From assembly GCA_022564995.1 (NCBI GenBank), contig JADFKK010000001.1, positions 30,786 through 94,785 on the forward strand: 64,000 nt of DNA. The letters run 5' to 3'. The number at the start of each line of letters is the position of its first letter. Position 1 is the first letter of the stretch. The notes beneath the pieces are model-generated. The model made no database searches. It saw only the letters and a program-made list of their open reading frames with translations, and had not been told where the DNA came from. The translations under genes and the position numbers were made by a program. Of the stretch, positions 1 through 64,000 are shown piece by piece. The DNA is from Planctomycetota bacterium. Its GTDB lineage: Bacteria > Planctomycetota > Planctomycetia > Pirellulales > JADFKK01.

Positions 1-1
1 T

Positions 2-3000
2 CCCCATTTCGTTGAAATCCAGTTCCTCGAGATGCTGGCCCAGCAGATCGAATGGATGAAGTATGAACAGGGCGCGAAGACAGAACTTCGCGACGACACG
101 CAGGAAGCCGTACTGCTGGCCGTGAAAGCGCGCAACTCGGCCGAGCGGGCAGCCGCGCCGGCTGACCAGCGGGCTCACTACTGGATTCAAAGCAAAGTCG
201 ACGAGGCTGACGCGGCAAGACGGCGGGCGGAAGACTGGCTTTACGTGGGAAGCGAAACGAAGATTAAAGACGCGCATGGTGCGTTGAAAACATTGTTGGA
301 TGAGACGTATCCGCAAGCCGCTCTGAGATCCAAGCAAGTCGCCGATGCCTACGATCTGCGCGATGAAGCCTGGAGGGACGCTCCGTACTTGGCGCAGCGA
401 ATGTTGGCCCACGCCTATCGGATGCTTGTCGTGCCCGACGACGAGGCCGCGCTGTCGGGAGTCGACGAGGCTGAAATGAAAAACGAGATGAGGAAGGAAA
501 TGAAAGCCGTCGGCGGGTTGCTGCTGGAAATGATAGGGGAAGCACATCGACTGGGCGAAAAACTGGATGCGGACCGTGTCGCTGCCGAGCTGCCCGATTC
601 AAAGCGCCTGGGGGATGCACTGACGGCGCTGCGGGAGCGCTATGATCCCTATATCGATAGCTATTCCCACGGACGCCGCAAAGTCGGCTTCACGACCATG
701 CGTGATGAGCTGCACAGCCCACGCTTCCTGTCGGACGACCGATCGGAACTGCGGAGCAATCTGCGCAAGAAATATCGGGAAGCGCTGTTTGGTCAGGACA
801 GCCTGCATCGGCTTAGCGACCCGACACCAGCCGACGACGTCGAGTATCTGCGATTGCTCGTCAAGCTTCGAGTGCATCCTGCGCTGGCGATTCTCGACCG
901 CCAGTGGGCACTGAAGATGCCCGCGGCGGACGATGATAAACGGCCGCCCGCTGGCAAGCCGGCGGATCGCCAGTCGCTGTTGAAACAGTTAGCCGAGATG
1001 GGTGGCCAGGTACGTTCCTCGCTGCGCCACGTGTGGGACGAACCGGCGCAAAGGAAATCGCAAGAACAAGTCGACAAGAACCTGAGAAAGCTGGAAGAAC
1101 TGGGCGCCGCAGGGCCGCGAGATCGCTCGAGGGCCATCCGCAGGCCGCTGGCCGCCGCCGATCACAGGCTGCGGGCGGCGATGCCGATACATCCCTGGAA
1201 ACAGACGGGCGACGGTCCAACGGCCCTGCTTCGATCGGTCGATCTTCACTTCCAATACCACTGGCACGCCCAGCGGATACTCGAAGATTTTTGGGGCAAG
1301 TCGGACGCGCGGGCAGCGCAGAATTACTTCGCCGCTGCTTCCCGGGGCTACCTCGATTCGGCACGGCGCCTGCCCGGCCTGCCATGGCACGACGAGCGCG
1401 AAGCCGCCGTGCTGAAAAAGCAGATCGAGCTGCTTGGCAAGGCGAAGTTTTCTATTTCCGGCATGTTGGATGCGTCCCGCAAACCGACGGACTTGAAAAA
1501 AGGAGAGCCCTATCGGCTCAAGCCGTCGGTCGAATTCGGCGTTCAGATCAGAGAATCGGGCGGGAAACAACTCGACGGCGAGGCAGCGATCTCTTTCGCG
1601 GACCAAAACAAAGAAGCACTAACAGTCAACTACGGCGAACAACTCGCTACGCGCATCCCCGCGTCGCTGGATTCCGAAACACAGGAATTCTCGATCAAGG
1701 AGCTGCCCGCTTCACTCACCGCCGCCCTTTGGTATCGAGGGCACCGCTGCGAAACGCTGATTCCACTCGCCTCGCCGCCCTTGTCCCCCAGGGTTATCGC
1801 GGTCCAGCATCCGGACAGATCAAAAACTAAAGTCACGATCGTCTCGGATCGACCGCCACGCGTTTACCTGGCAATTGTTTTGGACTGTTCGGGCTCGATG
1901 GAGAAGAGTGCGGGCTTGCCGCCGGTTCCGATTGATCCAGACGATCCAAGAAAGGGGGGGGCTGTGCCGAAGTTCGGCGATTCGAGATTCAATCATGTCA
2001 CGAACCGTCTGCTGAGAGTTTTGGACCAGTTGCCGAAAGAGAACTGCCATATCAACCTTTGGCTGTTCGGACACCGGGTCGGCCTGGTCAACAATGACGG
2101 CAGGGGTGGGCCTAAGTTTAAGGTGGTCAGAATACCAGGAGCGCCTGGTCCCGATAGAATCATGCCTGCAAACGACGTAGAGAATGTCCTAAAGAAATTT
2201 ACTCCGGCCGGCCCTGCCATCGTTGACATCAAAGCCAAGCTGATTGGCCTAAAGCGTGAGTTCCACGGAATCACCCCGCTTTACTTGTCCATGGGCAAGG
2301 CACTGGAGGCTCTGGAGAGAGAAAAAATAGGCTCCCAAGATTCACGCCAACTCCTCGTCATCACCGATGGCGTCGACGTGCAGATCAATGAGGACGGAGA
2401 AACCATTGCTGCTGCGTTCACGGCAGAGAGGCTGGCGACGATGGCTGCTGAATACTTCGCCAAAGACGGACGCATCGACGTTTATGGGATCGACTTGGAA
2501 GACGGCCTGGAGAAACTTAAGGCGCCGATCATGAAAAAGAAGGGCAGCCAGGGTCATTTCCAGATTCACAGCCATAAAGCGAAAAAAGCCATACTCGATC
2601 TGGAACGGAACCTGCGCAGTCTGATTCCTTCTCCCGAGTTCCGTGTCGTGCGACGAAGCAACGCGAACGCTGTCAAAACCGGCTGGCAGCCGTTGAGCAA
2701 CAATACCTTTGCCGTCAAGGACTTGGGGGGCGGACGAGAGAATTGCCAAGAGGATAAAGTGCCCAAGAAAGAAACGCTGCTGGTCGAAGTGCGCGGGATC
2801 AAGCATCCCCCAAAGCCCCTGCCCATCCGGCTGTATGGCGGAGAGAACGTGAAATTAAGCTTGAAATACGACTATAAAATTAAGAGATACGTTCTCAAGC
2901 ATGTATCGAGTAAGTCGGTTCGCCGGCCCGGAAAAACCAAGCAACCGCGACCCGAAAATGTGACGGGTAGCTCGCGAGAGTATTACATCATCCGTCACGA

Positions 3001-3712
3001 CCCTGAAATCGTGGCCAGCGCCCCTCAAGTCAACATCAGCCAAAGCAGGGACGTTATATTTCGCTTCTCCGTCCGCAACAAACGCGACGAGGACGACAAG
3101 GATAGCGGCGAATTTGTGCCTCGCCCCAGGTTTGTCTTGGCAAAGATCACGCCCGTCGCGCCAAACGCTCCCCCCGGCACGAATACGCACGAGTATCATT
3201 TCTACGAGCCGGTGTTCGACTCGTCTTATTCTTTTCCGTGCTTCACATTTCGGGCAAAAAATTGGCCTGGCAGGTCCGGCCCGGGGATTGCGGCCGCCAA
3301 CATCGAATTGTGGTACGTCATCGGCGACGTCGATTCCGATTTCACCGATTTGATGCCGCTGAAGGTCGACCGAGAAACACCGAAGAGACTCACCTATTTC
3401 AAGGACTTAGATTTGACGATCAAGCTCGAACGCTTCGGAGGTGACAATAAATGGAAAGTCACCGAGAAATATGGGCCTAACGCTGACAATCTGTTTAGCG
3501 TCGTGTTGGAAAGCAATCCACCAACCGACTACACGAAACGGACCTACTACCCTGAAAAAGATAAGATGCTAGTCTCACACGAGTTCCATTACGGGCCATC
3601 GGATATTCCCTGCATCCTCGTCCGTAAGAAGAGCGACATCAAGGAGTTCGCCGGTAAGAAGGTCGCCGGTCGGCGATTTTGGAGCGATGTCAGGATCGAA
3701 ATCGAGAAATAA
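2..3712 (+). CDS. large von Willebrand factor type A (vWA) domain protein, 5' end probably outside the window
   Basis: 1226-aa ORF from 32, and the frame stays open back to base 2. MIDAS-type DxSxS motif 'VLDCSGSM' near nt 1880. Lies directly upstream of hcp-vgrG-PAAR. Confidence 0.6.
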   Translation, partial: PHFVEIQFLEMLAQQIEWMKYEQGAKTELRDDTQEAVLLAVKARNSAERAAAPADQRAHYWIQSKVDEADAARRRAEDWLYVGSETKIKDAHGALKTLLDETYPQAALRSKQVADAYDLRDEAWRDAPYLAQRMLAHAYRMLVVPDDEAALSGVDEAEMKNEMRKEMKAVGGLLLEMIGEAHRLGEKLDADRVAAELPDSKRLGDALTALRERYDPYIDSYSHGRRKVGFTTMRDELHSPRFLSDDRSELRSNLRKKYREALFGQDSLHRLSDPTPADDVEYLRLLVKLRVHPALAILDRQWALKMPAADDDKRPPAGKPADRQSLLKQLAEMGGQVRSSLRHVWDEPAQRKSQEQVDKNLRKLEELGAAGPRDRSRAIRRPLAAADHRLRAAMPIHPWKQTGDGPTALLRSVDLHFQYHWHAQRILEDFWGKSDARAAQNYFAAASRGYLDSARRLPGLPWHDEREAAVLKKQIELLGKAKFSISGMLDASRKPTDLKKGEPYRLKPSVEFGVQIRESGGKQLDGEAAISFADQNKEALTVNYGEQLATRIPASLDSETQEFSIKELPASLTAALWYRGHRCETLIPLASPPLSPRVIAVQHPDRSKTKVTIVSDRPPRVYLAIVLDCSGSMEKSAGLPPVPIDPDDPRKGGAVPKFGDSRFNHVTNRLLRVLDQLPKENCHINLWLFGHRVGLVNNDGRGGPKFKVVRIPGAPGPDRIMPANDVENVLKKFTPAGPAIVDIKAKLIGLKREFHGITPLYLSMGKALEALEREKIGSQDSRQLLVITDGVDVQINEDGETIAAAFTAERLATMAAEYFAKDGRIDVYGIDLEDGLEKLKAPIMKKKGSQGHFQIHSHKAKKAILDLERNLRSLIPSPEFRVVRRSNANAVKTGWQPLSNNTFAVKDLGGGRENCQEDKVPKKETLLVEVRGIKHPPKPLPIRLYGGENVKLSLKYDYKIKRYVLKHVSSKSVRRPGKTKQPRPENVTGSSREYYIIRHDPEIVASAPQVNISQSRDVIFRFSVRNKRDEDDKDSGEFVPRPRFVLAKITPVAPNAPPGTNTHEYHFYEPVFDSSYSFPCFTFRAKNWPGRSGPGIAAANIELWYVIGDVDSDFTDLMPLKVDRETPKRLTYFKDLDLTIKLERFGGDNKWKVTEKYGPNADNLFSVVLESNPPTDYTKRTYYPEKDKMLVSHEFHYGPSDIPCILVRKKSDIKEFAGKKVAGRRFWSDVRIEIEK

Positions 3713-3881
3713 TCGGCTAAAATGCCGTCGATTTCGGCCCGCTGGAGTTTCTCGGAGAAAAAAGCAGATTGTAGGCAACTTTTCGGCTCAGCCTACGACA
3801 ACTTTAGCATCAGCCGCCGGGTTACAGCAGCGGCAAGCGTACAACCAACATCCTGTACTTTACTCTTGAAGGAGAAGGAAA

Positions 3882-4364
3882 ATGGCAGCTTACATCAAAT
3901 TTGACGGAATCAGTGGGGAATCAAAAGACAAGGATCACGCGGACTGGAGCGATTTGGCGTCGTTCGGTCAGGCTCTCCATCAGCCCGGCGGCGGGGCGAC
4001 CGGGGCGACGCGCCGAAGAGGGGACGTGATCCTCGACGATCTGACGTGCAGCAAGGAACTGGACAAGTCGAGCCCGAAGATCGCCGAGGCGGTTTGCAAC
4101 GGCAAGGTCTTTCCCAAAGTGGAGATTCACTTGACCGCCTCAATTACGGATGCCGGCCGAGTAACGTATTACGCCTACGAACTCACCAACGTCTGTGTCA
4201 CCAGCTACAACATCAGCGGTAGCGGCCAGAGTGACGACGTGCCGATGGAAGACTTCAGTTTGAACTACGAGGAAATCAAGGTCACGTATACCGAAAACGA
4301 CAGCAAGGGGAAGAAGAAAGGCAACGTCGAGTACACCTGGAAGGTCGAAGAGGGCGAGTCTTAG
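3882..4364 (+). CDS. hcp: type VI secretion tube protein Hcp (TssD)
   Basis: 160 aa. N-terminus 'MAAYIKFDGISGESKDKDH..W' and 'DKSSPKI' are typical Hcp1-family signatures. GGAGAAGGA Shine-Dalgarno sequence 6 nt upstream of the ATG. Confidence 0.85.
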   Translation: MAAYIKFDGISGESKDKDHADWSDLASFGQALHQPGGGATGATRRRGDVILDDLTCSKELDKSSPKIAEAVCNGKVFPKVEIHLTASITDAGRVTYYAYELTNVCVTSYNISGSGQSDDVPMEDFSLNYEEIKVTYTENDSKGKKKGNVEYTWKVEEGES

Positions 4365-4501
4365 GCCCCCCGCTCGAACTGGCTGCTTACCGACGCCGTG
4401 GAATCAGGGCAAGGCCTTGGTTCCACGGCGGTGTTTTGTCGTCGCCGCGCGCCGACGGTTGATTTCCGCGCGGCGCATGTTGTGGTCCGGAGGCTCGTGT
4501 T

Positions 4502-6718
4502 ATGGCAAATCTGCTAAACATCATTACGTCGCCGGTTGACGACCTGCTGCTGGGATCTTTCTCGGGATACGAAGAACTGTCCCGCTTGTTCAACTTCACG
4601 CTGCAGCTTACGTCGCGCGAGGATCACAACGTCTCACCGGACCAATTGGTCGGAAAACCGTTTGCCTTTAGCGTTAAATCCGATCTGGCCGACGCCGAGG
4701 GCGACGCCCGGCAGGAAGAGCGTTTCTTTCACGGATACGTCAATCGGTTTGTCGTCCACGGCAGCCAGGGCGGTCTCTGCCGTTACGAGATCGACGTCGT
4801 GCCCCGGATGTGGTTCCTCACCCGCACGTCCGATTGTCGTATTTTTTCCAAGAAGAAACTTCTCGACGTCGTCGAGTCGATTCTCCAAGAGCACGAAATC
4901 GATTTTGAATCGAGCAATTTGAACAAAGGCAGCTATCCCGATCGCGAATACTGCGTGCAGTATCGTGAAACCGATTTCAACTTCATCTCGCGATTGTTGG
5001 AGCAGGAAGGCGTCTATTATTACTTTCAGCACAGCCAGGACGGACACAAGCTGATCCTCTGCGACGCACCGAGCCATTACCGCGCGGACGATAACTGCCA
5101 GGAAGTCCCCTACGATGACAGCTTTCCGTTCACGCAGGCCAGCGTCACCCAATGGGTTCGGCAGTATCAGTTCGTGTCTGGTGGTTACGCCCAGACCGAT
5201 TACAACTACGAGGAAAATCCAGCTCGCGGCGATAAGACCCCTGCCGGGCTGCTAAAATCGCAGGCCAACATTGCTGGCCCTGCCGCGAATCTTACCGACG
5301 TGCAGAAATACGAAGTTTTCGACTACCCCGGCGAGTATGCCGACAAATCCGGTGGAGACCATTACACCGGGCGGAGGATGGAGGAAGAAGCGGCGGCCTA
5401 CGACGTTGCCAACGGCAGCAGCCTGCTCAGCCACTTCAGCGCGGGAGTGAAAATGAAGCTGGTTTTCCCGGCCGGGCCGCCGGCTCATCCACAAAAAGAA
5501 TCGCAGGACGGCGAGTATGCGATCCGTTCCGTTCAACACTCGGGAAGCAGCTCCGCCGACGGCACCGGTTCCGGCGCAGATTATTCAAATACCTTTACGG
5601 CGATTCCCGCCGACATGAAGTTTCGAACCCCGCGGATCACGCCTAAACCGCTCATCAGCGGCGTACAAACGGCCGTGGTGGTCGGCCCGCCCGGCAGCGA
5701 GATTCATACCGACGAATTGGGCCGGGTCCAACTCCAGTTTTTTTGGGACCGCTACGGCACTCGATCGCAAGGGGGTGACGAACAGGAGCCTATTTGGGTG
5801 CGGGTCGGTCAGATCAGCGCGGGTAAAAAATGGGGAGCGATGTTCATTCCGCGCGTCGGCCAAGAAGTGATCGTCACCTTTCTCGAGGGCGACCCCGATC
5901 GACCGCTGGTGACCGGCGGCGTTTACAACCGCGATCAGGAGCCCGCCTACAATCCGAAAGAAAACAAGACCAGGAGCGGCATCAAGACCTGCTCTTCGCC
6001 GGGGGCCGACGGCTTCAACGAACTGCGATTCGAAGACAAGAAGGGCGAAGAGCAAGTCTATATCCATGCCGAAAAGGACATGGAGGTGCGGGTCAAGAAC
6101 GACTCGAAGCTGCGAGTCTTCGGAAACCGGCATCAAATCGTGGGCACGGACGACGGCGGGAGCCTTTACGAGCAGGTCTATGAAGACAAGCACGTCGAAG
6201 TCAAGCAACACCTCATCCAACACATCGAAGGTAACTCCCAACTGACCGTGGGCAACGGCGACGCCTCGGACGGCGGCCATCTGGAAGTGGTGATCGAGAA
6301 GAAAGAAACGCGAAAAATCGGGCCCGATGGCTTACACCTAACGATTGAGGGCGACTACATCGAGAAAATCGGCGGTGGCCTGTCACAAGATATCGGCGGA
6401 GACCAGCAGACAAAAATTGGCGCGAATCTCGGGATCGAAGCCGGACAAGACATCCACATCAAGGGCGGAATGAACGTCGTCATCGAAGCCGGAATGCAAC
6501 TGTCGCTAAAGGTTGGTGGGAACTTCATCAGCATCGGGCCAGCCGGGATCGCCATTCAAGGCACCACCGTATTGATCAACAGCGGCGGCGCCGCCGGTAG
6601 CGGTAAAGGGGCCAAACCGGAAAATCCCAAGAAAGCGAAAGACGCCAAGCCAAAGGAACCCAAAGTCGCCGCCGAAAAGAACAAACACAAGGCGGGCCAG
6701 ATTTCCACGCCGTTTTAA
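4502..6718 (+). CDS. vgrG: VgrG (TssI) spike protein with Lys-rich C-terminal tail
   Basis: 738 aa. Contains 'FFHGYV' and 'RVGQISAGKKWGAMFIPRVGQEVIVTFLEGDPDRPLVTGGVYN', the gp27/gp5 core motifs of VgrG. Followed by beta-helix-like G-rich repeats. Confidence 0.9.
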   Translation: MANLLNIITSPVDDLLLGSFSGYEELSRLFNFTLQLTSREDHNVSPDQLVGKPFAFSVKSDLADAEGDARQEERFFHGYVNRFVVHGSQGGLCRYEIDVVPRMWFLTRTSDCRIFSKKKLLDVVESILQEHEIDFESSNLNKGSYPDREYCVQYRETDFNFISRLLEQEGVYYYFQHSQDGHKLILCDAPSHYRADDNCQEVPYDDSFPFTQASVTQWVRQYQFVSGGYAQTDYNYEENPARGDKTPAGLLKSQANIAGPAANLTDVQKYEVFDYPGEYADKSGGDHYTGRRMEEEAAAYDVANGSSLLSHFSAGVKMKLVFPAGPPAHPQKESQDGEYAIRSVQHSGSSSADGTGSGADYSNTFTAIPADMKFRTPRITPKPLISGVQTAVVVGPPGSEIHTDELGRVQLQFFWDRYGTRSQGGDEQEPIWVRVGQISAGKKWGAMFIPRVGQEVIVTFLEGDPDRPLVTGGVYNRDQEPAYNPKENKTRSGIKTCSSPGADGFNELRFEDKKGEEQVYIHAEKDMEVRVKNDSKLRVFGNRHQIVGTDDGGSLYEQVYEDKHVEVKQHLIQHIEGNSQLTVGNGDASDGGHLEVVIEKKETRKIGPDGLHLTIEGDYIEKIGGGLSQDIGGDQQTKIGANLGIEAGQDIHIKGGMNVVIEAGMQLSLKVGGNFISIGPAGIAIQGTTVLINSGGAAGSGKGAKPENPKKAKDAKPKEPKVAAEKNKHKAGQISTPF

Positions 6719-6792
6719 TACTTCAGCGCAACGTCGTCAGCGGCTTTCAAGGATGGAAAACGTGTCTGGAACGATCGGTTTCCGGAAAGCAA

Positions 6793-6950
6793 GGGACTGG
6801 AGATTGGGGGCTGGAGACTGGAGACTGGAGACTGGAGACTGGGGGCTGGAGACTGGGGGCTGGAGACTGGGGCGGGACGAGTCGGAAGCGAGGTTTCCCT
6901 AGTCCCCAGCACCTAGTCCCCAGTCTCTAGTCCCCAGCCCCCCAGTCCCC
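6793..6950. repeat. heptamer-phased imperfect palindrome (GACTGGA/GACTGGG/GGCTGGA units facing CTAGTCC/CCAGTCT units)
   Basis: About 11 tandem 7-nt units at 6793-6872. The loosely complementary C-rich units lie at 6897-6950, separated by a ~24-nt spacer. Confidence 0.8.
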
Positions 6951-7026
6951 AAACGCCCTACACAACATCGGCCTTCACAACCTAGCGCGGTCGTACTAAG
7001 TAAAAGACCAAAACAAAGGAGACGTC

Positions 7027-7311
7027 ATGCCACCCGCCGCGCGACTTGGTGATCTCCACGTCTGCCCGATGTTTGACGGACCGAAACCGCACGTCGGCGG
7101 ACCGATTGCGCTCGGCTGCTTTACCGTCATGATCGGCGGTCAGCCAGCGGCCCGCGTTGGCGACATGGCCGTTTGTGTCGGCCCTCCGGACGCCATCGCC
7201 ATGGGCTCCACGGGCGTCCTGATCGGCTATATGCCGGCCGCCCGCATGGGCGACACTACCGTCCACGGCGGCAAGATCGCCGTCGGCTTTCCCACCGTGA
7301 TGATTGGGTGA
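7027..7311 (+). CDS. PAAR domain protein (spike tip), no toxin extension
   Basis: 94 aa with three PAAR-type motifs (PAARLGD, PAARVGD, PAARMGD). AAGGAG Shine-Dalgarno sequence upstream. Confidence 0.85.
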   Translation: MPPAARLGDLHVCPMFDGPKPHVGGPIALGCFTVMIGGQPAARVGDMAVCVGPPDAIAMGSTGVLIGYMPAARMGDTTVHGGKIAVGFPTVMIG

Positions 7312-7401
7312 GCGGTCGTAAGAGCGACCGACAAAGAAGTCCGGAGCGTTCACTGTCACCAACCGTCCGCAAAAGCGTGAAAACTCTCGACAATACGTCA
7401 G

Positions 7402-7409
7402 CACCTTTG
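7402..7409. repeat. left copy of the 8-bp target-site duplication CACCTTTG of element E1
   Basis: The identical 8-mer abuts the other element end at 11535-11542. Confidence 0.75.
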
Positions 7410-7466
7410 GGCAGTGACACCGTTTCAGCCGTTGTCAGAGAGAAACGGTGGGAATGAGAAGAAAAG

Positions 7467-7751
7467 CTAAGGCAGAATCTCGCACTGCGGCGAATCCTGC
7501 TTGGGCGTTTCGAGGTCGTGCGGAAAAAATAGAATACAACGGTCGTGGTATGGATTCGGGCCAAAAAATCCGTTATGCTCACCGAAGCGTTTTTGCAACC
7601 ACGCCGCCGTCTCTTCTTTTTGCTTCTGTAGTGCCCGGTACTGCCTGTACTGAACCCAGCCGCCAAATGCGACGGTGGCCACCGTCATCACAATCATCAG
7701 CGTCTTCAGGCTGAACTGATACCAGCGACGTTTGTGCGGTGAGGCGTTCAT
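7467..7751 (-). CDS. small membrane-anchored protein (cargo of E1)
   Basis: 94 aa. N-terminus 'KRRWYQFSLKTLMIVMTVATVAFGGW' gives one predicted TM helix. No recognisable domain. Confidence 0.55.
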   Translation of the reverse strand: MNASPHKRRWYQFSLKTLMIVMTVATVAFGGWVQYRQYRALQKQKEETAAWLQKRFGEHNGFFGPNPYHDRCILFFPHDLETPKQDSPQCEILP

Positions 7752-7753
7752 AC

Positions 7754-7798
7754 GCCCATTATCCTGTCCGGGGAGGGGGAGGGGGAGGGGAAGGGCTA
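7754..7798. repeat. dispersed G-tract element, copy 1
   Basis: GCCCATTATCCTGTCCGGGGAGGGGGAGGGGGAGGGGAAGGGCTA. Shares a 19-mer with copy 2 (21096-) and a 17-mer with copy 3 (55472-). Confidence 0.8.
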
Positions 7799-8410
7799 TT
7801 CAATCGAATCCCAGAGATTGTCTGCTTTTACCCGCCGCGAAATCACCCCCGCTGACACCTCAAATGGCGACGCAATGTAAGACTCGACCATCTTCCTCAC
7901 CTCTTCGCTTGGTACTGCTGAAGAAATAGCGCCGACACTACGTGCCGCGTCAACCGCCGTAGAGAAGTGGTCGTGAAGCGGCTTCTCCTGGACGAGGATA
8001 AGGCCACCAAGGGAATACGCTTGAAATTCAATCCATCGAAGCTGGTCGTGTGGGATTCCTGCTACGACTGCCTTCCACTCAAACACTGATGAGAAATCTA
8101 GCTCGGCGATTATGTCCTTGTGAAGAACAATGTGGGCCAACTCATGGGCAAGGCTAAAGCGATACCTGTTTGGCCGGTTCTTATAAACGAATTCGTCGAT
8201 ATAAACCGTCTTCAAATCTTTACTCGGCGCTGACTCCATCTCCAAGTTGTTCTGGAGCCCCGGAATTGCCACAATGTCAAGGTCAAACTCGTATTCGGCG
8301 ATGCGTTCGATGGGCACTGGTAGAGTGCCTTCCGGGTGGTGTTCTGCGAGAAACGTGTCTGCGACTTCTCGAAGCTTATCATATGGGAGAAAAGGGGCTT
8401 TGATGGGCAC
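7796..8410 (-). CDS. ImmA/IrrE family metallopeptidase
   Basis: 204 aa with the HExxH motif 'AHELAHIVLH'. Sits immediately downstream of an XRE regulator, as in ImmR/ImmA modules. Confidence 0.8.
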   Translation of the reverse strand: MPIKAPFLPYDKLREVADTFLAEHHPEGTLPVPIERIAEYEFDLDIVAIPGLQNNLEMESAPSKDLKTVYIDEFVYKNRPNRYRFSLAHELAHIVLHKDIIAELDFSSVFEWKAVVAGIPHDQLRWIEFQAYSLGGLILVQEKPLHDHFSTAVDAARSVGAISSAVPSEEVRKMVESYIASPFEVSAGVISRRVKADNLWDSIE

Positions 8411-8414
8411 GGCT

Positions 8415-8786
8415 TCATGATCTCCGTATCATTTCCAGCAATTCGTCCAGCTTTTCTGATGGAAACGGGTGCCCGCGAAGGGTCCGAAACAGGGCCGGAA
8501 GCTTGTCGATGAGTTCCTCATCGGACAGCAAGTCCTTTGGAAATTCACCGCGAGCCGCCGCCGCTGCATCAAAAAATTCAATCCATGCGTCCGTGTCTCG
8601 CTGAATCTCTAGGGCAACGGCATATTTTTCGAGTAGCTGTTGTCCCTGCGGTGGTGACGCGCGGCCGCGCTCCAGGCGGCTGTAGTTGCCAGGGTCAATG
8701 TCGTTTTTGAGGCAAAACTCGCGGAGCGTGAGCCCCAATTTTTTGCGATGTGCCTTGAGCGTTCTGCCAAATATGTTTTCCGCCAT
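8415..8786 (-). CDS. XRE-family helix-turn-helix regulator
   Basis: 'LKAHRKKLGLTLREFCLKNDIDPGNYSRLERGR' HTH_XRE signature. Start chosen at the internal ATG (8786), which is preceded by GGAGGA; the ORF track extends to 8846. Confidence 0.8.
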   Translation of the reverse strand: MAENIFGRTLKAHRKKLGLTLREFCLKNDIDPGNYSRLERGRASPPQGQQLLEKYAVALEIQRDTDAWIEFFDAAAAARGEFPKDLLSDEELIDKLPALFRTLRGHPFPSEKLDELLEMIRRS

Positions 8787-8834
8787 GATGAGTCCTCCGC
8801 ATCGCGGACGTAAGTCGTTTTGGATATTGTACTT

Positions 8835-8862
8835 ATAATACAACACCGGCCGACCTAGTCAA
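8835..8862 (-). promoter_or_regulatory. candidate sigma70-type promoter of the E1 XRE gene, overlapped by the palindrome TTGTA-N7-TACAA (8827-8843)
   Basis: On the minus strand: TTGACT, 16-nt spacer, TATTAT. A second TACAA-N3-TTGTA lies near 8957-8969. Confidence 0.4.
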
Positions 8863-9060
8863 GTGATGTCTGGAAGATCATCGTCTTTGTCAGGTCATAT
8901 CTTAACGCCCTTTGGCGGAGTGTCAAGATGACGAGTCGCGTAAATCTCTGGAAATACAACAATTGTAGTCACGTCCGTTGGTCACCCGGGGGTCACTTAA
9001 GTGCCGTTCGTTTCACTGGACCCTCTTGAAAAAGATGAGAAGGATGACTAGACTTCGTGT

Positions 9061-9777
9061 ATGGACATTGAAAGCCAACTCGCGGCCTCCGATGCGTTCT
9101 CCCGACTTTGCGCGGACGCGATGCGGGTCAAGAGTCTACATGAGGCCGCTGAAATGGAACTGCCGCCGTCGCTCAGGCAGTTCTTCGGGATTCAAGAAAC
9201 AAATGGATCGGCACTCAGCCGCCCCCGTGTGTCGATTCCGCCGCCGCAATCACCCCCCGGTCCGTCGCACGCGAGTTCGGACTGGATTTGGGTTCCAATG
9301 GAGGACATGCACGCGACCGGAATCGTTTTGGCCATTCTTCGCCAAGCTGCTGGACCCGTTGAGCCGGCGACCGTAACGGAAAAGGTTCTTCAACATCAGC
9401 CTGACGTGAATCCCAGAAGTGTTCTGAATATCGGCCCGCGGCAAGAAGGCAAGCTTATTGAAAGAACGAATGAGGGTTGGGTGCTTCGCGGCGATAAAGA
9501 CCGAGCCCCCGTCCTGCACAAGGGACACGCATGGGGGCCGCCAACGGTTTTCGACAAACAAGAATTGGCCGCCCATCGCAGGATAATGCTGGCCCACCTG
9601 CTTGATGCAATGCCTGGCGGATTGCAGGTGGTTCAGATTGTTGAACAGTTGAAAAACCTACCGTACTGCCGCGCGCCAGTCAGCAAGGACTTGGTAAAGG
9701 CAGACTTGTCGGCAATGCAAGAGGTTGGCAAGGTGAAGCGTGTCGGCAACACCCGTAAATGGGTCTTGTCGAATTAA
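9061..9777 (+). CDS. hypothetical protein with two winged-helix-like segments (E1 cargo)
   Basis: 238-aa ORF divergent from the XRE gene. Two segments ending '...EGWVL' and '...RKWVL' resemble wHTH wings. No confident family. Confidence 0.5.
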   Translation: MDIESQLAASDAFSRLCADAMRVKSLHEAAEMELPPSLRQFFGIQETNGSALSRPRVSIPPPQSPPGPSHASSDWIWVPMEDMHATGIVLAILRQAAGPVEPATVTEKVLQHQPDVNPRSVLNIGPRQEGKLIERTNEGWVLRGDKDRAPVLHKGHAWGPPTVFDKQELAAHRRIMLAHLLDAMPGGLQVVQIVEQLKNLPYCRAPVSKDLVKADLSAMQEVGKVKRVGNTRKWVLSN

Positions 9778-9833
9778 GACGCTATCGTAACGGACTGACG
9801 GAAAGGCACGGTTTGCCTATGAACGAACAAAAC

Positions 9834-9876
9834 GACCTCGGCGAAAGTGCTAATTTCGCCGAGGTCTTTGTCGTTT
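9834..9876 (+). terminator. Rho-independent terminator after ORF 9061-9777
   Basis: 13-bp stem GACCTCGGCGAAA / TTTCGCCGAGGTC, 7-nt loop, followed by TTTGTCGTTT. Confidence 0.7.
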
Positions 9877-9888
9877 GAAGGATTGGAT

Positions 9889-9961
9889 GCCAGGGTAGCT
9901 CAGTGGAGAGAGCAGCCGACTGCTAATCGGCAAGTCGCGGGTTCGACCCCCGCCTCGGGTA
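9889..9961 (+). tRNA. class-I tRNA-like gene, anticodon loop CUGCUAA (anticodon GCU), weak acceptor stem
   Basis: Manual cloverleaf. D arm: TAGCTCAGTGGAGAGAGC. Anticodon stem: GCCGA/TCGGC. Variable loop: 5 nt. T arm: GCGGG-TTCGACC-CCCGC. The acceptor stem has one A.G mismatch and two G.U pairs. No encoded CCA. Confidence 0.55.
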
Positions 9962-9986
9962 TCTTTTTCCTTCGTCCCGTCGCTTC

Positions 9987-10051
9987 GGGCCTGCCAGGTG
10001 GTAACGGTGCTTTATAAGCATCGTGACCGGGTTCAACTCCCGGCAGGTCCA
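9987..10051 (+). ncRNA. D-arm-less tRNA-like element, anticodon-type loop UUUAUAA
   Basis: Acceptor GGGCCTG/CAGGTCC. T arm CCGGG-TTCAACT-CCCGG. 7-bp stem ACGGTGC/GCATCGT with a 7-nt loop. Only 10-12 nt where a D arm should be. Confidence 0.4.
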
Positions 10052-10200
10052 CTGAAAAACCGCAGCACGCGGCCACGGTCATTCTGCGCGCCACCCTAGC
10101 ACATACACGGAATGTCGTCAAACCCCTTTTTACGAAAGGAGTTATGTCGTGCCTTGGCTACCACGCGCAGAAATATCCAAAGGGGCCTTACGGCCCCCGA

Positions 10201-10392
10201 TTATTTGTTTCGGCGTTTTGCTGCCCTGAGCAAAATCTCTCTCGCCCACACGGCAACAGATTTGCCAGATTTAGCAGCCGCCTGCCGGATGATGTCCCAC
10301 TGCTCGTCCGGCCAGCGTCCGACCTGCCGAACGGGATTTATCTCTTTCACCGCCTTTGCAGGGCGTCCAGGGCCACGTTTCGTCTTACTCAT
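10201..10392 (-). CDS. ribbon-helix-helix (CopG/MobC-like) DNA-binding protein
   Basis: 63 aa. 'VRQVGRWPDEQWDIIRQAAAKSGKSVAVWAREILLRAA' fits the RHH beta-alpha-alpha pattern. Divergent from the transposase gene. Confidence 0.65.
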   Translation of the reverse strand: MSKTKRGPGRPAKAVKEINPVRQVGRWPDEQWDIIRQAAAKSGKSVAVWAREILLRAAKRRNK

Positions 10393-10455
10393 GCCCCAAG
10401 TCTATACCGCCATGGGTTTTGTGTCAATACATGATATTTTCATAAACTCCCTATT

Positions 10456-10490
10456 TCGTGTATTAACACGAAATTATATTCTGGTACAAT
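10456..10490 (+). promoter_or_regulatory. candidate transposase promoter of E1 with an overlapping palindrome
   Basis: TTAACA (10463-10468), 16 nt, TGgTACAAT (extended -10, 10482-10490). The palindrome TCGTGT-ATTA-ACACGA (10456-10471) covers the -35. AT-rich divergent region. Confidence 0.45.
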
Positions 10491-10622
10491 TGAGACAGTG
10501 AATGAAAAACCCCGACGCCTGCTGAAACAAGCACCGGGGCAACAACAATCGGGCTTTCGCCAGACTATTGTCTGTCAAACGCATTCTAGCGAGAGCCCCC
10601 AACGAAGGGAAGGTTTCTCGCT

Positions 10623-11495
10623 ATGGCCAACAGAATGAGCACCGAAAAGCGTAACACGATCTTGCGACTCATGGTCGAAGGAAACAGCATCCGCTCCATC
10701 ACCCGCCTTATGGGAACCAACATTCCATCGGTCATCCGCCAACTCACCTGGGCCGGCGACCACTGCGCCGCCCTGATGAATGAACGATTCCGACACCTGA
10801 CGCTCACCCATGTCGAGTGCGACGAAATCTGGACCTTCGTACAAAAGAAGCAATCCCGCCTCACGATGGAAGAGCGCGAGACCCGTGGCGACATTGGCGA
10901 CATCTACCTCTGGACCGCCCTGGACCAAGGCAATCGCCTGATTCCCAGCTTCGTCGTAGGCAAGCGCTCGGCCGACAATGCCCGCCGGTTGATGATGGAC
11001 CTGCGGAGCCGTATCACGATCCCACGGCCGCACGAAGCGGACGTGACGGGCGAGTACCGCAAGGTGCTGCAAATCTCGTCGGACGGATTCGCCGCGTATC
11101 CCGAAGCTGTCGATCTTGCCTTCGGCCCCTACGTCAAGTTCGGCACGATCATCAAAGACTATCGAAACGCCAACATGCCCTACACGCCCAGCGAGATGGT
11201 TGGCACTCAACGACGGGGCATCAAGGGCATACACGGCAGCGAAGAACGGACGATATGCACGTCGCACGTCGAGCGAAACAACCTCACGATCCGCACGTTT
11301 ATGAAGCGGTTCACCCGGCTCGCCCTGGGATTCAGCAAGAAACTCGAAAACCTGGAATCGGCCGTCAGCCTCCACATGGCCTATGACAACTTCTGCTGGC
11401 GTTCGGGCGAAATGAGGGTCACGCCGGCGATGGCCGCGAAGGTCACCAAGACGCTATGGAGTTTCGACGATCTGATGATGGGGACGGCGGCCTAG
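10623..11495 (+). CDS. IS1 family transposase (single fused ORF)
   Basis: 290 aa. N-terminal HTH, 'CDEIWTFV', 'YLWTALD', 'SSDGFAAY' and 'HVERNNLTIRTFMKR' match the IS1 DDE/ERxN pattern. Confidence 0.85.
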   Translation: MANRMSTEKRNTILRLMVEGNSIRSITRLMGTNIPSVIRQLTWAGDHCAALMNERFRHLTLTHVECDEIWTFVQKKQSRLTMEERETRGDIGDIYLWTALDQGNRLIPSFVVGKRSADNARRLMMDLRSRITIPRPHEADVTGEYRKVLQISSDGFAAYPEAVDLAFGPYVKFGTIIKDYRNANMPYTPSEMVGTQRRGIKGIHGSEERTICTSHVERNNLTIRTFMKRFTRLALGFSKKLENLESAVSLHMAYDNFCWRSGEMRVTPAMAAKVTKTLWSFDDLMMGTAA

Positions 11496-11534
11496 CGGGT
11501 TTTTCCTTACCTTTGGTCAAACGGTATCACTACC

Positions 11535-11542
11535 CACCTTTG
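11535..11542. repeat. right copy of the 8-bp target-site duplication CACCTTTG of E1
   Basis: Identical to 7402-7409 and directly abuts the right terminal inverted repeat (IRR). Confidence 0.75.
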
Positions 11543-11580
11543 AAGGGGTTTGACTTGTTGCCGGAAATCGCTAAGGTGTT

Positions 11581-11601
11581 GGTAGTGTTGTAGTTTCAGC
11601 A
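11581..11601. repeat. solo IS1-type left-end remnant
   Basis: GGTAGTGTTGTAGTTTCAGCA matches the E1 IRL GGCAGTGACACCGTTTCAGCC at 14/21 (GG.AGTG and GTTTCAGC blocks) and the E2 IRL at 12/15. No partner right end seen. Confidence 0.4.
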
Positions 11602-11714
11602 TCAGGCACCGGTATCATCGCCCTGAGGATAGGGGCGGCTCTGAAATCCCCAGTCCGCAGCGGCTTGGATCGGCGAGGACGTTCGTTCGCGCCGCACTCA
11701 TCCAGGATCTGGCC

Positions 11715-12896
11715 GTGATCAAGCGAAAACGCAGAACGACGATTCGCCGCGAAGGCTGGTACTATCTTTTTGTGCTGGCGTTTGTGCTGACTGGGGCGGT
11801 CTTGCGCGAGATCAATCTGCTGATGATCCTGGCCGGCATGATGATCGGGCCGCTGTTGGTCAACTGGCGGATGGCCGTGGCGGCGCTAAAAAACATCGAC
11901 GTCCGCCGCACGCTGCCCGAGGCCGTGCATGCCGGCGACGTGTTGGCCGTGCAGCTTGAGTTGACGAACAACAATCGTCGGCTCGGCGCTAGTGCCGTGT
12001 CGGTCGACGATGTGATCCGTGTTGGTCTCCCCGGCCAAGAGCGTCGCATCGGCGGAGGTGGCGCATTGTTCGCACATGTCGCCGCCAGAGAGTCGGCCGC
12101 GACCGTTTATCGTGGGCGGCCGATGCGCGGTCTGTGGCGATTTGGTCCCCTGAAGGTTTCCACCAGCTTTCCGTTGGGTTTCATCCGCCGCACGATCACC
12201 ATCAACGAAACCGCCGAGGTGATGGTCTACCCCCGGCTCGGCAGGCTCACCCGGAAATTCGGCGAGATGCAAAACCGAGTTTACAGCGAGGGATCCCGCT
12301 CGCAACAACGCCGCGGCTTGACCGAGGGCGATTTCTACGGGCTGCGCGACTGGCGCAGCGGAGACAGCCGGCGTTGGATTCATTGGCGCACCTCCGCCCG
12401 CACGGGAACGCTGGCGGTGCGGCAGTTCGAGCAGCGGCAGCACGACGATCTGGCGCTGCTTGTGGATTTGTGGTCGCCGGCCGCCCCCGACACGCAATTC
12501 ACCGAGCACGTCGAGCAGTTGATCAGCTTCGCCGCGACCATCGTTGCCGAGCGCTGTCGGCGCGGCGGCAGCCGGCTGCTGCTGGCGGTCGGTGGCACAC
12601 AGCCGGCGATCACTATCGGCACGGCCTCGCCAGCGCTGTTGCGCGAGGCACTGCATCATCTGGCCGTTAGCCAGCCCAGCAGCGATCAGCGGATCGACGA
12701 GCTACTGCGCGAGCCGCTCGCGCAGAGCCGCCGCTGGCAAAACGCGCTGCTGCTCAGCACCAGATCAAAGACGGTTGAAGAAGACTCGGATTTGACGCCG
12801 CTTTGGCACGATCCGCTGCTGGCCGACCGGCTGCAGCACCTGCGATGTCTGGATATTTCGGGCGGACAACTGTCGGAGTATTTCGATGCCGAATAA
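11715..12896 (+). CDS. DUF58 domain protein
   Basis: 'DFYGLRDWRSGDSRRWIHWRTSARTGTLAVRQFE' is the DUF58 core. N-terminal TM pair. GTG start. Confidence 0.85.
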   Translation: MIKRKRRTTIRREGWYYLFVLAFVLTGAVLREINLLMILAGMMIGPLLVNWRMAVAALKNIDVRRTLPEAVHAGDVLAVQLELTNNNRRLGASAVSVDDVIRVGLPGQERRIGGGGALFAHVAARESAATVYRGRPMRGLWRFGPLKVSTSFPLGFIRRTITINETAEVMVYPRLGRLTRKFGEMQNRVYSEGSRSQQRRGLTEGDFYGLRDWRSGDSRRWIHWRTSARTGTLAVRQFEQRQHDDLALLVDLWSPAAPDTQFTEHVEQLISFAATIVAERCRRGGSRLLLAVGGTQPAITIGTASPALLREALHHLAVSQPSSDQRIDELLREPLAQSRRWQNALLLSTRSKTVEEDSDLTPLWHDPLLADRLQHLRCLDISGGQLSEYFDAE

Positions 12897-15324
12897 TCCC
12901 GAGACCGCCGCGCCGGCCCGCCTCGAGCGACGACTCCAAGTGAGCGTCGTGGTGCTCTCGCTGCTCGGTACGTTGGTGTTGGGCATGGGGCAGATGAACT
13001 ACCGGCTGCCGCTGCTCGTGCTACTGACCGGCAGCACGAGTTTGTTGGTCACCGATTTTCGGCGGTGGATAGAGATCGGCACCTTCGTGGCCAACATCGC
13101 CGCGATAGCGGCGGTCGTCTTTTCGATAAGCGACTATCTGGTGTTTGACACAGAAACCCAACTGCTGGCGATCGCCAATCTGCTGGTCTATCTGCAGATC
13201 ATCTTGCAATTCCAGAAAAAAACGATCCGCATCTTCTGGCAACTCGTCGTGCTCAGCCTGCTGCAAGTGGTCGTCGCCTGCGCGCTGAATCTGGGGGTGA
13301 TGTTTGGCGGGCTGCTGATCGTCTATCTCTGCTGCGTGCTGCGAGTGTTGATGCTGATGTACGTCCAACGCGAAACAGAAAGCCACTCACATCGACAAGA
13401 AAGAGACGAGCCGGGCCGGCGGAATGTTTTCCGATCGATCAGCAGTGTCCCAACCGACAGCTTCCCGACCGACGGGCGCTGGTTTGGCGAGGCGGTCTCC
13501 GGCCAGTTAGGCGGCCCTGCGGTCAATCGCTCTATGTGGCGTTTGATCGCGCTGACTTCTGCGCTGACCATGGTGCTGACGGCAATGATCTTCAGCGCCG
13601 TGCCGCGATATCACCGCGAGGCGTGGGAAGGGATCGGTGATCGAACGATCCGCATCGTTGGCTTTTCAGATGAGGTAACCGTCGGAGACCTGGGGCCGGT
13701 CATCCAAGACCCGCAGGTCGTCATGCGCGTCCAACTGATCGATCCCGAAAGCCACAAGCCGTTTTCGCTGCTGGGGCGGGCTCTGTTTCGCGGGGCCGTG
13801 CTCACCGATTATCAGGGCGACGGAGTCTGGAAACGAAGATACAAACGACGGAATCGCCAACCGCTGCGCGATACGGTGAGCGGCGAAATCACCTCGGACG
13901 ACCACGTTGTGCGGCAGGAAATCACCATGCCTCACTCGAACATTGAAGTCATGTTCAGCATCTATCCGCCCGTCGGATCGCCGGACGGAGTATCCGACCG
14001 GCTGGTCAAATACGACCGCGCCCGCAATCAGCTTTTGCGGACCAATCACGACAGCCGTCGCAATACCAAGACGCAATACGTGGTTCACACCTTGGGCATT
14101 CGTGATGGCGCCATGGCGGCGATCGCCCCGACGCTGGTGGGCGACCGACAACGCTACGATCGACCCGACAGCGCGATCGACGTCACTCGGCTCAAGCGAA
14201 TGGGTCCGAAACGCTCACAGCTACCAGAATTGATCGCCTTGGCCGAGCGGGTCGACCGTGCGTCGGGGTTGGCCGAGGAAAACCGCATCGGCCGCGCGCG
14301 CGCGATCGCCCGACATCTCAGTGACTCGGGTGATTTCACTTACACGCTGCAGGCGCAGGAGCGAGACTCGAACCTTGATCCGATCGAAGATTTCATTTCC
14401 AACACTCGCCGCGGACACTGCGAGTATTACGCCAGCGCCTTGACCTTGATGCTTCGCAGCCGGGACATCCCCGCGCGGTTGGTGGTCGGTTTTGTCGGCG
14501 ACGAATGGAACGATTTCGGATCGTTCTATCAAGTCCGCCAGTTACACTCACACACGTGGGTCGAGGTTTACCTCCGCCGCGATCAACTGCCGGACGATCC
14601 GTATTACCGCAGCGAACATTTCGCCGCCGGCGGCTGGCTCACGCTCGACGCGACGCCCGCAGACACCGACGACGGAATGACCCTGTCTCATAACGATTGG
14701 CTGTCTCGCGCGCGAGAGCTGGCCGACTACGCGCAATTGCTATGGACCTCGTATGTCGTCGACATGACGCCCCGCAGGCAGGAGCGGGCGATTTACGAGC
14801 CGATTCGCAAGCGGTGGAAGGCGGCACTCGATGCGATCGATGTGATGCTTGGGGGCGACACCGCTGCGGAGACAACAGCGACTTCCGGCGTTTGGGTCGA
14901 CTGGGCGGGCGTGTTGGTTGGAATTGTCGGCGGAGCGGCCTTGCTGGCCGTGTTGATCGTGGTCTGCCGGCCGCTGCGAAATCGGCTGGCCCGCGTTTGC
15001 CGCTCACTTCTTCGCCGCCCGCCGCGAGAGACAGCCCCCGGGCAGCCCGACGTGCCGTTTTATAAATCGCTGGAAAAGATGCTCGCCCGCGAGGGCATCC
15101 ATCGTCAGGCATCTCAGACGCAGCGAGAATTCGCCTTCGCCGCCGGCGCGCAGCTCGCCGACCGGCCGACGCTCAGCTCCGTCGCTGGATTGCCCCGGCA
15201 GGTGGCCGACGCCTTCTATCGCGTCCGCTTCGGCGGCCACACCCTGGACAACACGCAGGCCCAAGCGGTAGAACAAGCTCTTTCGGAATTGGGCCGGGCG
15301 CTGGCAGCGAGCCGCAAAGGATAG
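12886..15324 (+). CDS. transglutaminase-like membrane protein (TgpA-like)
   Basis: 812 aa. Multi-TM N-terminus and transglutaminase Cys core 'RRGHCEYYASALTLMLRSRDIPARLVVGF'. Overlaps the DUF58 stop by 11 nt. Confidence 0.85.
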   Translation: MPNNPETAAPARLERRLQVSVVVLSLLGTLVLGMGQMNYRLPLLVLLTGSTSLLVTDFRRWIEIGTFVANIAAIAAVVFSISDYLVFDTETQLLAIANLLVYLQIILQFQKKTIRIFWQLVVLSLLQVVVACALNLGVMFGGLLIVYLCCVLRVLMLMYVQRETESHSHRQERDEPGRRNVFRSISSVPTDSFPTDGRWFGEAVSGQLGGPAVNRSMWRLIALTSALTMVLTAMIFSAVPRYHREAWEGIGDRTIRIVGFSDEVTVGDLGPVIQDPQVVMRVQLIDPESHKPFSLLGRALFRGAVLTDYQGDGVWKRRYKRRNRQPLRDTVSGEITSDDHVVRQEITMPHSNIEVMFSIYPPVGSPDGVSDRLVKYDRARNQLLRTNHDSRRNTKTQYVVHTLGIRDGAMAAIAPTLVGDRQRYDRPDSAIDVTRLKRMGPKRSQLPELIALAERVDRASGLAEENRIGRARAIARHLSDSGDFTYTLQAQERDSNLDPIEDFISNTRRGHCEYYASALTLMLRSRDIPARLVVGFVGDEWNDFGSFYQVRQLHSHTWVEVYLRRDQLPDDPYYRSEHFAAGGWLTLDATPADTDDGMTLSHNDWLSRARELADYAQLLWTSYVVDMTPRRQERAIYEPIRKRWKAALDAIDVMLGGDTAAETTATSGVWVDWAGVLVGIVGGAALLAVLIVVCRPLRNRLARVCRSLLRRPPRETAPGQPDVPFYKSLEKMLAREGIHRQASQTQREFAFAAGAQLADRPTLSSVAGLPRQVADAFYRVRFGGHTLDNTQAQAVEQALSELGRALAASRKG

Positions 15325-15426
15325 GCCCTGTCAGATCGCAACGGGTGGTTAAGCCCCAACGAAATCTGATCTGGCGCCGAGTAGGAGCCACGCATCACCC
15401 GTAACTGCGGAATAATTTATCATTCA

Positions 15427-15487
15427 TTATCCGTCATTGGTCATTGGTCATTTTTTCCGTCAATGACAAATGACCAATGACGGATAA
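15427..15487. repeat. 26-bp-stem hairpin built from TTGGTCA/TGACCAA heptamers
   Basis: TTATCCGTCATTGGTCATTGGTCATT, 9-nt loop, AATGACAAATGACCAATGACGGATAA (one mismatch). Confidence 0.8.
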
Positions 15488-15586
15488 CAAATGATGAATT
15501 CGTTCATTGAACTCGGCCAACCTCACCCGCCCCAGCTCGGCTCTCCGGAATCACACCCCAACAATCGCCACAAAAGGGCATCCCGC

Positions 15587-16615
15587 ATGAAAATCGGCAT
15601 CGTCGGATATCAAGGCTGCGGCAAAAGCACGCTGTTCGAGTGGCTTACCGGCACGGCATCCGATCCGGCCCAAGCACACACTTCGCAAAGCGCCATGGCG
15701 CCGCTGCCCGACCCTCGGGTTGCGCCGCTGTGCGAAATCTATCAGCCCAAGAAAATCACGCTGGCCTCGCTGGAGTTGGTCGACACGCCGGGGCTCGATC
15801 GTTCGCACGAGGGAAACGCCGCCCGGCTGGGTTTGCTGCGCGAGGCCGACTGCCTGCTGATGGTCGCCTCAAGCTTCGACGGCAGCGATCCGCTGGCCGA
15901 TCTGAATCGTTTTGACGAAGATCTCCTGCTGGCCGATTTAGAGATCGTCACCGGCCGGGTTGAACGCCTGCGAGAGACCGTCAAGAAGCCGCGGCCCGAC
16001 CGCAAAGAACAGCAAGAGGAGTTGGCGGCGCTGGAGCCCTTGCTGACCACGCTCGAAGAAGCCACGCCGCTTCGCGAGATCGAGCTGACCGACCCGCAGA
16101 TCAAGGCCACCCGCGCGTTTCGGCTGCTGAGCCGGCTGCCGCGGATTGCGGTGGTCAACGTGGCCGACGACGATGAAGACAAAGGCCGCTTCGAGGGTGC
16201 TGGGCCCGCGGGCGTTCCGCTGCTGGCCGTGCCGGTGGGGCTGGAATTGGAACTGTCGAGAATGAGCGACGAGGATCGCGCGGCGTTCGAGAGCGAGATG
16301 GGCCTGGAGGGCTTCGACCGCGACAGCCTGCTGCGAAAAATTCTCGCCGCCTCGGGCCAGATGATCTACTTCACCGCCGGCGAAAAAGAAGTTCGCACCT
16401 GGATTCTACCGGTCGGCGGAACGGCCGTCGAGGCCGCCGGCAACATCCACACCGACCTGGCCCGCGGCTTCATCCGCGCCGAGACCATGCGCAGCGAAGA
16501 CCTCATCCGCCTCGGCAGCGAGCGAGAAATCAAAGCCCAAAATCTAATGCGGCAAGAGCCGAAAGATTACGTCGTCCAAGACGGCGACGTTTTGATGATT
16601 CGCTTCAGCGTGTAG
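15587..16615 (+). CDS. ychF: YchF/Obg-family GTPase-ATPase
   Basis: Start chosen at 'MKIGIVGYQGCGKSTLF' (P-loop). C-terminal 'YFTAGEKEVRTWILPVGGTAVEAAGNIHTDLARGFIRAE' is the YchF TGS/DUF933 region. Confidence 0.8.
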   Translation: MKIGIVGYQGCGKSTLFEWLTGTASDPAQAHTSQSAMAPLPDPRVAPLCEIYQPKKITLASLELVDTPGLDRSHEGNAARLGLLREADCLLMVASSFDGSDPLADLNRFDEDLLLADLEIVTGRVERLRETVKKPRPDRKEQQEELAALEPLLTTLEEATPLREIELTDPQIKATRAFRLLSRLPRIAVVNVADDDEDKGRFEGAGPAGVPLLAVPVGLELELSRMSDEDRAAFESEMGLEGFDRDSLLRKILAASGQMIYFTAGEKEVRTWILPVGGTAVEAAGNIHTDLARGFIRAETMRSEDLIRLGSEREIKAQNLMRQEPKDYVVQDGDVLMIRFSV

Positions 16616-16637
16616 GCCGCCGGCTTGCCGCGGCGAT

Positions 16638-17109
16638 AGTGAGCCGCAAGGCGCTAGCCGCGGGTATCGTGCGGGAAAACGCAACCTGAACGGACCGGCG
16701 GCTAGCGCCTAGCCGCTCACGCGCGATCGATGTCGTAGGCCGCCGGCTTGCCGCGGCGCCGCCCCTGACAGATTGGCTGCCAAAACGGCAGGTTGATTTC
16801 GCTGCCGGCGCTGTTGATGGTCATTGTCGGCGTGAAGTTCCTCGGCGTAACTCGCTGGCTCATCAAGACTTGCGGCTTCTAAAACGCCACGGCCCCGCGA
16901 CTTGGCACGAGGGTTGCGTTATTGGGCCGGCGACATGATCGGAATCCGGCGGCGGCTGGTCGCTGGGGGCCGGGACACGAAAGCAGTCTGTCAATCAGCC
17001 GCGGGGCGCTAGCCCAATGGCACTTACTTTGAGCGGCACGGCGCTAGCCGCCGGTGACCTCGGGTTACGTTTTCCCGCACAAAACCCGCGGCTAGCGCCT
17101 TGCGGCTCA
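16638..17109. repeat. long-range nested inverted repeats (GCTAGC-centred family)
   Basis: 16638-16680 is the reverse complement of 17067-17109, with 3 mismatches (about 43 nt). 16691-16714 pairs with 17031-17054. The direct repeat GTAGGCCGCCGGCTTGCCGCGGCG occurs at 16611 and 16735. Confidence 0.75.
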
Positions 17110-17162
17110 CCTTGGCCGCGGCTGGTGAATAATTTGGACTAAGCAAATAAGGAGGGTGCATC

Positions 17163-17624
17163 ATGGTTTGTTCTTACGAGAAGAATCGCCTGCGCGGGAC
17201 GTTGGCCGGCTCGTTGGATTTAGTGCCGAGCCAGATGAGTCACTTGTTCGAGCAGCTCCTCGGCGGCTCGTCGCAGCAGCCGGAATCGCAGCCGGGATCG
17301 TGGAACGCTCCCGCGACGCTGTACGAGCAGAGCGACCACTACGCGATCGAGATCGACATGCCGGGCGTCAAACAAGACGATCTGCAAGTGACCTACGAGA
17401 AAGGCGTACTCAGCATCACGGCCCAGCGTAAAGCGGCCGAAGCCGATGATCGCAAAGTGTGGCAAGAAGAGCGCGGCTACGGCCAGGTCAGCCGACAGGT
17501 CAAGCTGCCCGATTTGGCCGACCCGGATTCGATCAATGCCCGCCTGCGCGACGGCGTGCTCAGTGTGACCGTTGCGAAGAAGCCCGAGGCTCAGCCGAAG
17601 AAGATCGAGATTAAGTCGGTGTAA
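17163..17624 (+). CDS. Hsp20/alpha-crystallin small heat-shock protein
   Basis: 'YAIEIDMPGVKQDDLQVTYEKGVLSITAQR ... ARLRDGVLSVTVAKK'. AAGGAGG Shine-Dalgarno sequence 8 nt upstream. Confidence 0.85.
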   Translation: MVCSYEKNRLRGTLAGSLDLVPSQMSHLFEQLLGGSSQQPESQPGSWNAPATLYEQSDHYAIEIDMPGVKQDDLQVTYEKGVLSITAQRKAAEADDRKVWQEERGYGQVSRQVKLPDLADPDSINARLRDGVLSVTVAKKPEAQPKKIEIKSV

Positions 17625-17661
17625 GGGGAAGCTGGTGAACGGCGCAACGCGTTTCGGCGAG

Positions 17662-17681
17662 CCCCGAGCGTTAGCTCGGGG
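17662..17681 (+). terminator. hairpin downstream of hsp20
   Basis: CCCCGAGC-GTTA-GCTCGGGG, 8-bp stem. No clear U-tract. Confidence 0.35.
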
Positions 17682-17772
17682 GTAATACGTCCGCATGTGG
17701 GGCGAGTGAAATCAAAGGACGTATCACCGACGGCCTCACGGCCGCCGCTCGCCGTGTGCGGAAGCGCGCTTA

Positions 17773-17982
17773 CTACCTTCTCCACGCCAGCCACTTCTTC
17801 ATCAGCCCCGCCACGCGCGGCGTTAGCTTGGTGCGGGAGTAGGCGTCGGCGATGCGCTTGAGCACTTCGACCTGCGTCGGGTAACAATGAATCGTGGCGG
17901 CCAGCGTGGCCAGGGTGTGGACCACGGCGAAGCCTTCGTCTTCGCCGTCGAGAATCGCCCGATCGACCTCTTTGACTGGCAC
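17773..17982 (-). pseudogene. C-terminal remnant of a pyridine nucleotide-disulfide oxidoreductase (dimerisation domain)
   Basis: The 69-aa ORF ends 'ATIHCYPTQVEVLKRIADAYSRTKLTPRVAGLMKKWLAWRR'. From memory this resembles the C-terminus of ~470-aa flavoprotein disulfide reductases. No upstream body is present. Confidence 0.45.
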
Positions 17983-18063
17983 AACGCGAACATCTTAGAA
18001 GTCGCGAATCCGCCCGGTCTGTGATCTGTCCGACGTTCAGGGTGGGAATTCCGACGCCCGCCG

Positions 18064-18552
18064 TTATTCGTCTGGATGGTTGTTCTCGTCAGGCTTGTCG
18101 CGGTCGACCACCCGGGCATCGATGATGACGTCGCGCGGCGTCTCGTCTTCACCGGCACCGGGCCCTGCATCGACGGTGAATCCGCGCAGGCGAAACCGCT
18201 GTTTGAACTTCCGCACGATGCGCCGCTTGATGATTCGCCGACAGCCGGGCACCAGCAGCGAAAAGCCGACCACGTCGGTCATGATTCCGGGCGTCACCAG
18301 CAGCACGCCGGCGATGAGAATCAGCAGCCCGTCGAGCAGCGAATCTCCCGGCATGTGGCCCTGAGCCAATTCCTGCTTAATTCGCTGCGAGGTTTTCCAG
18401 CCCTGCCGCCGCGCGAGCGTCGCCCCGATCAGGCCGGTCAGCAAAATGAGAGCCAGCGTAAATCCGTGTGACGTGTATTCATCGATGTAGAGCAGCAGCA
18501 CGACTTCCAGAAGTGGAACGACCGTGAACAGCAGAAACAGCTTGAACAACAC
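18064..18552 (-). CDS. fxsA: FxsA family membrane protein
   Basis: 'LFKLFLLFTVVPLLEVVLLLYI' plus a 'GIMTD..GF.LL.P' type core. GTG start at 18552 chosen (AGGA 10 nt upstream); the ORF track extends to 18627. Confidence 0.7.
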   Translation of the reverse strand: MLFKLFLLFTVVPLLEVVLLLYIDEYTSHGFTLALILLTGLIGATLARRQGWKTSQRIKQELAQGHMPGDSLLDGLLILIAGVLLVTPGIMTDVVGFSLLVPGCRRIIKRRIVRKFKQRFRLRGFTVDAGPGAGEDETPRDVIIDARVVDRDKPDENNHPDE

Positions 18553-18574
18553 GGCGAGGCAGTCCTGTGGGGCG

Positions 18575-18634
18575 GATCGTCGTTGTTCGCTCCGCGAACG
18601 AAATGTTTGGTTCGCGGAGCGAACCACAACGATC
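18575..18634 (-). terminator. 25-bp-stem hairpin directly after the TPR gene stop
   Basis: GATCGTCGTTGTTCGCTCCGCGAAC, 10-nt loop, GTTCGCGGAGCGAACCACAACGATC (3 mismatches). No U-tract. Confidence 0.35.
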
Positions 18635-18636
18635 CA

Positions 18637-20853
18637 CTATCGCTGCTTCGGGGCATCCGTCACTTTCACCTGGCGGGCCAATTGGAGATAATTGTCTGCT
18701 GGGCTCTTCTGCCCCAGTCCGCGGTGCATGAAGGACAAGTTGGCGTAGGGAATGCCCAGCGACGCGCGTTCCAACAGCCCGGCAGCGACGGCGATTTCCA
18801 TCAGTTCGCGTCCCTGATCGGTCAGCCGCAGCGCTTTTTGCTGCTGGCCGGTTTTCCAATACGACACACCGACGCTAACCAGGATCTCTCCGCGCGCTGC
18901 CGCGTCGACATTGGCGCTCTGGGGAACTTGCCCTTCCAGAAGCGAGATCGCCCGCTCGTACCACTTCACGGCCTGTGCGTGATCGTTTCGTCCGACCGCG
19001 TAAACCAGGCCGATGCGGTAGTGTAGCCGGCCTTCGGCCTGCAACAACTGGGGCGTCGGTTTTCGCCCAGCTGTGCCTTTCTCGAATTGTTCGACGGCCA
19101 GACTGCCGAGTTGAAGCGCCTGGTCGTATTTTCCCTGCGCGTGGGCGATCCGCACGGCTTCGTGCAGCATGTTGGCCAGCAGCCATTGGATTCGTTGGCG
19201 ATGCAGCGGATCGGTGGCGTCGGCGATCATTTTTCGACTCACCGCCAGCGCGTCGCCGGTCCAGGGGCTCGGATCGAACTGGGCTTTGGTCGCCACGCAG
19301 GCCGACAGCGCCGTCTGCATCACGGCCAGCCGCAACTGTTCGTCGCCCTGATCTTTTTCGATCAGGTTTTCCACGTAGGCCGAGGCCCGATTGAGCCATT
19401 TCGGCACGACACGCTGTTTTTCCTTCCAATCGCCCCAGGCGATGTCTCGGGCAACACCCAGATGGGCCTCGACCAAGACCCGCTTGCCGATGCGGCGAAT
19501 CTTGATTTGCTGGCTCTGGGCCAAAGGCTGGGCGGTTTTGATAGCTTCGAGATGGTTCTTGATGGCTGCGGCGAAATCGCCACGCGGCGTGCGGGCGAGC
19601 AAATCACCCTGGCGGCACAAGGCCTGTGCCTTGAGCGGCGCCGGAAAATTTGCCACGGCGAGCAACGATTCGATGGCCTTGCCGGCCTGCTGGAATTGGC
19701 CGGCTTCCTGCATGACTTTGGCCCGGCTGAGTTGGTATTCGAAGTTATCCGGGGTGATTCGCAGCGCCTCGTCGATCGCGGCACGAGCCTCGTCAAGGCG
19801 ACCGATGGCGAGCAAGACGCTGGCTCGCAGGGCATGCGCGCTGGCCAGCCGAGGGTCCATCCGCAGTGCGAAATCGAGGTCGGCCAACGACGCGGAATAC
19901 TGACCGCTACGACGTCCGCGAGCCCGGGTGAAGAACGCAACGGCAGTCGGCGTTTCGACGATCACTTGGGCGACCGAGTGTTTCTCTACTCCGGCCGGCG
20001 CGAACAAGAACAACACGCCATGTTCGGGAAAGGCCTGTCCGAGCGGCTGACCCCGGTCATCGGTGACCAAGGCGGCGCCAGTCGCATCGTAATTGAGTTG
20101 TCCGGCGAGCACGGCGGCGGCGGTCGGCTTTTTGAGCGTGACCACGATCGATACAACGGTGTCTCCCTTGAGCGACACGTCGACCTGCTTGAACGGCTCG
20201 AATTGGTAGGTATTAAAGGTCGTGCCGTTTTCGGTGACTCCTTTGATCGGAGCACCCCAGGTCTTGGCCAGATCGGCAAGTGTCGACTTGCCGGGCTGAA
20301 TTCCCTTGAAATTCGCCGGGTCGAGCTCGATATGTTTCTCGTCGGCGGCTTGGGGAACCGGCGCGATGGCCGGCTCCTCCGGCGGCGCGTCGGCCCGTGT
20401 TGGATTGGCCCGTGTTGGATTAGCCCGTGTTGGATTAGCCCGTGTTGGATCAAACGGTTGAGCCGGACGGACGATCGATCGCAATTCACCCGAATCAGCC
20501 GCTGGCATCGGCACGTCGCTTGGAACCGGCACGGGCATCGGCGCCGCCTGAATCGGCGCCGCCTGAATCGGCGCCGCCTGAATCGGCTCCAGCGGAGTGG
20601 GACGCTCAGCCGCCGGAACCGGTCCCAGCGGCAGCGGCGGCTCATTGGCCGGCGCCCTCACGGCCGGCTGTGGGGCAGCCTCGTCAGTGGCCACCGCCGG
20701 TTCGCCGGCCGGCTCAACGGGTGCTTGCCACGCCGCGATGTTCCCCGCGACCAAGACCGCCGCGATCACCGCAACCAGTAGTAAAGCGCCTCTTCGTCGG
20801 GCGCCGGAAGTCTCGATCATTGCAATTCGCATTTGCGTGTTCCTCCTGAACAC
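18637..20853 (-). CDS. membrane-anchored TPR repeat protein with Pro-rich linker
   Basis: 738 aa. N-terminal TM, (IQAAP)x3 and (PTRAN)x4 pentapeptide repeats. TPR-like helical repeats in the C-terminal 450 aa. Confidence 0.75.
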   Translation of the reverse strand: MFRRNTQMRIAMIETSGARRRGALLLVAVIAAVLVAGNIAAWQAPVEPAGEPAVATDEAAPQPAVRAPANEPPLPLGPVPAAERPTPLEPIQAAPIQAAPIQAAPMPVPVPSDVPMPAADSGELRSIVRPAQPFDPTRANPTRANPTRANPTRADAPPEEPAIAPVPQAADEKHIELDPANFKGIQPGKSTLADLAKTWGAPIKGVTENGTTFNTYQFEPFKQVDVSLKGDTVVSIVVTLKKPTAAAVLAGQLNYDATGAALVTDDRGQPLGQAFPEHGVLFLFAPAGVEKHSVAQVIVETPTAVAFFTRARGRRSGQYSASLADLDFALRMDPRLASAHALRASVLLAIGRLDEARAAIDEALRITPDNFEYQLSRAKVMQEAGQFQQAGKAIESLLAVANFPAPLKAQALCRQGDLLARTPRGDFAAAIKNHLEAIKTAQPLAQSQQIKIRRIGKRVLVEAHLGVARDIAWGDWKEKQRVVPKWLNRASAYVENLIEKDQGDEQLRLAVMQTALSACVATKAQFDPSPWTGDALAVSRKMIADATDPLHRQRIQWLLANMLHEAVRIAHAQGKYDQALQLGSLAVEQFEKGTAGRKPTPQLLQAEGRLHYRIGLVYAVGRNDHAQAVKWYERAISLLEGQVPQSANVDAAARGEILVSVGVSYWKTGQQQKALRLTDQGRELMEIAVAAGLLERASLGIPYANLSFMHRGLGQKSPADNYLQLARQVKVTDAPKQR

Positions 20854-21095
20854 AACGGTCTGTCCCGAGAATTAGCGGCGAAGTATAGCAATCCGCCGAA
20901 ACGGGTCCAGCCGAGATTGGGGGAGATTGCGAAAAAAGTGATCAAGCTAGCGATCGCCGCCTGCGCTAACCTGCCTCAGCCGCCACCTCATCCGCGTCGT
21001 TTCAGCGCGATGCCGCCAACTTCAATCGTATGCCAGCCTTTTTTCGCGAGTGCCATTTTCGGTTCCGCGAATGTCTGGGTTACGCTTCCCGGCCA

Positions 21096-21146
21096 GCCCC
21101 ATTATCCTGTCCGGGGCGGGAGAGGGAAAGCGGGAAGGGGAATGGG
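21096..21146. repeat. dispersed G-tract element, copy 2
   Basis: GCCCCATTATCCTGTCCGGGGCGGGAGAGGGAAAGCGGGAAGGGGAATGGGG. The 19-mer CCCATTATCCTGTCCGGGG is identical to copy 1. Confidence 0.7.
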
Positions 21147-21195
21147 GCGGTGTCCTAATAGTGTGTTGCTGGACAGAAAACGCCGGCGATATTCC

Positions 21196-21816
21196 TTACA
21201 GCGTCCATTTGAGAAGAACCTGAACCCAGCCTATAGTTACATAACCGCCTCTTGAATAGAGAATCCTAACGTCTTCATTAAAGGGCTGCTTTCCCCCTTT
21301 CCACTGGATATAGCCGACCACGTTCAGGGTAAAGTCTTGCCTCTCATCGATACAGTGAGGGATGCTAATTCGGGCCGCGTAGAATTCCCTATTCTCTCGC
21401 TGATCTGACGGAAAAACTTCAAGTTCAGAAAGAATGCCAGCTCTTGGATTTTCCTTGCGAACGAACTTGCCGCTTTGTCCATCTTCGTAAGTAATTGTGA
21501 CTTCTTCGATGACGACGTGCCCCCCCTTGTGCTTCTGATCCGTTGTCAGAAAGAGGTCGACCGAAGCGGGCATTGCCCCGCCGCTGTAGGTAAAGAGAAA
21601 AGGGATACCGACTTGATAGCGAGGAACTTCCATCGACGCACTCAAGTAAAGGCTCCGCTTCTCGTCGAGAAACTCTTCCCAGAAATCTACGTCTTTGGTT
21701 CCACCGACGGGAATACCGCTGGGCATTGCTCCGAAATGTATACCCAGAGTCGCGGCCCAAATGAGCAGCATGCAAACGGCGACGCGCGTCAGGATTTTTC
21801 GTTTTTCCGTCATCAT
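21196..21816 (-). CDS. hypothetical membrane-anchored/secreted protein, low-GC orphan
   Basis: 206 aa with an N-terminal hydrophobic segment. Visibly AT-richer than its neighbours. No recognisable domain. Confidence 0.55.
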   Translation of the reverse strand: MMTEKRKILTRVAVCMLLIWAATLGIHFGAMPSGIPVGGTKDVDFWEEFLDEKRSLYLSASMEVPRYQVGIPFLFTYSGGAMPASVDLFLTTDQKHKGGHVVIEEVTITYEDGQSGKFVRKENPRAGILSELEVFPSDQRENREFYAARISIPHCIDERQDFTLNVVGYIQWKGGKQPFNEDVRILYSRGGYVTIGWVQVLLKWTL

Positions 21817-21884
21817 GTGTCCATGGGTTCGGACCGTAATTAGTGCGGGGGCGCGACCAGTGGTCTCTACATTCGCTCGGGGCG

Positions 21885-23723
21885 CTACAATTCTATCTCG
21901 ATGGTCTTTGACGTATCCGTTCCCTGCGATGAGATGCCCTTGAGTGTCTTGACTCGTTTGCCCTCGCCGACTTTGACGGTGTACTTGCCGGGTTTGAAGA
22001 CCTTGGGGCGGAACTTGCGGCCGTTGATTCGCAGGGTGTAGACGATCTCGCCGCTCGATTCGTCGATGACCTGTACGACCGGATTGCTCTGGCCGGTGAC
22101 GCGAATGGTCGGCAAATAGGCCACCGCCTTGCGGCCGTAGTTATCCTCTTGATCGATGACGATCGGCCAGCCGGGATACTGCTTGGCGCCCTCCGCGGTC
22201 ACGTCGACGCCCCGCGGCCAACATTCCATCGTGATCTTGCGGGTCCGCTTGTTGAAACGAATCAACCCGTAGCCGGCGGCGCGGCGGTTCTTGTCGGTGG
22301 GATTGGCGTAAGCGTGCATCGTGACTTTGTTGTCGAAACCGTCCTTGAACTCGCCGGTGTACTTGAGCGGCCCCTTGATCGGGTTCTTCCCCAGCTTCTC
22401 CGGCAGCCACCAGCGGTTGTAGAAGTTGATGATCGAGGGCACGCAGAACGAATAGCCGGCGTCGTTCCAATCGTCGATGCCGTGATGAATCACGGTGGCC
22501 AAATGCTGATCGCCGCCGATCATCAGGGCGTAGCCCTTGCGAATTTCGGCCAGCGCCTTGTTTCGCCCGGTCTGCGGCCAGCCGTTCGAGTCGAGGTCGG
22601 CGTGCAGGCGATAGTTGAATCGCCCGTGCAAGTGGGCGGCGTTGGCGAAGACGGTCTGCGACAGCACGGCCTTCATCTCGGCCCCCTGCCAGTCGGTCGC
22701 CCAATGACGCAGAAACTTGAGCTGCCGCTCGCCGAGCAGCTTGGCCCCTTTCACGTCGACCGATTTGGGGTCGTAATTGGGGTCGGTGATGTGATCGGGC
22801 CGCGGGCCTTGTTTGGGCACCAAACCCGACGGGCCGCTCTTGAACTTGCGGTCTTCGATAATCGCCAGGCTGATTCCGCCCACGGTCATCGACGTGTAAT
22901 AAACGCCGATGCCGCGTTGGATCGGCGTCGGATCGTACGGATCGGGCAGGTGACTGGTCTGCGCCCGTTCGACTTCCTTGACGAACTCGACCGGATAGAA
23001 GTAACCGCCGTCGTGTCCGGCGCCGGTGTTCGACTTGCGTCCGCCGGCGCCCCACAGATTAGCTTGCCCAACGTCGTGATCGTCGGGAATGGTGATCGTC
23101 GGGTGGTTGCGAATGATCTCGCCGAATTGCCGGCCGAAGACGAGCCAAGACGCATAGTGGCGGCCGTGGTCGTAAACCTGATCGCCGGAAAAAAACAGCA
23201 GGTCGACGTCTTGGGCCTTGATGTTCGCGATGATATCGGGCCGCGGGCCGCGATTGCGATTGGAGTTACCGGTGAAGGCCGCGATGCGAATCTCGTTTTT
23301 GTCCACCGGGTCTTTGCGAATCAGGCCGGTGTAATAAGCAGTCTTGCCGTGGGCCACGCGATACTCGATGTGCTTGGTCGAGTCCCATTTCTCAACCCGA
23401 AACGGCGCGGTCCAGCCCCGCTCGATGATCTTCGCGGTGGCAATCTGTTTCCACTGGCCGTTCTGTTTGATTTCCAGTCGGCAGACCTTCGGGTCGCTCG
23501 CCTCGAGCGGATAAAGCTGCGCGGTCAGTTTGAGGATGTTGTTGTGGACCGTGTACAGGGCAAAACAGATCACCTCGTCTTTGCCGACCTTGGGAATCAC
23601 CAGCGCCGGGCGTTTCGGTCGCGGCTGCTTTTTCTTCTTGGCCTGGGCCGCCAAGGGCGAGGTCAGCAAGGCCGCGAAAATCAACGTGACGAGGGTCACA
23701 GCGCCGAAATGTTTGAGCCGCAT
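21885..23723 (-). CDS. secreted PhoD-like / calcineurin-like metallophosphoesterase
   Basis: Signal peptide 'LIFAALLTSPLAAQA'. 'LLFFSGDQVYDHG' and 'IPDDHDVG' metallophosphatase motifs. Confidence 0.55.
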   Translation of the reverse strand: MRLKHFGAVTLVTLIFAALLTSPLAAQAKKKKQPRPKRPALVIPKVGKDEVICFALYTVHNNILKLTAQLYPLEASDPKVCRLEIKQNGQWKQIATAKIIERGWTAPFRVEKWDSTKHIEYRVAHGKTAYYTGLIRKDPVDKNEIRIAAFTGNSNRNRGPRPDIIANIKAQDVDLLFFSGDQVYDHGRHYASWLVFGRQFGEIIRNHPTITIPDDHDVGQANLWGAGGRKSNTGAGHDGGYFYPVEFVKEVERAQTSHLPDPYDPTPIQRGIGVYYTSMTVGGISLAIIEDRKFKSGPSGLVPKQGPRPDHITDPNYDPKSVDVKGAKLLGERQLKFLRHWATDWQGAEMKAVLSQTVFANAAHLHGRFNYRLHADLDSNGWPQTGRNKALAEIRKGYALMIGGDQHLATVIHHGIDDWNDAGYSFCVPSIINFYNRWWLPEKLGKNPIKGPLKYTGEFKDGFDNKVTMHAYANPTDKNRRAAGYGLIRFNKRTRKITMECWPRGVDVTAEGAKQYPGWPIVIDQEDNYGRKAVAYLPTIRVTGQSNPVVQVIDESSGEIVYTLRINGRKFRPKVFKPGKYTVKVGEGKRVKTLKGISSQGTDTSKTIEIEL

Positions 23724-23805
23724 GGTGTGCCTTTCGAGGAAACAAGAAGTGTAGCAGGGCGGACGGGGATGGCTGACGGTCGGCTGAGACGCTCCGAGAC
23801 AACGT

Positions 23806-26800
23806 CTATACTATAGCCCGTGCGCCGTGGCTCTCAACTGCCGCGGATTTTCGTGCGCCACACGCCGAAATGCAGTGCATCTCGGTTGCCAGCAGGGCGT
23901 CGAGCTGCTCTTTCGGCGGCAGTTCGAGGAATACTTCGCCGCCTGAGACCTTGACGGGAAAGACCTTCAGGGAGAAGTTCTCGCCCGACAGAGACTCGCC
24001 CGTCTTTAGCGAGAATGGTTTCTTGTGCAGCGGGCAGGCGACCTTCGGAACATTGTCGGCGCTGCCGATGATCCCCCGCGAAAGCACAAAGGCGTTCTTG
24101 TGTGGGCACATATTCTGGCAGGCGTACCACTCGCCGCGGCTGGTGAAGTTGTACACGGCGATTTGCACCTGCCCATATTTGATCGCGGCGCCGCCGTTTT
24201 CAGGGAATTCGCTGACGTAACCGACTTGGACCCACTGTTTTTTCAAGCGGCCCGTGTCTTTCGGTCGGTCGCCGCGAGCATGTCCGTTGCCGTTGGCCGC
24301 CGCTTGACCGTTCGTAGCGGTGGCATGGCCGTTTCGCTTGCTGGCGGAAGCATCGCCTGCCGCGAGAACACCGCCTCTGGGCAGATCAATTTGCACGAGC
24401 GGCACGTCGTCTTTGGGCGGAATGTTGTCCCTGGGCCAATCGGCCGGCCGCCGCTGGCCGCGCTCGTCGATGATCTCGATGCCCGCCTGGGTTTCGTCCG
24501 TGTTGACGAATTGTCGAAACGCGCGGCGTTTCTCCGGGTCGTTCACCACTTCTTTCCATTCGCACTTGTAGGTATCGACCAAATGTTGCATGCGCCGCTC
24601 CAACTCGTCGCAGATGCCGAGCTTGTCGTGGAGCACAACGTCCTTCAAGTGTTCCAGGCCGCCTTCCATATTCTCCAGCCAGGTAGCGGTGCGAGTTAGC
24701 TTCTCGGCGGTGAAGATGTAATACATCAAGAAGCGGTCGATGGTGCGAATGGCGGCCTGTTCATCAACATCGGTGATCAACAGGTCGGCGTGCCTCGGCT
24801 TGGCTCCGCCGTTTCCGCATACGAAAACATTGTAGCCGTTCTCTGTTGCGATCAGACCGACGTCTTTGCATTGGGCTTCGGCGCATTCGCGCGCGCAGCC
24901 GCTGACCGCCAACTTGATCTTGTGCGGCGCGCGAATGCCTCGATAGCGCTGTTCGATGCGAATGGCGAAGGCCACGCTATCTTGCACGCCATAGCGACAC
25001 CAAGTCGAGCCGACGCAGCTCTTGACGGTGCGGACTGCTTTTCCGTAGGCGTGGCCGCTCTCGAAGCCCTCGTCGATCAGCTCCTCCCAGATGTCCGGCA
25101 GTTGATGGAGCTGCGCGCCAAACAGATCGACCCGCTGCGCGCCGGTGATCTTGGTGTAGAGCCCGTATTTCTTTCCGACGCGGCCCAACGCCATCAGCTT
25201 GTCCGGCGTGATTTCGCCGCCGGGAATGCGCGGCACGATGCTGTACAGGCCGCCTCGCTGTGTGTTGGCGAGGAACCGGTCGTTGGTGTCTTGCAGCGTC
25301 TGGTGCTGCGATTCGACGATGGTCTCGTTCCACAGGCTGGCGAGGATGGACGAAACGGTCGGTTTGCAAACTTCACATCCGCTGCCGTTGCCGTGCGAGG
25401 CAAGCAGGGCGTCGAACGTCTTGATCTGCTTTATCTTGACAATGTCGAACAATTCCTGCCGCGAATGGGCGAAGTGTTCGCAGAGGTGATTGTTGAGTGT
25501 AACTCCCGCTTTGGCCATTTCAGCGCGAAAGATGTCGGTTACCAACGGCAGGCAGCCGCCACAGCCGGCGCCGGCCTTGGTGCATGATTTGACTTCGCCG
25601 AGCGACGTTAGGTTCTGCTCGTCGATGGCGGCGCGGATGGCGCCTTTGCTGACGTTGTTGCAAGAGCAAACTTGGGCATCGTCGCTCATCGTATCGGCGC
25701 CGAGCGACGCACCCGCATCGCCGCCAAAGCCCATCAACTCGCCCGGCGGACATGGCAACGGGTCGCCGCTTGTGGCGAGGTGCAAGAGCGCGCCGTAATC
25801 GGCCGCATCGCCCACCAGGATTCCGCCCAACAACCGCTTGCCATCGCGGTCGAAAAGCAGCTTCTTGTAAACCCCGGCAAAAGCATCCTCAAAAACCAGC
25901 GGCACCGCGACGTCGGGCTCGGCCTCGTGCTGGCCGAAGCTGGCGACGTCGACCCCCAACAGCTTGAGCTTCGTCGACAGGTCGCTGCCCGTGAATGCGC
26001 GCAAAAAGGGACCGGAAGTCTTTGTTTGAGGCTCCGTTGATTCACAAAAACGACTCCCGGACCCTTTTTCATCACACAGATTCGCGGCGAGGGTTTCGGC
26101 CATCTCGTAGCCGGGAGCGACCAGCCCGTAAATCATGCCGTCGTGCAGAGCCACTTCGCCGATGGCGAAGATGCTGGGATCGGATGTTTGCAGGTGGTCG
26201 TTGACGACGACGCCTCCCCGCTCTCCGACATCCAGCTTGCAGTTTCGGGCCAGCTCATCGCGGGGCCGGATGCCGGCCGAGACGATAATCATTTCAACGT
26301 CGAGCGAATCGCCGTCGGCAAACCTCATCCCCTCGACGCAGCCATCGCCGGTGACTTCCTTCGTGGCTTTGTTCAGATGCACGCGGACGCCCAGCTCCTC
26401 GATCTTCTGGACGAGGATGCGCGAGCCGGCGTCGTCCAATTGGCGTGGCATCAGACGCGGAGCGAACTCGATGACGTGCGTTTTCAGCCCGAGACCGTGC
26501 GCCGCCTTGGCTGCTTCCAGGCCGAGCAGCCCGCCGCCGATCACGGCGCAGCGTTTGACCGACTGGCCGTACTCGATGATCTTTTCCAGGTCGCCGATCG
26601 TGCGATAGACGAACACGCCACGTTTCTGGATTCCCTCGACAGGCGGCACAAAAGGATACGAACCGGTGGCGAGCACCACGGTGTCGTACTTAATCGAGAC
26701 GCCCCGGTCGGACGTGACGATGCGCTTCTTTCGGTTGATCTTGTCGGCCCGATCGCCAATGTGAATCTCGATTCCATGCTCGCGATACCAATCGAGCCGG

Positions 26801-27000
26801 GCGATCATCAGTTTTTCGGCATCGCGATGGGCAAAGAACGACGTCAGTCCGACGCGATCGTAAGCGGCCCGCGGTTCTTCGCAAAAGGTGACGATGTTGT
26901 ATCGCTTGATGCCGTCGAATTCGACTAGCTTTTCGACAAAGCGGTGGCCCACCATGCCGTTGCCGATGACGACGATGTTTTTCTTTGTTGATTCAGTCAT
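23806..27000 (-). CDS. nirB: NAD(P)H nitrite reductase large subunit fused to a NirD-like Rieske domain
   Basis: 'NIVVIGNGMVGHRF' FAD/NAD fold, BFD-like [2Fe-2S] cysteines, sirohaem/FeS nitrite reductase core, and a C-terminal 'CPH...CPLH' Rieske motif after an Asn/Gly/Ala-rich linker. Confidence 0.85.
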   Translation of the reverse strand: MTESTKKNIVVIGNGMVGHRFVEKLVEFDGIKRYNIVTFCEEPRAAYDRVGLTSFFAHRDAEKLMIARLDWYREHGIEIHIGDRADKINRKKRIVTSDRGVSIKYDTVVLATGSYPFVPPVEGIQKRGVFVYRTIGDLEKIIEYGQSVKRCAVIGGGLLGLEAAKAAHGLGLKTHVIEFAPRLMPRQLDDAGSRILVQKIEELGVRVHLNKATKEVTGDGCVEGMRFADGDSLDVEMIIVSAGIRPRDELARNCKLDVGERGGVVVNDHLQTSDPSIFAIGEVALHDGMIYGLVAPGYEMAETLAANLCDEKGSGSRFCESTEPQTKTSGPFLRAFTGSDLSTKLKLLGVDVASFGQHEAEPDVAVPLVFEDAFAGVYKKLLFDRDGKRLLGGILVGDAADYGALLHLATSGDPLPCPPGELMGFGGDAGASLGADTMSDDAQVCSCNNVSKGAIRAAIDEQNLTSLGEVKSCTKAGAGCGGCLPLVTDIFRAEMAKAGVTLNNHLCEHFAHSRQELFDIVKIKQIKTFDALLASHGNGSGCEVCKPTVSSILASLWNETIVESQHQTLQDTNDRFLANTQRGGLYSIVPRIPGGEITPDKLMALGRVGKKYGLYTKITGAQRVDLFGAQLHQLPDIWEELIDEGFESGHAYGKAVRTVKSCVGSTWCRYGVQDSVAFAIRIEQRYRGIRAPHKIKLAVSGCARECAEAQCKDVGLIATENGYNVFVCGNGGAKPRHADLLITDVDEQAAIRTIDRFLMYYIFTAEKLTRTATWLENMEGGLEHLKDVVLHDKLGICDELERRMQHLVDTYKCEWKEVVNDPEKRRAFRQFVNTDETQAGIEIIDERGQRRPADWPRDNIPPKDDVPLVQIDLPRGGVLAAGDASASKRNGHATATNGQAAANGNGHARGDRPKDTGRLKKQWVQVGYVSEFPENGGAAIKYGQVQIAVYNFTSRGEWYACQNMCPHKNAFVLSRGIIGSADNVPKVACPLHKKPFSLKTGESLSGENFSLKVFPVKVSGGEVFLELPPKEQLDALLATEMHCISACGARKSAAVESHGARAIV

Positions 27001-27012
27001 GCGTTGTGTACC

Positions 27013-29346
27013 TTAAACATCGTCCCAAGGCTCGACACGGCGCACGCGCACGGCGCAGTCTTTGTACGAGGGTTGTTTTGAGTAGGGATCGAAATGGGCG
27101 TGAGTAAGTTGGTTGGTCGTGTGATAGTGCATGGGAATAAAGACTTGGCCCGGCTGAACGGTCGGTGTGACGAATGCCTTAGCGCGAATGCGGCCTCGCT
27201 GTGATTCGACGATGACGTCTTGGCTGGGCACAATGCCTTCGCGCCGGGCGTCGTGCGGATTGATCTCGACGTAAACTCCCGGCGGCCCTAAGCGGCGCAG
27301 CACGCTGCTCTTGGCGGTCCGCGTCTGGGTGTGCCACTGGGCAGCCGTTCCGCGGCCGGTGAGCAGCAGATACGGATAGCGCTCGTTGGGCGGCTCGGGC
27401 ATTTCGCGGGGAAGCTCAAAGAGGAATCTGGCGCGGCCGTCGGCGTGGTAGAAACGGCCGTCCTCGAAGAGGCGACGGTGTTGGGAGGAAGGGAGGGAGG
27501 GAGGGAGGGAGGGAGGGGGAGATGAGGAGAATGAAACTTGCTCCCCCTTTCTCTCCCTCTCTCCCCCTCTCCCACTCTCTCCTTCCCTCCCTCCCGCTTT
27601 CCCTCCCGCTTTCTCACAAAACGGCCACTGAATGCCGCCATGCTCTGCGATCATCCGGTAATCGCGAATGCCGGTGAAATCGCACGGCTGCCCTCGCGAG
27701 AGTGATTTCAATTTTTCAAAGACGACCTGCGGCGAAGTCCAGTCGGCGAACATCGCGCCGCAGCCCCAGGAGTCGGCAATCAGACGGAATATGGAAAAGT
27801 CGGCCAGCGCCTGCCCGGGCGCCTTGGCAACCTTTTTGATCAGACCGATGCGTCGTTCGGAGTTGATCAGCGTGCCGTCTTTTTCGCCCCAGCCGGCGGC
27901 CGGCAAGACGAGATCGGCCCGCTGTGCCGTCTCGGTCGTTGTGTACATGTCTTGAACGACGAGAAAATCGAGCCGGTCGAGAATCTCGTGGCACGTGTTC
28001 TGGTTGATCCACGAATGGGCCGTGTTGGTGCCGATGATCCACAGCCCCTTGATCTTCTCGCGGAGGATGCCTTCGATGATTTCGTTGTAAGACCAACTCG
28101 GCTGCGAAGGGATGCGCTGGACGTCGATGTTCAGAACGTCGGCCACGGCTTGTCGGTGATCGGGATTTTGGAAGTCACGGCCGCCCAGCAGGTTGGTCGT
28201 GTTGCTGAACAGCCGCGAGCCCATCGCGTTACATTGGCCGGTGATCGAATTGGGCCCCGTGCCGGGCCGGCCGATGTTACCGGTCATCAGCGCCAGGTTG
28301 ATGATGGCCTGCGCCGTGCGAACGCCCTGGTAACTTTGGTTGACGCCCATCGTCCACCAGAACGAGACCCGGCGGCCTTCGTGAATAGTTTTGGCAACCT
28401 CGAATAACTGTTGTGCATCAATGTTGGTGAGCGAGGCAACATGCGAAGGATTAAACGGCTCGACGTGTTTGCGGAAGTCCTCGAATTCCAACGTGTGTGC
28501 GTTAATGTAGCGGCGGTCGATCCAACCCTCCTCGATCAGAATGTGCGCCAGTCCGTAGAACAACGCCAAGTCCGACTTCGGCGCCAGCGGCAAATGTTGC
28601 GTCGCCGCCATCGCGGTCTCCGTCCGTCGCGGGTCGATCACGATGATCTCCGGCTGATGCGGATTGCGCAGCACCCGCTGCCACATGATCGGATGGGCGA
28701 TGCACAGGTTCGCGCCGACCAACACAATTACGTCCGACTCTTCAAAGTCGGTGTAGGTGTACGGCGGCGCATCGAAGCCGAACGCCTCTTGGTAGGCGAC
28801 CACGGACGTGGCCATGCACTGGCGTGTGTTCCCGTCGCCGTGAATCATGCCGATGCCGAATTTCGCCAATGCGCCGAGAAAAGCCATCTCTTCGCTGGCG
28901 ATTTGCCCCGTGCTCAAGAAGGCGATCGACTCGGCGCCGTGTCGGCTCTGAATCTGTTTTAGCCGACTGCAAAACATTTCCATCGCCTGCCGCCAATTGA
29001 CCGGACGCAGCTTGCCGTGCTTGTCTCGCAGCAGCGGCGTCGTGGCACGGTCGGGTGAGTTCAACACCGAAAGCGCCTCCCAGCCCTTGGGACAGGCCAT
29101 GCCGAGATTGACCGGGTAATCGGCCGAGGGCGTGAGATTGATCGGCTCGCCGCCTTTGAGGTGGACGTCGAGCCCGCAGCCGGTTGCGCAGAATCCGCAG
29201 ACCATCTGCACGGTAGCGTCGGGTTGGAGTCGGCGCGGAACGAGACCCAAACCGAATTTTCCCGGCTCCAGAACCAACGCTTCCGTGAGCGGGCCGTTGG
29301 AAGCTCTCCATAGCGTGTCTTTCTGTTGGGGCAAGATCGTGCTCAT
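27013..29346 (-). CDS. nasA: assimilatory nitrate reductase catalytic subunit (molybdopterin oxidoreductase) with a 45-aa low-complexity insertion
   Basis: Start at 'MSTILPQQ' (ATGA overlap with the upstream gene). '[10 protein letters not shown]' FeS motif. MopB and C-terminal molybdopterin-binding domains. Confidence 0.85.
27483..27610. repeat. polypurine/polypyrimidine mirror-inverted repeat including (GGGA)6, inside nasA
   Basis: GGGAGGAAGGGAGGGAGGGAGGGAGGGAGGGAGGGGGAG ... CTCCCCCTTTCTCTCCCTCTCTCCCCCTCTCCC... The (GGGA)6 run is at 27491-27514. Confidence 0.8.
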
Positions 29347-31076
29347 GTGGCGGCGCTCCCCGGCATTTTCGGGGCCACCGAAGCGGCGAAAAACAAATAT
29401 CGCTCGTGTAACTCGCCCACGATTGACAGACCGAGCACCAACAGCGTGATGATCCCAATGAATAGCGGCTGGTAACTTTCCGCGGTGATGGCCGTCTCCG
29501 CCAACAACACGACCGGCAGGATCACTCCGCCGACGATGCCGAAGAACAATCGACGCATCGCCGTCATGCTCAACTCTCCGATCATCAGCATCGCGCTGCG
29601 CTTCTGCGGCGTGTGTTGTCGGCGCCGCAGATGTGCTAGCAGGCTCAATTCCAACAGCAGCTTCGTCGTAACCAGCGCCACCAACGCCCAGCACAAGTCT
29701 CGCCCGTACTGCGTCATGACGGTCGACGAGGTCAGTCCGTCGGTGAGCGCCGCAGCCATGAGCGAGACGAGCAGGGCCGTGGGAATGCCGAGAATCAAGC
29801 AGGTCAGCAGAAATTTCGCGGCGGTGGGAATCAGGGTCCAGCATGGCCGGCGGGTGTCAACATAGACCATCACCGAGCAAAACACGGCCAGCAATCCGGC
29901 GGCCGAGGCGCAAGTGCCCAGGACTGCCTGCCAGAAGTCGGAGATTCCCGCACCGGCGTAATCGAGACAAGCCGCGGCGACGTAAAGCGATGAAACGGCG
30001 GCGAAAATGCCGAACGCCACGATCTCTCGGCTGAGCCACGAAGTCCGCAGACCCAGCACGGCCCGAAACGCATACAACGGGCGGCCCAAGTGAAACACCG
30101 ATGCGGCCAATCCCAACATCCCCAGCAGTAGCGCCGCGCACAAATGCAGCGGGCGGATCGAGCGGGCGATCTCTTCGCGAAACAGCGATGAGTAGGAGAA
30201 AATCAATTGCTCGACGAGAAAGGCGCCCACCGACATCTGCGTCAGCACCAGCATGAACACCAGCGGCAGATGGCTATGCGCCCGACCGACGGAATAATAA
30301 TCGGCCGGCAGCAGGTTACGCGGCAGCGAACGCTTCGTCGTGTAGGTGGTTGTCGGAACCGTGTAGCCCGGCTCGGGAGAAGCCGGCAGCAGCGCACTGG
30401 CCTCGCACTCATCGAGCACCGCGGCCACGTCGACCGTGCGAATTTTGATCGCCCGGCTCGGGCAAGCCTGCACACAGGCCGGAGCTTCGCCGACCGCCAA
30501 ACGCTGGCTGCACATGTCGCACTTGCGGACGATGCCCTTGGCACGGCTATAAACCGGCACGTCATACGGACACTTGAGCACGCAATACTGACAGCCGATA
30601 CACTGGTCGTCCAAGTGACGCACGATGCCCGTGTCGACGTCTTTTTCGTAGGCCCCGACCGGACAGCCCGACAGGCAGGCCGGCTCGATGCAGTGATGAC
30701 AGGCGGTGGTCACGTGCTGGATGACGGGCAATTCATTCGATCCGCCGATCAACTGGCCCACGTTTCGCCACAGTTCGTCGTCTTCCAAGCCATTGAGCGC
30801 ATGGCAGGCGGTCACGCAGGCCTTGCATCCGGAGCAGGCGTCGAGATCGACTTCAAACGCATATTGCTGGCCGCTGGCTGGGGCAGTGGCGGGGATCAGG
30901 TCGCGGTAGGTGTTCGATTGGGCCGCCGTGCCGGCGCGGGCGTGACTCTGCGCGAAACGATCGACCGCCGAGAGCGACTGCTGTTCTTGGAGCAGCGCCG
31001 CGACGAGATCGAGCGGCGTTGTTAGCGCCGGCAACGTCTCGTTCTGTGTTGGTGTTTCAGGAGATTGCAGTTGCAT
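29343..31076 (-). CDS. 4Fe-4S ferredoxin (DmsB/NrfC-like) fused to a DmsC-like polytopic membrane domain
   Basis: Four CxxCxxCxxxCP-type clusters, then about 8 TM helices. Start chosen at 'MQLQSPE' (31076), because the first 30 codons of the track ORF are encoded by a repeat element. Confidence 0.75.
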
Positions 31077-31096
31077 GGTGTCTTCGTCTTCTTCTT

Positions 31097-31289
31097 CGTT
31101 TAACGGCAAGCCGCAGGCGGCTGTGTTTCTAGTTCTTTGTCGAAGCCATTTTTCGGGTGGTCGCAATCAGCCGCGGGGCGTTAGCCCCCGGTTATCGTCG
31201 AATCAACCGGAGGCTAACGCCCCGCGGCTAATCCTAAAATTAAGCCGGTCGTCATTCAAAACACTGCCGCCTGCGGCTTGCCGTTAAAC
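31097..31289. repeat. palindromic MITE-like element (type 1) carrying a nested type-2 palindromic element
   Basis: Arms are CGTTTAACGGCAAGCCGCAGGCGGCTG (31097-) and CTGCCGCCTGCGGCTTGCCGTTAAAC (-31289). The inner palindrome AGCCGCGGGGCGTTAGCCCCCGG ... CCGGAGGCTAACGCCCCGCGGCT lies at about 31165-31232. Confidence 0.75.
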
Positions 31290-31315
31290 AATGAAACAAT
31301 TCACAACATCACTTC

Positions 31316-32692
31316 CTACGCGGTCTGAAGCTGCAGCACGTCTTCGCGCTCTCGATTCTTAGCCAAGGCCATCTCCCGGCGGGCGTCCGACTCAGCTTGC
31401 GGCGAGAACGTCACGGCGAAGGCGCAAAACGAACAGGCGGTGACGATGCCGCCGAGGATCAACAGGGCGCTGGGCCAGGCGATGGCGCCCTTGAACAGAA
31501 AGCCGGCCGCCACGGCGCCCATGTTTCCGCCGGCACCGACGATGCCGGCCACGGGGCCGAAGGACTTCTTGTTGACAAACGGCACCACCGAAAAGGTCGC
31601 TCCGGCCGACATCTTGACCAACAGGCTGAACACGATCAGCGCTGGAATCGCCAGCACCAACACGCTCATTTGCGAGAACAGCATCAAGGCCAGCCCCTCG
31701 CAAAACAACACCATGAACAGCCAGGTCACCCGGCCTTGCAGCCCCCAGCGCGAGCCGAAAGCGTCGCTAAAGGCGCCGCCGACCGTGCGGGCGAACAGAT
31801 TCATCAGCCCAAACAAGCTGGCGATGAGTCCGGCCGTTTTGATCGCGGTCACGGCATCCATCTCCTGGAAGTCGCTGAAGGTTTCCATGAAGTAGAGCAC
31901 CGCTACATTGTTGATCGTCAGTTCGATGCCGAAACAAGCCCCGTAGATCACAAACAGAGCCCACACGCGACGGTCGCGGCAGGTTTTAAGGAATGCACCG
32001 TTTGGAGCCTTTTTGTCCGCCGAGCCGCCCCCGGAGCGAAGGTCTTTGAAGTTTCCCTCGGGCGTATCTTGCGTGACGAAATAGTAAGCGATGCCGGTCA
32101 GCAAACAGACCACGCCGACGGCGATCATGCACATCCGCCAACCCAACGCCGTGCTGAACCCGAACACCGAAACGAACAGCGTCAGCAAGAGCGGCATCAC
32201 CAGTTGCGTCGCGCCGCCGCCCATGTTGCCCCAGCCGGCAGTGGTTGCACTGGCCGTGCCGACGACATTGGGTGCGAACATCAGACTGGTGTGATATTGC
32301 GTGATGACAAACGACGCTCCGATCACGCCGATCATCAAGCGACAAAAAATGAACGTCCACGGGCCGCTGGACAGTCCGATCAGCATCACCGGAATCGAGC
32401 CGATCACCAGCAGCCACGTATAGGCCCGTCGCGGACCGATGCGGTCGCAGAGCCAGCCGACGAACAGTCGGGCGACGACCGTCATCGACACCGAGGCGAT
32501 GATCGCCCAGCCGATGTGACTGCGGGTCATGCCGAGCTCGTCGCGCACGACCGTCATCAGCGGCGCGACGCCAAACCAGGCAAAGAAACAGAGAAAAAAC
32601 GCGAACCACGTCATGTGGAACGTGCGAATCTGCGGCATGTCGAGTCGAAAAAAGTTCCCCCACAGTGACGTGGCCTTGTTCTGAATCTCCAC
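31316..32692 (-). CDS. narK: nitrate/nitrite transporter NarK (MFS)
   Basis: 'RTFHMTWFAFFLCFFAWFG' NarK N-terminal signature and 12 TM helices. GTG start at 32692 (AAGGA upstream) preferred over the TTG at 32785. Confidence 0.8.
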   Translation of the reverse strand: MEIQNKATSLWGNFFRLDMPQIRTFHMTWFAFFLCFFAWFGVAPLMTVVRDELGMTRSHIGWAIIASVSMTVVARLFVGWLCDRIGPRRAYTWLLVIGSIPVMLIGLSSGPWTFIFCRLMIGVIGASFVITQYHTSLMFAPNVVGTASATTAGWGNMGGGATQLVMPLLLTLFVSVFGFSTALGWRMCMIAVGVVCLLTGIAYYFVTQDTPEGNFKDLRSGGGSADKKAPNGAFLKTCRDRRVWALFVIYGACFGIELTINNVAVLYFMETFSDFQEMDAVTAIKTAGLIASLFGLMNLFARTVGGAFSDAFGSRWGLQGRVTWLFMVLFCEGLALMLFSQMSVLVLAIPALIVFSLLVKMSAGATFSVVPFVNKKSFGPVAGIVGAGGNMGAVAAGFLFKGAIAWPSALLILGGIVTACSFCAFAVTFSPQAESDARREMALAKNREREDVLQLQTA

Positions 32693-33226
32693 TGGTTTCG
32701 TTCCTTGAATGGCTAGGTTGGTGCGCACCTTTATCCCAGGTTCCGTCCGCCCGTTGGCGCGCTGACCAATGCGGCTGTGTGCCAAAGCCGCCGTGAGGGA
32801 ATCGACCAGATCCGGTGAAGAAAAACCGGAGGGAATGAGGCCGCGCCCATTGGAGCGCCGCCGTCGGTCGCCTCGTCTTTAGCAAATACGTTTCGCGTTG
32901 CAATGCGAACGTGGTAGACTGGTTATGCAAGGAGCGTGCCAATGAGGCGGTCGTGCGGCAGGATGACAAGCGCTTGCAGCGTAACTTGCCATGTTGTCAC
33001 GAGTTAGCAGAACATCCGATGGTCAAAAAAATTCGACAGGCTAAGTCTCCGTGCTCACAAACCAAGCAGCGATTGCTCATCGGCGCGTCACTCGACCGGG
33101 CGCGGAGAATTTTGCAGTACCACGATAGTGCAGGTTTCTGCCAAAGTAAGCGGCATTGGGCCAGCACCCCGCGACTGATGAATCATTTGGAATAACGGTG
33201 CCGTAGCACACGAAAGGCCTCGGGCT

Positions 33227-33529
33227 GTGATTGATTTGGTTGAGCACGCGGAGGGAATTGTACTGGCGGTTCGCGCTCATGCGGCGGCGCGGCGCAGCGG
33301 CGTCGAGGGCATCCACGACGGCATGCTCAAAGTGTCGGTTACGCAAGCGGCCGAAAAAGGCAAGGCCAACAAGGCCCTCATCGCGGTGTTGAGTCGGCAA
33401 CTCGGCTTGCGCAAAACGCAGATCGAACTGCTTGCCGGCCACACATCGCCGCAAAAACGCTTCTTGATTCGCGACATCGACGCCGCGGAGCTACGTGGTC
33501 GGATCGACGCCTACGTGTCTCACGAATGA
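33227..33529 (+). CDS. DUF167 (YggU-like) family protein
   Basis: 'LKVSVTQAAEKGKANKALIAVLSRQLGLRKTQIELLAGHTSPQKRF' matches the DUF167 pattern. Confidence 0.7.
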   Translation: MIDLVEHAEGIVLAVRAHAAARRSGVEGIHDGMLKVSVTQAAEKGKANKALIAVLSRQLGLRKTQIELLAGHTSPQKRFLIRDIDAAELRGRIDAYVSHE

Positions 33530-33544
33530 AAATGACACGTTTAT

Positions 33545-33627
33545 CGTTTAACGGCAAGCCGCAGGCGACTGTGTTTCTAATCCAAGCGTCCATTCAAAAC
33601 TCAGCCGCCTGCGGCTTGCCGTTAAAC
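33545..33627. repeat. palindromic MITE-like element (type 1), compact copy
   Basis: Same arms as 31097-31289, with only a 29-nt centre. Confidence 0.8.
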
Positions 33628-33782
33628 GAGCGTGCAAACAATGCCCCACTTATGCCCCGCACGAGGCTCCACTTGAAAAGCCCCGGGCCGGCAACTAAAG
33701 TACAAACAGGAACAGAACAAACCGTAACCCGGCGCCGCATTCGGGCAGCATTGCGTCGGAGGCTTTTTGCGGCGGTCGGGCT

Positions 33783-35219
33783 ATGTATCGTGCGACGGGA
33801 CGGATGATCGGACTGGTGCTGGTCACGCTCTGCGCGCTGGCGGTGATGATCACCTTCGGCGCCGGTCGCTGGTTTGGAAATACTCCGACGGATTCAAGCG
33901 GAAAGGCTTTACCCGAGACCCCCGCTTCGGTCATCGTCATGGCCGTGCGTCGCGAGCCGCTGGAGATCGTCGATCGTTACTCCGGCACGATCGAGGCTTT
34001 GGAGAAGTTCTCATTGGGATTCCAAATCGCCGGCCGCTTGGAATTGCTCGGCGAGGACGCCTTGGGCCAGCCGCTCGACGCGGGTGACGAGATCATTTGC
34101 CGGCCGGCCCCGCCTGCGGCAACTGCGTCTCCGGCAACTGCGTCTCCGGCAACTGCGGTAGATGATCGCCGCGCTCAGATCCTCAAAGACCTCACGCCCG
34201 CGTTAGCGCCCAAGGGTTTCTTGGTCAGTCCGCTGCTGGCCCGTCTCGATTTGGAGTTGCTGCGCGCGCAGCGCGACGAATTGATGGTGCAGCTCGAACA
34301 GGCACATTACGATCGAGAAAAAGCCCAGTCCTTGTGGCAGCGCAAGGCCATCACCGACGCGGAACTTCGCTCGCGGCGAACCGACTTCTCCGCGGCCAGC
34401 TTTCGATATCGGGCCGCCGACCGAAGATTGCGCGACGGCCAATTGCGGCTGGTCGTTCCGGCCCACTTTGCATTGGATCGTGGTGGCGATACACAAAGCG
34501 ATCTGCGGCGGCGGTTTGTCATTTCCAAGCGACTGGCCATTCCCGGCGAGACGCTCAGTGCCCATCAAACCGTTTTCGAGTTGGTCGAAGTCGATCAAGT
34601 CAAGCTGGTGGTCGGGGTGCCCGAGTCGCGGGTGCGAGAACTCGATCGGCGGATGAAGGAAGTTGAGGACCATCGCCGCCGCGCAAGGGCCGGAGCGTTC
34701 GTCGAACCTGAGGATTTGCAGATTCTCGTCCACATCCGACTGCTCGGCAAGCAGCGGTTTGGCGACGAGTGGCCGGCGCTAGAGGGATATGTCTTCCAGG
34801 TGAGTGAAACGGCCGGCGACCACGGCTTGTTTGACGTGGAGATTATCATCGACAACCCCGACGGCGCGCTCAAGCCGGGTCTGTTTGCCATGGCCGACAT
34901 TGTGCTGGAGAAGATCGATGGCTTTCGCCTGCCGCGCTCGGCGATCCGCTACGACGAAGATGGGACTGCGTATTTGTTTTCGGTCAACCGACACGCCAGC
35001 GGCGGCGAGAGCAGCGCCGGGGGCAGCGATAAGAACCGTGGCGAGATTGCCAAGGCGACGCGCTACAATTTGGGTCGTAGCGTTGCCCAGGGGAGCCACG
35101 TCATCGTCCGCGACTTGCCGGTGCAGCACCAAACGGTGGTCGTCCGCGGGCAACATCGCCTGACGCCCGGACGGACGGTGAAGATTGTCGAAGATGAAAA
35201 CGCGACGGCCGCGCCATGA
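33783..35219 (+). CDS. RND efflux periplasmic adaptor (HlyD/MFP family)
   Basis: N-terminal TM, coiled-coil hairpin and beta-barrel regions. Stop overlaps the RND pump start. Contains a (ATASP) repeat. Confidence 0.8.
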   Translation: MYRATGRMIGLVLVTLCALAVMITFGAGRWFGNTPTDSSGKALPETPASVIVMAVRREPLEIVDRYSGTIEALEKFSLGFQIAGRLELLGEDALGQPLDAGDEIICRPAPPAATASPATASPATAVDDRRAQILKDLTPALAPKGFLVSPLLARLDLELLRAQRDELMVQLEQAHYDREKAQSLWQRKAITDAELRSRRTDFSAASFRYRAADRRLRDGQLRLVVPAHFALDRGGDTQSDLRRRFVISKRLAIPGETLSAHQTVFELVEVDQVKLVVGVPESRVRELDRRMKEVEDHRRRARAGAFVEPEDLQILVHIRLLGKQRFGDEWPALEGYVFQVSETAGDHGLFDVEIIIDNPDGALKPGLFAMADIVLEKIDGFRLPRSAIRYDEDGTAYLFSVNRHASGGESSAGGSDKNRGEIAKATRYNLGRSVAQGSHVIVRDLPVQHQTVVVRGQHRLTPGRTVKIVEDENATAAP

Positions 35220-38200
35220 AAATCAGCAACGCAGCGATCGATCGACCTCGGGTGGTGCTGGTGATCACGGCGATGGTAATTTTCGCGGCGATCTTTGCCG
35301 TCATGAACATCGCCGTGCAGCGCACGCCCGGCATCACCAAGGCGGTAGTGATCGTGGCGGTTCCCTACCCCGGCGCGAATCCCACCGAAGTCGAGGAGCA
35401 GATCGTTCGCAAGATCGAGGAGGCGTTGCAAACGCTCGACAAAGTCGACTTTATCGCCTCGACAAGCATGCGCGGATCCGGGGTCATTCAGGTGATCTTC
35501 CTCGACGGCGTCGACCCGACGCAGGCTCGCGACGATGTCAAGCATAAGGTCGATCAGATCACCAGCCAGTTGCCCCGCGTGCGCGAGGTGCAGCCGGTGA
35601 TCACGCGGATCGATTTCGAAAACGCGCCGATCATGCTGGTCAACATCACGGCGCCCGAGGGCTTCGACGAGGGTGCGCTCAAGCAGATTGCCGAAGACGC
35701 CAAGGAAGAAATCGACAGGGTCGCCGGCGTGGCTAACACACAACTGTTCGGCGGCCGAGAGCGGGAGATTCACGTCGACATCAACCCGTATTTAACGGCG
35801 GAGTATGGGCTGACGCTGGGTGACGTGCGCCGGGCGATCACGCAATCGCACGCCGAGACGCCCGGCGGGTCGCAGAACACAGGCAAGTTCGACGCCCAGG
35901 TTGTCAGCGCGACCAAGTTCCGCGATCTGGCCGACATCCGCGAGGTGGTCGTCAGCCGGGGCGGCGGCCGGCGGTTGCAACTGCAGGACATCGCCCGCAT
36001 CAGCGACACGTATCGACGGCGCAAGAGCCTGGCCCAACTCGACGGCCGCTCCAGCGCCACAATCATCGTCAATAAAGACCCCAACATCAACACGCTGGGC
36101 GCGGCCAAGGCGGTCAAAGCGCAAGTCGCCAAATTGCAGCAGCAGTTTCCGCACGTGAGGTTTTCGACGACGCGCGACACGACTGAGGAAATCTCGGTGA
36201 TGTTCCGCGTGCTCGGCTCCAGCGCCCTGTTCGGCGCGATGTTGGTGCTGATTATCCTCGTCTGGTCGATGGGCTTTCGCGTGTCGATTATGGTGCTGAT
36301 GGCGATTCCCTTTTCGACCGCCGTGGCGCTGGTGTTCTTGTTCGCCGCCGGCATTCCGATCTCGAACATGGTCATCTTCAGCTTCATCTTGGTGCTGGGA
36401 ATGGTCGTCGACGGGGCGATCATCGTCGCCGAAAACATTCACCGGCACATCGAGCGTGGCGAAGACCCGGTGACCGCCGCCAAGACCGGCATCGAAGAGG
36501 TGGGCCGGCCGGTGATCGCCGCCGACTTGACCACCGTGGCCGCCTTCGTGCCGATGTTGCTGATGCCGGGCATCATGGGCGATTTTATGGGCGTGATGCC
36601 CAAGGTGGTCAGCGTGGCGTTGTTGGGCTCGGTGCTGGTCGATCACTTTTTGATTCCCGTCGTGGCCAGCTTGTGGTATCGCAAGCGGCAGCTGAACACG
36701 TCCGCCAGCGCGCAGGATGCGGCCCAGACGTCCGGTGAAAAACAGGGCGATGAAGCGCCGCCGCTTAGCAAGACGCGGCCCAACCTGGGCATCTTTACCC
36801 GCAGTTATCTGGCCGTGCTGCGCTATTCGCTCGATCATCGTTGGGTGGTGGTCAGTTGCTGCGCGCTGGCGATTGTTTGGGCTTTCTTGATTTATGGCAA
36901 GGTCGATCACACGTTCTTTCCGCCCAGCGACCGTGGGCAGTTCGAGGTGAAGTTTGAACTACCGCTCGGATACAGCATCGAAGAGACAATCGCCGCGGCT
37001 CGATCGATTACCGATCCGCTCGAGGAAATGAAGCAGGAATACGGTGAAATCGTCCATTTCGTCAGCGCTATCGGCTCTTCCGGCGGGCTGTCGAGCCGGT
37101 TGGAGAACGACCCGGCCACCGGCCCGGAATTCGGCACGGTCATGGTGCAGCTTTATTCGCCGCTCGATCGTCCGATCCACAAGCGACTCGGTGTGGTGCG
37201 ACACGAGGATGAGATCATCAAGGAGCTGCGCGGCCGCATCAAAGCGATCCCCGGCGTGAAGATCACCTTTGAGCGGGTCCAAGAAGGGCCGCCCGGCGGA
37301 TCGAAGGTCGCCGTGCGGCTGACCGGCAAGGAACTGGAGCGGCTGGGCGATCTCTCCCAGCGAATCACCGAGCGGTTGAAGAGCGTCAAAGGAACCATCG
37401 ACGTAGTCTCCGATTACCGGCCGCATAGCCCCGAAATCCGCATCAACCCGCGGGCCGACGTCGTCGGGCATTACGACATGACCGAGGCCCAGGTTGCCAC
37501 CGCGATTCAAACGGCCGTGCTGGGCGATTCGACGATCGAGCTGAGTCTCGAAGAAGAAGACGTCACGCTGCGGATTCAGGTCGATCCGGACATGATGCAG
37601 AACATCGACGACATCGGGCGACTGATGCTCACCAGCCCCAACGGACGCCGGGCGACGATCGGCCAATTGGCCGAGCTACAACACAGCGTCGGGCTCTACG
37701 GCGTAAACCACTACGATCGCCGGCGGGCGGTGATGGCTCGCTGTGATCTAATCGGCAAGACGACGCCCGACGCGGTGTTCGCCGTTTTGCGAGCCGACAT
37801 TTTGCCCGAATTGGGATTCCAGCCGATGGATCCGCCCGAGGGTTCGAGCATCGTCAATTGGTTCAAAACGCGGGTTATGAAACTGATCGGTCGCGAGCCC
37901 TCGAAGGCCGACGCGGTTACGTTTCTTGGCAAGCCTAACACGCCGGCCGAAGGCGTGCGGGCCACGTTCACCGGCGAGAACGAAGAGCGCGACAAAAACT
38001 TCGGTTACCTGCTCAACTGCATGATCATCGCCGTGTTGGGCATTTTCGCCATCCTGGTAATGCAGTTCAACAGCTTCCGCCAGACGATGGTCGTGCTCGT
38101 GACCGTACCGCTGAGCTTCATCGGCGTCATGGCGGGCATGTGGATGTGCGGGTTCCCCTTCAGCCTGGCCACATATATCGGGTTGGTCAGCTTGACCGGC

Positions 38201-38509
38201 ATCGTGGTCAACGACGCCATTGTGCTGGTCGACTTCACCAATCGGGCTCGCCGCCGCGGCATGAACATTCGCGACGCGCTGTTGGAATCCGGCGCCAATC
38301 GTCTGCGGCCGGTGATCTTGACCACGGTGACCACCATCGGCGGTCTGCTGCCGCTGCTCTTGAATCTCTCCGGCGGCGCCGAATTCTGGCAACCGCTCAC
38401 CGGCGCCGTCGTCTTCGGATTAGCCTGCGCCACCGTGCTGACGCTGGTCGTGATCCCGGTCGCGTATAGCGTTGCCTACAACCGGACGTTTCTCGCGGCT
38501 GGTGAATGA
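35216..38509 (+). CDS. RND efflux transporter (AcrB/CzcA family)
   Basis: 1097 aa with the typical 12-TM / two large periplasmic loop layout. 'VIFLDG' and 'GLVSLTGIVVNDAIVLVDF' motifs. Confidence 0.9.
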   Translation: MKISNAAIDRPRVVLVITAMVIFAAIFAVMNIAVQRTPGITKAVVIVAVPYPGANPTEVEEQIVRKIEEALQTLDKVDFIASTSMRGSGVIQVIFLDGVDPTQARDDVKHKVDQITSQLPRVREVQPVITRIDFENAPIMLVNITAPEGFDEGALKQIAEDAKEEIDRVAGVANTQLFGGREREIHVDINPYLTAEYGLTLGDVRRAITQSHAETPGGSQNTGKFDAQVVSATKFRDLADIREVVVSRGGGRRLQLQDIARISDTYRRRKSLAQLDGRSSATIIVNKDPNINTLGAAKAVKAQVAKLQQQFPHVRFSTTRDTTEEISVMFRVLGSSALFGAMLVLIILVWSMGFRVSIMVLMAIPFSTAVALVFLFAAGIPISNMVIFSFILVLGMVVDGAIIVAENIHRHIERGEDPVTAAKTGIEEVGRPVIAADLTTVAAFVPMLLMPGIMGDFMGVMPKVVSVALLGSVLVDHFLIPVVASLWYRKRQLNTSASAQDAAQTSGEKQGDEAPPLSKTRPNLGIFTRSYLAVLRYSLDHRWVVVSCCALAIVWAFLIYGKVDHTFFPPSDRGQFEVKFELPLGYSIEETIAAARSITDPLEEMKQEYGEIVHFVSAIGSSGGLSSRLENDPATGPEFGTVMVQLYSPLDRPIHKRLGVVRHEDEIIKELRGRIKAIPGVKITFERVQEGPPGGSKVAVRLTGKELERLGDLSQRITERLKSVKGTIDVVSDYRPHSPEIRINPRADVVGHYDMTEAQVATAIQTAVLGDSTIELSLEEEDVTLRIQVDPDMMQNIDDIGRLMLTSPNGRRATIGQLAELQHSVGLYGVNHYDRRRAVMARCDLIGKTTPDAVFAVLRADILPELGFQPMDPPEGSSIVNWFKTRVMKLIGREPSKADAVTFLGKPNTPAEGVRATFTGENEERDKNFGYLLNCMIIAVLGIFAILVMQFNSFRQTMVVLVTVPLSFIGVMAGMWMCGFPFSLATYIGLVSLTGIVVNDAIVLVDFTNRARRRGMNIRDALLESGANRLRPVILTTVTTIGGLLPLLLNLSGGAEFWQPLTGAVVFGLACATVLTLVVIPVAYSVAYNRTFLAAGE

Positions 38510-38515
38510 TCTGGG

Positions 38516-38866
38516 CTATTCGCCGCCCGGTGCTTTCGCCCTGCCGCAGGCGCCGATCAACCGCAAGACGCTGCGTTTGATTTCCAGGACGTTGGCTTCC
38601 GCATCGCCGGGCTTGTCCATCTCGTCGCAGACCCGGCGGGCACGCTCGCCGATGGCCTCGTAGCCATAGTTGTTGCTGTTGCGGGCAAGGTGATCGCTCA
38701 GACGGCGCACCTCCTGCCAGTCTTCAGCCATGGTCGCATCGACCAGCCGGTCGACGCGCGTCGAGAGCGTCTCGACGTACTGAGAAACGCGGGCCGTGTT
38801 GGCCGCTAATTGCGAATTCAGCCCAGCCAGATCGGGCGTCGAGGCCTGTTGAGTTTGGTTCTGCAT
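38516..38866 (-). CDS. Hpt-like (histidine phosphotransfer) domain protein
   Basis: Start chosen at 'MQNQTQQ'. 'RRLSDHLARNSNNYGYEAIGERA' resembles the H-x-x-K/R-G-S motif helix of Hpt domains. Confidence 0.5.
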   Translation of the reverse strand: MQNQTQQASTPDLAGLNSQLAANTARVSQYVETLSTRVDRLVDATMAEDWQEVRRLSDHLARNSNNYGYEAIGERARRVCDEMDKPGDAEANVLEIKRSVLRLIGACGRAKAPGGE

Positions 38867-38995
38867 GGAAACACCCTTTGACGGTGAGCGTGAGCGCGGG
38901 AGAGAACTTACGACGGGTCGTGTCGTGAAAGGATAGGCCACGGCAATACGGCAGGCCGGCGACATTCTCCCGCAAGATCGCTGCCAGCCGGATAA

Positions 38996-39331
38996 TTAGG
39001 CCGCCTTGCGCACGGAACCTCCGCGGCGACGGCCGTTGAGCATCTCGCGAATCACCTGCGATACGACCACTTCGCCAGCCAGCCGCTGAAGCGTCTCGGC
39101 GTCGTGGCGAGACAAGCAAGCGTCGGCCGCGGTGGCCCGATCGACTTCGAGGACGATCACCGCCGCGGATCGTGCCCGAATGTAACCGCGGGCCTCGGCC
39201 AGCCCCATCGATCCGGCCCGGTGGGCGACCCGCTGCCAGACGCCCTCATGGCTGGCGGCGGCAATTCGGGCGGCGGCGGCGGGCAAGTCCTTGTGGGGAC
39301 GACGTAGCGGCAAAAGCTGGTTCAGTTGCAT
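38996..39331 (-). CDS. hypothetical protein
   Basis: 111-aa ORF just upstream of, and co-oriented with, the Hpt-like gene. No recognisable domain. Confidence 0.4.
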   Translation of the reverse strand: MQLNQLLPLRRPHKDLPAAAARIAAASHEGVWQRVAHRAGSMGLAEARGYIRARSAAVIVLEVDRATAADACLSRHDAETLQRLAGEVVVSQVIREMLNGRRRGGSVRKAA

Positions 39332-39826
39332 GGAGGTGTTCCTATTTTATTCTTCGGTTTATCTTCTTCGGTGAATTCGTCGGGGCAAAGATAACAATCG
39401 AACAGCCGCGCGGCCAATCTTCAAACGATTCGCCATCACCCGTCCGCCTCGCCAAGACAGGGCGGTCTGTAACGTCTGCGGTTACTCTGCGGCCTAACTC
39501 AAGAGGCGTCGGCCTCATTTCCGTGACGAAGATCCTCCAACCGCGATCTTTGCGGGCAGCGGCCAGCGCGGCGGCACTTCTTGACCAATCCGCACTGTTT
39601 TCCCAGGTTCCGCTCGTGTGAGAGCCTTCGCGTTAGAGTCAAATTCGAATCAATAATGCAATTCCTCGTGGCGTGGTAGCTACGCTCGCCAGAGCGTGGA
39701 GGTTTGCCGTCTGGCGACGGCAGCTACAACGAAGGTGAACACTTATTTCACGAACGATGCTTAGATGGGCATCGAGGGTAAATGGCGAGTGGTGGTTGCC
39801 AGCCTTGTAAACGCGACGGCCGGGCA

Positions 39827-39835
39827 TGGTATAAT
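39827..39835 (+). promoter_or_regulatory. extended -10 promoter element (TGGTATAAT) for the giant repeat gene
   Basis: TGnTATAAT consensus about 80 nt upstream of the ATG at 39914, in a locally AT-rich leader. Confidence 0.45.
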
Positions 39836-39913
39836 GATTACTTGCCACAAGAAACCACCAACGAAGCGGATATCCTCTCCGCGTCGATGCGATAATGTTG
39901 GATCAACAATCCC

Positions 39914-42900
39914 ATGGCAAAGAAAAAGGAAACGACCGGTAAACTCAGTCGAAGGTTCCGCCCGTTCAAGAAGGCCCGAGACTTTGTCCGCGGTCTTGAT
40001 TTGAAGAATGGCACTGAATGGACGCTGTACTGCAAGGGGGATCTGCCCGGCAAACCGTCGAAACCGGACGACATTCCGGCGTGTCCGCTCGGAATCTATA
40101 AGGACCACGGCTGGAAGGGAATGGGCGACTGGTTGGGGACCGGGACGATTGCGTACCACGTCCGTACCTACCGCCCGTTCAGAAAAGCCCGCAGCTTTGT
40201 CCACCGACTTGAGTTGAAGAGTGGCGCTGAGTGGAGGCGGTACTGCAAGGGGGAGCTGCCCAAGAAACCGCCGAAACCGGACGACGTTCCGGCGAGCCCG
40301 CAAGGAACCTATCAGGACCAAGGCTGGCAGGGATATGGCGACTGGCTGGGGACCGGGACGATTGCCCCCTTTCTCCGAAAGTTCCGCCCGTACAATAAAG
40401 CCCGTGAGTTTGCCCACGCACTCGAGTTGAAGAACAAAAGGGAGTGGCTACAGTACTGCAGAGGAGAGCTGCCCGACAAGCCGCCCAGACCGGACGATAT
40501 TCCGGCGGCCCCGAATGAAGCCTACGAAGACCGGGGCTGGAAGGGATATGGCGACTGGCTGGGGACCGGGAGGATTTCCGCCCATTTCCGTAAGTTCCGC
40601 CCGTTCAAGAAAGCCCGCGACTTTGCCCGCGCGCTTGATTTGAAGGATTACGTGGAGTGGAGGCAGTACTGCAAAGAAGGGCTGCTGGGCAAGCCGCCCA
40701 AACCGTTCGATATTCCCAGCACTCCGCACGAAATTTACAAACAGCAAGGCTGGTGCGGACTGGTCGACTGGCTGGGAACCCGAACAGAAGACGGATTTCT
40801 TCGTAAATACCGGCGGTTCAAGCAGGCCCGAGAGTTTGTCCAGGCGCTTGAGTTGAAGGATCGAGACGAGTGGCTCCAGTATTGCGGAGGAGAGTTGCCC
40901 GGCCAACTTCCGAAACCGGACGACATTCCGACGAAGCCAAGCCATGCTTACAAAGATGAAGGTTGGAAGAGCTTGGGCGATTGGCTGGGGACCGGCAGGT
41001 TCCACCAGATAAATCTACGCCCGTTCAGGAAAGCCCGCGCCTTCGTCCGGTCGCTTAAGTTGCAGAGCGTCGCTGAGTGGAAGCGTTACTGCAAGGGCGA
41101 GATGCCCGACAAACGGCCCAAACCGGTCGATATTCCGGCCTCCCCACAACCGGTTTACCAACATCAAGGCTGGGCGGGAATGGGCGACTGGCTGGGGACC
41201 GGAACCATCGCGCCGCAACTCCGCACCTACCGCCCGTTCAAGGAAGCCCGAGATTCTGTCCACACGCTTAAGCTGAAGACTCTAGCCGAGTGGAAGCAGT
41301 ACTGCAAAGGAGAGCTAACGGACAAGCCGCGCAAAACGGACGATATTCCGAGTCGCCCGCAGCGAGTTTACCAAGACAAGGGCTGGAAGGGAATTCGCGA
41401 CTGGCTGGGGACCGGGTCGATCGCGCACCGCCGCGCGTTCCAGAAGGCCCGCGTCTTTGTCCACGCTCTTGAGTTGAAGAGTCTCGGCGAGTGGATGCAG
41501 TACTGCCAAGGAACGCTGCCCGGCCAACGGCCCAAACCGGACGATATTCCGGCGTTCCCGATGAAAATCTACAAAGACAAAGGCTGGAAGGGATACGTCG
41601 ATTGGCTGGGAATCGACAAGAAACGCCGGACGAAGGCCCGTCCGTTCAAGGAGGCCCGTCACTTTGCACTCGCCCTTGGGTTGAAGAATAGCACTGAGTG
41701 GAAGCGATACTGCAAAGGAGAGCTGCCCGGCCAACAGCCCAAACCGGACGATATTCCAAACGACCCGCGACAAGCTTACCAAGCCAAAGGCTGGCAGGGA
41801 TATGGCGATTGGCTGGGAACCGGGGCGACGGCTACCTTTCTCCGCAAATACCGTTCGTACAAGAAAGCCCGCGCCTTCGTCCGGACACTTGAGTTGAAGA
41901 ATCTCGCCGAGTGGGCGCAATACTGCAAAGGAGAGCTGCCCGACCAACAGCCCAAACCGGACAATATTCCGGCCACGCCGCAGATGGTCTACAAAGACAC
42001 CGGCTGGACCGGAGTGGGTGACTGGCTGGGGACCGCCAGATGCAGCCGGACGAACTTACGCCCGTTCAAGAAAGCCCGCGCCTTTGTCCGCTCTCTAAAG
42101 TTGAAGAATCTCGCCGAGTGGACGCAGTATTGTCAAGGAAAGCTGCCCGACCAACGGCCCAAACCCAACGATATTCCGGCCACGCCGCAAAGTGTCTACA
42201 AAGACACCGGCTGGACCGGAGCGGGTGACTGGCTGGGGAATGGGACAATTCCCCCTTTTGCGGGTAAGCGCCGCCCGTTCAAGAAAGCCCGCGCCTTTGT
42301 CCGCTCTCTCAAGTTGAAGAATCTCGCCGAGTGGACGGAGTATTGTCAAGGAACGCTGCCCGGCCAACGGCCCAAACCGGACGATATTCCAGCGTGCCCG
42401 AGGATCATCTACAAAGACAGAGGCTGGAAGGGATCTGTCGACTGGCTGGGAACCGGCAAGTCCAGCCGGAAGAGACCACATCCGTTTGAGGAAGCCCGCA
42501 GATTTGCCCGCTCGCTTGAGTTGCAAAATGGCGCCGAGTGGAGGGAATACTGCAAAGGAAACTTACCCGAAAAGCCGCGCAAGCCGGACGGTGTTCCAAC
42601 ATACCCAGGCATCGCATATAAAGACCAAGGTTGGAAGGGACTGGGCGACTGGTTGGGGATCGACAAGATCGTCCGGAAGAGATTTCGTTCGTTCAAGGTA
42701 GCCCGCCGCTTCGTACACAGGCTCGGGTTGAAGGATGTCGCTGAGTGGGAGCGGTACTGCAATGGAAATCTTCCCGGCCGCCGGACGAAACCGGACAACA
42801 TACCGGCGTTCCCAAGGGGGATCTACCAAGACGACGGCTGGAAGGGAATGGACGACTGGCTGGGAACCGACGATGACAGCCGGAAGAATCTACGTCCGCT

Positions 42901-45900
42901 CAAGGAAGCCCGCCAGTCCGCACGAAGGCTTGGGTTGAAGAATCAAGCGCCCGTCAGACCGCCCAAATCGGTCGACATCGCGGCGAACTCGAGTCGAATC
43001 CAACCAGGCCAAGGCCGGAAGGGGCTGGGCATCTCGCCGGGAACCGGGTCGACCGCGAACCGCGTCCGTGCATACCGCCCGTTCAAGAAGGCCCGCGACT
43101 TTGTCCACGCTCTTGAGTTGAAGGGTCTCGGCGAGTGGACGGAGTATTGTCAAGGAACGCTGGCGGGCCAACGGCCCAGACCGGACGATATTCCGGCGTT
43201 CCCAAGGGGTATCTACAAAGACCAAGGCTGGACGGGATACGACGACTGGTTGGGGACCGCACGTCCGTTCGAGGAAGCCCGTGATTTTGTCCACGCACTT
43301 GAGTTGGAGACTCAAGCGGAGTGGACGCGGTACTGTAAAGGAGAGTTGCCCGACAAACGGCCGAAACCGTGCGATATACCCGTGCGCCCGAATCGAACCT
43401 ACCAAGGCAAAGGCTGGAAGGGGTGGCGTGACTGGCTGCGGACCGGGACGATTGCGTACCAACTCCGTAAATACGGCCCTGAAGACCGCCGTGAGCGCCG
43501 CCGTGCGCACCGCCCGTTCTGGGGAGCCCGCGCGTTTGTCCACACACTTGAGCTAAAGAGTGGAAGTGAGTGGAGGCGGTACTGCACAGGAGATCTGCCC
43601 GACCAGGAGCCCAAACCGGACGATATTCCGTCCGCCTCACACATGGTTTACAAAGGGAAGGGCTGGACGAGTTGGGGTGACTGGCTGGGGACGGGGACCA
43701 TTGCGAGTTCCCTCCGCAAGTACCGCCCGTTCAAGAAAGCCCGCGCCTTGGTCCACACGCTTGAGCTAAAGAATGAAGCGGAGTGGAGGCAGTACCGCAA
43801 AGGAGAGCTTCCCGACAAGCCGCCCAAACCGGACGATATTCCGGCGTGCCCAATTCGAGTCTACAAAAACAAAGGCTGGAAGGGAATTGGCGACTGGCTG
43901 GGGACCGGGAACATTGCGCCCCGTCTCCGTAAATTCCGCCCGCTTAAGAAAGCCCGCGGCTTTGTCCACGCGCTTAAGTTGAAGAATCAATTGGAGTGGC
44001 AGGCGTACTGCAGGGGAGAACTGCCCGACAAGCCGCCCAAACCGGACGATATTCCAAGCGTGCCGAACCAAGTTTACGAGGACAAAGGCTGGATGGGACT
44101 TAGCGACTGGCTGGGGACCGACAAGTTCAGCCGGTATAAGATACGTCCGTTCAAGAAAGCCCGCGACTTCGTCCGCGCACTTGAGCTGAAGAGTGGAGAT
44201 CAGTGGCGTCGGTACTACAAAGGAGAACTGCCCAACAAACCGCCCAAACCGGTGGATATTCCGGCGGCCGCAAGTCGCATCTACAAAAACCAAGGCTGGC
44301 AGGGAATGGGCGACTGGCTGGGGACCGGGACGATTGCCCCCCATCTCCGTAAGTACCGCTCGTTCAAGAAAGCCCGTGACTTTGTCCACGCGCTTGGGTT
44401 GAAGAATCAAGATGAGTGGAGGCAGTACTGTCAAGGAGAGCTGCCCGACAAACCGCCCAAACCGGACGATATCCCGACCTCCCCGGAGGCGGTTTACAAA
44501 CACAAAGGCTGGAAGCGGACGGGCGACTGGCTGGGGACCGGGATGATTGCCACCGGACGCCGTAAATACCGACCCATCAAGAAGGCCCGCGACTTCGTCC
44601 GCGCACTTGAATTGAAGAGCGACGCTGAATGGAAACGGTATTGCAAGGGAGAGTTGCCCGACAAACCGCCCAGACCGGACGATATTCCAGCCTGCCCGGA
44701 TCGAACCTACCGAGGCAAAGGCTGGCAGGGATTGGGCGACTGGCTGGGGACCGGGGCCATTGCGCACCGTCTCCGTAAATACCGCGCGTTTAAGAAAGCC
44801 CGTAACTTTGTCCGCGCGCTTGAGTTGAAGAATCACACGGAGTGGAAGCAGTACTGCAAAGGAGAGCTGCCCGACAAACCGCCCAAACCGGACGATGTTC
44901 CGACCGCCGCGGATCGAGTTTACAAGCACCGAGGCTGGCAGGGATGGGGTGACTGGCAGGGGACCGGGGCGATTGCCCCGTTTCTCGGTAAGTACCGCCC
45001 GTTCAAGAAAGCCCGCGCCTTTGTCCGCACGCTTAAGTTGAAGAATCAAGCGGAATGGAAGCAGTACTGCAAAGGAGAGCTGCCCGACAAACGTCCCAAA
45101 CCGGTCGATATTCCAAACAACCCGAACCGAACTTACCAAGACAAGGGCTGGAAGGGAGTTGGCGACTGGCTGGGGACCAGGGCGATTTCCTCCCGTCTTC
45201 GTAAGTACCTCCCGTTCAAGAAAGCCCGCAAATTTGTCCGCGCGCTGGAGTTGAAAAATGGCGCCGAGTGGAGGGAGTACTGCAAAGGAAATCTGCCCGA
45301 CAAGCCACCCAAACCGAACGATATTCCAAGGGAGCCGAACGAAATCTACAAGGACAAAGGCTGGAAGGGACTGGGCGACTGGATAGGGACCGCGACGGTC
45401 GCCACCTATCCCCGTGATTACCGGCGGTTTAGGAAAGCCCGCGACTTTGTCCACACGCTTGGGTTGAAGAGTCAGGCCGAGTGGACGCGGTACTGTAAAG
45501 GAGAGTTTCCCGACAAGCCGCCCAAACCGGACGATATCCCGGCCTCTCCGGAAACGGTTTACAAACACAAAGGCTGGAAGCGAGCGGGCGACTGGCTGGG
45601 GACCGGGACGATTGCCACGCAACAGCGCAGATACCTCACCTTCAAGAAAGCCCGCGCCTTGGTCCACACACTTGAGCTGAAGAATCGAGTTGAGTGGATG
45701 CAGTACAGCGAAGGAACGCTGCCCGGCAAACCGCCCAAACCGGACGACCTTCCGAAGGCCCCAGAGATGGTTTACAAGGACAAAGGCTGGAAAGGATGGG
45801 GCGATTGGCTGGGGACTGGGAGGACTGCTACCTTTCGCCGCAAATACCGCCCCTTCAAGAAAGCCCGCGAGTTTGTACACACACTTGCGTTGAAAAATAA

Positions 45901-46249
45901 TAACGAATGGACGCGGTACGCCAAAGGCGAGTTGCCCGGCAAGCCTCCCAAACCGTATGATGTTCCGGCCTCCCCGCATGTTGTTTACAAAGACAAGGGC
46001 TGGAAGGGACGGGGCGACTGGCTGGGAACCGGGGCGATTTCCTCCCGTCTTCGTAAGTACCGCCCGTTCAACAAAGCCCGCGCCTTTGTCCACAGGCTTG
46101 AGTTGAAGAATCACGCGGAGTGGAAGCAGTATTGCAAAGGAGAGTTTCCCGACAAGCCGCCCCGGCCGGACGATATTCCGATTAGCCCGCTATATGTTTA
46201 CCAAGACAAAGGCTGGAAGGGAGTTGCCGACTGGCTGGGGAGATCGTGA
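39914..46249 (+). CDS. giant tandem-repeat protein: about 30 copies of one ~70-aa basic module, no other domain
   Basis: Uninterrupted 6.3-kb ORF with ~210-nt periodicity. Consensus: [FY]RPFKKAR.FV..L.LK...EW..YCKGELP.KPPKPDDIP..P...YK.KGW.G.GDWLGTG.IA..LRK. Confidence 0.85.
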   Translation: MAKKKETTGKLSRRFRPFKKARDFVRGLDLKNGTEWTLYCKGDLPGKPSKPDDIPACPLGIYKDHGWKGMGDWLGTGTIAYHVRTYRPFRKARSFVHRLELKSGAEWRRYCKGELPKKPPKPDDVPASPQGTYQDQGWQGYGDWLGTGTIAPFLRKFRPYNKAREFAHALELKNKREWLQYCRGELPDKPPRPDDIPAAPNEAYEDRGWKGYGDWLGTGRISAHFRKFRPFKKARDFARALDLKDYVEWRQYCKEGLLGKPPKPFDIPSTPHEIYKQQGWCGLVDWLGTRTEDGFLRKYRRFKQAREFVQALELKDRDEWLQYCGGELPGQLPKPDDIPTKPSHAYKDEGWKSLGDWLGTGRFHQINLRPFRKARAFVRSLKLQSVAEWKRYCKGEMPDKRPKPVDIPASPQPVYQHQGWAGMGDWLGTGTIAPQLRTYRPFKEARDSVHTLKLKTLAEWKQYCKGELTDKPRKTDDIPSRPQRVYQDKGWKGIRDWLGTGSIAHRRAFQKARVFVHALELKSLGEWMQYCQGTLPGQRPKPDDIPAFPMKIYKDKGWKGYVDWLGIDKKRRTKARPFKEARHFALALGLKNSTEWKRYCKGELPGQQPKPDDIPNDPRQAYQAKGWQGYGDWLGTGATATFLRKYRSYKKARAFVRTLELKNLAEWAQYCKGELPDQQPKPDNIPATPQMVYKDTGWTGVGDWLGTARCSRTNLRPFKKARAFVRSLKLKNLAEWTQYCQGKLPDQRPKPNDIPATPQSVYKDTGWTGAGDWLGNGTIPPFAGKRRPFKKARAFVRSLKLKNLAEWTEYCQGTLPGQRPKPDDIPACPRIIYKDRGWKGSVDWLGTGKSSRKRPHPFEEARRFARSLELQNGAEWREYCKGNLPEKPRKPDGVPTYPGIAYKDQGWKGLGDWLGIDKIVRKRFRSFKVARRFVHRLGLKDVAEWERYCNGNLPGRRTKPDNIPAFPRGIYQDDGWKGMDDWLGTDDDSRKNLRPLKEARQSARRLGLKNQAPVRPPKSVDIAANSSRIQPGQGRKGLGISPGTGSTANRVRAYRPFKKARDFVHALELKGLGEWTEYCQGTLAGQRPRPDDIPAFPRGIYKDQGWTGYDDWLGTARPFEEARDFVHALELETQAEWTRYCKGELPDKRPKPCDIPVRPNRTYQGKGWKGWRDWLRTGTIAYQLRKYGPEDRRERRRAHRPFWGARAFVHTLELKSGSEWRRYCTGDLPDQEPKPDDIPSASHMVYKGKGWTSWGDWLGTGTIASSLRKYRPFKKARALVHTLELKNEAEWRQYRKGELPDKPPKPDDIPACPIRVYKNKGWKGIGDWLGTGNIAPRLRKFRPLKKARGFVHALKLKNQLEWQAYCRGELPDKPPKPDDIPSVPNQVYEDKGWMGLSDWLGTDKFSRYKIRPFKKARDFVRALELKSGDQWRRYYKGELPNKPPKPVDIPAAASRIYKNQGWQGMGDWLGTGTIAPHLRKYRSFKKARDFVHALGLKNQDEWRQYCQGELPDKPPKPDDIPTSPEAVYKHKGWKRTGDWLGTGMIATGRRKYRPIKKARDFVRALELKSDAEWKRYCKGELPDKPPRPDDIPACPDRTYRGKGWQGLGDWLGTGAIAHRLRKYRAFKKARNFVRALELKNHTEWKQYCKGELPDKPPKPDDVPTAADRVYKHRGWQGWGDWQGTGAIAPFLGKYRPFKKARAFVRTLKLKNQAEWKQYCKGELPDKRPKPVDIPNNPNRTYQDKGWKGVGDWLGTRAISSRLRKYLPFKKARKFVRALELKNGAEWREYCKGNLPDKPPKPNDIPREPNEIYKDKGWKGLGDWIGTATVATYPRDYRRFRKARDFVHTLGLKSQAEWTRYCKGEFPDKPPKPDDIPASPETVYKHKGWKRAGDWLGTGTIATQQRRYLTFKKARALVHTLELKNRVEWMQYSEGTLPGKPPKPDDLPKAPEMVYKDKGWKGWGDWLGTGRTATFRRKYRPFKKAREFVHTLALKNNNEWTRYAKGELPGKPPKPYDVPASPHVVYKDKGWKGRGDWLGTGAISSRLRKYRPFNKARAFVHRLELKNHAEWKQYCKGEFPDKPPRPDDIPISPLYVYQDKGWKGVADWLGRS

Positions 46250-46277
46250 AGGTGAGTCTGGCCTGTTTAGAGGGAGC

Positions 46278-48092
46278 CTATTTGATTTCCACTCGATACG
46301 GCAGCATCAGCACGGACGGCTCGGCGAACAGCCGGCGGATGGTTTCGATGTCGCCGAGTTGCCGGTGCAATTCGGGCGAGAGCTTGCGGATTTCGGCGCC
46401 TAACTCAGAGGTGACGGCCGAACGCGCCTCCGCGCCGCCGCCGAGCAATTGCTCGAAGAAGCTGGTCGGCTTGGGCAGCACCAAGATCTCCACCTCGTCG
46501 TCGGCCTTAATGCCGGCCGCTTTCTTGGCGGCGGCGATGGCGTCTTGCAGCGTGCCGACTCGATCGACCAACCCATTCTTGGCGGCCATCCGACCGGTCC
46601 AGACGCGGCCCTGGGCCAGCGTTTCCATCTTCTTGCGGGTCATCTTGCGGCCCTTGGCGGCCTTGCCGGCGAACTGGTTGTAGGTTTCGACCATCATCTC
46701 GCGCCACATCTTTCGCTCGGAGTCGGTGAATTTGGTCGTCGAAGAAAACGCGCCCGCGTGCTTGCCGCGGCTGATCGTTTCGGTGGTGATGCCGAGCTTC
46801 GCGTACAGCCCGCCCAGCACTAACTTGCCACCCACGACGCCGATCGAGCCGGTCAGCGTGCCGGGCTCGGCGATGATCTGATCGCAGCCCATCGAGATGT
46901 AATAGCCGCCGCTGGCCGCCGTGTTGCCCATGCTGGCGATGACCGGCTTCTTGATCCTTTCGATCTCGCGCCAGATCAAATCGCTGGCCAGCGCCGAACC
47001 GCCGGGGCTATCGACCCGCAACACGATGGCCCGCACGGTTTTGTCTTTATTGGCCTTGCGCAGGGCGCTGATGATCGTGCTGGAGCCAAGCGTCTGCTCG
47101 CCGAATATGCTTGTTGAACTGCGGCCGGACGTAATGATGCCGACCGCGTAAACGATGGCCACCTTCGGCTTGCTGCTGGCCCGCTTGGCCGGCTTGCCGC
47201 CCATGATCAGCTCCATCATCTTCATCATGCCGGCCAGCCCGGAGAAATCGGTATCGACCTTTTTCTTGCCGTAGTTTTGCACCAAGGCCACCTCGTCGAC
47301 CTGGAGTTTTTTCTTAAGCTGGGTGAAGAATTCGTCCTGATACATGACGTGATCGATCAGGCCGGCCTTCTTGGCCCGCTTCGCGCTGAACAGCCCGCGG
47401 TCGATCAATTCCTTAACCTTCTTGGGGTGCAGCAGGCGGGCGTCGGCGATGCTCGCGACCATCTGCTCGTAATAGTCGTCGATGACCGCTTCGTATTGCG
47501 AACGAAACTCCTTGCTCATGCCGGTGCGGGTTTGCGGCTCGGCGGCGCCTTTGTACTTGCCGATTTGCAACATGTCGGCCTCGATGCCGAGCTTGTCGAA
47601 CAGGCCTTTGTAAAACGTGATTTCCACCGACAGGCCGGGAATCATCAGCGAGCCGGAGGGCGGCATGATGATTTCGTCGCAGGCGCAGGCCAACTGATAC
47701 TGCGACCCGGTGGCCGAATCAACCAAGGCGTAAACCTTCTTGCCCTTGGCTCGGATGCGAGCGACGGCCGACTTCAGTTCGTTAAGCTTGCCGAAGCCGA
47801 GCGAGGCGTCGCGGATGCTGAGCACAACGCCGCTGATCTTCTCGTCGTTGGCGACGTTGTGCAATCGTACGACCAGGTCGCGCAAGCCGGTCGAGGTTTC
47901 GCCGAACAGCCCGCCTCCGCCAGCCGATTCAGGAAATCCGCCGGCAATCGAGATCGAGGCCAGGGTCGTGCGTTTGGGAGATTTCTTGGCGGCGGCCTCT
48001 TTTTTCGCCTTTTCGGCCGCCATCAGTCCGCTGGAGGAAACGAGACAGATCGCGGCCAAAGCCACGCCGAGAATTTGCGTTGTTCGCTGCAT
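46278..48092 (-). CDS. sppA: signal peptide peptidase SppA, 67K type
   Basis: 604 aa with a signal anchor and two S49 peptidase halves ('GNTAASGGYYISMGCD', 'VACASGGYY-like' first half). Confidence 0.85.
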   Translation of the reverse strand: MQRTTQILGVALAAICLVSSSGLMAAEKAKKEAAAKKSPKRTTLASISIAGGFPESAGGGGLFGETSTGLRDLVVRLHNVANDEKISGVVLSIRDASLGFGKLNELKSAVARIRAKGKKVYALVDSATGSQYQLACACDEIIMPPSGSLMIPGLSVEITFYKGLFDKLGIEADMLQIGKYKGAAEPQTRTGMSKEFRSQYEAVIDDYYEQMVASIADARLLHPKKVKELIDRGLFSAKRAKKAGLIDHVMYQDEFFTQLKKKLQVDEVALVQNYGKKKVDTDFSGLAGMMKMMELIMGGKPAKRASSKPKVAIVYAVGIITSGRSSTSIFGEQTLGSSTIISALRKANKDKTVRAIVLRVDSPGGSALASDLIWREIERIKKPVIASMGNTAASGGYYISMGCDQIIAEPGTLTGSIGVVGGKLVLGGLYAKLGITTETISRGKHAGAFSSTTKFTDSERKMWREMMVETYNQFAGKAAKGRKMTRKKMETLAQGRVWTGRMAAKNGLVDRVGTLQDAIAAAKKAAGIKADDEVEILVLPKPTSFFEQLLGGGAEARSAVTSELGAEIRKLSPELHRQLGDIETIRRLFAEPSVLMLPYRVEIK

Positions 48093-48392
48093 GATAATGA
48101 CTCCCGAGTGAATGAATGACGAATGACCAATGACAAATAACGAGTATAACCGGCCCCCTGCCCATTGTAGAAGAGCCTGTCCGCCCTACTTTCTCTCTTC
48201 CCCGTAGCCTCCGTCGCTATTTCAAGCCTGCGAAGCCGTGCAAACCTTGCGATCCGTACACTTTACGTCCGACGGACATTTTACTTGACCGGAACCCCGC
48301 CACTCGGTTGCGTACCCCGTACTGGGTGATATGATGAAGGCTGGCAAACGTCGCGAATCAACAACAAACGTCTAACCAGGGAGTAATTTCTG

Positions 48393-48827
48393 ATGGCCAA
48401 TAAGGAAGAAAAAGCGGACGCCCCCGCCCCCGAGGAAAAGCCCGCCACCGAGGAAAAGCCCGCCACCGACCAACCGGCCGCTGGGCAGCCCGCCGCCGAG
48501 GAAAAGCAGCAGCAACAGCAGCGTCAGCAGATCCAGTTGGACGACACGGGAATCACCGCCCGCTACGCCAATTTCTGCCGCGTCAACGGCACGCCGGAGG
48601 AGTTGATTATCGATTTTGGTCTGAACGCCCAGCCGTTCGGCGCGCCGACCGAAACGCTCAGGGTGAATCAGCGTCTGGTGATCAACTACTACACGGCCAA
48701 GCGTCTGTTGGCCGCGCTGTCGATGTCGGTGCAGCGTCACGAAGCCGCCTTCGGTGTGCTCGAGACCGATGTGCAGAAGCGTGTCCTGCCCGGCGCCATG
48801 CGTCAGGCTCCGACCCAACAGAGCTAG
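48393..48827 (+). CDS. DUF3467 domain protein
   Basis: 'ARYANFCRVNGTPEELIIDFGLN' core after an Ala/Glu/Pro/Gln-rich N-terminus. Confidence 0.7.
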   Translation: MANKEEKADAPAPEEKPATEEKPATDQPAAGQPAAEEKQQQQQRQQIQLDDTGITARYANFCRVNGTPEELIIDFGLNAQPFGAPTETLRVNQRLVINYYTAKRLLAALSMSVQRHEAAFGVLETDVQKRVLPGAMRQAPTQQS

Positions 48828-49032
48828 ATCGCCAAGAGGCGATTCGCCTGGAAAATCAGTCCAACCCAATCAACGCCCGGCGGGCCGCCTCGCCGGGCGT
48901 TTTTTGTTGGGCGAGTTGGAAGACACCTCTTCTCTTGCCTCGGGCACCCTCGGCCGAATACTATAGTAGTTTGAGTGTGCCGTGGTAATTTGAATCGCCC
49001 GAGGGTTCGCCGCTCACGCAGCGAGATCAACC

Positions 49033-50433
49033 GTGCAAGACCGCTTCGATCCTCACCTGCAATGGTTGGATCTCCAACCGGCCGGGCATCCGCTCGACCA
49101 CTACCAGTTGTTGCAGCTCGATCGCTTTGAGAGCGACGCCGAAGTGATTGCGCTCGCGGCCGATCGCTCCATGGCCCAGGTGCGCGGGCAACGACCGGGC
49201 GAGCACGTGGCTCAGTGGCAAATGTTGCTGGACGAACTAGCCGCGGCCAAAGCGTGCTTGACCGACGCCGCCAGGAAAGTCGCGTACGACGAACGGCTGA
49301 TTGCTGGGCCTGTTTCACATCCGAGGCCGGCGCCGGTGCTTGAAAGTTCTCCGCCATCACTCAGCCCGGCGGCCCCGGAAAAGCGATCTCGGCATGTGAT
49401 CGGTTTTGCTGCCGTGTTGGTGGGCAGTTTGCTGGTTGCCGCCACGGCGGCCCTGATCATGTCCAAGTTCAAGGCCGGCGCAGATCAAACCGTCGCCGAA
49501 CATTCGATCGACAAGAACAGCGGCCCACAGGCCGAGCGAAAGGCCGTGAGCGCGGTTCCTTCGCCATCGTCACCGCCGACAAAAACGGCCGAATCGAAGG
49601 CTCAACCGACTGGGCCAACCGCGACACCGATTCCAAAACAGCCTGATCTTCCAAAACAGCCGAGCATCGCTTCGACACCGTCGACCGTGACACCGCCTAA
49701 CGCGCCGCCAGATCGCCCGACGACTGGGCCGACGACTGGGCCGACTCCCGTGCGACCCTCGCAAGACGTGCCGCCGCCGTCCAGTGTTACGCCCGGAACA
49801 AAACCGCCGCCCGCGACTCCCACACCGCCGAAAATCGATCCGCGCCCCACCGCGCGGCAGATCGCGACGTTCGACGAGGCGGTAAAAAAAACCATCGCAG
49901 CAATGCAGCGCCGCGACTCGGCCGTGGCCCATCGGAACCTGCGTGTGGCGGAGAAAAACGCGATTTCGCAAGATCAGCAAGACCGCCTGGAGCGCGTGCG
50001 GCAATTACAGCAATACGTCGGCGAGTTTTTCAAGGCCGTCAGAGCCGGTTATGATGCCCTCCAAGGCAGCGAGGAGTTTGTCATCGGCGGCCAAACCATG
50101 GTCGTCGTCGATTGCACACCCCAGGAAATCACCATTCGCCGGCTCGGCCGCAATCAGTCTTTTCCGGCCGACGCCATGCCCGACTCCTTATCGCTGACTC
50201 TTGCCAGGCGTTGGTTCGATTCGACCAATTCGACCAATAAGGTGTTCATCGGAGCCTTCCAAGCGCTGCGCGGCAAGGTCGACGTGGCCCGTGAATTGTG
50301 GCAGCAGGCCCGAGCAGACGGGGTCGAACAGGTCGATTTTCTCTTGCCGGTGCTCGATGAGATTCCACCCGAGGGCCGTTCCAAAATACGCCAGCAAGGC
50401 GATAGGTCAGGACGGTTGACGAATGACGAATGA
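49033..50433 (+). CDS. hypothetical membrane protein with J-domain-like N-terminus and Pro/Thr-rich linker
   Basis: GTG start. 'DHYQLLQLDRFESDAEVI..A' J-like helix, one TM, a long PT-rich region and a conserved-looking C-terminal domain. Confidence 0.6.
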   Translation: MQDRFDPHLQWLDLQPAGHPLDHYQLLQLDRFESDAEVIALAADRSMAQVRGQRPGEHVAQWQMLLDELAAAKACLTDAARKVAYDERLIAGPVSHPRPAPVLESSPPSLSPAAPEKRSRHVIGFAAVLVGSLLVAATAALIMSKFKAGADQTVAEHSIDKNSGPQAERKAVSAVPSPSSPPTKTAESKAQPTGPTATPIPKQPDLPKQPSIASTPSTVTPPNAPPDRPTTGPTTGPTPVRPSQDVPPPSSVTPGTKPPPATPTPPKIDPRPTARQIATFDEAVKKTIAAMQRRDSAVAHRNLRVAEKNAISQDQQDRLERVRQLQQYVGEFFKAVRAGYDALQGSEEFVIGGQTMVVVDCTPQEITIRRLGRNQSFPADAMPDSLSLTLARRWFDSTNSTNKVFIGAFQALRGKVDVARELWQQARADGVEQVDFLLPVLDEIPPEGRSKIRQQGDRSGRLTNDE

Positions 50434-50581
50434 CGAATGACGAATGACGAATGTCTAATGTCTAATGTCTAATGTCTAATGTCTAATGTCTAATGTCTAA
50501 TGTCTAATGTCTAATGTCTAATGTCTAATGTCTAATGTCTAATGTCTAATGTCTAATGTCTAATGTCTAATGTCTAATGAC
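50417..50581. repeat. heptanucleotide microsatellite: (GAATGAC)4 GAATGTC (TAATGTC)17 TAATGAC
   Basis: About 23 perfect head-to-tail 7-nt units. Overlaps the stop of ORF 49033-50433 and ends 54 nt before the cyclase start. Confidence 0.9.
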
Positions 50582-50634
50582 GAAACCCGCGCCCAAAGAA
50601 GTGGCGCTGTCCAAGCGAAGGGTCGACGAAAAAC

Positions 50635-52362
50635 ATGGCTGTGTTGAAACCCGTCGGAGACGATGACGCGGACCTATGTCCGCTGGACCGGGACACCGTC
50701 TCTATTGGTCGTGGCGCAAACAACTCGCTGGTTTTGCGCGACATGGCCTCCTCGTCGCGCCATGCCCAGTTGGTCAAGGACGAAGATGGCTGGCGCCTGG
50801 AAGATTTGGGCAGCTCCAACGGCACGTTCGTCAACGGCTGGCGGATCGAGACGGTGCGGCTCAACAGCGGCGATCGCATTCAGATCGGAGCCTCGGAGTT
50901 CATCTTTGAAGACGGCCCGCAGATCAGACCGACCGCAAAGGCACGTCTTTCCGATACCGACGCGTCGAAATCATTCTTGCAGTCATTCATCCAGGAAGAT
51001 GACGACGCGCCCGGCGAGACGACCAGCCCGCTGCTACACTCGCTGCTGATTGATGAAAACGACGACGATGACGGGCTCACGCTAAGATCCAGCGTCGAGA
51101 TGCTGCACGTCGACGAGGGACGGGGCGAGAACATCAAACGCACCTTGCTGTTGGATGTTGACGTCCCGGCCGCGGCCACGGACCAAGGCGCCGGTCTTGT
51201 TCGTCAGCCGGGCGAGACGTTGGCCGAGGCGAAACTTCGGCTGATTCAGCGGGTCGGCGAAAAGCTGGTCCGTATTTTCGATCCCAAGCAATTAATCGAA
51301 GAGATCATGTCGATCGTGCTGCAACAAACGCGTGCCGATCGCGGGATTCTCTGCCTGCTCGACGAACAGCGCAATCCCGTGCCGGTCGTCACCCGCGGAC
51401 TGGGCGAAGACGAACACTTGCGAGTCAGTCGCACCGTCTTGCGGCGGCTGCTCGACGAACGATCGGCTGTGTTGATTAATCAGACGGGGGCTTCCGAAGA
51501 CGCGCTGCAGTCGCTGGCCGAGATGAGCGTGGTTTCGACCATGTGTGTGCCGCTGTGGACCGGCGAAAACATCATCGGCCTGATGTCGCTCGACTCGACG
51601 ACACCTGGCAAGCAGTTTTGCGAAGAGGATCTGGAGCTGCTGGTGGCCGTGGCCCATCAGGCGGCCATCGGCATCGAGCGCGGTCGGATGAGTCAATTGT
51701 TCGATAAGGAACGACAGATGCGAGCCGACTTGAGCAAGTATCTGGACCACGGCATCGTCGAGCAAATCACCCAGCACGGAGCCGACGAAAACCCGTTGGA
51801 ACCGGCAGAGCGAGAAATCACCATCTTGTTTTCCGACATCGTGTCGTTCACCAAGATGAGCGAGCGGCTCAAGCCGGCCGAGTTGGCCGAGTTTATTCGC
51901 CGCTATCTCACCGCGATGACCGACATCATATTTGCCCACGGCGGCACGATCGACAAGTACATCGGCGACGCGGTGATGGCGCTGTTCGGGGCGCCCATCG
52001 CCAGCCCCCACAGCGCCGCCTCGGCCGTCAGTGCGGCCCTGGAGATGCGCGACCGGTTGGCCGATTTTCGACTGCCGGGAGGTCAGGCCGGACAGTTGCG
52101 ATCGCGGTTCGGCATCAACACGGGCCTGGCCGTGGTGGGCAATCTGGGATCGCAGCGGCGGATGGAATACACCGCGCTGGGCGACACGGTCAACGTCGCC
52201 TCGCGGTTGGAAACCTTCGCCCGGCCCAACGAAATCTGCATCGACCAGACCACCTATCAGCAGACGGGCGAGCAGTTCGAGGTCGAGGAAATCGGCTGGA
52301 TCGACGTCAAGAACCGCGTCGAATCGGTCGCGGTCTATAAAGTCCTGCGGAAAAAATCGTAA
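50635..52362 (+). CDS. FHA - GAF - class III adenylate/guanylate cyclase
   Basis: FHA: 'VSIGRG..NSLVL.D...SR.HAQL......W.LEDLGS.NGTFVNG'. GAF segment. Cyclase motifs 'ITILFSDIVSFT' and 'KYIGDAVMALFGAP'. Confidence 0.85.
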   Translation: MAVLKPVGDDDADLCPLDRDTVSIGRGANNSLVLRDMASSSRHAQLVKDEDGWRLEDLGSSNGTFVNGWRIETVRLNSGDRIQIGASEFIFEDGPQIRPTAKARLSDTDASKSFLQSFIQEDDDAPGETTSPLLHSLLIDENDDDDGLTLRSSVEMLHVDEGRGENIKRTLLLDVDVPAAATDQGAGLVRQPGETLAEAKLRLIQRVGEKLVRIFDPKQLIEEIMSIVLQQTRADRGILCLLDEQRNPVPVVTRGLGEDEHLRVSRTVLRRLLDERSAVLINQTGASEDALQSLAEMSVVSTMCVPLWTGENIIGLMSLDSTTPGKQFCEEDLELLVAVAHQAAIGIERGRMSQLFDKERQMRADLSKYLDHGIVEQITQHGADENPLEPAEREITILFSDIVSFTKMSERLKPAELAEFIRRYLTAMTDIIFAHGGTIDKYIGDAVMALFGAPIASPHSAASAVSAALEMRDRLADFRLPGGQAGQLRSRFGINTGLAVVGNLGSQRRMEYTALGDTVNVASRLETFARPNEICIDQTTYQQTGEQFEVEEIGWIDVKNRVESVAVYKVLRKKS

Positions 52363-52383
52363 GTGGTCGCCCCGCCTCGGTAG

Positions 52384-52461
52384 GTTATGCTTCAGCATAA
52401 CGACAAATAGGATCTGCTCGCCTCATGCTGCCGAGGACGGATTGTTATGCTAAAGCATAAC
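52384..52461. terminator. pair of identical-stem hairpins between convergent genes
   Basis: GTTATGC-TTCA-GCATAAC (52384-52401) and GTTATGC-TAAA-GCATAAC (52444-52461). Confidence 0.45.
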
Positions 52462-53503
52462 CTACGCGCCTTCGCCGCCGGCGCCGAACGAAACCCGCCA
52501 GGGCGATCGAGCCGGCCAGCGCCAGGCCCAGCGAACCGGGCTCGGGAACCACGGTGAGCGTGAGATTTCCATCGCCGGGTTCCATCTCCAGCCGGACGAC
52601 AAACGAGCCGCCGCCGAACGCCAATTGGTCGAAGTTGGTGCCCATGTATTGAGTAAAGATCTGTTGATCCGCCGCCTGCGTTGCCGGGTCGATCAACGCG
52701 TCGGGATCGCCCATCGTCATCCGCAGATCCATCACCAGATCGAACGGGACGCCGGCTTCGACTTGGAACGTCGGAGTGCGAAATTCCGTTAGAATGGCTT
52801 TTCCCGATGGCACGCCCGCCACATCGTCGATTTCGACCGCAGCGAAGCTGCCCCGGGTTTGAAGAGAGCCATCGCGCTGGAGCGTCGCGTCGCCGGAAAA
52901 CAGGCTGATGTCCACGTCGCCCAAGGTTCCCTTTTGGGTGACGCTCGCGTCCAGACTCACCGAGACGTCGAAAAACGCCGCGTCGCGACCTGCGCTTTCG
53001 GTGAAGAACAATTGGGCAGGTTGGTCGCCGACGGGGAATGGCGGATCTGGCAGGGTGGCCGGACGCAGATTGTCGGGGCCGTCATTGATCGCGGGCAGTA
53101 CGAGCGAAAAACTGACCGGTGTGCCGACCGGCGCGCCGGTGACCATCAGCTCGGTCCCGCTGGCGAAGGAACTCCACACGAAGTATTCCGACGGGTTGAC
53201 TCCGTCGACCCAGCCATAACCGCCGGTGGTCTTGACAAGGGAGTTGCCAACCAACTTGGCCGAAGCCCACGACTGGGCATGACCGGTTGGTTGCGGAAAC
53301 GGCGTGAATGCACTGGAGACGGCCGTGGTCAACCCCGACGCGTCGTGGGGCAGAAATTCATAAGAATTCACGTTGTCCCAGCCAAACGCATAGCCGGAAG
53401 TTTCCACGGCCAAGGCGGGACGATCCGCAGCGGCCAGCGCGAGAAGATAGGCGGAAAAAAGGGCTCCGCGAGAGAAGAACCGGTAAACTCGTGATCTCTT
53501 CAT
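52445..53503 (-). CDS. PEP-CTERM sorting domain protein
   Basis: Signal peptide. C-terminal 'VPEPGSLGLALAGSIALAGFVRRRRRR'. Confidence 0.8.
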   Translation of the reverse strand: MKRSRVYRFFSRGALFSAYLLALAAADRPALAVETSGYAFGWDNVNSYEFLPHDASGLTTAVSSAFTPFPQPTGHAQSWASAKLVGNSLVKTTGGYGWVDGVNPSEYFVWSSFASGTELMVTGAPVGTPVSFSLVLPAINDGPDNLRPATLPDPPFPVGDQPAQLFFTESAGRDAAFFDVSVSLDASVTQKGTLGDVDISLFSGDATLQRDGSLQTRGSFAAVEIDDVAGVPSGKAILTEFRTPTFQVEAGVPFDLVMDLRMTMGDPDALIDPATQAADQQIFTQYMGTNFDQLAFGGGSFVVRLEMEPGDGNLTLTVVPEPGSLGLALAGSIALAGFVRRRRRRRVGYALA

Positions 53504-53641
53504 TAGACATTCTCCCCCAAACGAACAGCTATTCCAATTGCAGCCAAAACGGGTAACCTATCTCTGTTCTAACTGCCCGCTGCGGCCAACGCAAGAAAAA
53601 TCGTGTCGACGAAGCCAACATGGTAGTTTCTGGGGGGTAAG

Positions 53642-54229
53642 ATGGCCGATTTCTCGCCAGACGAGCAACTTATTTCCGCCTACCGCGGCGGAGACGATGA
53701 GGCCGCCACCGAGCTCTTCGAGCGGTATTACGGCCGGCTTATCGAGCTGATTCGCCGCCAGATGGGTTGGCGGCTCAAACAGGTCGAGGGCTCGGTCGAC
53801 GTCGCCCAAAGCGTATTGCGCAGCTTTTTCAAACAGCTTCGCGACAAGCAGGTAACGGTCGGTCCGGACGACGATCTGTGGCCGCTGCTGGTCACGGTCG
53901 CGCTGAACAAAATCCGCAACCGCGGAAAATTCTGGAGCCGTCAGCGGCGCGATCCACGGCGTCAATCGCCGCTGGTCGAAGGGCTCGACCCGCTCGAGCG
54001 CGAACCCTCGCCCGACGACGCGGCGGTGGTTCAAGATCTGATCGAACAACTTCTCGCGCCGTTCTCTGGCCGGCGGCGGCAAATCATCGAACTCATCCTG
54101 CAAGGCGAACCGGTCAAATCAATCGCCGAGCAAGTCGGCACCACCGAGCGGACCATCTACAACACCCGAATGGCTGCCGCTTCCACCCTCGAAAAACTGC
54201 TGGCCACGGAGCCGCCAGAGGAGGAGTAG
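53642..54229 (+). CDS. ECF-type RNA polymerase sigma factor
   Basis: Sigma-70 region 2 ('DVAQSVLRSFF') and region 4 HTH ('VKSIAEQVGTTERTIYNTR'). Confidence 0.8.
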   Translation: MADFSPDEQLISAYRGGDDEAATELFERYYGRLIELIRRQMGWRLKQVEGSVDVAQSVLRSFFKQLRDKQVTVGPDDDLWPLLVTVALNKIRNRGKFWSRQRRDPRRQSPLVEGLDPLEREPSPDDAAVVQDLIEQLLAPFSGRRRQIIELILQGEPVKSIAEQVGTTERTIYNTRMAAASTLEKLLATEPPEEE

Positions 54230-54233
54230 CGCG

Positions 54234-54289
54234 GAGGATCGAGGATCGAGGATTGGGGAGCGAGGGACGAGGAGTTAGGAGCTAGGGAC
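54234..54289. repeat. heptamer-phased purine-rich tract (GAGGATC-type units)
   Basis: GAGGATC GAGGATC GAGGATT GGGGAGC GAGGGAC GAGGAGT TAGGAGC TAGGGAC. Confidence 0.6.
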
Positions 54290-54336
54290 TGTGGAAGTCG
54301 GAGTCACTCTGCCCGATTTGGCACGCCGCCACGCTC

Positions 54337-54344
54337 AGCATGCT
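54337..54344. repeat. left flanking 8-mer AGCATGCT of element E2 (probable target-site duplication)
   Basis: The same 8-mer abuts the other end at 57875-57882. The 8-mer is itself palindromic, so it could instead extend the inverted repeat. Confidence 0.6.
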
Positions 54345-54433
54345 GGTAGTGTCCTAATTCGAATCGGCGTCAGAAAGAAACGGTGGAAAGTTAGAAAAGA
54401 CAAGCGGCCTGAAACCGTTTCACTTCGGTGCAG

Positions 54434-55399
54434 CTATTTGCCTGATAGCAGGGACGTAAGTCCCAAAGCGATTGCTGAACCAAGGACCAACATCACGATC
54501 GCCAAAATGATGTTTGCCAGCATAGATCCCGTACCGAATCGGATTCCGAGCGATGTCAGTTTCGCGTCCTGTTCGGTCGTTTTTGCTACCAACATATTCA
54601 CACTCGCCAAGACTTGGCTAGCGCTGCGCGTATTATCGTCAGCGAGGGCTCTTACGGCATCAACATCTTTTGCTGTCCGCCGCAATTCCTGGGTAAGCTG
54701 GCGAACATCGTTGGTCACGTTATCGACGTTACTAGTAAGTCTCTGAATGGGTTCAATAACGTCGCCGTACTGTTGCTTAAGGTCCAGTACGTCTTTTGCC
54801 AGTTGTTGTATCCGTTTGACTTCATCACTGATTTCCGCCCACGGCATAACGTCCATGTTTGCCATGCTGGTGAGAAAATCGCCAGGAAATTCTCCGACCA
54901 GGAGGTCAGGGTCTGACCCAACAGGCTTTTGATCGGAGTCCAACTTCTCAAAGATGAGTGTACAGATTTTACCAGACATCCGCAGAACACGTTTCGCCGA
55001 GGAAGCATTGTAAAGGCCAAACAAAAGATGGCCTTCATACCCTGGATCGACGACGGACCCGGTAAGAAGGATCAACCCCTCGTAAGAAAACTTACGTTTG
55101 GAGCCGATACGAGCGAGCACGTTGTTTGGGAGTTTTAGGCGTTCAAGTGAAATGACCCCAGCGTATGAACCCGGACCGATTGTCAGGCGATCCTTTGTCA
55201 TGTCGATGTCATTGCCATGGCCACCAGAGATTGCCTTCTTGCCGATTCGTACATCGTAGGAAGTTGACTGCAAGCAAGCGCCGTCAAATGTTTCCTCACT
55301 GATTAGCTGTCCATTTTTCACGAAACGGCGAATCTCTTTCTCCGTGAGGATAATACTCCCCTGCGGATCGCTCGGTAGGCGTTGCTGTTCGTCTGCCAT
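54434..55399 (-). CDS. dCTP deaminase/dUTPase-fold N-domain fused to a coiled-coil and a C-terminal TM anchor
   Basis: The N-terminal 160 aa align by eye to Dcd ('ILTEKEI...G.L.I....QS.SYDVRIG', 'VVDPGYEGHLLFGLYN'). Residues 190-290 are heptad-rich. The C-terminus 'MLANIILAIVMLVLGSAIALGLTSLL' is a TM helix. Confidence 0.65.
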   Translation of the reverse strand: MADEQQRLPSDPQGSIILTEKEIRRFVKNGQLISEETFDGACLQSTSYDVRIGKKAISGGHGNDIDMTKDRLTIGPGSYAGVISLERLKLPNNVLARIGSKRKFSYEGLILLTGSVVDPGYEGHLLFGLYNASSAKRVLRMSGKICTLIFEKLDSDQKPVGSDPDLLVGEFPGDFLTSMANMDVMPWAEISDEVKRIQQLAKDVLDLKQQYGDVIEPIQRLTSNVDNVTNDVRQLTQELRRTAKDVDAVRALADDNTRSASQVLASVNMLVAKTTEQDAKLTSLGIRFGTGSMLANIILAIVMLVLGSAIALGLTSLLSGK

Positions 55400-55471
55400 G
55401 ATATTCCCACCCCATCAAAGAAATGCAACAACCAACAACGCCAGTAATTGCCCCAAATGAAACCGAGCCCC

Positions 55472-55510
55472 GCCCATTATTTCGTCCCGCGATGGGGAGG
55501 GGAAGGGCTA
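55472..55510. repeat. dispersed G-tract element, copy 3
   Basis: GCCCATTATTTCGTCCCGCGATGGGGAGGGGAAGGGCTA. Its terminal 17-mer GGGGAGGGGAAGGGCTA is identical to copy 1. Confidence 0.8.
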
Positions 55511-55521
55511 GAAGCCCACGA

Positions 55522-55740
55522 TCACAACAAGTTCTTGATGTCTACTTTGATGGCCTGCGCAAAGCGATAGAGCATACTCAGCCTGGGGTCTCTTGTGCGG
55601 TGGATGAACTGCCACGCGGATTTGCGGGCCGAATTCGCCGGATAGCCCATTTTTCGGCCAAGTTCATCGAGGCTCATGCCAGAGTCCTCGAAAATCTCGG
55701 CGACGCGGGCCATCACGTTTGGTGCGGTCTTCTTGACCAT
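55522..55740 (-). CDS. small XRE/Cro-like HTH regulator
   Basis: 72 aa. 'MSLDELGRKMGYPANSARKSAWQFI' helix-turn-helix. Divergent from ORF 55908. Confidence 0.7.
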   Translation of the reverse strand: MVKKTAPNVMARVAEIFEDSGMSLDELGRKMGYPANSARKSAWQFIHRTRDPRLSMLYRFAQAIKVDIKNLL

Positions 55741-55748
55741 GCCCGGAA

Positions 55749-55766
55749 GTCTATATTGTCATAGAC
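55749..55766. promoter_or_regulatory. operator-like palindrome GTCTAT-N6-ATAGAC in the XRE promoter region
   Basis: GTCTATATTGTCATAGAC. The same arms recur at 56798-56815. A minus-strand TTGACA lies at 55771-55776. Confidence 0.55.
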
Positions 55767-55907
55767 GTTTTGTCAAGTGCGGATTCCGAGTGTGTACCTT
55801 TGACCAGCGAAATTAACTCAGCGCAGGTCACCTGTGTGTTAGTGATTGACATTCATCCTAGATGCAATACAATGAGTTCGTATCGTAACTCACGAAAGGA
55901 TATCACG

Positions 55908-56363
55908 ATGGATGAACAACAAGCGTTGAAAACAGCCGAGCAATTGGCGAAACACCGCGAATTTCTGGATGAAATCCGGGAAAAGCGACTCGCACTCAAA
56001 CATAAACTTGAAAACCTGACAACAGTGGAGAAATACCACGCCGATGAGGTTCTGCGCCTTGAGGGGCCGCTAGCGACCGTCAATCTGGCGCCCGAAGTGC
56101 AGACAGAGACGAGCGATCATGCGGCCCAAAATGGATTTTCTATATCTGAGTCTGCCACCAAACACGAAGCGTGTCGACTCGCCCTAAGAGCAATGGGTCG
56201 CCGCAGCAAGACACCGGAAATTGCGGATTGGCTTGTTGCACACGGCTACGGACGGAACCTCCGAACCAAAATTCTTCGCAACGCCTGTTTTACCGCAATG
56301 GCAAGGAAGGAAGAGATTTTCGATAAGATCGACGGCAAATGGGGGCTAATCGAAGCCGAGTAG
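55908..56363 (+). CDS. hypothetical coiled-coil plus winged-helix-like protein (E2 cargo)
   Basis: Start at 'MDEQQALK' with AAGGA 8 nt upstream. The C-terminal '...TPEIADWLVAHGYG...KIDGKWGLIE' is wHTH-like. Positional counterpart of E1 ORF 9061-9777. Confidence 0.55.
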   Translation: MDEQQALKTAEQLAKHREFLDEIREKRLALKHKLENLTTVEKYHADEVLRLEGPLATVNLAPEVQTETSDHAAQNGFSISESATKHEACRLALRAMGRRSKTPEIADWLVAHGYGRNLRTKILRNACFTAMARKEEIFDKIDGKWGLIEAE

Positions 56364-56619
56364 CAAAGTCTCAGCGGCCCCGGGGGGACCGCTGAGACCT
56401 CGTGTAGATGTCCCCCCGCAATCGCCGGCTCGGCGGGTGTTTGGTTTCGAGGCCACGCCCGTCGTTCCGGCCCAACGCATGGAGGGCCGAGTCCCATGAG
56501 CAACCCGTTAAGGATGCTCGGTGCGATACGTTTATCGCGTGATAAATCCGGCTGACCTCACGGTCAACCAAGTGTCCAGGTCGCGGTCCAACGGGCCGCG
56601 ATCCTGGGCACCCCTTTTT

Positions 56620-56723
56620 GGCACGGTGGCCGAGCAGGTTAAAGCGCCCGGTTTATACCCGGTGGCCTGGGCAAGGATAGCTAGCTCCGACGCCCAGCAT
56701 GGGTTCGATCCCCATCCGTGCCG
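56620..56723 (+). tRNA. class-II (long variable arm) tRNA-like gene, anticodon loop UUUAUAC (UAU), discriminator G
   Basis: Acceptor GGCACGG/CCGTGCC is perfect. T arm ATGGG-TTCGATC-CCCAT. Ser-tRNA-like 'TGGCCGAGCAGGTTAAAG' D region with a weak stem. 35-nt variable region with a 6-bp stem. 104 nt in total. Confidence 0.5.
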
Positions 56724-56777
56724 CTCTGGGGATCGCTGACATTCTATACAAATCGGCTCCCCGCGTCAATTTCTTCA

Positions 56778-56815
56778 TTGACAATCATTGATTGTGTGTC
56801 TATAATGACATAGAC
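56778..56815 (+). promoter_or_regulatory. consensus sigma70 promoter of the E2 transposase with an overlapping operator
   Basis: TTGACA (56778-56783), 17 nt, TATAAT (56801-56806). The palindrome GTCTAT-AATGAC-ATAGAC (56798-56815) covers the -10. Confidence 0.65.
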
Positions 56816-56941
56816 AAGCATGGGATACAAAACCCCGACAACGGCTGTAACCGCTGCCGGGGCGAACCACAACCGGCTTTCGCTGATTGCAGCCTCAACA
56901 CCTCAATCATAGCGAAGCCCAAGAAAAAAGGAACCTTCGCT

Positions 56942-57838
56942 ATGGCTATTCGCCTCCCCCGAGAAAAGCAGCTTGCTTGCCTACAGCACTTGGTCGAGGG
57001 CAACACGATCCGCAGTACCGAAAGGTTGCTGGGCGTCCACCGGGACACCGTCATGCGCCTCATGGTCCGATTCGGAACCGCCTGTCAAACCATGATGGAT
57101 CAGCGGATTCGTGGGCTCACGGTGGACAAGATCGAGATTGATGAGACGTGGACATTCTGCGGTCGAAAGAATCGCACCTTGAGCCCGAATGAGAAGCTTG
57201 AGCGGTACGATCTGGGTGACCAGTACCTCTGGGTCGCGCTTGAAGCCGACAGCAAATTGGTTATCTCGCACGTCGTCGGGAAGCGCAGCGGCGACAACGC
57301 CCGCAGGCTGATTCGAGACTTGTCAGAACGGCTCGTGTTCCCAACTCCCCACGAAGCGGACCTGCACGGCTACCGGCCAATCTGTCAGATTACGACCGAC
57401 ATGTACATCGTCTATCCCGAAGCGATCGACCAGTTTTTCGGACCCTACGTCAAGTACGGGCAGATCAAGAAAGACTACCGCTCGCACGACATGCCCGGCC
57501 GCTACACGCCGGCCGAGATAGTGGCCACGCAGCGGAAAGGGATATTCAACATAGAGGGCGACGAATTGTACGGTCTGAGCACGAGCTACGTCGAACGATT
57601 CAACCTCACGAACCGGGTTTTGCAAAAGCGATTTACCCGATTGTCGCTCGGCTTTTCCAAGAAACTCGACAACCTGAAAGCGGCTTGCTCGATGTTCATG
57701 GGATATTACAATTTCGTTTGGCGGACCCGGCGGCCCGGCAAGAGCGGTCGCTATCGTCCGCCGGCTGCGATGATGGCTGGCGTGACGAGCCGGCTGTGGT
57801 CGTTTGAAGATTTGTACGATGAGGCGATGGCGGCGTAG
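56942..57838 (+). CDS. IS1 family transposase (single fused ORF)
   Basis: Start at 'MAIRLPREKQ'. 'IDETWTFC', 'YLWVALE', 'TTDMYIVY' and 'YVERFNLTNRVLQKR' motifs. Clearly related to, but far from identical with, 10623-11495. Confidence 0.85.
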   Translation: MAIRLPREKQLACLQHLVEGNTIRSTERLLGVHRDTVMRLMVRFGTACQTMMDQRIRGLTVDKIEIDETWTFCGRKNRTLSPNEKLERYDLGDQYLWVALEADSKLVISHVVGKRSGDNARRLIRDLSERLVFPTPHEADLHGYRPICQITTDMYIVYPEAIDQFFGPYVKYGQIKKDYRSHDMPGRYTPAEIVATQRKGIFNIEGDELYGLSTSYVERFNLTNRVLQKRFTRLSLGFSKKLDNLKAACSMFMGYYNFVWRTRRPGKSGRYRPPAAMMAGVTSRLWSFEDLYDEAMAA

Positions 57839-57874
57839 TTTTTCCTTGACGGCAGGTCAAATTAGGACACTACC

Positions 57875-57882
57875 AGCATGCT
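57875..57882. repeat. right flanking 8-mer AGCATGCT of E2
   Basis: Identical to 54337-54344. Confidence 0.6.
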
Positions 57883-57957
57883 CTCTGATTTGCCAACCGG
57901 CAGGCCTAGGAGTAGGATGTGCGGGGCGTCTCGCTGAAATCACAGGAGGAATCCGTC

Positions 57958-59913
57958 ATGCGATTGCTGTCGCCAGGCCTAGTGGTTGCGGTACTTCTGT
58001 TGGCACCTGCGCCGGCCTCGGCCGAGCACGGACGTAGTATCGCGGGAACGGTCTGGCTCTGGGAAACCGAGACGGGCAAGAAGCTGCAACGCTTCGACGG
58101 CCACGAGCGGCAGGTGGTTTGCGTCGACGTTTCGGCAGATGGCCGGCAGGTTCTCTCGGGCAGCCGCGACGGAACGGTCCGGCTGTGGGACGCAAAAACG
58201 GGCAAGGAACTTAAGAAGTACGACACGGGTACGACGCGCGTCGGCATCGTCAAATTCACGCCCGATCAGAAGTCCGCGCTGTTGACCACGCCCGACGGGA
58301 TCATCCATCGATGGAATCTCCGCACAGGCAAGATCGAACATCGTTATCGGCCTAGTCTCGAGATCGACTACAAGTATTACTTCAACGATCATTTGATCGA
58401 TCTGGCTTTCAGTAAAGACGGAACCCGCTTCACTTGCTGTAGTCGGAAAGACGGCATCGGCACGTGGGACTTGAAACGGGGTGAGCCGATCGGACGAGTC
58501 ACCCGATGTGAAGTCGCTGAGAGTGTTGATCTGCGCGGCGATTCGCGGCGTTTAGTCATCGCTCGACGCCGCGGCAGCAGCGACGGGCGGCTGGGAGTGG
58601 TCGACGTGGCAACCCACGACATTCGCTGGTTCAGCGTCCTACCGATCGCTAAGTACGACGGGGGCAGAAGGGCCCGATACGATCTGATTACGTCGGTGGC
58701 CTTCTCACCAAACGGCAAAGTTGTACTTTCGGGCAGCGAGCGGGGCGCCGTGCGCCTCTGGGGGGCAATGAGCGGGAAGCAGCTTCGTCAATTCGACGGG
58801 CACGAGGGGCCCGTGACCTGTGTGCAGTTTTCACCGGACGGAAAATTCGGCCTCTCAGGCAGTCGTGATGGAAGGGTGATGCTGTGGGATGTGCTGCAAA
58901 AGGCGGCCGTGCGACGCTTCATTGGCAATAACGACGAGGTAACCTGTCTCGCGTTTTCCCATGACGGCAAGCGGTTTGCGTCGGCCGGCGGTCGCACGTC
59001 GCCCAGCAAAGCCGTCAAGGCGAAGGCCCCCGAGAAACCTCTCGCGGCGGCGAAACCACGGCGTGCGGTCGATGGACTTGAACAGCCCCTGAACATCGTG
59101 GTCGATTCCAAGGATGAAAAAGTCTATTGGTGTACGAAGTCGGGTATCTATCGGGCCAATGTCGATGGATCGCAGATCGAAGAGGTACACATCGGTGTAA
59201 AAAGACCAACTGACCTCGTCATCGATGAGCGTGCCCGCCGATTGTTCTGGCTGGAACGCGATAACTTTCCACCCGCGATCCATCATTCACGACTGGACGG
59301 TTCCGACCGCAAGTCGATTGACATGAAGGATCGCAAGAAACCGCGTGGAATCATGGCCTTTGCTCTACAGCCCCAAAGCAAGAAAATCTATCTTGTCACG
59401 TCGTATTACGACCGGCGAATCCGCCGTTGCAGCTACGACGGGACGCACCTCGAAGATATTGTGTTGGCGGGGCTGGGAAACGTCCGAACGATTGCCGTCG
59501 ATCCGGTCGAGGGCAAGGTATATTGGACGGATATCCATCTTGGCAAGATCAAACGGGCAAACCTCGACGGCACGAACGTGGAGACGATTCACACCGAAAA
59601 CCCCCCGGGGCAGTCCTTGCGGAATCTCGTCGTCGATCCAACCTCCCGCAAGGTCTTCTGGCGAACGAGTTCGCATGGCGGCGGGCCAGACGCCATTCGT
59701 CGGTCTAATCTCGACGGCTCGAATGTGGTCGACTTGCTGGTCGTGAACCACGGGAAAGGTGGACCCCAGGGAAAAATACACACTTTTCGTGACAAGTCTG
59801 CTAGTAATAGCATCTATGTCTTCAGCGTAGACACCCGAAACGGCTGGCTATACTGGACTCCGAGCCGAAGTGACAAAATCATGAGGATTCGCATGGCCGG
59901 CAAGTCACGCTGA
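57958..59913 (+). CDS. secreted WD40 repeat plus YWTD (LDL-receptor class B) beta-propeller protein
   Basis: Start at 'MRLLSPGLVVAVLLLAPAPASA' (AGGAGG upstream). WD40 units ('SGSRDGTVRLWD'). C-terminal 'KVYWTD...ANLDG' repeats. Confidence 0.8.
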   Translation: MRLLSPGLVVAVLLLAPAPASAEHGRSIAGTVWLWETETGKKLQRFDGHERQVVCVDVSADGRQVLSGSRDGTVRLWDAKTGKELKKYDTGTTRVGIVKFTPDQKSALLTTPDGIIHRWNLRTGKIEHRYRPSLEIDYKYYFNDHLIDLAFSKDGTRFTCCSRKDGIGTWDLKRGEPIGRVTRCEVAESVDLRGDSRRLVIARRRGSSDGRLGVVDVATHDIRWFSVLPIAKYDGGRRARYDLITSVAFSPNGKVVLSGSERGAVRLWGAMSGKQLRQFDGHEGPVTCVQFSPDGKFGLSGSRDGRVMLWDVLQKAAVRRFIGNNDEVTCLAFSHDGKRFASAGGRTSPSKAVKAKAPEKPLAAAKPRRAVDGLEQPLNIVVDSKDEKVYWCTKSGIYRANVDGSQIEEVHIGVKRPTDLVIDERARRLFWLERDNFPPAIHHSRLDGSDRKSIDMKDRKKPRGIMAFALQPQSKKIYLVTSYYDRRIRRCSYDGTHLEDIVLAGLGNVRTIAVDPVEGKVYWTDIHLGKIKRANLDGTNVETIHTENPPGQSLRNLVVDPTSRKVFWRTSSHGGGPDAIRRSNLDGSNVVDLLVVNHGKGGPQGKIHTFRDKSASNSIYVFSVDTRNGWLYWTPSRSDKIMRIRMAGKSR

Positions 59914-59935
59914 GCGATGCGATGATTGGAGGCAA

Positions 59936-61288
59936 ATGATGACCCGTTTTCGATTCGCTCTCGGTTTGCTGTTGTTAGTGTCTTGCTTCGCCGCCGCCGC
60001 ACAGGCCGCGGAGCCAGAGCGCCCCAACTTCGTGATTATCTTCACCGACGATCAGGGTTACGGCGATTTGAGTTGCTTCGGATCGAAGACGATCCGTTCG
60101 CCGCGGCTCGACCGGCTGGCCGCCGAGGGCACGCGATTCACCAACTTTTATGCCCAGGTCGTCTGCGGGCCGTCGCGGTCGGCATTGCTAACGGGCCGCT
60201 ATCCGATTCGCAGCCGCGGTTGGAGCATGCCGGCCAGCGAAATCACCATCGCCGAGCTTTTGAAAACGGCCGGCTACACGACCGGCTGCATCGGCAAGTG
60301 GGACGTGTCGAACCGCCGGCCGTTCATCGAGCGGATGCCCAACGCCCAAGGTTTCGACTATTTCTGGGGCACGCTGGGGGCCAACGACGGCGGCGGCGTG
60401 CGGTTTCATCACAACAACAAGCCGGACGGCGCGACCCGCGACATGGCCAGCCTCACCAAGACGTACACCGACAAGGGCATTGAGTTTCTCAAAGCCAACA
60501 AGGACAAACCGTTCTTTCTCTATTTGGCCCACACGATGGTGCATTCGGTGATCGATGCCTCGCCGCAATTCAAAGGCAAATCGAAAGGCGGGCTGTACAG
60601 CGATACGGTCGAGGAGTTGGACTTTCATACCGGCCGCCTGCTCGACGCGATCGACGAACTTGGGCTGCGCGACAATACGATCGTCATCTTCACCAGCGAC
60701 AACGGCGCCTGGAACAACATGCAGGGGCCCTTGCGCAAGAAACACAACGGGGCGATCGCTTGGGGATCGTCGGGGCCGCTGCGCGAAGGCAAAGGCTCGA
60801 CCTACGAGGGCGGGCTACGCGTGCCGTGCATCGTCCGCTGGCCGGGCCACGTGCCGGCGGGACGCACGAGCGACGCCATCTTTGCTACGATTGATTTCAT
60901 GCCGACTTTCGCCCATCTGGCCGGTTACAAGCTGCCCAAGGATCGCATCATCGACGGAGTCGATCAGACCGACTTGCTGTTGGGAAAGAGCAAAGACGGC
61001 GCCCGCGATCATTACTATTACTTCTGCCGCAACGAAATGCACGCCGTGCGCAAGGGCAAATGGAAACTGCGGCTGCCGGGGCTGAAGAGCCACTATGGCT
61101 ACGTCAAAGACAAGGGGTCCGGAAAGATCGAACTTTACGACCTGACGGCCGATATCGGCGAGAAGAAGAACCTCGCCAAGGACCAGCCGGAGGTCGTCGC
61201 TGAGTTGCTCGGTTTGGCCAAGGCTTTCAAGCCGCCCAAGGAATTGGGCGATCCGGGGATTCGGGCAAAGCCGCAAGCGGAGAAATGA
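59936..61288 (+). CDS. sulfatase (formylglycine-dependent arylsulfatase family)
   Basis: Signal peptide. 'CGPSRSALLTGRY' C-x-P-x-R motif. 'FTSDNG'. Confidence 0.9.
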   Translation: MMTRFRFALGLLLLVSCFAAAAQAAEPERPNFVIIFTDDQGYGDLSCFGSKTIRSPRLDRLAAEGTRFTNFYAQVVCGPSRSALLTGRYPIRSRGWSMPASEITIAELLKTAGYTTGCIGKWDVSNRRPFIERMPNAQGFDYFWGTLGANDGGGVRFHHNNKPDGATRDMASLTKTYTDKGIEFLKANKDKPFFLYLAHTMVHSVIDASPQFKGKSKGGLYSDTVEELDFHTGRLLDAIDELGLRDNTIVIFTSDNGAWNNMQGPLRKKHNGAIAWGSSGPLREGKGSTYEGGLRVPCIVRWPGHVPAGRTSDAIFATIDFMPTFAHLAGYKLPKDRIIDGVDQTDLLLGKSKDGARDHYYYFCRNEMHAVRKGKWKLRLPGLKSHYGYVKDKGSGKIELYDLTADIGEKKNLAKDQPEVVAELLGLAKAFKPPKELGDPGIRAKPQAEK

Positions 61289-61384
61289 GGCCGGCAGCGG
61301 CTGAGCGTCTGCTATAATGGGCGATTTGACCCTGGCGTGGATTTTCCTCCCGCTGGACCAACTCGCTGCGACCGCAGGACGACA

Positions 61385-62851
61385 ATGACGCCTTGCCGAA
61401 CTCTCACGCTGCTTTGTTTAATCGCCGCGCTGCAATGCCCGACGGCTGCCGCCGCCACGGGCGATTGGCCGCAATTTCGTGGGCCGAGGGCTTCGGGAAT
61501 CGGCGAAGGGCGCGCGACGCCGGCGATGTGGAACACCGAGACGGGCAAGAACATCCGCTGGAAAACGCCGATTCCGGGGCTCGGTCATGCCTGCCCGGTT
61601 GTTAGCGGAGAGCGCGTTTTCATCGTCACCGCCACGAGCAACAACGATGACCCAGAACTGCGGCCCGGGCTTTACGGTGACATCAAGTCGGTCGAGGGCG
61701 AAACCGAACACGCCTGGCAGGTTTATTGCCTGTCGAGAAACACAGGCGAGGTTCTCTGGCGGCGGACGATCCATCGGGGGCAGCCCACAATCAAACGCCA
61801 CACCAAGGCGTCGCACGCCAACTCGACGCCGGCCACCGACGGGTCGCACCTAGTCGTTTTCCTTGGCTCCGAGGGTCTGTACTGTTACGACCTGTGTGGC
61901 AATCTGTTGTGGAAGCGCGACCTGGGCCGGCTCGACTCGGGCTATTACCGCGCGCCGGCGGCGCAGTGGGGCTTCGGTTCCTCGCCGATCATCTACGGCG
62001 ACCGTGTGTTTGTGCAGTGCGACGTGCAGAAAAACTCGTTCATCGCCGCCTTCGATATTCATAGCGGCCGGCTGATCTGGCGGACCGCACGCGACGATGT
62101 GCCGAGTTGGGGCACGCCGACGATTCACGAAGGGCCGGCTGGTGCGCAGTTGATCGTCAACGGCTATCGGCACGCCGGCGGGTATGATCCGCAGACGGGC
62201 CAGGAGATTTGGCGGCTCGGCCGCGGCGGCGACATCCCGGTGCCGACGCCGATTGTGGCCCACGATTTGATTTTCCTCAGCAGCGCCCACGGTTCAAACC
62301 GGCCGCTCTGCGCCGTGCGACTCGATGCGACCGGTGACATCACGCCGCCGGGCAACGCGACCTCGAGCGAGCATCTTGCCTGGCACAAGCGACGCGACGG
62401 GATTTACATGCAGACGCCGCTGGCCCTTGGCGATCATCTGTATGCCTGCCGCGGCAACGGCGTGCTGTCGTGTTACGTGGCCAAGACGGGAAAACTGCTC
62501 TATCGCGAGCGGCTGGGCGGCAGCAGCTTCACCGCATCGCCCGTCGCCTCCGGCGGCAAGCTGTACTTCACCAGCGAACTCGGCCGAGTCTACGTCGTCC
62601 AAGCCGGCCCGACGTACAAGTTGCTGGCGATCAACTCCATGAACGACATCTGCATGGCGACCCCCGCGATCTCCGACGGACTGCTGATCGTGCGCACGAA
62701 GCGCCACGTTTACGCGATTGGCGAGCCGGCGGCCGAGGTTGTAGGGTCGCGGGAACGATTCGCGGGAAGAATCTGTTTCATGCGCCGGCGCTGTGGCGTT
62801 TTTCGACCGCTTGTGAGGAAACTACTCGACGGGCTTCGCGTGCGGCGTTGA
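61385..62851 (+). CDS. PQQ-like / BamB-like beta-propeller protein
   Basis: Start at 'MTPCRTLTLLCLIAALQ' (signal peptide). 'DWPQFRG' and repeated 'G..lW' blades. Confidence 0.75.
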   Translation: MTPCRTLTLLCLIAALQCPTAAAATGDWPQFRGPRASGIGEGRATPAMWNTETGKNIRWKTPIPGLGHACPVVSGERVFIVTATSNNDDPELRPGLYGDIKSVEGETEHAWQVYCLSRNTGEVLWRRTIHRGQPTIKRHTKASHANSTPATDGSHLVVFLGSEGLYCYDLCGNLLWKRDLGRLDSGYYRAPAAQWGFGSSPIIYGDRVFVQCDVQKNSFIAAFDIHSGRLIWRTARDDVPSWGTPTIHEGPAGAQLIVNGYRHAGGYDPQTGQEIWRLGRGGDIPVPTPIVAHDLIFLSSAHGSNRPLCAVRLDATGDITPPGNATSSEHLAWHKRRDGIYMQTPLALGDHLYACRGNGVLSCYVAKTGKLLYRERLGGSSFTASPVASGGKLYFTSELGRVYVVQAGPTYKLLAINSMNDICMATPAISDGLLIVRTKRHVYAIGEPAAEVVGSRERFAGRICFMRRRCGVFRPLVRKLLDGLRVRR

Positions 62852-62945
62852 ACATCGAACCGTCCAAAATCGAACGGCTCGATCGCTAACGGCTGTTCGC
62901 TAACAGCTAACCGCTTTGTCGTCGTCGGAGACGCCTCCTACATGG

Positions 62946-63998
62946 CTAGCGGCGGACTTGATGGAAGACGTACACGCCTTTTTTGTTCGAGGTGATGATG
63001 TCTAGCAGGCCGTCGCCGTTGAGATCGGCCACCTCGAATTGGGTGCCGATGCCGCTGTCGGTGTCGATGAGGTGCCGCTTCCAACTGGGGCGGCCGTCTT
63101 TGCGAGACATCTCGTACCAATACAGCACGGCCGGCTCTTTGCCGCCCGGGTCGTTGCCGCCGTGGGCATACCAGCGTTTGCCGGTCACGAAGTCGGGCAA
63201 TCCGTCGCCGTTGATGTCGGCCAGCCAGAGGGCGTGGGTCTGCGAAAAGCTCTTGTCGATCAGGTGGGTTTTCCACTTGCCGTCCTTCAGTTGCTCGTGC
63301 CACCAGATGCCGTGGGCGTGGGCGCTGCTGCTGAGCACGTCGGCGTCGCCGTCGCCGTCGAAGTCGTAAATCCGCATGTCGGCGGCGGCCTGACCGAGCG
63401 GAGCCGCGTGAAATTTCCATTCCCCTTTGGCGCCCTTGGCCGGCGATTCCCACCAGCCCTGCGGAATGACGACGTCGTTGCGCCCGTCGCCGTTGATATC
63501 GCCGACGCCCAGCCCGTGTGAATAACGGGTCGTATTGGGCGCCGCCTTGACGGAGATCGGCCGGATTTTCCACAAGGCCGCGGCATTTTTCGATCGCGAA
63601 ATGATCGCCATTCGCCGGTTCGGTCCGTCGCTGTTGGCTGGGTCGGGCGAAAAAGCACACACCAGTTCTCGCCGTCCATCGCCGTCGATGTCGATTAGTT
63701 GGGGGCTCTCGGTGTTGGTGACCGTCGTGATCACGTGCGGCTTCCACGAACCACCCGAGGTGCCGGGATTCTCAAACCACAGCGTCCTCTTACCCGGCCA
63801 CTCGACCGCCAGCAAGTCGGGCCATTTATCTCCGTTGATGTCCTCGGCCCAGTTATTAAAGGCGTTGGAGTAACCCTTGGGTTGAAACTCCCGAGGCTTT
63901 TCGAGGATCGAGTGCATCTTCCACGAAGGCGCCTCGTACCACACACTGCCGGCGGCCACATCGAGCTTGCCGTCGCGGTTGAAGTCGGCCACCGCCAC
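62946..63998 (-). CDS. FG-GAP/VCBS repeat protein (ASPIC-like); N-terminus may lie beyond the window
   Basis: Repeated 'DINGDG..D', 'DFDGDGD.D' and 'D.NGDG..D' FG-GAP calcium-binding motifs. The ORF reaches the right edge. Confidence 0.75.
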   Translation of the reverse strand: MAVADFNRDGKLDVAAGSVWYEAPSWKMHSILEKPREFQPKGYSNAFNNWAEDINGDKWPDLLAVEWPGKRTLWFENPGTSGGSWKPHVITTVTNTESPQLIDIDGDGRRELVCAFSPDPANSDGPNRRMAIISRSKNAAALWKIRPISVKAAPNTTRYSHGLGVGDINGDGRNDVVIPQGWWESPAKGAKGEWKFHAAPLGQAAADMRIYDFDGDGDADVLSSSAHAHGIWWHEQLKDGKWKTHLIDKSFSQTHALWLADINGDGLPDFVTGKRWYAHGGNDPGGKEPAVLYWYEMSRKDGRPSWKRHLIDTDSGIGTQFEVADLNGDGLLDIITSNKKGVYVFHQVRR

Positions 63999-64000
63999 GC

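Follow-up and report, generated by a model that had tools for sequence, protein, structure and literature searches.

Genes and features of the locus

Between a PAAR gene and a DUF58 gene, the window (the whole 64,000-nt stretch of DNA that was analysed) contained a transposase gene, two tRNA-like genes, a gene for a ribbon-helix-helix (RHH)-like protein and four further protein-coding genes, bounded by inverted repeats and a duplicated 8-mer (Table 1). When the sequence was re-read, the repeat pair and abutting 8-mer of the original prediction were found as described, with 14/16 matches between the left repeat and the reverse complement of the right one over the terminal 16 nt, and 16/21 in total. 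The lower GC content that it had noted was also seen (0.50–0.57 inside versus 0.62–0.67 in the flanks). By window-wide chance expectation, neither the repeat motif nor the 8-mer was significant alone: the degenerate terminal 16-mer with ≤3 mismatches was expected 1.26 times per window, and CACCTTTG occurred three times versus 1.6 expected. For an inverted 14/16 match within 10 kb plus an identical flanking 8-mer, we estimated a chance of ~4e-8.

Table 1. Features of the element and its boundaries, in window coordinates.
Feature	Position	Strand	Evidence or remarks
Left target-site duplication copy	7402–7409		CACCTTTG, 8 bp; single copy in empty-site contig L051 (117–124)
Left terminal inverted repeat (IRL)	7410–7430	+	GGCAGTGACACCGTTTCAGCC, begins GGCAGTGACACCGTTT; repeat-finder pair I9
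Small membrane protein, 94 aa, last gene of XRE-M78 operon	7467–7751	-	ORF
M78 (ImmA/IrrE, CapP-like) metallopeptidase, 204 aa	7796–8410	-	Pfam Peptidase_M78 1.5e-9; PADLOC capP 1.4e-9
XRE-type HTH repressor (CapH-like)	8415–8846	-	Pfam HTH_31/HTH_3; PADLOC capH 1.8e-5
Tandem winged-helix protein, 238 aa	9061–9777	+	Divergent from XRE-M78 operon; AlphaFold2, Foldseek
Bidirectional terminator-like hairpin after 238-aa gene	9834–9866		Repeat-finder pair I14
tRNA gene, anticodon GCU	9889–9961	+	Rfam tRNA 61.3 bits; ARAGORN
Backbone short tRNA-like RNA, no D arm	9987–10054	+	tmRNA/tRNA-like match
GC-rich hairpin, between tRNA-like gene and RHH gene 3' end	10182–10197
Backbone RHH-like protein, 63 aa (GRP...SxWARxxLLRAAKR)	10201–10392	-	Weak Pfam NikA-like match; alignment with relatives
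Palindrome ATTTCGTGTATTAACACGAAAT	10453–10490		Overlaps promoter-like site for transposase (TTAACA-16-TACAAT)
Single-ORF IS1-family DDE transposase, 290 aa (D67, D154, E217)	10623–11495	+	Pfam PF03400
Two AUA codons of transposase gene	11229–11255	+	Codon 203 (11229–11231), codon 211 (11253–11255)
Right terminal inverted repeat (IRR)	11514–11534	-	GGTAGTGATACCGTTTGACCA on minus strand; pair I9
Right target-site duplication copy	11535–11542		CACCTTTG, 8 bp

The transposase matched the Pfam IS1 family with 31 bits (cutoff 24.1) and NCBIfam transpos_IS1 with 63 bits, under the cutoff of 100. It had more than 7,800 homologues, many of them named 'IS1 family transposase' (PGAP, JGI), and its three catalytic residues were invariant across 85 transposase sequences. 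Neither an insA/insB' frameshift nor an N-terminal zinc finger was found in it, which together with the sub-cutoff NCBIfam score indicated a distant single-ORF branch of the IS1 family. Shared with that family are a DDE transposase matching the InsB domain, ends beginning GGT/GGC-AGTG, an 8-bp target duplication and the mobilisation of everything between the repeats by one element-encoded transposase. The element differs from IS1 in length (4.1 kb versus 0.77 kb), in the missing frameshift and zinc finger, in the conserved RHH and tRNA-like genes of its backbone and in a conserved cluster of rare AUA codons in its transposase gene. A literature search found no paper describing a conserved RHH gene, tRNA-like gene or AUA cluster for IS1. 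The closest members of the family are presumably the single-ORF, passenger-carrying ones, namely the 'ISMhu11' subgroup and the 'transporter IS' (ISfinder/TnPedia).

Mobility of the element

An empty site was found in contig L051 (ENA ERZ23495125), the flank of which was 97% identical. Here, the end of the PAAR gene and a single CACCTTTG were followed by the sequence from window position 11535 onwards, and the PAAR gene directly adjoined the DUF58 gene. Positions 7410–11534 (4,125 bp) therefore entered the site as a single unit, which left an 8-bp duplication. The insertion would have occurred by DDE-type cut-and-paste or copy-in, duplicating the target CACCTTTG. In a strain with 98.6% identity (L001) the site was filled. 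A second copy with 96% identity (L133) had other genomic surroundings: the homology stopped exactly at 11534, the end of IRR, after which another flank began. The empty site and the second copy thus uphold the predicted movement of a 4.1-kb IS1-family unit, and the possibility that related strains carry the same 4.1 kb with other boundaries was tested and excluded. The empty-site strain likewise bears out that the ImmA, XRE and membrane-protein genes are cargo and not T6SS accessories. We put the probability that 7410–11534 is a mobile unit at about 0.97; it is an autonomous IS1-family transposon. A canonical 1-kb IS1 beside a pre-existing genomic island, with a chance match of the distant left repeat and the 8-mer pair, would agree with the position of the transposase <40 nt from the right end and with the chance expectations for the motif and 8-mer taken singly, but its probability is negligible, as L051 lacks the whole 4,125 bp and retains one CACCTTTG, which already refutes it, nothing resembling the left repeat is present near the start of the transposase gene, and 41 relatives of 1.8–7.6 kb share the layout.

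Related elements and conserved backbone

Among ~130 related loci, 42 were complete elements of 1.0–7.6 kb with exact 8-bp duplications and GGTAGTG-type ends, as at IRL. All except one were 1.8–7.6 kb long; the remaining one measured 973 bp and had weaker repeats (12/16). An 18-nt end in locus L057 was identical to the IRR end. The placement of the transposase at one end, far from the left end, had been considered unusual; it proved to be the norm in this clade. The right end of these elements is a conserved backbone, consisting of a tRNA-like RNA with a UAU anticodon (+), the RHH gene (-), a divergent promoter region with the palindrome, the transposase gene (+) and IRR. The slot between IRL and the backbone holds variable cargo, which in the relatives belonged mostly to defence or toxin-antitoxin families.

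The predicted cargo list thus stood for the ImmA, XRE, membrane-protein and winged-helix genes and failed for the RHH and UAU tRNA-like genes, both of which belong, very probably, to the backbone. With an HMM built from the relatives' alignment, 60/78 loci were found to carry an RHH homologue on the minus strand, immediately upstream of the transposase gene and divergent from it. The UAU tRNA-like gene is a conserved part and varies together with the rare codons of the transposase gene. Consensus scans, the only basis for the promoter-like sites of both genes, placed that of the RHH gene at 10427–10399. The RHH protein, encoded divergently from the transposase, is a probable regulator. It would repress both divergent promoters via the palindrome ATTTCGTGTATTAACACGAAAT, acting as a putative operator.

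Cargo cassette

The cargo proper is a cassette of four genes. Three share one strand and encode an XRE repressor resembling CapH, an M78 peptidase resembling CapP and a small membrane protein; the fourth, on the opposite strand, encodes a protein with tandem winged-helix domains. The XRE protein probably starts at the ATG at 8786 and would then have 123 aa, the length of its homologues in loci L134–L136. The M78 peptidase was 49% identical to a homologue in element L086. No Pfam family was assigned to the 94-aa membrane protein, which showed a weak SLATT_1 match only (E 0.005); a homologous cassette in L134 had a 63-aa gene at its position. The 238-aa protein had no match in Pfam, NCBIfam or PADLOC. 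Its AlphaFold2 model (pLDDT 92.3) confirmed the suspected winged-helix-like nature by showing two tandem winged-helix domains, and its Foldseek matches were winged-helix regulators. Those of its 19 homologues with 54% identity sat in the same four-gene cassette, which in L134–L136 occurred beside a different transposase.

Judged from the genes alone, the cassette resembles the DNA-damage-responsive CapH/CapP switch. CapH/CapP pairs regulate anti-phage operons (Lau et al. 2022, bioRxiv 10.1101/2022.04.27.489752). Common to CapH/CapP, ImmR/ImmA, DdrO/IrrE and the present cassette are an adjacent XRE HTH repressor and M78 metallopeptidase, divergent from another gene. Here, however, the product of the divergent gene has tandem winged-helix domains and lacks any recognisable effector domain, and a small membrane protein follows the pair.

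tRNA-like genes

Both predicted tRNA-like genes were recovered. The GCU tRNA had a class-I shape, no long variable arm and an A4xG69 mismatch; it was 100% identical in L001 and L133, and no similar sequence was found in the remaining loci compared. The short tRNA-like RNA (G1-C72, G2-C71, G3:U70, A73) had the anticodon loop UUUAUAA (UAU) and a fold z-score of -5.9. Its family comprised eight loci including this element. In a six-sequence alignment, 98.8% of cells were paired, seven pairs showed compensatory changes and G3:U70 was present in 6/6. A second, long family had an invariant UAUA loop and compensatory changes in 20/26 pairs (36-sequence alignment). Covariance-model matches of at least 66 bits were obtained in ~55 loci, typically on the strand of the transposase gene and 470–520 nt upstream of it, and a UAU tRNA-like gene was present in 41/68 loci assessed. 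Its position and strand and the UAU loop were kept across three or four unrelated tRNA scaffolds. Two copies with a 9.4% difference between their transposase genes were 100% identical over the region 9880–10070 (191 nt, both tRNA genes).

Allo-tRNA(UAU) and 'polycistrons of irregular tRNAs' were described by Mukai et al. 2017 (NAR, PMC5389517). The relatives' long tRNA-like genes share with allo-tRNAs the 9-position acceptor stem, 3-bp T stem, long variable arm, G73 and anticodon UAU. As in the irregular-tRNA polycistrons, two irregular tRNA genes lie in tandem here, one with a GCU anticodon. PMC5389517 does not name a transposon family, a fixed position upstream of a transposase or matching codons. 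Unlike allo-tRNAs, the UAU RNA of this element has a 7/5 scaffold, no D arm and G3:U70, and so falls outside the definition of an allo-tRNA.

AUA codons in the transposase genes

Rare AUA codons clustered in the transposase genes: 182/197 of those in 85 genes fell within one stretch of ~45 residues before the catalytic Glu. This hot region contained 182 ATA versus 169 ATC/ATT codons, compared with 15 versus 970 outside it. Codons 203 and 211 of the present gene lie inside it, just before E217, and both are retained in L133, a copy that has diverged by 9%. In the alignment column of residue 211, 80/85 sequences had Ile, encoded by ATA in 50 of those, and in two variable, mostly hydrophilic columns Ile was encoded only by ATA (21/21 each). 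In the host, AUA was rare (40/834 Ile codons). It also occurred once or twice each in the M78, XRE, 238-aa and RHH genes. For this element alone, two ATA among 18 Ile codons was not significant.

Across the family, the AUA cluster and tRNA(UAU) co-occur (contingency 41/0/16/11, Fisher p = 8.5e-6, kinship ignored). None of 41 transposase genes with an upstream tRNA(UAU) lacked a hot ATA, while in 16 genes a hot ATA was present and no tRNA(UAU) was detected. In L110, where the anticodon was UAC, the transposase gene contained three GTA codons, each at a hot column; L073 had the anticodon UGC, yet its hot ATA codons were kept. A quick parsimony count gave ~7 changes of ATA state and 11 of tRNA state, with ATA-free genes mostly in basal clades. 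The tRNA and the ATA codons were lost together in nested clades (L089/L017/L090).

Possible translational control of transposition

These patterns led us to consider a functional codon-tRNA link of some kind fairly probable. That the tRNA-like RNA specifically is a decoder licensing transposase translation is a more tentative reading, which falls short of even odds. Translation would then be gated by the element's own RNA at the two AUA codons, which precede the invariant TSHVER motif with the catalytic Glu217 by four and twelve codons. The RNA would either add decoding capacity for the host-rare AUA or insert Ala or Ser instead of Ile, and in either case transposase output would depend on it. 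The tRNA-like bodies carry identity elements for Ala (G3:U70, A73) or Ser (class II, G73), and Ile is conserved at the AUA column that is conserved best; simple Ile decoding is thus not expected. In Streptomyces, the bldA tRNA-Leu(UUA) controls TTA-containing genes. The proposed gating shares with bldA a rare codon in the target gene and one dedicated tRNA, but here tRNA and target travel together on a mobile element, and the identity elements in the tRNA body are those for Ala/Ser, not the cognate ones.

Alternatively, the tRNA-like gene could be a hitch-hiker, a host-benefit gene decoding AUA in AT-richer foreign genes, or a relic, with the AUA cluster independent of it, e.g. as codons that are read by the host tRNA-Ile2 and impose a programmed pause on the ribosome. 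A comparable pause, in cotranslational cis-binding, has reportedly been proposed for IS911. Independence would account for the AUA codons in the cargo and RHH genes, the 16 transposase genes with a hot ATA and no detected tRNA(UAU), the mismatch in L073 and the inactivity of six allo-tRNA(UAU) variants (UAU-to-CUA) in E. coli translation (Mukai et al., PMC5389517). We regard it as unlikely, given the conservation of position, strand and loop over unrelated scaffolds, the 0/41 count, the joint switch of anticodon and codons in L110 and the joint losses in L089/L017/L090.

Less likely still, the tRNA-like RNA may be a negative regulator rather than a decoder. Either uncharged or carrying Ala/Ser, it would make ribosomes stall or mistranslate at the AUA cluster, so that most transposase would be truncated or inactive and transposition kept low. 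IS elements commonly limit their own transposase. The Ala/Ser identity elements opposite a conserved Ile fit this idea, as does the lethality of two of the six allo-tRNA variants in E. coli (PMC5389517). Such an RNA would, however, also harm host genes containing AUA; by sequence alone, its action is hard to separate from licensing.

In the licensing reading, the sequence patterns hint that transposition is controlled privately, at the level of translation, by a tRNA-like gene that the element itself carries. The previously unexplained 'allo-tRNA(UAU)' group is now linked to a clade of IS1.

Mobility of the element

The 4,125 bp of E1, an IS1-family element inserted between a PAAR and a DUF58 gene, moved as a single unit. 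Its inverted repeats (pair I9 of the repeat finder) are identical at 14 of the terminal 16 nt, and its termini, GGCAGTGA and GGTAGTGA, have an IS1 start of the GGT.../GGnnnTG type. Neither signal is significant alone: 1.26 occurrences of the degenerate terminal 16-mer (at most 3 mismatches) are expected per window, and the flanking 8-mer occurs three times in the window against 1.6 expected. Jointly, inverted ends and an identical flanking 8-mer have a chance probability of about 4e-8 by our own estimate. The GC content was 0.50-0.57 within E1 and 0.62-0.67 in the flanks.

The empty site, for which the original prediction had proposed a search, was reached via a DUF58 protein search, in which a 97%-identical homologue was found on an ENA metagenome contig (ERZ23495125, L051). 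Exact matches to the empty site were also sought in JGI metagenomes, with 0 hits. The contig matches window 7258-7312, where the PAAR gene ends, with its bases 3-57, window 7365-7409 with bases 80-124 and window 11535-14675 with bases 117-3271; CACCTTTG is present in a single copy, which proves the 8-bp duplication. The site is filled in a strain that is 98.6% identical (L001). A second copy of E1 (L133) lies in a different genomic context: its bases 1-2412 match window 9129-11535 at 96.4%, the match ends at ...GGTATCACTACC, and the flank beyond, CTGAATCG..., is followed by two-component-system genes, not DUF58. Empty site, filled site and second context therefore exclude both a chance pair of repeats and a 1-kb insertion sequence lying beside an island. 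The original prediction had read the repeats, the 8-mer and their coordinates correctly, its ORF assignments agree with Pfam for the IS1 transposase, Peptidase_M78, XRE-type HTH, PAAR and DUF58, and its main reading, a cargo-carrying transposon of the IS1 family, holds by the empty site and the second copy.

More distant relatives (L052, 826-3317; DUF58 78% identical) have a MoxR AAA ATPase gene immediately upstream of DUF58. In the lineage of the window, empty-site strain included, a PAAR gene of the T6SS cluster takes this place.

Features of E1, its flanks and the second IS1-like element of the window
Feature	Position	Strand	Description
PAAR gene	7027-7311		Pfam
Target-site duplication, 8 bp	7402-7409 and 11535-11542		CACCTTTG; directly abuts both E1 ends
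Left inverted repeat	7410-7430	+	GGCAGTGACACCGTTTCAGCC
M78 peptidase	7796-8410		Pfam Peptidase_M78; PADLOC capP 1.4e-9
XRE-type HTH	8415-8846		Pfam HTH_31; PADLOC capH 1.8e-5
tRNA gene, anticodon GCU	9889-9961		ARAGORN and Rfam, 61 bits
Short tRNA-like RNA, anticodon UAU	9987-10054		ARAGORN and Rfam
RHH gene, 63 aa	10201-10392	-	family motif GRP...SxWARxxLLRAAKR
Palindrome	10453-10474		between RHH and transposase genes; overlaps promoter-like site of transposase
Transposase	10623-11495	+	Pfam PF03400, 31 bits (gathering cutoff 24.1)
Right inverted repeat	11514-11534	-	reads GGTAGTGATACCGTTTGACCA on minus strand
DUF58 gene	11715-12896		Pfam
Second cargo-carrying IS1-like element	54345-57874		3,530 bp; ends GGTAGTGTCCTAATT..., duplication AGCATGCT
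dCTP-deaminase-like cargo protein of second element	54434-55399	-	
Class-II tRNA-like gene of second element	56615-56729		UAU loop
Transposase of second element	~56942-57838		51% identical to that of E1; three hot ATA codons

Family membership and architecture of the clade

The D67, D154 and E217 residues of the E1 transposase form a DDE triad that was invariant among 85 aligned sequences, and its homologues carry the JGI and PGAP name 'IS1 family transposase'. The NCBIfam model NF033558 scored 63 bits, under its equivalog cutoff of 100, and E1 therefore belongs to a distant branch of the IS1 family. The 8-bp duplication shown by the empty site falls within the 8-9 bp of the family. Whereas classical IS1 encodes insA and insB' fused by a -1 frameshift, E1 has a single uninterrupted ORF of 290 aa, as do the single-ORF subgroups of IS1. 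It also differs from classical InsA, in which an N-terminal zinc finger precedes an HTH: residues 1-60 contain a single Cys (C48), and the matches to HTH_38 and HTH_28 were weak. A literature search on ISMhu11 found nothing.

The transposase has >7,800 homologues, mostly in metagenome-assembled genomes of Planctomycetota, the closest being 77% identical. We fetched 49 genome and 79 metagenome loci. In each we sought complete elements, defined by inverted ends on either side of the transposase gene with an identical 8-mer next to both. All 42 complete elements recovered had an exact 8-bp duplication, and 41 had GGTAGTG-type ends, often identical at 16 of 16 positions. Their length was 973-7,627 bp (median approximately 3.7 kb), with the classical 1-kb size in L079 only, which has weaker repeats. 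The architecture of E1, at first considered unusual, is thus not so for this clade. Literature searches on passenger genes in the IS1 family returned none about this clade.

Pfam analysis of 123 cargo ORFs from the complete elements matched DNA methylases (4), AIPR (3), GmrSD (3), Mrr (3), M78 (3) and PIN (2), and once each a reverse transcriptase, Fic, AbiEii-type AAA, SocA and MmeI. The functions thus matched are those of defence and toxin-antitoxin systems.

Two alphaproteobacterial plasmid relatives, annotated 'IS1 family transposase', have transposases 36-37% identical to that of E1. On the Acidiphilium plasmid (NZ_CP041717.1, L137), a small divergent gene lies upstream and RES/Xre toxin-antitoxin genes downstream of the transposase gene. 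The Mesorhizobium plasmid (CP050295.1, L138) has a larger divergent HTH gene (~368 aa) upstream, and no toxin-antitoxin genes among its annotations.

Paired element ends abut at four loci (L003 3469/3478, L007 2356/2365, L025 1793/1802, L028 4048/4058), separated only by 8-9 bp that double as the duplication of one element. This suggests insertion right beside the end of a resident relative.

Backbone and probable module exchange

At the nucleotide level, E1 could be aligned with its closest complete relatives in the transposase gene and the repeats only; a cargo backbone common to them in DNA sequence was therefore rejected. The RHH gene, taken for cargo in the original prediction, instead belongs to the backbone: in 60 of 78 loci the family HMM matches at a fixed position, divergent from the transposase gene and just upstream of it. 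A promoter-like site of the RHH gene lies in the intergenic region as well, and the palindrome of this region is a putative operator. No RHH-family match was found in the second element of the window.

The window copy and L133 form a mosaic. Over 9129-10622 (238-aa gene, tRNA genes, RHH and intergenic region) they differ at one of 1,494 positions; in the transposase gene they differ at 82 of 873 nt, mostly synonymous sites (71 codons, 14 residues), with the breakpoint between 10442 and 10652. The near-identical left part and diverged transposase therefore suggest that the left module was lately exchanged between diverged transposase backbones by recombination of related elements. Cargo may well be shuffled in this way.

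Cargo cassette of E1

The XRE-type HTH and M78 peptidase genes of E1 are adjacent, as are the HTH repressor and M78 peptidase of CapH/CapP pairs, a DNA-damage-responsive repressor/peptidase switch of immune operons (bioRxiv 10.1101/2022.04.27.489752). For the XRE gene, the ATG at 8786 (MAENIFG...) is the probable start, and not the GTG at 8846 called by the ORF finder; the protein then has 123 aa, the length of its homologues. In the CapH/CapP switch, the peptidase cuts the repressor upon DNA damage and controls an adjacent immune operon. The divergent neighbour of the E1 pair is a predicted tandem winged-helix protein, and PADLOC detected no known effector beside the pair. This 238-aa protein had no family match and no PDB sequence match; its AlphaFold model contains two tandem winged-helix domains (pLDDT 92.3).

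The four-gene cassette of E1, consisting of small membrane protein, M78, HTH and divergent winged-helix protein, recurs in L134 (4285-8471), L135 and L136, there with a 63-aa small protein and a 242-aa winged-helix protein. Its winged-helix proteins are 54% identical to the 238-aa protein, and it adjoins a DDE_Tnp_1 transposase of the IS4 type, not the IS1 type. L086 carries M78 (49% identical) and XRE genes at the left end of its element, and the protein at the position equivalent to the 238-aa protein is unlike it. Found beside an IS4-type transposase and in L086, the cassette is therefore a unit picked up by different transposons. L135 has a further 66-aa gene, on the minus strand, between the cassette and its DDE_Tnp_1 neighbour.

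tRNA-like genes

Despite its Ser-codon anticodon, the tRNA(GCU) of E1 has a class-I body, in which G1 pairs with U72 and A4xG69 is a mismatch. L001 and L133 carry the identical gene, and the other loci gave no similar sequence. Its fold was no more stable than that of shuffled sequences (z = -0.14), although it was recognised by Rfam.

The short UAU RNA folded much better than shuffles (z = -5.9). It has a 7/5 acceptor/T layout without D arm or long variable arm, the pairs G1-C72, G2-C71 and G3:U70, A73, and the loop UUUAUAA. The short-form family comprises eight loci, two of which (L096, L040) were added by its covariance model (R2). In an alignment of six members (A4), 98.8% of cells are paired and seven pairs show compensatory changes. 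G3:U70 and A73 are present in all six and in L096 and L040, with covariation of the neighbouring pairs; by sequence, the short RNA thus carries the features of alanine acceptance. In L085, an extra irregular tRNA-like gene lies upstream of the short UAU form.

At other loci, ARAGORN reported a "tRNA-Ile (UAU)" of unusual length that precedes the transposase gene and shares its strand, in most loci at a relaxed threshold and typically 470-520 nt upstream. This long form aligned well in 36 sequences. RNAalifold predicted a 9-position acceptor, a 3-bp T stem, a long variable arm and G73, with compensatory changes in 20 of 26 pairs, and the covariance model R1 scored 66-106 bits in ~55 loci, with the loop YUUAUAN in nearly all. 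These matches and their fixed upstream place make the UAU gene part of the backbone and not, as the original prediction had it, of the cargo. UAU also occurs on class-II, Ser-like 7/5 forms (L007, L010 and the second element of the window) and on a canonical cloverleaf with G3:U70 (L081). All UAU scaffolds bear Ser or Ala identity elements; recognition by SerRS and AlaRS, alone among the synthetases, does not depend on the anticodon.

With its 9-position acceptor, 3-bp T stem and long variable arm, the long form matches the allo-tRNAs described by Mukai et al. 2017 in shape. Like allo-tRNA(UAU), it has an invariant UAUA in the loop (36 relatives); here the genes lie inside IS1-like elements. 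The short RNA of E1, in contrast, has neither the 12-bp acceptor branch (8/4 or 9/3) nor the long variable arm of allo-tRNAs. Mukai et al. (PMC5389517) found allo-tRNA(UAU) often near toxin-antitoxin genes, similar to the toxin-antitoxin and defence cargo of the relatives studied here, and one pseudogene overlapped a "transposon-related" ORF. In E. coli, six variants showed no activity and two proved lethal. They also described polycistrons of irregular tRNAs, one with anticodon GCU, which the tandem GCU and UAU genes of E1 resemble. A 2020 review (PMC7609411) still lists the allo-tRNA question as an open point. The clade was carried by Planctomycetota, Anaeromyxobacter and Alphaproteobacteria in the loci studied; Acidobacteria as carriers are documented by Mukai et al. 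only. Literature searches found nothing linking allo-tRNA(UAU) to the IS1 family, a fixed position or matching codons, and no RNA component or dedicated tRNA reported for IS1-family elements.

Rare AUA codons in the transposase gene

In 96 transposase ORFs, ATA codons recurred at set positions. When 85 distinct sequences were aligned by codon, 182 of 197 ATA codons fell within columns 176-225, corresponding to residues 172-215 of the E1 transposase, between D154 and E217. In this hot region, isoleucine was encoded by ATA 182 times and by ATC/ATT 169 times, compared with 15 and 970 outside it; in the long ORFs of the window, 40 of 834 Ile codons were ATA. The residue-211 column has Ile in 80 of 85 sequences, as ATA in 50. 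At two variable, mostly hydrophilic columns, Ile was encoded by ATA only (21/21 each), which looks like selection on the codon and not the residue. E1 has ATA at codons 203 (11229-11231) and 211 (11253-11255). Its closest relatives (70-77% identical) have ATA at matching positions, compared column by column for L057, and L133 keeps both codons despite 9.4% divergence of the transposase gene.

Extended pairing of the anticodon loop with the mRNA was rejected as an explanation by the codon contexts GC-AUA-CA and CG-AUA-UG. An AT-rich patch would also produce an AUA cluster, and was rejected since TTA, CTA, GTA and ATT/ATC are unenriched there. Elsewhere in the window, an ORF of 273 codons (30207-31025) has ATA at 6 of 13 Ile codons, far over the background of ~5%; the reading frame may not be genuine, or the DNA may be foreign.

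The codon cluster was associated with the tRNA. Among the 68 transposase genes for which 750 nt or more of the upstream region was available, hot ATA codons were present in all 41 with a detected tRNA(UAU); of those in which it was undetected, 16 had hot ATA codons and 11 had none (Fisher p = 8.5e-6, for sequences related to each other). ATA-free transposase genes were mostly from basal clades, plus two nested cases. In L110 (tRNA-like gene 231-327, transposase 775-1647), the anticodon is UAC, and the transposase gene lacks ATA and has only three GTA codons, all at hot columns 203, 210 and 215. L073 (1586-1687) is a counter-example, with anticodon UGC and yet hot ATA codons. L123 (4681-4756) and L124 (669-744) have anticodon UUA, no ATA and a transposase gene ending in TAA; neither a read-through extension nor a matching codon pattern was found in them. 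Literature searches on the AUA codon with transposase, tRNA or insertion sequence gave nothing judged related.

An element-encoded tRNA-like RNA is thus paired, family-wide, with a position-conserved cluster of its cognate rare codon, and we infer that the pairing has a function. A functional link between codons and tRNA seems to us somewhat more probable than not. We propose, with a probability of roughly 0.4, that this IS1-family clade uses a private tRNA on a Ser/Ala scaffold, matching the rare-codon cluster just ahead of the catalytic Glu, as a codon-tRNA lock on transposition. Either the synthesis of the transposase or the choice of amino acid at the rare codons would be governed by the element's own RNA, and the private scaffolds would include the allo-tRNA(UAU) group. 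The specific model of a licensing decoder is about as tentative.

Implications

E1 accounts for the ImmA/XRE-type genes amid a T6SS/MoxR-DUF58 neighbourhood, and its widespread IS1 clade is a vehicle of defence and toxin-antitoxin cassettes, with cargo apparently swapped by recombination. Allo-tRNA(UAU) is the commonest non-canonical tRNA group in soil metagenomes and, to our knowledge, has had no function assigned since 2017. It now gains a fixed genomic home in the transposon backbone, and the AUA cluster of the transposase gene is its candidate target; the question is therefore open to direct test. A functional link would represent a new mode of transposon self-regulation and a natural example of element-specific decoding.

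Follow-up and report, generated by a model that had tools for sequence, protein, structure and literature searches.

Irregular tRNAs, in which the anticodon mismatches the identity elements of the molecule, were described by Mukai et al. 2017 (NAR, PMC5389517) as polycistrons near toxin-antitoxin systems and transposons, often in tandem, with UAU as the commonest anticodon, a single case with a GCU anticodon, and a G3.U70 pair in some. Allo-tRNAs are recognised in the same study by a 12-bp acceptor branch split 8/4 or 9/3, and allo-tRNA(UAU) variants were inactive as suppressors in E. coli (Mukai et al. 2017, PMC5389517). For loss of the D arm, one described case is the animal mitochondrial tRNA-Ser, which has a short connector instead of that arm, a lengthened anticodon stem and a retained T arm (review PMC7609411).

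The window analysed here (the whole stretch of planctomycete DNA, 64,000 nucleotides) contains two tRNA-like RNAs, (a) and (b), between the inverted repeats of E1 (~7388-11563), an IS1-family transposon, and a tRNA in a second such transposon, E2, of the same build. The features of both elements are:

7388-7446 (about), no strand: left inverted repeat of E1 (~60 nt, local alignment with the reverse complement of 11499-11563)
7467-7751, minus strand: 94-aa ORF, E1 cargo (ORF list)
7796-8410, minus strand: M78 (ImmA/IrrE-type) metallopeptidase, CapP-like (Pfam Peptidase_M78, E 1.5e-9; PADLOC capP, E 1.4e-9)
8415-8846, minus strand: XRE-type HTH regulator, CapH-like (Pfam HTH_31, HTH_3; PADLOC capH, E 1.8e-5)
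9061-9777, plus strand: 238-aa protein with predicted winged-helix domains, directly upstream of the tRNA genes (AlphaFold2, Foldseek)
9834-9866, plus strand: 13-bp hairpin, 22 nt upstream of (a) (folding; z = -6.75 for 9820-9880)
9889-9961, plus strand: (a), tRNA of class I, anticodon GCU, arginine-type body (Rfam tRNA, 61.3 bits; ARAGORN)
9987-10051, plus strand: (b), D-arm-less tRNA-like RNA with G3.U70, A73 and loop UUUAUAA (folding, relatives)
10201-10392, minus strand: 63-aa ribbon-helix-helix-like ORF (weak Pfam NikA-like match, E 0.0087, below cutoff)
10463-10490, plus strand: promoter-like site of the transposase gene (TTAACA-16-TACAAT)
10623-11495, plus strand: IS1-family transposase of E1 (Pfam DDE_Tnp_IS1, 31 bits; cutoff 24.1)
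11499-11563 (about), no strand: right inverted repeat of E1 (alignment with the left repeat)
54337-57882, no strand: E2, second IS1-family transposon (terminal inverted repeats perfect over 23 nt)
56620-56723, plus strand: 104-nt tRNA of E2 (Rfam tRNA, 46.6 bits)
56792-57838: E2 transposase

The criteria for an IS1-family transposon were a transposase of the DDE_Tnp_IS1 family, inverted repeats at the termini and duplication of 8-9 bp of target. E1 has a transposase above the Pfam cutoff, inverted repeats, and flanking 9-mers (GAAAACTCT, 7379-7387; GAAATCGCT, 11564-11572) that match at 7/9 positions and may be an old target duplication. The repeat core TGGG[C/T]AGTGA[C/T]ACCGTTT is found at the E1 ends and at both E2 ends, and the two transposases are 51% identical. 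Homologues of the E1 transposase are numerous (7,816 at E <= 1e-20), several of them labelled IS1 family transposase by their source, with the nearest labelled Pirellulales. Related IS1-family copies (L024-L040) have only ~10455-11500 in common with the window, with flanks that contain no tRNAs, and first suggested that the tRNAs lie outside the insertion sequence; this was overturned by the inverted repeats of E2 and the matching ends of E1. The repeats at 7388-7446 and 11499-11563 enclose both RNAs, bearing out the claim of the initial annotation that the RNAs lie inside the element and are mobile with it. No match to plasmids was obtained by megablast of 8900-11600, exact-protein look-ups of the E1-region proteins returned only copies of the same locus, and a 41-nt repeat at 7755, 21098 and 55473 marks no third element. 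No report of tRNAs on IS1-family elements was found in the limited literature searched, nor of an IS1-family carrier or an M78, HTH and 238-aa cargo module for irregular tRNAs.

A CapH/CapP pair consists of an HTH repressor beside an M78 peptidase, divergent from the operon it controls, with signal-triggered cleavage of the repressor; the E1 pair has the PADLOC matches and is divergent from the 238-aa gene. Both members have syntenic counterparts in L140-L142 (45% identity for the peptidase, 59% for the regulator), and the 94-aa ORF had nothing above the Pfam threshold. For the 238-aa protein, which belongs to no Pfam family, an AlphaFold2 model (19 sequences; mean pLDDT 92.3) gave weak Foldseek matches to winged-helix proteins (e.g. 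TtgV, Z-alpha, SelB), none at E <= 0.001, and the winged-helix domains are a prediction from this model. Homologues of this protein adjoin irregular tRNAs in L140-L142 and L145, and homology among the upstream proteins of E1 (238 aa), E2 (197 aa) and L090 (201 aa) was not detectable. By tblastn, the 63-aa ORF has a homologue next to the GCU and ACU tRNAs of L139 (42% over 66 aa, E 7e-6), and the ORF at the equivalent position in L140 has no significant similarity to the 63-aa ORF. In E2, the cargo (a dCTP-deaminase-like 321-aa ORF, a 72-aa HTH ORF and a 197-aa ORF) is followed by a hairpin, the tRNA and the transposase. A hairpin occupies this position before the tRNA in E2, L140 and seven loci with a GCU tRNA and an IS1-family transposase. 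The initial annotation had placed the two RNAs between a terminator and the transposase promoter; the hairpin and the promoter-like site (with matching -35/-10 hexamers aligned in L027 and L036, the two related IS1-family copies extending that far) agree with this, except that the minus-strand 63-aa ORF intervenes between (b) and the promoter-like site. From the 238-aa gene to (a), no promoter-like site was predicted in the plus-strand direction, and the hairpin may therefore stop transcription before the tRNAs.

RNA (a) scores well above the gathering score of the Rfam tRNA model RF00005 (29 bits; E 8e-11 for the whole window) and is labelled tRNA-Ser(GCT), 9888-9963, by ARAGORN, such that both tools call a tRNA. 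The Infernal alignment gives stems of 7 bp (acceptor), 4 bp (D), 5 bp (anticodon) and 5 bp (T). The acceptor contains G1.U72, G6.U67 and a sole mismatch (A4xG69); the D loop is AGUGGAGA, the anticodon loop is CUGCUAA, the variable loop is 5 nt long, and the discriminator is A73, with CCA not encoded. The class-I fold, variable loop, GCU anticodon and A.G mismatch reported from manual folding are the same. Also supported is the earlier statement that a class-I GCU tRNA has no canonical bacterial identity. Bacterial tRNA-Ser has a long variable arm (class II), the main SerRS determinant, which (a) lacks, and the ARAGORN tRNA-Ser call is therefore unlikely to be correct, a point of consequence for annotation. 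The aminoacylation identity nucleotides of tRNA-Arg (A20, C35, U/G36, A/G73; Giege and Eriani 2023, Table 1, PMC9976931) are all present, as A20 (placed by the D loop), C35 and U36 of the anticodon G34-C35-U36, and A73. The closest E. coli matches are tRNA-Arg, and in a comparison with bacterial tRNA-Arg(UCU/CCU), including phage and prophage copies, the D arm GGAGAGAGC (A20) matches tRNA-Arg(TCT) of Mycobacterium phage Typha at every position. Unlike these tRNAs, (a) has G34 and reads Ser AGC/AGU instead of Arg AGA/AGG (decoding by tRNA-Arg being assigned to anticodons NCG or YCU), an A-U pair at 31-39, as in Lys and Asn tRNAs, and the A.G mismatch in the acceptor stem. The anticodon arm had initially been read as that of a tRNA-Asn with U35 changed to C. 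AsnRS identity needs U35 and G73, and an origin from tRNA-Asn was not supported: (a) has C35, A73 and A20 in an Arg-type D arm, the aligned Asn tRNA has a U20-type D loop, and the stem-loop context GACU...AAUC is the only common feature.

A survey of 185,579 species with a query for the Arg-type D arm and the CUGCUAA loop identified 56 loci with Arg-type GCU tRNAs; as the query fixed GCU, the anticodon common to these loci is not independent evidence. At 13 of the 56, a gene for an IS1-family transposase is also present, its product 31-38% identical to the E1 transposase; at seven of these 13, the tRNA shares the strand of the transposase gene and precedes it by ~130-330 nt, and the linkage to the same transposase family extends over at least six phyla. 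Between L093 and L123, the stretch from tRNA to transposase is 78% identical and the flanks are unrelated. Compensatory changes occur in 14/21 cloverleaf pairs (14 such tRNAs; 13 IS1-transposase loci), the A4xG69 mismatch of (a) is absent from its 13 IS-linked relatives, and at some loci D-loop base 18 and T-loop base 55 have changed together. Neither surrounding inverted repeats nor toxin-antitoxin-like or defence-like partner genes were detected for the minimal units of tRNA(GCU) and transposase.

RNA (b) consists of a 7-bp acceptor (GGGCCUG/CAGGUCC) with G3.U70 as its sole wobble, then A73; an 11-nt linker, CCAGGUGGUAA, in place of the D arm; a stem (CGGUGC/GCAUCG, 7 pairs including a flanking A-U) capped by UUUAUAA; and, 3' of this stem, UGA and the T arm CCGGG-UUCAACU-CCCGG. 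The acceptor with one G.U pair, the intact T arm, the missing D arm and the 7-bp stem (six pairs and the flanking A-U) with its loop are as initially annotated. The fold (MFE -37 kcal/mol, z = -5.9) was equalled in 0/200 shuffles. ARAGORN called neither a tRNA nor a tmRNA at (b), and the Rfam matches were all sub-threshold (tmRNA tRNA-like domain, 26.7 bits, threshold 47; mascRNA, 26.6 bits, threshold 42.5), with no tRNA-model match listed, only the best of overlapping same-clan matches (tmRNA) being displayed. While the tools do not recognise (b), relatives occur in two other contigs: L076 (2122-2189, a metagenome contig; 93.5 bits to model R1) and L045/L067 (83.2 bits), of which L045 is a viral contig and L067 is the same 37,074-nt contig in the metagenome collection. 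Within this family, compensatory changes affect 7/18 pairs, the loops barely vary, and no member of the three departs from the others in G3.U70, the 5' linker or the T-loop core; the UUUAUA loop is common to (b) and the L076 relative. By blastn, only the element aligns between L076 and the window, not the flanks. A strict pattern (GGUGGUAA, UUUAUA and the T loop) had no match in viral or genome contigs, a looser one yielded two distinct true relatives and no more from the metagenome and viral collections, and model R1, in the window and the loci scanned with it, detected no additional copies, save a weak match in L105 (26.7 bits); the family looks rare, or the search patterns were too narrow.

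Measured against the tRNA-Ala identity set (G3.U70, A73, G2-C71, G4-C69), the first three are invariant in 3/3 family members, with C4-G69 instead of G4-C69. From the tRNA-Ile set (A73, C4-G69, A35, U36, A37, A38, and D-arm U12-A23, G16, U20), (b) has A73, C4-G69 and A35-A38, but it has no D arm and carries U34, and the L076 relative has C38. Like the animal mitochondrial tRNA-Ser, (b) has a connector, an extended anticodon stem and a retained T arm; those tRNAs are organellar and work with specialised elongation factors, whereas (b) is bacterial, transposon-borne and has alanine-type acceptor determinants. Function with bacterial EF-Tu and ribosomes is not known for any D-arm-less tRNA.

(b) also resembles the tRNA-like domain of tmRNA: both lack a D stem, and both have a canonical T arm, a 7-bp acceptor containing G3.U70, the discriminator A73 and a helix at the position of the anticodon stem. 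That it is a fragment of a host tmRNA gene, or a tmRNA-type attachment site of an integrative element, would agree with these nucleotides, with its best Rfam match and with the exact recurrence of its 25-nt T-arm and 3' acceptor sequence in viral contig L022, there with CCA after it. Such an origin is extremely unlikely: both halves of the acceptor stem are present and closed by a short conserved hairpin, so (b) is not merely a 3' end, its linker is not aligned to the tmRNA consensus GGAUUCGAC in the Rfam alignment, and its setting is the interior of a transposon rather than the edge of an island. To count as a tmRNA, a sequence had to reach 47 bits in Rfam and to contain pseudoknots and a tag reading frame; the score of (b) falls below this limit, 5 nt take the place of ~310 nt of the model, the mRNA-like part with its reading frame and the pseudoknots are absent, and the cap loop bears an anticodon-loop signature (U33, A37).

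The first suggestion of the initial annotation, that (a) and (b) are decayed captured tRNAs, is very unlikely. Pseudogenes left after a transposon took or disrupted host tRNA genes could account for the A.G mismatch and two G.U pairs in the acceptor of (a), for the whole arm missing from (b), and for the rarity of Arg-type GCU tRNAs among the species surveyed, as for sporadic wobble-position mutants of tRNA-Arg(YCU). Every stem, however, is held intact by compensatory changes in both families, the loops of (b) are nearly invariant across unrelated contigs, and the tRNA(GCU) is tied to one transposase family across phyla.

Several features place the two RNAs with the irregular tRNAs of Mukai et al.: both are non-canonical, with a mismatch between anticodon and identity elements, a transposon setting and a tandem arrangement. 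They differ in that the described hosts are Clostridia, Proteobacteria and Acidobacteria, not a planctomycete, and in the missing D arm of (b). They are not allo-tRNAs, because their acceptor and T stems have the ordinary 7/5 lengths and there is no long variable arm. True 9/3 tRNAs do occur in homologous or neighbouring modules, with anticodon UUA in L140 and UAU in L076, the latter two genes upstream of the (b)-like RNA. P0122, 54% identical to the 238-aa protein, is encoded at a locus that retains the M78/HTH order followed by a hairpin and a 93-nt tRNA(UUA) with a 9-bp acceptor and a 3-bp T stem; through this homologue of the 238-aa protein, beside a 9/3 allo-tRNA(UUA), the E1 locus is connected with the irregular tRNAs that Mukai et al. 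reported in 2017. The tRNA of E2, which ARAGORN did not call, has a variable arm of ~32 nt, the loop UUUAUAC (anticodon UAU) and G73. Structure, conservation, covariation, location within the transposon, recurrent linkage to IS1-family transposases and identity nucleotides are all observed, and (a) and (b) are very probably genuine tRNA-type genes under selection, carried as cargo by E1 and belonging to a loose class of irregular mobile-module tRNAs like the allo-tRNAs.

Disagreement between anticodon and aminoacylation identity has a precedent in the Streptomyces tRNAPro variants with non-proline anticodons, which are naturally mistranslating and have a dedicated synthetase; (a) and (b) would share the disagreement, and E1 has no dedicated synthetase. 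Recoding, raised in the initial annotation, was not supported for the transposase genes, in which AGY codons occupy columns of conserved Ser, and AUA codons columns of Ile/Met/Val, and it was rejected for these genes because neither codon falls at conserved Arg or Ala columns. The Ser columns encoded by AGC in the E1 transposase are conserved in 55/55 and 52/55 sequences, so efficient insertion of Arg at AGC would be harmful to E1 itself, and AGY is not avoided (0.36-0.40 of Ser codons in the elements, 0.39 in host ORFs). AUA is 3-4 times commoner in E1 and E2 genes than in host ORFs; supply of a tRNA for this rare codon was not adopted as an explanation, both UAU RNAs being without an isoleucine-type body.

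We infer the following course of transcription, processing, charging and decoding, which as a whole we propose tentatively and at somewhat less than an even chance. (a) and (b) would be transcribed from the promoter of the 238-aa gene, probably under the control of the divergent XRE/M78 (CapH/CapP-like) pair, by read-through of the 9834-9866 hairpin, and would be excised by RNase P and 3' end-processing enzymes, with CCA added. Charging would follow the identity of body and acceptor, not the anticodon, with (a) charged by ArgRS (A20, C35, U36, A73) and (b) by AlaRS (G3.U70, A73, G2-C71), so that a Ser AGY anticodon would carry Arg, and an Ile AUA anticodon would carry Ala. The RNAs would benefit the element either by missense decoding, conditional and at a low level, or by sequestering factors that bind tRNA, and they would supply no decoding required by the element's own transposase gene.

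Alternatively, the RNAs may be non-decoding tRNA mimics for RNA processing, a role we consider somewhat unlikely, in which the cuts made by RNase P and RNase Z at tRNA shapes would give the cargo mRNA a hairpin-protected 3' end and split read-through transcripts from the transposase mRNA. A parallel is mascRNA, the RNase P-cut, tRNA-like 3' processing element of MALAT1; (b) is similarly a tRNA-like fold downstream of a structured RNA end, but mascRNA is eukaryotic and without sequence kinship, and a cleavage role of this kind is put forward for (b) by analogy. The recurrent order of gene, hairpin, tRNA, own promoter and transposase (E1, E2, L140 and seven loci), the lack of a predicted separate tRNA promoter, the retention in (b) of exactly the acceptor and T-arm module used by RNase P, its sub-threshold match to mascRNA, and transposase genes that need no recoding are all consistent with processing. 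A role as cleavage signal alone leaves unexplained the covariation of D and anticodon stems in (a)-type tRNAs, the UUUAUA loop common to (b) and L076, the invariant G3.U70, and the joint changes at D-loop 18 and T-loop 55.

It is also conceivable, if quite improbable, that the RNAs counter tRNA-targeting toxins or anticodon nucleases, as decoys or antidotes, or serve the neighbouring regulators as RNA partners, and are recognised by their loops. The UAU loop (UUUAUA) recurs in unrelated scaffolds, namely (b), the E2 tRNA and the long-arm tRNAs of L076, L145 and L117, and the neighbours are toxin-antitoxin-like or defence-like (XRE/M78, the ribbon-helix-helix-like ORF, the dCTP-deaminase-like protein, and SocA_Panacea in L143), in keeping with the toxin-antitoxin association noted by Mukai et al. 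(PMC5389517). Set against this, no nuclease or toxin gene was identified in E1, and the minimal tRNA(GCU) and transposase units occur without such partner genes.

On the mismatched-identity reading, an extension to the family as a whole is speculative and, in our estimate, unlikely: an IS1-family group in Acidobacteriota, Proteobacteria, Bacteroidota, Actinomycetota and Planctomycetota would carry deliberately mismatched tRNAs (Arg-identity GCU, D-arm-less Ala-type UAU, and long-arm UAU/UUA) that, once expressed, alter the reading of AGY, AUA or UAA by the host, as a conditional mistranslation weapon or a stress switch to the advantage of the element. If true, bacteria would possess a working D-arm-less tRNA.

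Since 2017, the irregular tRNAs found close to mobile elements have stood as a curiosity lacking an explanation. The locus offers three handles on them: a defined carrier, in the form of IS1-family transposons with recognisable ends; a recurrent Arg-type GCU partner tRNA, which accompanies one transposase family across at least six phyla; and a small D-arm-less RNA, conserved, in which alanine determinants are combined with an anticodon-like UAU loop. If (a) and (b) are not charged or do not enter the ribosome, they would be a new case of tRNA shapes reused in RNA processing or as decoys; if they are charged and reach the ribosome, these transposons would be spreading genes that change how their hosts read the genetic code.

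The first view of the locus placed the tRNA genes outside the insertion sequence, since the IS1-family copies retrieved with the transposase matched the window only over ~10455–11500, and ARAGORN found no tRNAs at the loci of these related copies. This view was reversed by a second Rfam tRNA match (56620–56723), which lies inside the inverted repeats of another element, E2. The E2-type terminal motif also occurs at 7388–7446 and, inverted, at 11499–11563, and the 9-mers flanking this interval match at seven of nine positions. From this E2-like arrangement, E1 is taken to be a 4.2-kb IS1-family transposon with cargo, whose ends enclose both RNA genes, (a) and (b), as the initial annotation had held. 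The features are:

9061–9777 (+), gene for a 238-aa protein
9834–9866, hairpin
9889–9961 (+), (a), tRNA gene with anticodon GCU
9987–10051 (+), (b), tRNA-like gene lacking a D arm
10623–11495 (+), E1 transposase
54337–54381 and 57838–57882, inverted repeats of E2 (45 nt, 23 nt perfect)
56620–56723, E2 tRNA

The E1 cargo runs from a 94-aa ORF through an M78 peptidase and XRE HTH gene (CapP- and CapH-like by PADLOC), the gene for the 238-aa protein, divergent from that pair, the hairpin, (a), and (b) to a small ribbon-helix-helix-like ORF in the opposite orientation; the hairpin, annotated initially as a strong terminator upstream of (a), was confirmed as real. E2 holds a dCTP-deaminase-like ORF (its protein has a coiled-coil tail), a small HTH ORF, a 197-aa ORF, a hairpin, the tRNA, and an IS1-family transposase 51% identical to that of E1. 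The E2 tRNA (104 nt, 7/5 bp acceptor and T stem) has a variable arm of ~32 nt, the loop UUUAUAC, and G73, and the long arm and G73 would suggest a tRNA of serine identity whose anticodon reads the isoleucine codon AUA.

Several other sequence features accompany the elements. The loop of the E1 hairpin (9847–9853, GUGCUAA) is nearly the anticodon loop of (a), CUGCUAA; loops of this type were not found in hairpins of the other loci, and the resemblance may be coincidence. A third, forward copy of the left-end motif (GGTGTTGGTAGTGTTGTAGTTTCAGC) at 11571–11610, just outside the right end of E1, may be the solo end of another element. Immediately to the left of E1 (4502–7311) are a large ORF (4502–6718), which we take to be VgrG-like by the look of its sequence, and a PAAR-domain gene (Pfam PAAR_motif), while a DUF58 gene and a transglutaminase-type gene directly adjoin E1 on the right. 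A 41-nt repeat (CCCATTATCCTGTCCGGGG followed by a G-rich run) occurs at 7755–7795, 21098–21138, and 55473–55513, with two copies just past the stop codons of minus-strand genes ending at 7796 and 55522 and the other 58 nt past the stop of a minus-strand ORF ending at 21196; the copy near 21.1 kb was considered as part of a third tRNA-bearing element and rejected. Elsewhere in the window are a 213-nt (71-codon) unit repeated in tandem ~26 times (39870–46290; copies 60–83% identical), which, from a period that is a multiple of three, probably encodes a very large repetitive protein, a heptanucleotide microsatellite (50389–50598) in which TGACGAA repeats switch to ~20 TGTCTAA repeats, and a 93-nt inverted repeat (16627–16719 and 17030–17122; 86% complementary, 310 nt between arms).

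The initial description of (a) as a good class-I tRNA with anticodon GCU and an A.G acceptor mismatch agrees with its score against the Rfam tRNA model (61.3 bits; threshold, 29), the ARAGORN call of tRNA-Ser(GCT), and the alignment, which gave a class-I cloverleaf (variable loop, 5 nt; anticodon loop, CUGCUAA). The acceptor stem contains G1.U72, A4×G69, and G6.U67, the discriminator is A73, and CCA is not encoded. SerRS needs a long variable arm, and U35 and G73 are AsnRS determinants; (a) has neither an arm of the SerRS type nor either base. All major ArgRS determinants are present (A20, C35, U36, and A73) when graded, as was also done for (b), against published tRNA identity sets (Giege and Eriani 2023, PMC9976931). 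By BLAST, the top match to (a) in E. coli genomes was a tRNA-Arg, then prophage tRNA-Ile and tRNA-Arg, and the nearest phage sequences were actinophage tRNA-Arg(TCT) and tRNA-Lys; in alignment, the D arm of the phage Typha tRNA-Arg(TCT) and the anticodon stem of the phage Lolly9 tRNA-Lys are identical to those of (a). The ArgRS determinants, the Typha-identical D arm, and the missing U35 and G73 oppose the derivation from tRNA-Asn proposed initially, as the loop context is the sole feature common to (a) and the aligned asparagine tRNA. On sequence, (a) is best described as an arginine-type tRNA with G as the wobble base.

One genome per species (185,579 species) was scanned for an Arg-type D arm with the loop CUGCUAA, and 56 loci from many phyla matched, most of them called by ARAGORN as class-I tRNA(GCU). 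Taken alone, this frequency would fit sporadic mutation, and the anticodon common to the 56 loci, being fixed by the search pattern, is not independent evidence. Thirteen of the 56 match the E1 transposase by tblastn (31–38% identity), and at seven of these the tRNA and the transposase share a strand, with the tRNA ~130–330 nt upstream and preceded in each case by a hairpin. In two Bryobacterales genomes the tRNA-to-transposase stretch is 78% identical, with no similarity in the flanks, protein level included. RNAalifold on (a) and the 13 IS-linked tRNAs (14 sequences) predicted 21 pairs, 14 of which stay paired through changes on both sides; the A.G mismatch is unique to (a), and five of the 14 have G1.U72. 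The tblastn matches, the covariation, and the 78%-identical unit thus show that a tRNA(GCU) with its structure intact repeatedly accompanies transposases of this family.

Other GCU forms were seen among the loci retrieved for comparison (L-numbers). In a Phycisphaeraceae locus (L139, 1311–1513), class-I tRNAs in tandem (anticodons GCU and ACU) stand beside an IS1-family transposase and an ORF homologous to the ribbon-helix-helix-like ORF of E1. One tRNA-like group has the Arg-type D arm, CUGCUAA, and a good T arm with only ~4 acceptor pairs (ending ...CTTGA), and is carried by viruses (L008–L010, L013–L019, L021) and by other contigs (L100, L103, L107, L109, L111, L115, L137), its sources including bacteria of several phyla (Flavobacteriaceae, Polaribacter, Bacteroidales, Lachnospiraceae, Acetivibrio, and others); some members are called by ARAGORN and others are not. 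A second group with only ~4 acceptor pairs, most starting ..ATAGTGGTAGCTCAG and ending ..CCCGCCCACTC, is conserved across genera (L104, L114, L120, L127, L130, and L136, mostly Alphaproteobacteria; L132, Mycobacterium palustre; L020). Three unrelated class-I tRNA(GCU) (L126, 4430–4504; L128, 2713–2788; L131, 4004–4080) have D-loop G18->A and T-loop U55->G together, which looks like covariation of a tertiary pair.

The architecture first described for (b), with no D arm, a good acceptor with one G.U, a T arm, and a UUUAUAA-capped stem, was borne out by its fold (−37 kcal/mol, z = −5.9 vs shuffled sequence). The 7-bp acceptor (G3.U70 the sole wobble pair) is followed by A73, an 11-nt linker (CCAGGUGGUAA) replaces the D arm, and the 6–7-bp middle stem is followed by UGA and a canonical T arm. 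No Rfam threshold was reached, the best matches being the tmRNA tRNA-like domain (26.7 bits; threshold, 47) and mascRNA (26.6 bits; threshold, 42.5). Pattern scans found relatives in two other contigs, the metagenome contig L076 and the viral contig L045 (the same contig as L067 of the metagenome collection). The L076 form has compensated differences in the acceptor (U6-A67 to C6-G67) and in three of six hairpin pairs, with the linker, UGA, and G3.U70 identical; its hairpin loop differs at the last base only (UUUAUAC) and its T loop at one base. The L045 form has the acceptor, linker, and T arm in common with (b) and a degenerate middle part. Seven of the 18 pairs have both bases substituted among the three sequences, and sliding the partners by one column lowered pairing to ~50%. 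Between the window and L076 the element alone aligns and the flanks do not; there, the (b)-like RNA closes a tandem row of three tRNA-like genes that opens with a 94-nt tRNA(UAU) (9-bp acceptor, 3-bp T stem). By the identity sets (PMC9976931), (b) has alanine determinants (G3.U70, A73, and G2-C71) and the isoleucine determinants A73, C4-G69, and A35-A38, with all those of the D arm absent. An irregular tRNA array on a Candidatus Rariloculaceae chromosome (L105, 4285–5123), most members preceded by AT-rich, promoter-like sequence, comprises tRNAs with anticodons GCU (class I), ACG, UAC (79 nt), and GAU, a tRNA whose 'anticodon' was called as 2 nt, and a D-stem-less element (9-bp acceptor) that weakly matches the (b) model.

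Decay, one of the options raised initially, is opposed by the two-sided changes in both families (14/21 and 7/18 pairs). The best reading from sequence is that (a) and (b) are mismatched-identity tRNAs that would be matured, probably charged, and active at low or conditional levels. The chief alternative is that they do not decode and would instead form a module for RNase P/Z processing and insulation; this suits (b) better than it does the (a) type, with its fully covarying cloverleaf. No promoter-like site was found between the gene for the 238-aa protein and (a), so expression would depend on read-through past the hairpin, starting at a promoter possibly controlled by the divergent XRE/M78 pair.

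Recoding of the element's own transposase gene was tested on the transposase alignment. There, AGC/AGU codons of E1 fall mostly in Ser-dominated columns, two of them conserved (52/55 and 55/55 sequences), those of relatives fall in varied, rarely Arg, columns, AUA codons fall in Ile/Met/Val columns, and AGY is not avoided by the elements; because of this placement and lack of avoidance, recoding is unsupported, and strong Arg insertion at AGC would damage the transposase. Of the initial reading, the non-canonical and mobile character stands, and the asparagine origin and the need of the transposase gene for recoding tRNAs do not. AUA is 3–4 times commoner in the genes of the two elements than in host ORFs, but both UAU RNAs bear non-isoleucine marks (G3.U70 in (b); the long arm and G73 in E2).

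The 238-aa protein has no Pfam family and a confident AlphaFold2 model (pLDDT 92) with weak matches to solved structures, the best local ones being winged-helix domains (none reaching E 0.001). Among its few homologues (19 matches), the closest (54% identity) has the same gene order (M78 peptidase, HTH, protein), followed by a hairpin, a 93-nt tRNA(UUA) of 9/3 shape (39 bits on the tRNA-Sec model), and a transposase of another kind, DDE_Tnp_1. Another homologue adjoins a 95-nt tRNA(UAU), and three further loci have no detectable tRNA. A conserved non-coding stretch with CGATGGTCCGTGGGTTCGCCATCG and a GC-rich hairpin follows homologues in L143 (4860–5000) and L148 (1430–1570), where the tools detected no tRNA. 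An Acido-Lenti-1 RNA motif (L140, 6794–6839 (−); 43.5 bits; threshold, 37) lies just downstream of the DDE_Tnp_1 transposase next to the allo-tRNA module.

Allo-tRNAs of 8/4 and 9/3 shape, most commonly with anticodon UAU and some with G3.U70, have been described, along with irregular-tRNA polycistrons near toxin-antitoxin and transposon-related genes, and the UAU forms showed no suppressor activity in E. coli (Mukai et al. 2017, PMC5389517; review, PMC7609411). The E1 tRNA locus belongs to this phenomenon, although (a) and (b), both 7/5, are not themselves allo-tRNAs; a literature search in a limited library turned up no earlier description of the carrier, of the cargo module, or of an RNA of the D-arm-less type. 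The finding extends a known but poorly understood kind of irregular tRNA, with the recurrent tie of Arg-type tRNA(GCU) to IS1-family transposases across phyla as an unexpected extension.

Follow-up and report, generated by a model that had tools for sequence, protein, structure and literature searches.

A probable IS1-family unit transposon carrying cargo genes and a UAU tRNA-like gene in a Planctomycetota bacterium

Related systems described to date

Insertion-sequence derivatives with passenger genes between their inverted repeats, known as transporter IS (tIS), form a recognized category that was originally defined on the IS1595/IS1 group (Siguier, Gagnevin and Chandler 2009, as cited in PMC3129680 and PMC9330008). 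The element E2, located in the 64 000-nt stretch of DNA analyzed here (the window), is comparable in having one IS transposase, IS-type ends, passengers inside these ends and a target-site duplication (TSD) around the unit. The original prediction that this architecture belongs to no described class was therefore overstated. In the tIS literature, we found no description of a module comprising a tRNA-like gene, an RHH gene and a leader, of fixed rare codons in the transposase gene (tnp) or of a Planctomycetota-wide radiation.

IS1 of enterobacteria (ISfinder single-ORF subgroup) resembles E2 in its DDE transposase, which in E2 matches an IS1 profile, in its GGnnnTG ends, in its TSD (8 bp in E2, 8–9 bp for IS1) and in an N-terminal HTH, which relatives of subfamily II combine with a zinc finger. 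However, E2 is 3.5 kb long rather than 0.77–1.2 kb, with ~2.6 kb upstream of tnp taken up by passenger and accessory genes; it lacks the InsA/InsB frameshift arrangement and contains a tRNA gene as well as a structured leader. Larger cargo unit transposons (Tn3-family with toxin-antitoxin pairs; Tn7-like with defence cargo, PMC8649781) likewise combine a conserved transposition module with a slot enriched in toxin-antitoxin or defence genes, although their machinery is unrelated, and E2-type elements are much smaller, with a single transposase and neither a resolvase nor targeting proteins.

Mukai et al. (NAR 2017, PMC5389517) described allo-tRNA-UAU and irregular tRNA polycistrons, assigned their loci to Acidobacteria and defined no transposon. 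The tRNA-like genes reported here correspond to this group: they share the Ser-type body, the long variable arm, the UAU anticodon, the 9/3 acceptor/T form (in relatives of E2) and the neighboring toxin-antitoxin genes and transposase, although the E2 copy is 7/5, not 8/4 or 9/3. A sister element in the window, E1, resembles the polycistrons, in that a UAU tRNA-like gene comes after its tRNA(GCU). The present analysis places such genes inside IS1-family elements delimited by ends and TSDs, and links them to the ATA codons of tnp.

Structure of E2 and its family

The features of E2 are as follows.

54337..54344, unstranded: left TSD copy AGCATGCT, 8 bp (direct reading)
54345..54369, plus: left inverted repeat (IRL) GGTAGTGTCCTAATT, perfect over 15 bp, 20/25 identical to the right one
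54405..54417, minus: terminator-like hairpin 3΄ of the DCD-like gene (consensus scan only)
54434..55399, minus: cargo gene for a 321-aa DCD-like protein with a DCD/dUTPase fold at residues 17-155, a coiled coil and a TM helix at the C terminus
55494..55510, plus: G-tract 17-mer GGGGAGGGGAAGGGCTA, exact copy in E1 at 7782-7798
55522..55740, minus: small HTH protein, 72 aa, putative regulator of the cargo gene
55748..55873, unstranded: divergent promoter-like pair (minus TTGACA-17-TAGACT, plus TTGACA-16-TACAAT)
55908..56363, plus: orphan 151-aa ORF, no family match
56368..56398, plus: GC-rich hairpin 3΄ of the 151-aa ORF, without T-run (direct reading)
56620..56723, plus: tRNA gene, 104 nt, anticodon UAU (Rfam RF00005, 46.6 bits, E 8e-9, alignment)
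56741..56769, minus: promoter-like site facing the tRNA, at the RHH gene position of other elements
56778..56806, plus: tnp promoter TTGACA-17-TATAAT, 12/12 consensus positions
56832..56941, plus: structured tnp leader, blocks conserved with E1
56942..57838, plus: IS1-family DDE transposase of 298 aa, encoded by a single ORF; residues 201 and 204 specified by ATA
57850..57874, minus: right inverted repeat (IRR), pairs with IRL
57875..57882, unstranded: right TSD copy AGCATGCT, 8 bp (direct reading)

With a span of 3530 bp (54345-57874), E2 is very probably a real 3.5-kb autonomous IS1-family unit transposon of the transporter IS type. Its ends, TSD, transposase and passenger genes agree with the original prediction of a genuine IS1-type transposon with cargo, including the perfect 15-bp terminal repeats and the AGCATGCT copies adjoining both ends. 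The inverted repeat extends imperfectly beyond these 15 bp, and its tip, GGTAGTG, matches GGnnnTG, the end pattern of the IS1 family. The single DDE transposase would bind the GGTAGTG... inverted ends and move the whole 3.5-kb segment with its cargo, making an 8-bp target duplication. The transposase scored 27.9 bits against PF03400 (GA 24.1), with both the E1 and E2 proteins above the gathering threshold; the IS1 NCBIfam model NF033558 matched at 4e-15 for E2 (4e-15 and 3e-17 for the two tnp genes), with a score below the curated cutoff. JGI labels its homologues (n = 905) as IS1 family. The GC content of E2 is 53.6%, compared with 59.3% for the window, and this foreign composition extends over the whole interval.

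In Planctomycetota MAGs, the boundaries of 60 related elements were located, spanning 1872–7618 bp. Of these, 58 exhibited GGTAGTG-type ends flanked by a perfect 8-bp duplication around the whole unit, in agreement with the proposed old, diversified, IS1-derived family with variable cargo. Had relatives always been simple ~1.1-kb elements with an IRL next to tnp, this proposal would have failed; among the 60, none was a bare ~1.1-kb IS (the shortest being 1872 bp) and none had an IRL directly upstream of tnp. The family is large and found mostly in Planctomycetes, and its backbone comprises the UAU tRNA-like gene, a minus-strand RHH gene (absent in E2), the structured leader and tnp. Beyond this backbone, the cargo is variable and resembles toxin-antitoxin or defence genes; it includes SocA/Panacea, HEPN, N6_N4 methylases, ImmA, XRE and DUF4411. 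Of the conserved backbone and swappable slot that had been envisaged, the slot is indeed variable, whereas the XRE and wHTH genes, which show no homology between E1 and E2 and form no recurring cluster, are not part of the backbone.

The tRNA-like gene, the leader and the ATA codons

The Rfam match bore out the predicted tRNA-like gene, although ARAGORN did not call it at 56620-56723. It forms a 7/5 cloverleaf with the anticodon loop UUUAUAC, a variable region of about 32 nt and a discriminator G (predicted fold –46.5 kcal/mol), and is of the same class as the genes in three other loci (L003, L048 and L055). A UAU tRNA-like gene was found in at least 49 of 80 related loci: with a threshold of E < 1e-9, the covariance model R1 identified 40 loci, the hit in each case sharing the strand of tnp and lying about 0.5–0.65 kb upstream of it, and two further classes (B and C), to which E2 and E1 belong, added at least nine. 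Compensatory changes were observed in 15 of 20 base pairs, and G-U pairs fix the strand of the RNA. The linkage is reciprocal, in that 26 of 34 UAU-type metagenome hits (those with enough downstream sequence) were accompanied by a same-strand IS1-type tnp within 1.2 kb.

In tnp, ATA occupies three fixed isoleucine positions (columns 271, 263 and 260), accounting for 53/59, 39/42 and 22/31 of the Ile codons, respectively, compared with a host background of 8.2% (binomial P from 1e-17 to 1e-50). Five other conserved Ile columns contained no ATA, and the codons beside the ATA sites vary freely at synonymous positions. Counted over 85 loci, 67 of the 83 Ile codons before CTSHVER were ATA. At column 263, ATA was more common in the presence of the tRNA (32/40) than in its absence (7/19; P = 0.0025), an association confounded by phylogeny.

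The E2 promoter supports the earlier expectation of a strong promoter before tnp, in matching the consensus at every position. The leader contains hairpin 1 (56832-56863), helix 2 (56875-56884 with 56911-56919) and an alternative helix 3 (56911-56919 with the Shine-Dalgarno/start region, 56933-56941). In alignment A4, helices 2 and 3 were 84% and 81% paired, respectively, and their covariation exceeded that of all 500 shuffles. Of 62 elements, 43 encoded a small RHH protein; its gene invariably occupied the minus strand and lay between the tRNA and tnp, with its stop codon adjoining the tRNA 3΄ end. The conserved tnp-proximal module consists of the UAU tRNA-like gene, usually an RHH repressor-like protein, the strong promoter, the leader and tnp. 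The two leader helices are mutually exclusive, one of them sequestering the ribosome-binding site, and this switch, along with two or three conserved rare AUA codons located shortly before the motif of the catalytic Glu, would throttle transposase output post-transcriptionally; the UAU tRNA-like RNA might act on the throttle as an AUA decoder or modulator.

An alternative to which we assign slightly less than an even chance is that the tRNA-like gene and the ATA codons are uncoupled. The RNA might then serve RNase P/Z processing or insulation, or act as an RNA antitoxin or decoy against the cargo toxins or as a binding partner of RHH or the transposase; the ATA codons would simply slow translation through the host's scarce AUA decoder. 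In about 30–40% of the elements, chiefly those of a clade whose XRE gene immediately precedes tnp, no UAU tRNA could be detected, yet ATA is kept at the main site; a strict requirement for the tRNA is therefore excluded. In addition, none of six allo-tRNA-UAU variants acted as a suppressor in E. coli, and two of them proved toxic, so that the published assays count against simple decoding (PMC5389517). The adjoining RHH stop codon and the wide variation among tRNA-like bodies (9/3, 7/5 and truncated forms) around a fixed loop also favor uncoupling. However, no part is better conserved than the anticodon loop YUUAUAA, although the three bodies that carry it differ greatly; U33, A37, the D-loop GG and the T-loop GTTCGA, required for the L-shape, are retained; and the sole strongly biased tnp codon is the one read by a UAU anticodon, with ATA sites more frequent where the tRNA is present. 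These observations are consistent with the tRNA and the ATA codons acting together.

Cargo, integrity and boundaries of E2

The left slot is occupied by a membrane-anchored, minus-strand gene, as predicted. The N-terminal region of its product has the fold signature of dCTP deaminase (Dcd) and of dCTP-deaminase defence proteins (Pfam PF22769, 3e-15; TIGR02274, 1.6e-20, below cutoff; PDB 9ln0, 1e-15). However, a Gly is aligned at the canonical catalytic Glu (Mtb E129, E. coli E138), and the canonical Ser and Arg are also missing; to judge from these residues, catalytic activity is doubtful. The coiled coil and membrane anchor further distinguish it from Dcd, and the PADLOC deaminase defence models gave no match. 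Full-length homologues number about 158 and come from several phyla. DCD homologues were located either within a defence or mobile island or at a position where they interrupt a gene.

The 72-aa protein matched HTH_3 (0.043) and capH (0.0064) weakly, with no similarity detected to the E1 XRE protein. For the 151-aa ORF, the wHTH label was unsupported: no match was found in Pfam, NCBIfam or PADLOC, the ORF matched only itself in a database of 5.8 billion proteins, and the AlphaFold model had a pLDDT of 54.7. The G-tract is indeed identical in E1 and E2; none of the 80 related loci contains it, and it is therefore no family feature. In general, the distal slot would hold toxin-antitoxin or defence-type genes, and the membrane-anchored DCD-fold protein, HTH regulator and orphan gene of E2 might confer a selective or addictive benefit.

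E2 is atypical of the family, in lacking the RHH gene, in having a 7/5 class-II tRNA rather than the 9/3 allo-type and in having CTG (Leu) at one of the three conserved ATA sites. Neither a second copy nor an empty site was found in the data searched, the three E2-bearing contigs being one and the same locus; current activity thus shows no sign and, unlike the directly read ends and TSD, is a matter of interpretation. It is conceivable, although improbable, that E2 represents the decaying remnant of a cargo transposon that has become immobile, whose genes are kept, if at all, for the host, e.g. as a domesticated defence module. The single copy accords with this, as do the absence of the RHH gene while a promoter-like site remains, aimed into the tRNA, the CTG (Leu) codon in place of ATA at residue 212, and the occurrence of most family members once per contig. 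However, the 15-bp ends are perfect, the 8-bp TSD and the 298-aa tnp ORF are intact, residues invariant across the family are retained, the promoter fully matches the consensus and the tRNA folds well.

That E2 is not one unit but a simple ~1.1-kb IS1-type IS beside unrelated genes, the distal IRL being a solo end that another copy left behind or a chance match, is highly improbable: only one copy is known and the palindromic AGCATGCT might by itself be taken for a piece of a longer (23-bp) inverted repeat, but no IRL-like sequence was found near the tnp start, the distal IRL is the best IRR partner within 8 kb, GGTAGTGTCCTAATT occurs in the window without mismatch only at 54345-54359 and, as the reverse complement, at 57860-57874 (by chance, about 0.4 matches with ≤3 mismatches would be expected), the interval lies 6 GC points below the window, and 58 independent relatives share the arrangement with non-palindromic perfect 8-bp TSDs around units of 1.9–6.7 kb, none being ~1.1 kb. 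We accordingly read AGCATGCT as an 8-bp TSD of a single cargo-bearing unit.

E1 comprises the following features.

7410..11534, plus: E1, 4125 bp, TSD CACCTTTG at 7402-7409 and 11535-11542
Cargo: TM protein, ImmA, XRE and 238-aa ORF
9888-9963: tRNA(GCU)
About 9987-10050: short tRNA-like gene (UAU)
10201-10392, minus: RHH gene, between the tRNAs and tnp, without counterpart in E2
10623-11495: tnp

The parallel layout described for E1 and E2 holds with respect to gene order, although RHH occurs only in E1. Similarity was undetectable in either the XRE or the "wHTH" pair, for which a distant relationship had been proposed, whereas the transposases are 51% identical, so that the proteins are not uniformly "only distantly related". 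As also predicted, the right-end string TTTTTCCTT..GGTCAAA..CACTACC follows the tnp stop codon in both elements.

Ends, target duplication and family assignment

A perfect 15-bp terminal repeat, GGTAGTGTCCTAATT, lies at 54345–54359 and, as its reverse complement, at 57860–57874 of E2, and these two are the only exact matches to it in the 64-kb window. Both ends are flanked on the outside by AGCATGCT. Repeat and flank are as originally described. The G+C content of E2 is 53.6%, compared with 59.3% for the window. Between the ends, the element contains the features listed below.

Features of E2, in element order
321-aa ORF, minus strand: DCD-like, with a C-terminal hydrophobic helix
G-rich tract, following the 321-aa ORF
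72-aa ORF, minus strand, following the G-rich tract: HTH protein
151-aa ORF, plus strand, divergent; then a hairpin
56620–56723: tRNA gene (Rfam, 46.6 bits; undetected by ARAGORN)
56778–56806: promoter, 12/12 consensus
56942–57838: IS1-type transposase, 298 aa

We collected 80 loci of relatives (transposases 44–61% identical, one genome per species, all Planctomycetota MAGs; loci are given L numbers) and bounded the element at each locus by the best pair of GGTAGTG-type ends around the transposase gene (tnp). Elements could be bounded at 60 loci, and a perfect 8-bp direct repeat of flanking DNA was present in all of these except L025 and L027 (58/60). The repeats are unrelated to one another in sequence and mostly non-palindromic. 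E2 (AGCATGCT) and its sister element E1, which spans 7410–11534 (CACCTTTG), follow the same rule, with 8 bp each. It had been suggested as an alternative that the palindromic AGCATGCT extends the inverted repeat; because the 8-bp rule is family-wide and holds for both E2 and E1, the palindrome at the E2 ends is the target-site duplication (TSD). The bounded relatives range from 1872 to 7618 bp, with at least 951 bp from the left end to tnp and often 0.25–2.8 kb of DNA past tnp. Simple relatives of about 1.1 kb, proposed as the observation that would count against a cargo-carrying element, were absent among the 60 bounded loci, and the conserved ends are the distal ones. A composite transposon can be dismissed, as E2 has one tnp, with no second tnp and no internal inverted-repeat pair in 54345–57874.

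A search for a second E2 copy or an empty site returned the same locus only, in three assemblies, on the three contigs that encode the 151-aa protein. With one copy on record, there is therefore no sign of recent movement of E2. The uninserted target site would read ...CACGCTCAGCATGCTCTCTGATT..., and viral contigs gave 7 weakly informative matches.

The E2 and E1 transposases matched PF03400 with 27.9 and 31.0 bits, respectively (gathering score, 24.1), and the NCBIfam IS1 model NF033558 with E-values of 4e-15 and 3e-17 (56–63 bits, below the cutoff of 100). The GGTAGTG tips at both E2 ends and in the relatives fit GGnnnTG, the end consensus of the IS1 family (ISfinder), and the 8-bp TSDs of E2, E1 and 58 of the 60 bounded relatives agree with the 8–9 bp of this family. 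Whereas the classical IS1 subgroup has an insA/insB pair joined by –1 frameshifting, E2 has a single 298-aa ORF, consistent with the single-ORF subgroup that exists within the IS1 family. The relatives form two transposase subfamilies: I, which includes E1 and E2 and lacks an N-terminal zinc finger, and II, which has a CxxC...CxxC extension.

Among IS, the IS1 family is commonly seen as the simplest kind. The transporter IS, whose ends enclose passenger genes, is a category introduced for the IS1595/IS1 group (cited in PMC3129680 and PMC9330008). Passenger genes between inverted repeats, a single transposase and a TSD around the whole unit are all found in E2. E2 is thus a true transporter IS of the IS1 family, and within the large Planctomycetota family to which it belongs it is somewhat atypical. 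The core of the original prediction, a family of cargo-carrying IS1-type transposons, holds, with its backbone to be redefined and its claim of novelty to be tempered; we found no prior description of this architecture in the literature. The IS1 family in Planctomycetes has radiated into 2–7-kb vehicles for toxin-antitoxin or defence-type genes, which annotation pipelines overlook because the ends are kilobases away from tnp.

The UAU tRNA-like gene and the transposase leader

ARAGORN with default settings missed the E2 tRNA and most of its relatives, and relaxed settings produced many false matches; tRNA-like genes were therefore sought by a regular expression, a covariance model and Rfam. 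Many elements carry, on the tnp strand and 260–650 bp ahead of tnp, a tRNA-like gene whose anticodon loop is YUUAUAA. Its body is of class A (about 90 nt; 9-bp acceptor stem, 3-bp T stem and long variable arm), class B (7/5 class-II with a very long variable region and discriminator G; E2, L003, L048 and L055) or class C (truncated, 61–68 nt; E1 at about 9987–10050, L002, L053, L022 and L037). In the class A alignment, 15 of 20 pairs show compensatory changes and G-U pairs fix the strand, and the class A covariance model (R1) detected 40 loci at E < 1e-9, with the tnp strand in all. All classes together, a UAU tRNA-like gene is present at at least 49 of the 80 loci.

As a reciprocal test, we scanned metagenomes with the T-arm/acceptor 3΄ half and obtained 120 loci, 56 of the UAU type. 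Where a UAU-type locus was followed by at least 900 nt of sequence, an IS1-type tnp was found within 1.2 kb on the same strand in 26 of 34 cases, compared with 6 of 64 non-UAU loci, several of these 6 being variants missed by the regular expression. The tRNA-like gene is a real RNA gene linked to tnp. GGTAGTG ends, the 8-bp TSD and R1 together provide a simple means to delimit these elements and catalogue their cargo.

Aligned to RF00005, the E2 tRNA has a 7-bp acceptor stem, a 5-bp T stem, a variable region of about 32 nt, a 3΄-terminal G after the acceptor stem and the anticodon UAU. Like the allo-tRNAs of Mukai et al., it combines a non-Ser anticodon with a body of the Ser type (long variable arm, discriminator G), but it lacks their 12-bp acceptor branch (8/4 or 9/3), being 7/5; this branch is present, with covariation, in 40 related loci as a 9-bp acceptor stem plus a 3-bp T stem. 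The UAU tRNA-like RNAs of the elements match the allo-tRNA-UAU group of Mukai et al. These authors report that no other allo-tRNA type is as abundant in metagenomes from soil and sediment, and that other members of the group, when assayed in E. coli, were inactive as suppressors and sometimes toxic (PMC5389517). In E1, a class-I tRNA GCU (9888–9963) followed by the UAU tRNA-like gene resembles the irregular tRNA polycistrons of the same authors.

Ordinary-looking tRNA genes (Gly-UCC, Thr-CGU) occur in some elements besides or instead of the UAU type (L007, 7292–7365; L037, 2077–2152; L040, 9218–9293). At the metagenomic loci L107, L144 and L200, a different, non-UAU tRNA-like sequence ends 15–25 nt upstream of the IS1-like transposase start. 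A dense tRNA-like array downstream of the L013 element (10578–15177) is probably a host tRNA cluster.

E1, E2 and the subfamily-I relatives also share a tnp leader, in which a GC hairpin preceded by an A-run, together reading as an intrinsic terminator on the opposite strand, is followed by two mutually exclusive helices. RNAalifold gave no useful consensus for this leader, so the helices were drawn by hand and then tested. Helix 2 is formed by GGCTTTCGC and GCGAAAGCC, and helix 3 by the same GCGAAAGCC(CCC) and the Shine-Dalgarno/start region. Pairing in helices 2 and 3 was about 81–84%, compared with 25–49% in slid controls, and the covariation of helix 3 exceeded that of all 500 shuffles. 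These values are consistent with a role of the predicted helices in controlling translation initiation of tnp. A T-box-like leader with an AUA specifier was rejected, there being no conserved AUA in the loops.

Fixed ATA codons in the transposase gene

ATA makes up 21% of the Ile codons in tnp, compared with 8.2% in long flanking ORFs. The excess comes from three alignment columns in a stretch of 12 codons, which lies just ahead of CTSHVER, the motif with the catalytic Glu of the transposase: column 271 (53/59 ATA), column 263 (39/42) and column 260 (22/31). Across 85 loci, the Ile codon ahead of CTSHVER is ATA in 67 of 83 cases. ATA does not occur in five other conserved Ile columns, and the synonymous positions of adjacent codons change freely. 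In E2, residues 201 and 204 are encoded by ATA and residue 212 is Leu (CTG); in E1, ATA occupies the columns that match E2 residues 204 and 212. Conservation through an overlapping ATG or nucleotide motif was rejected, because such a context is missing from the other two sites and synonymous changes occur in the codons nearby.

At column 263, ATA was more common with a UAU tRNA (32/40) than without one (7/19; P = 0.0025), a comparison confounded by phylogeny; the main ATA site is still ATA in clades lacking the UAU tRNA. That the single codon under strong selection is the one matched by the element's own anticodon suggests, without proving, a functional coupling. It is possible, if less likely than not, that the UAU tRNA-like gene works with the fixed AUA codons as a self-contained translational circuit. 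The element's own tRNA would then act as decoder, or mis-decoder, of two or three rare AUA codons, which would gate completion of the transposase just ahead of its catalytic Glu, and transposase output would depend on the expression, processing or charging of this tRNA. Such a circuit would provide a function for the long-unexplained allo-tRNA-UAU group and, to our knowledge, would be the first case of a transposon licensing its own transposase by a private tRNA. Conservation of a rare codon at particular sites together with a matching element-borne anticodon suggests, as a hypothesis, codon/tRNA-based control of transposition. Our literature search found no earlier description of a link between allo-tRNA-UAU and these elements or of fixed AUA codons in tnp, and both are the most interesting leads.

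Accessory and cargo genes

We clustered every ORF of 62 elements (the 60 bounded relatives, E1 and E2). An XRE gene and a wHTH gene had been proposed as a conserved backbone; this proposal fails, as neither the two XRE genes nor the two 'wHTH' genes of E1 and E2 resemble one another. The sole widespread accessory protein is a ribbon-helix-helix (RHH) protein of 55–65 aa (RGRPPK...IRLT...STWAREVLLKAAKR), found in 43 of the 62 elements. Its gene lies on the minus strand, 190–615 bp upstream of the tnp start, and is present in E1 (10201–10392) and absent from E2; the RHH proteins that its profile matches in the PDB are TacA/DUF1778 antitoxins, NikA and CopG. In a clade with the ends GGTAGTGTCCTAATTTG, a plus-strand XRE gene directly 5΄ of tnp takes its place. 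A 10/12 promoter-like site at 56741–56769 (minus strand) of E2 is divergent from the tnp promoter and faces the tRNA gene in antisense orientation; the equivalent site drives the RHH gene in other elements, and this gene has been lost in E2.

The 151-aa protein of E2 is an orphan (the homologue search returned itself only), and its single-sequence AlphaFold model (pLDDT 54.7) was too poor for use. As for regulators of the CapH/CapP type, which pair an HTH repressor with an M78 protease, E1 has both (capP, 1.4e-9; capH, 1.3e-5), whereas in E2 the protease is missing and the HTH is only weakly capH-like (E = 0.0064).

Among the 138 cargo ORFs that encode 140 aa or more, most had no Pfam match. 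The matches included SocA/Panacea antitoxin (5), XRE HTH (4), N6_N4 methylase (3), RiboL-PSP HEPN (3), MtlR-like (3) and ImmA (2) domains, as well as DUF4145, DUF4411, a kinase and nested IS elements. Given this variety, 'swappable effector slot', the term used in the original prediction, is a fair description. In L026 and L030 (same MAG), a 1979-bp core containing the tRNA-like gene, RHH, tnp and the right inverted repeat is 100% identical and the left parts differ; in L030, a 1323-bp stretch of host sequence is directly repeated on either side of the core (5389–6711 and 8922–10244). This pattern could reflect cargo swapping, one-ended transposition or an assembly artefact.

The E2 cargo protein has an N-terminal DCD/dUTPase-fold domain (PF22769, 3e-15; PDB 9ln0, 1e-15) and belongs to a full-length family of about 310–360 aa from several phyla. 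It shares its fold with dCTP deaminase (Dcd) but not the catalytic Glu and the Ser/Arg motif: in the alignment to M. tuberculosis Dcd, TLELSN corresponds to LLFGLYN (catalytic Glu to Gly) and KSSLGR to KRKFSY. A dCTP-depleting deaminase is thus unsupported, and because of these changes we do not call the protein a deaminase. Our guess is a nucleotide-binding sensor coupled to a membrane effector. One DCD-like homologue shares an island with UvrD, GmrSD-HNH, HNH, ParB and a recombinase, and another (L088, 3695–6464) lies between two fragments of a ROK-family gene, like an inserted single-gene cassette. Just upstream of the E2 DCD-like gene is a possible 20-codon hydrophobic mini-ORF (55408–55470, minus strand; MGGARFHLGQLLALLVVAFL); the E1 sequence aligned to it, ATAATGGGCG, runs directly into the E1 effector start.

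The G-tract 17-mer GGGGAGGGGAAGGGCTA is identical in E1 (7782–7798) and E2 (55494–55510), and in both elements it separates the stop codon of the regulator from the start of the effector. None of the 80 related loci contains it, which excludes it as a family feature; it is therefore specific to this genome, and suggests perhaps an exchange between the co-resident E1 and E2 or a host-specific signal.

E1 is inserted (7402–11542 including the TSD, CACCTTTG) about 90 bp downstream of a vgrG (4502–6718) and PAAR (7027–7311) pair, a position usually occupied by type VI secretion effector genes. Between vgrG and PAAR, at about 6790–6950, a long inverted repeat is made up of imperfect, G-rich heptads (GGAGACT/GGGGCTG), and short G-rich repeats akin to these (ggatcgagg...) are found just left of E2, at 54230–54290.
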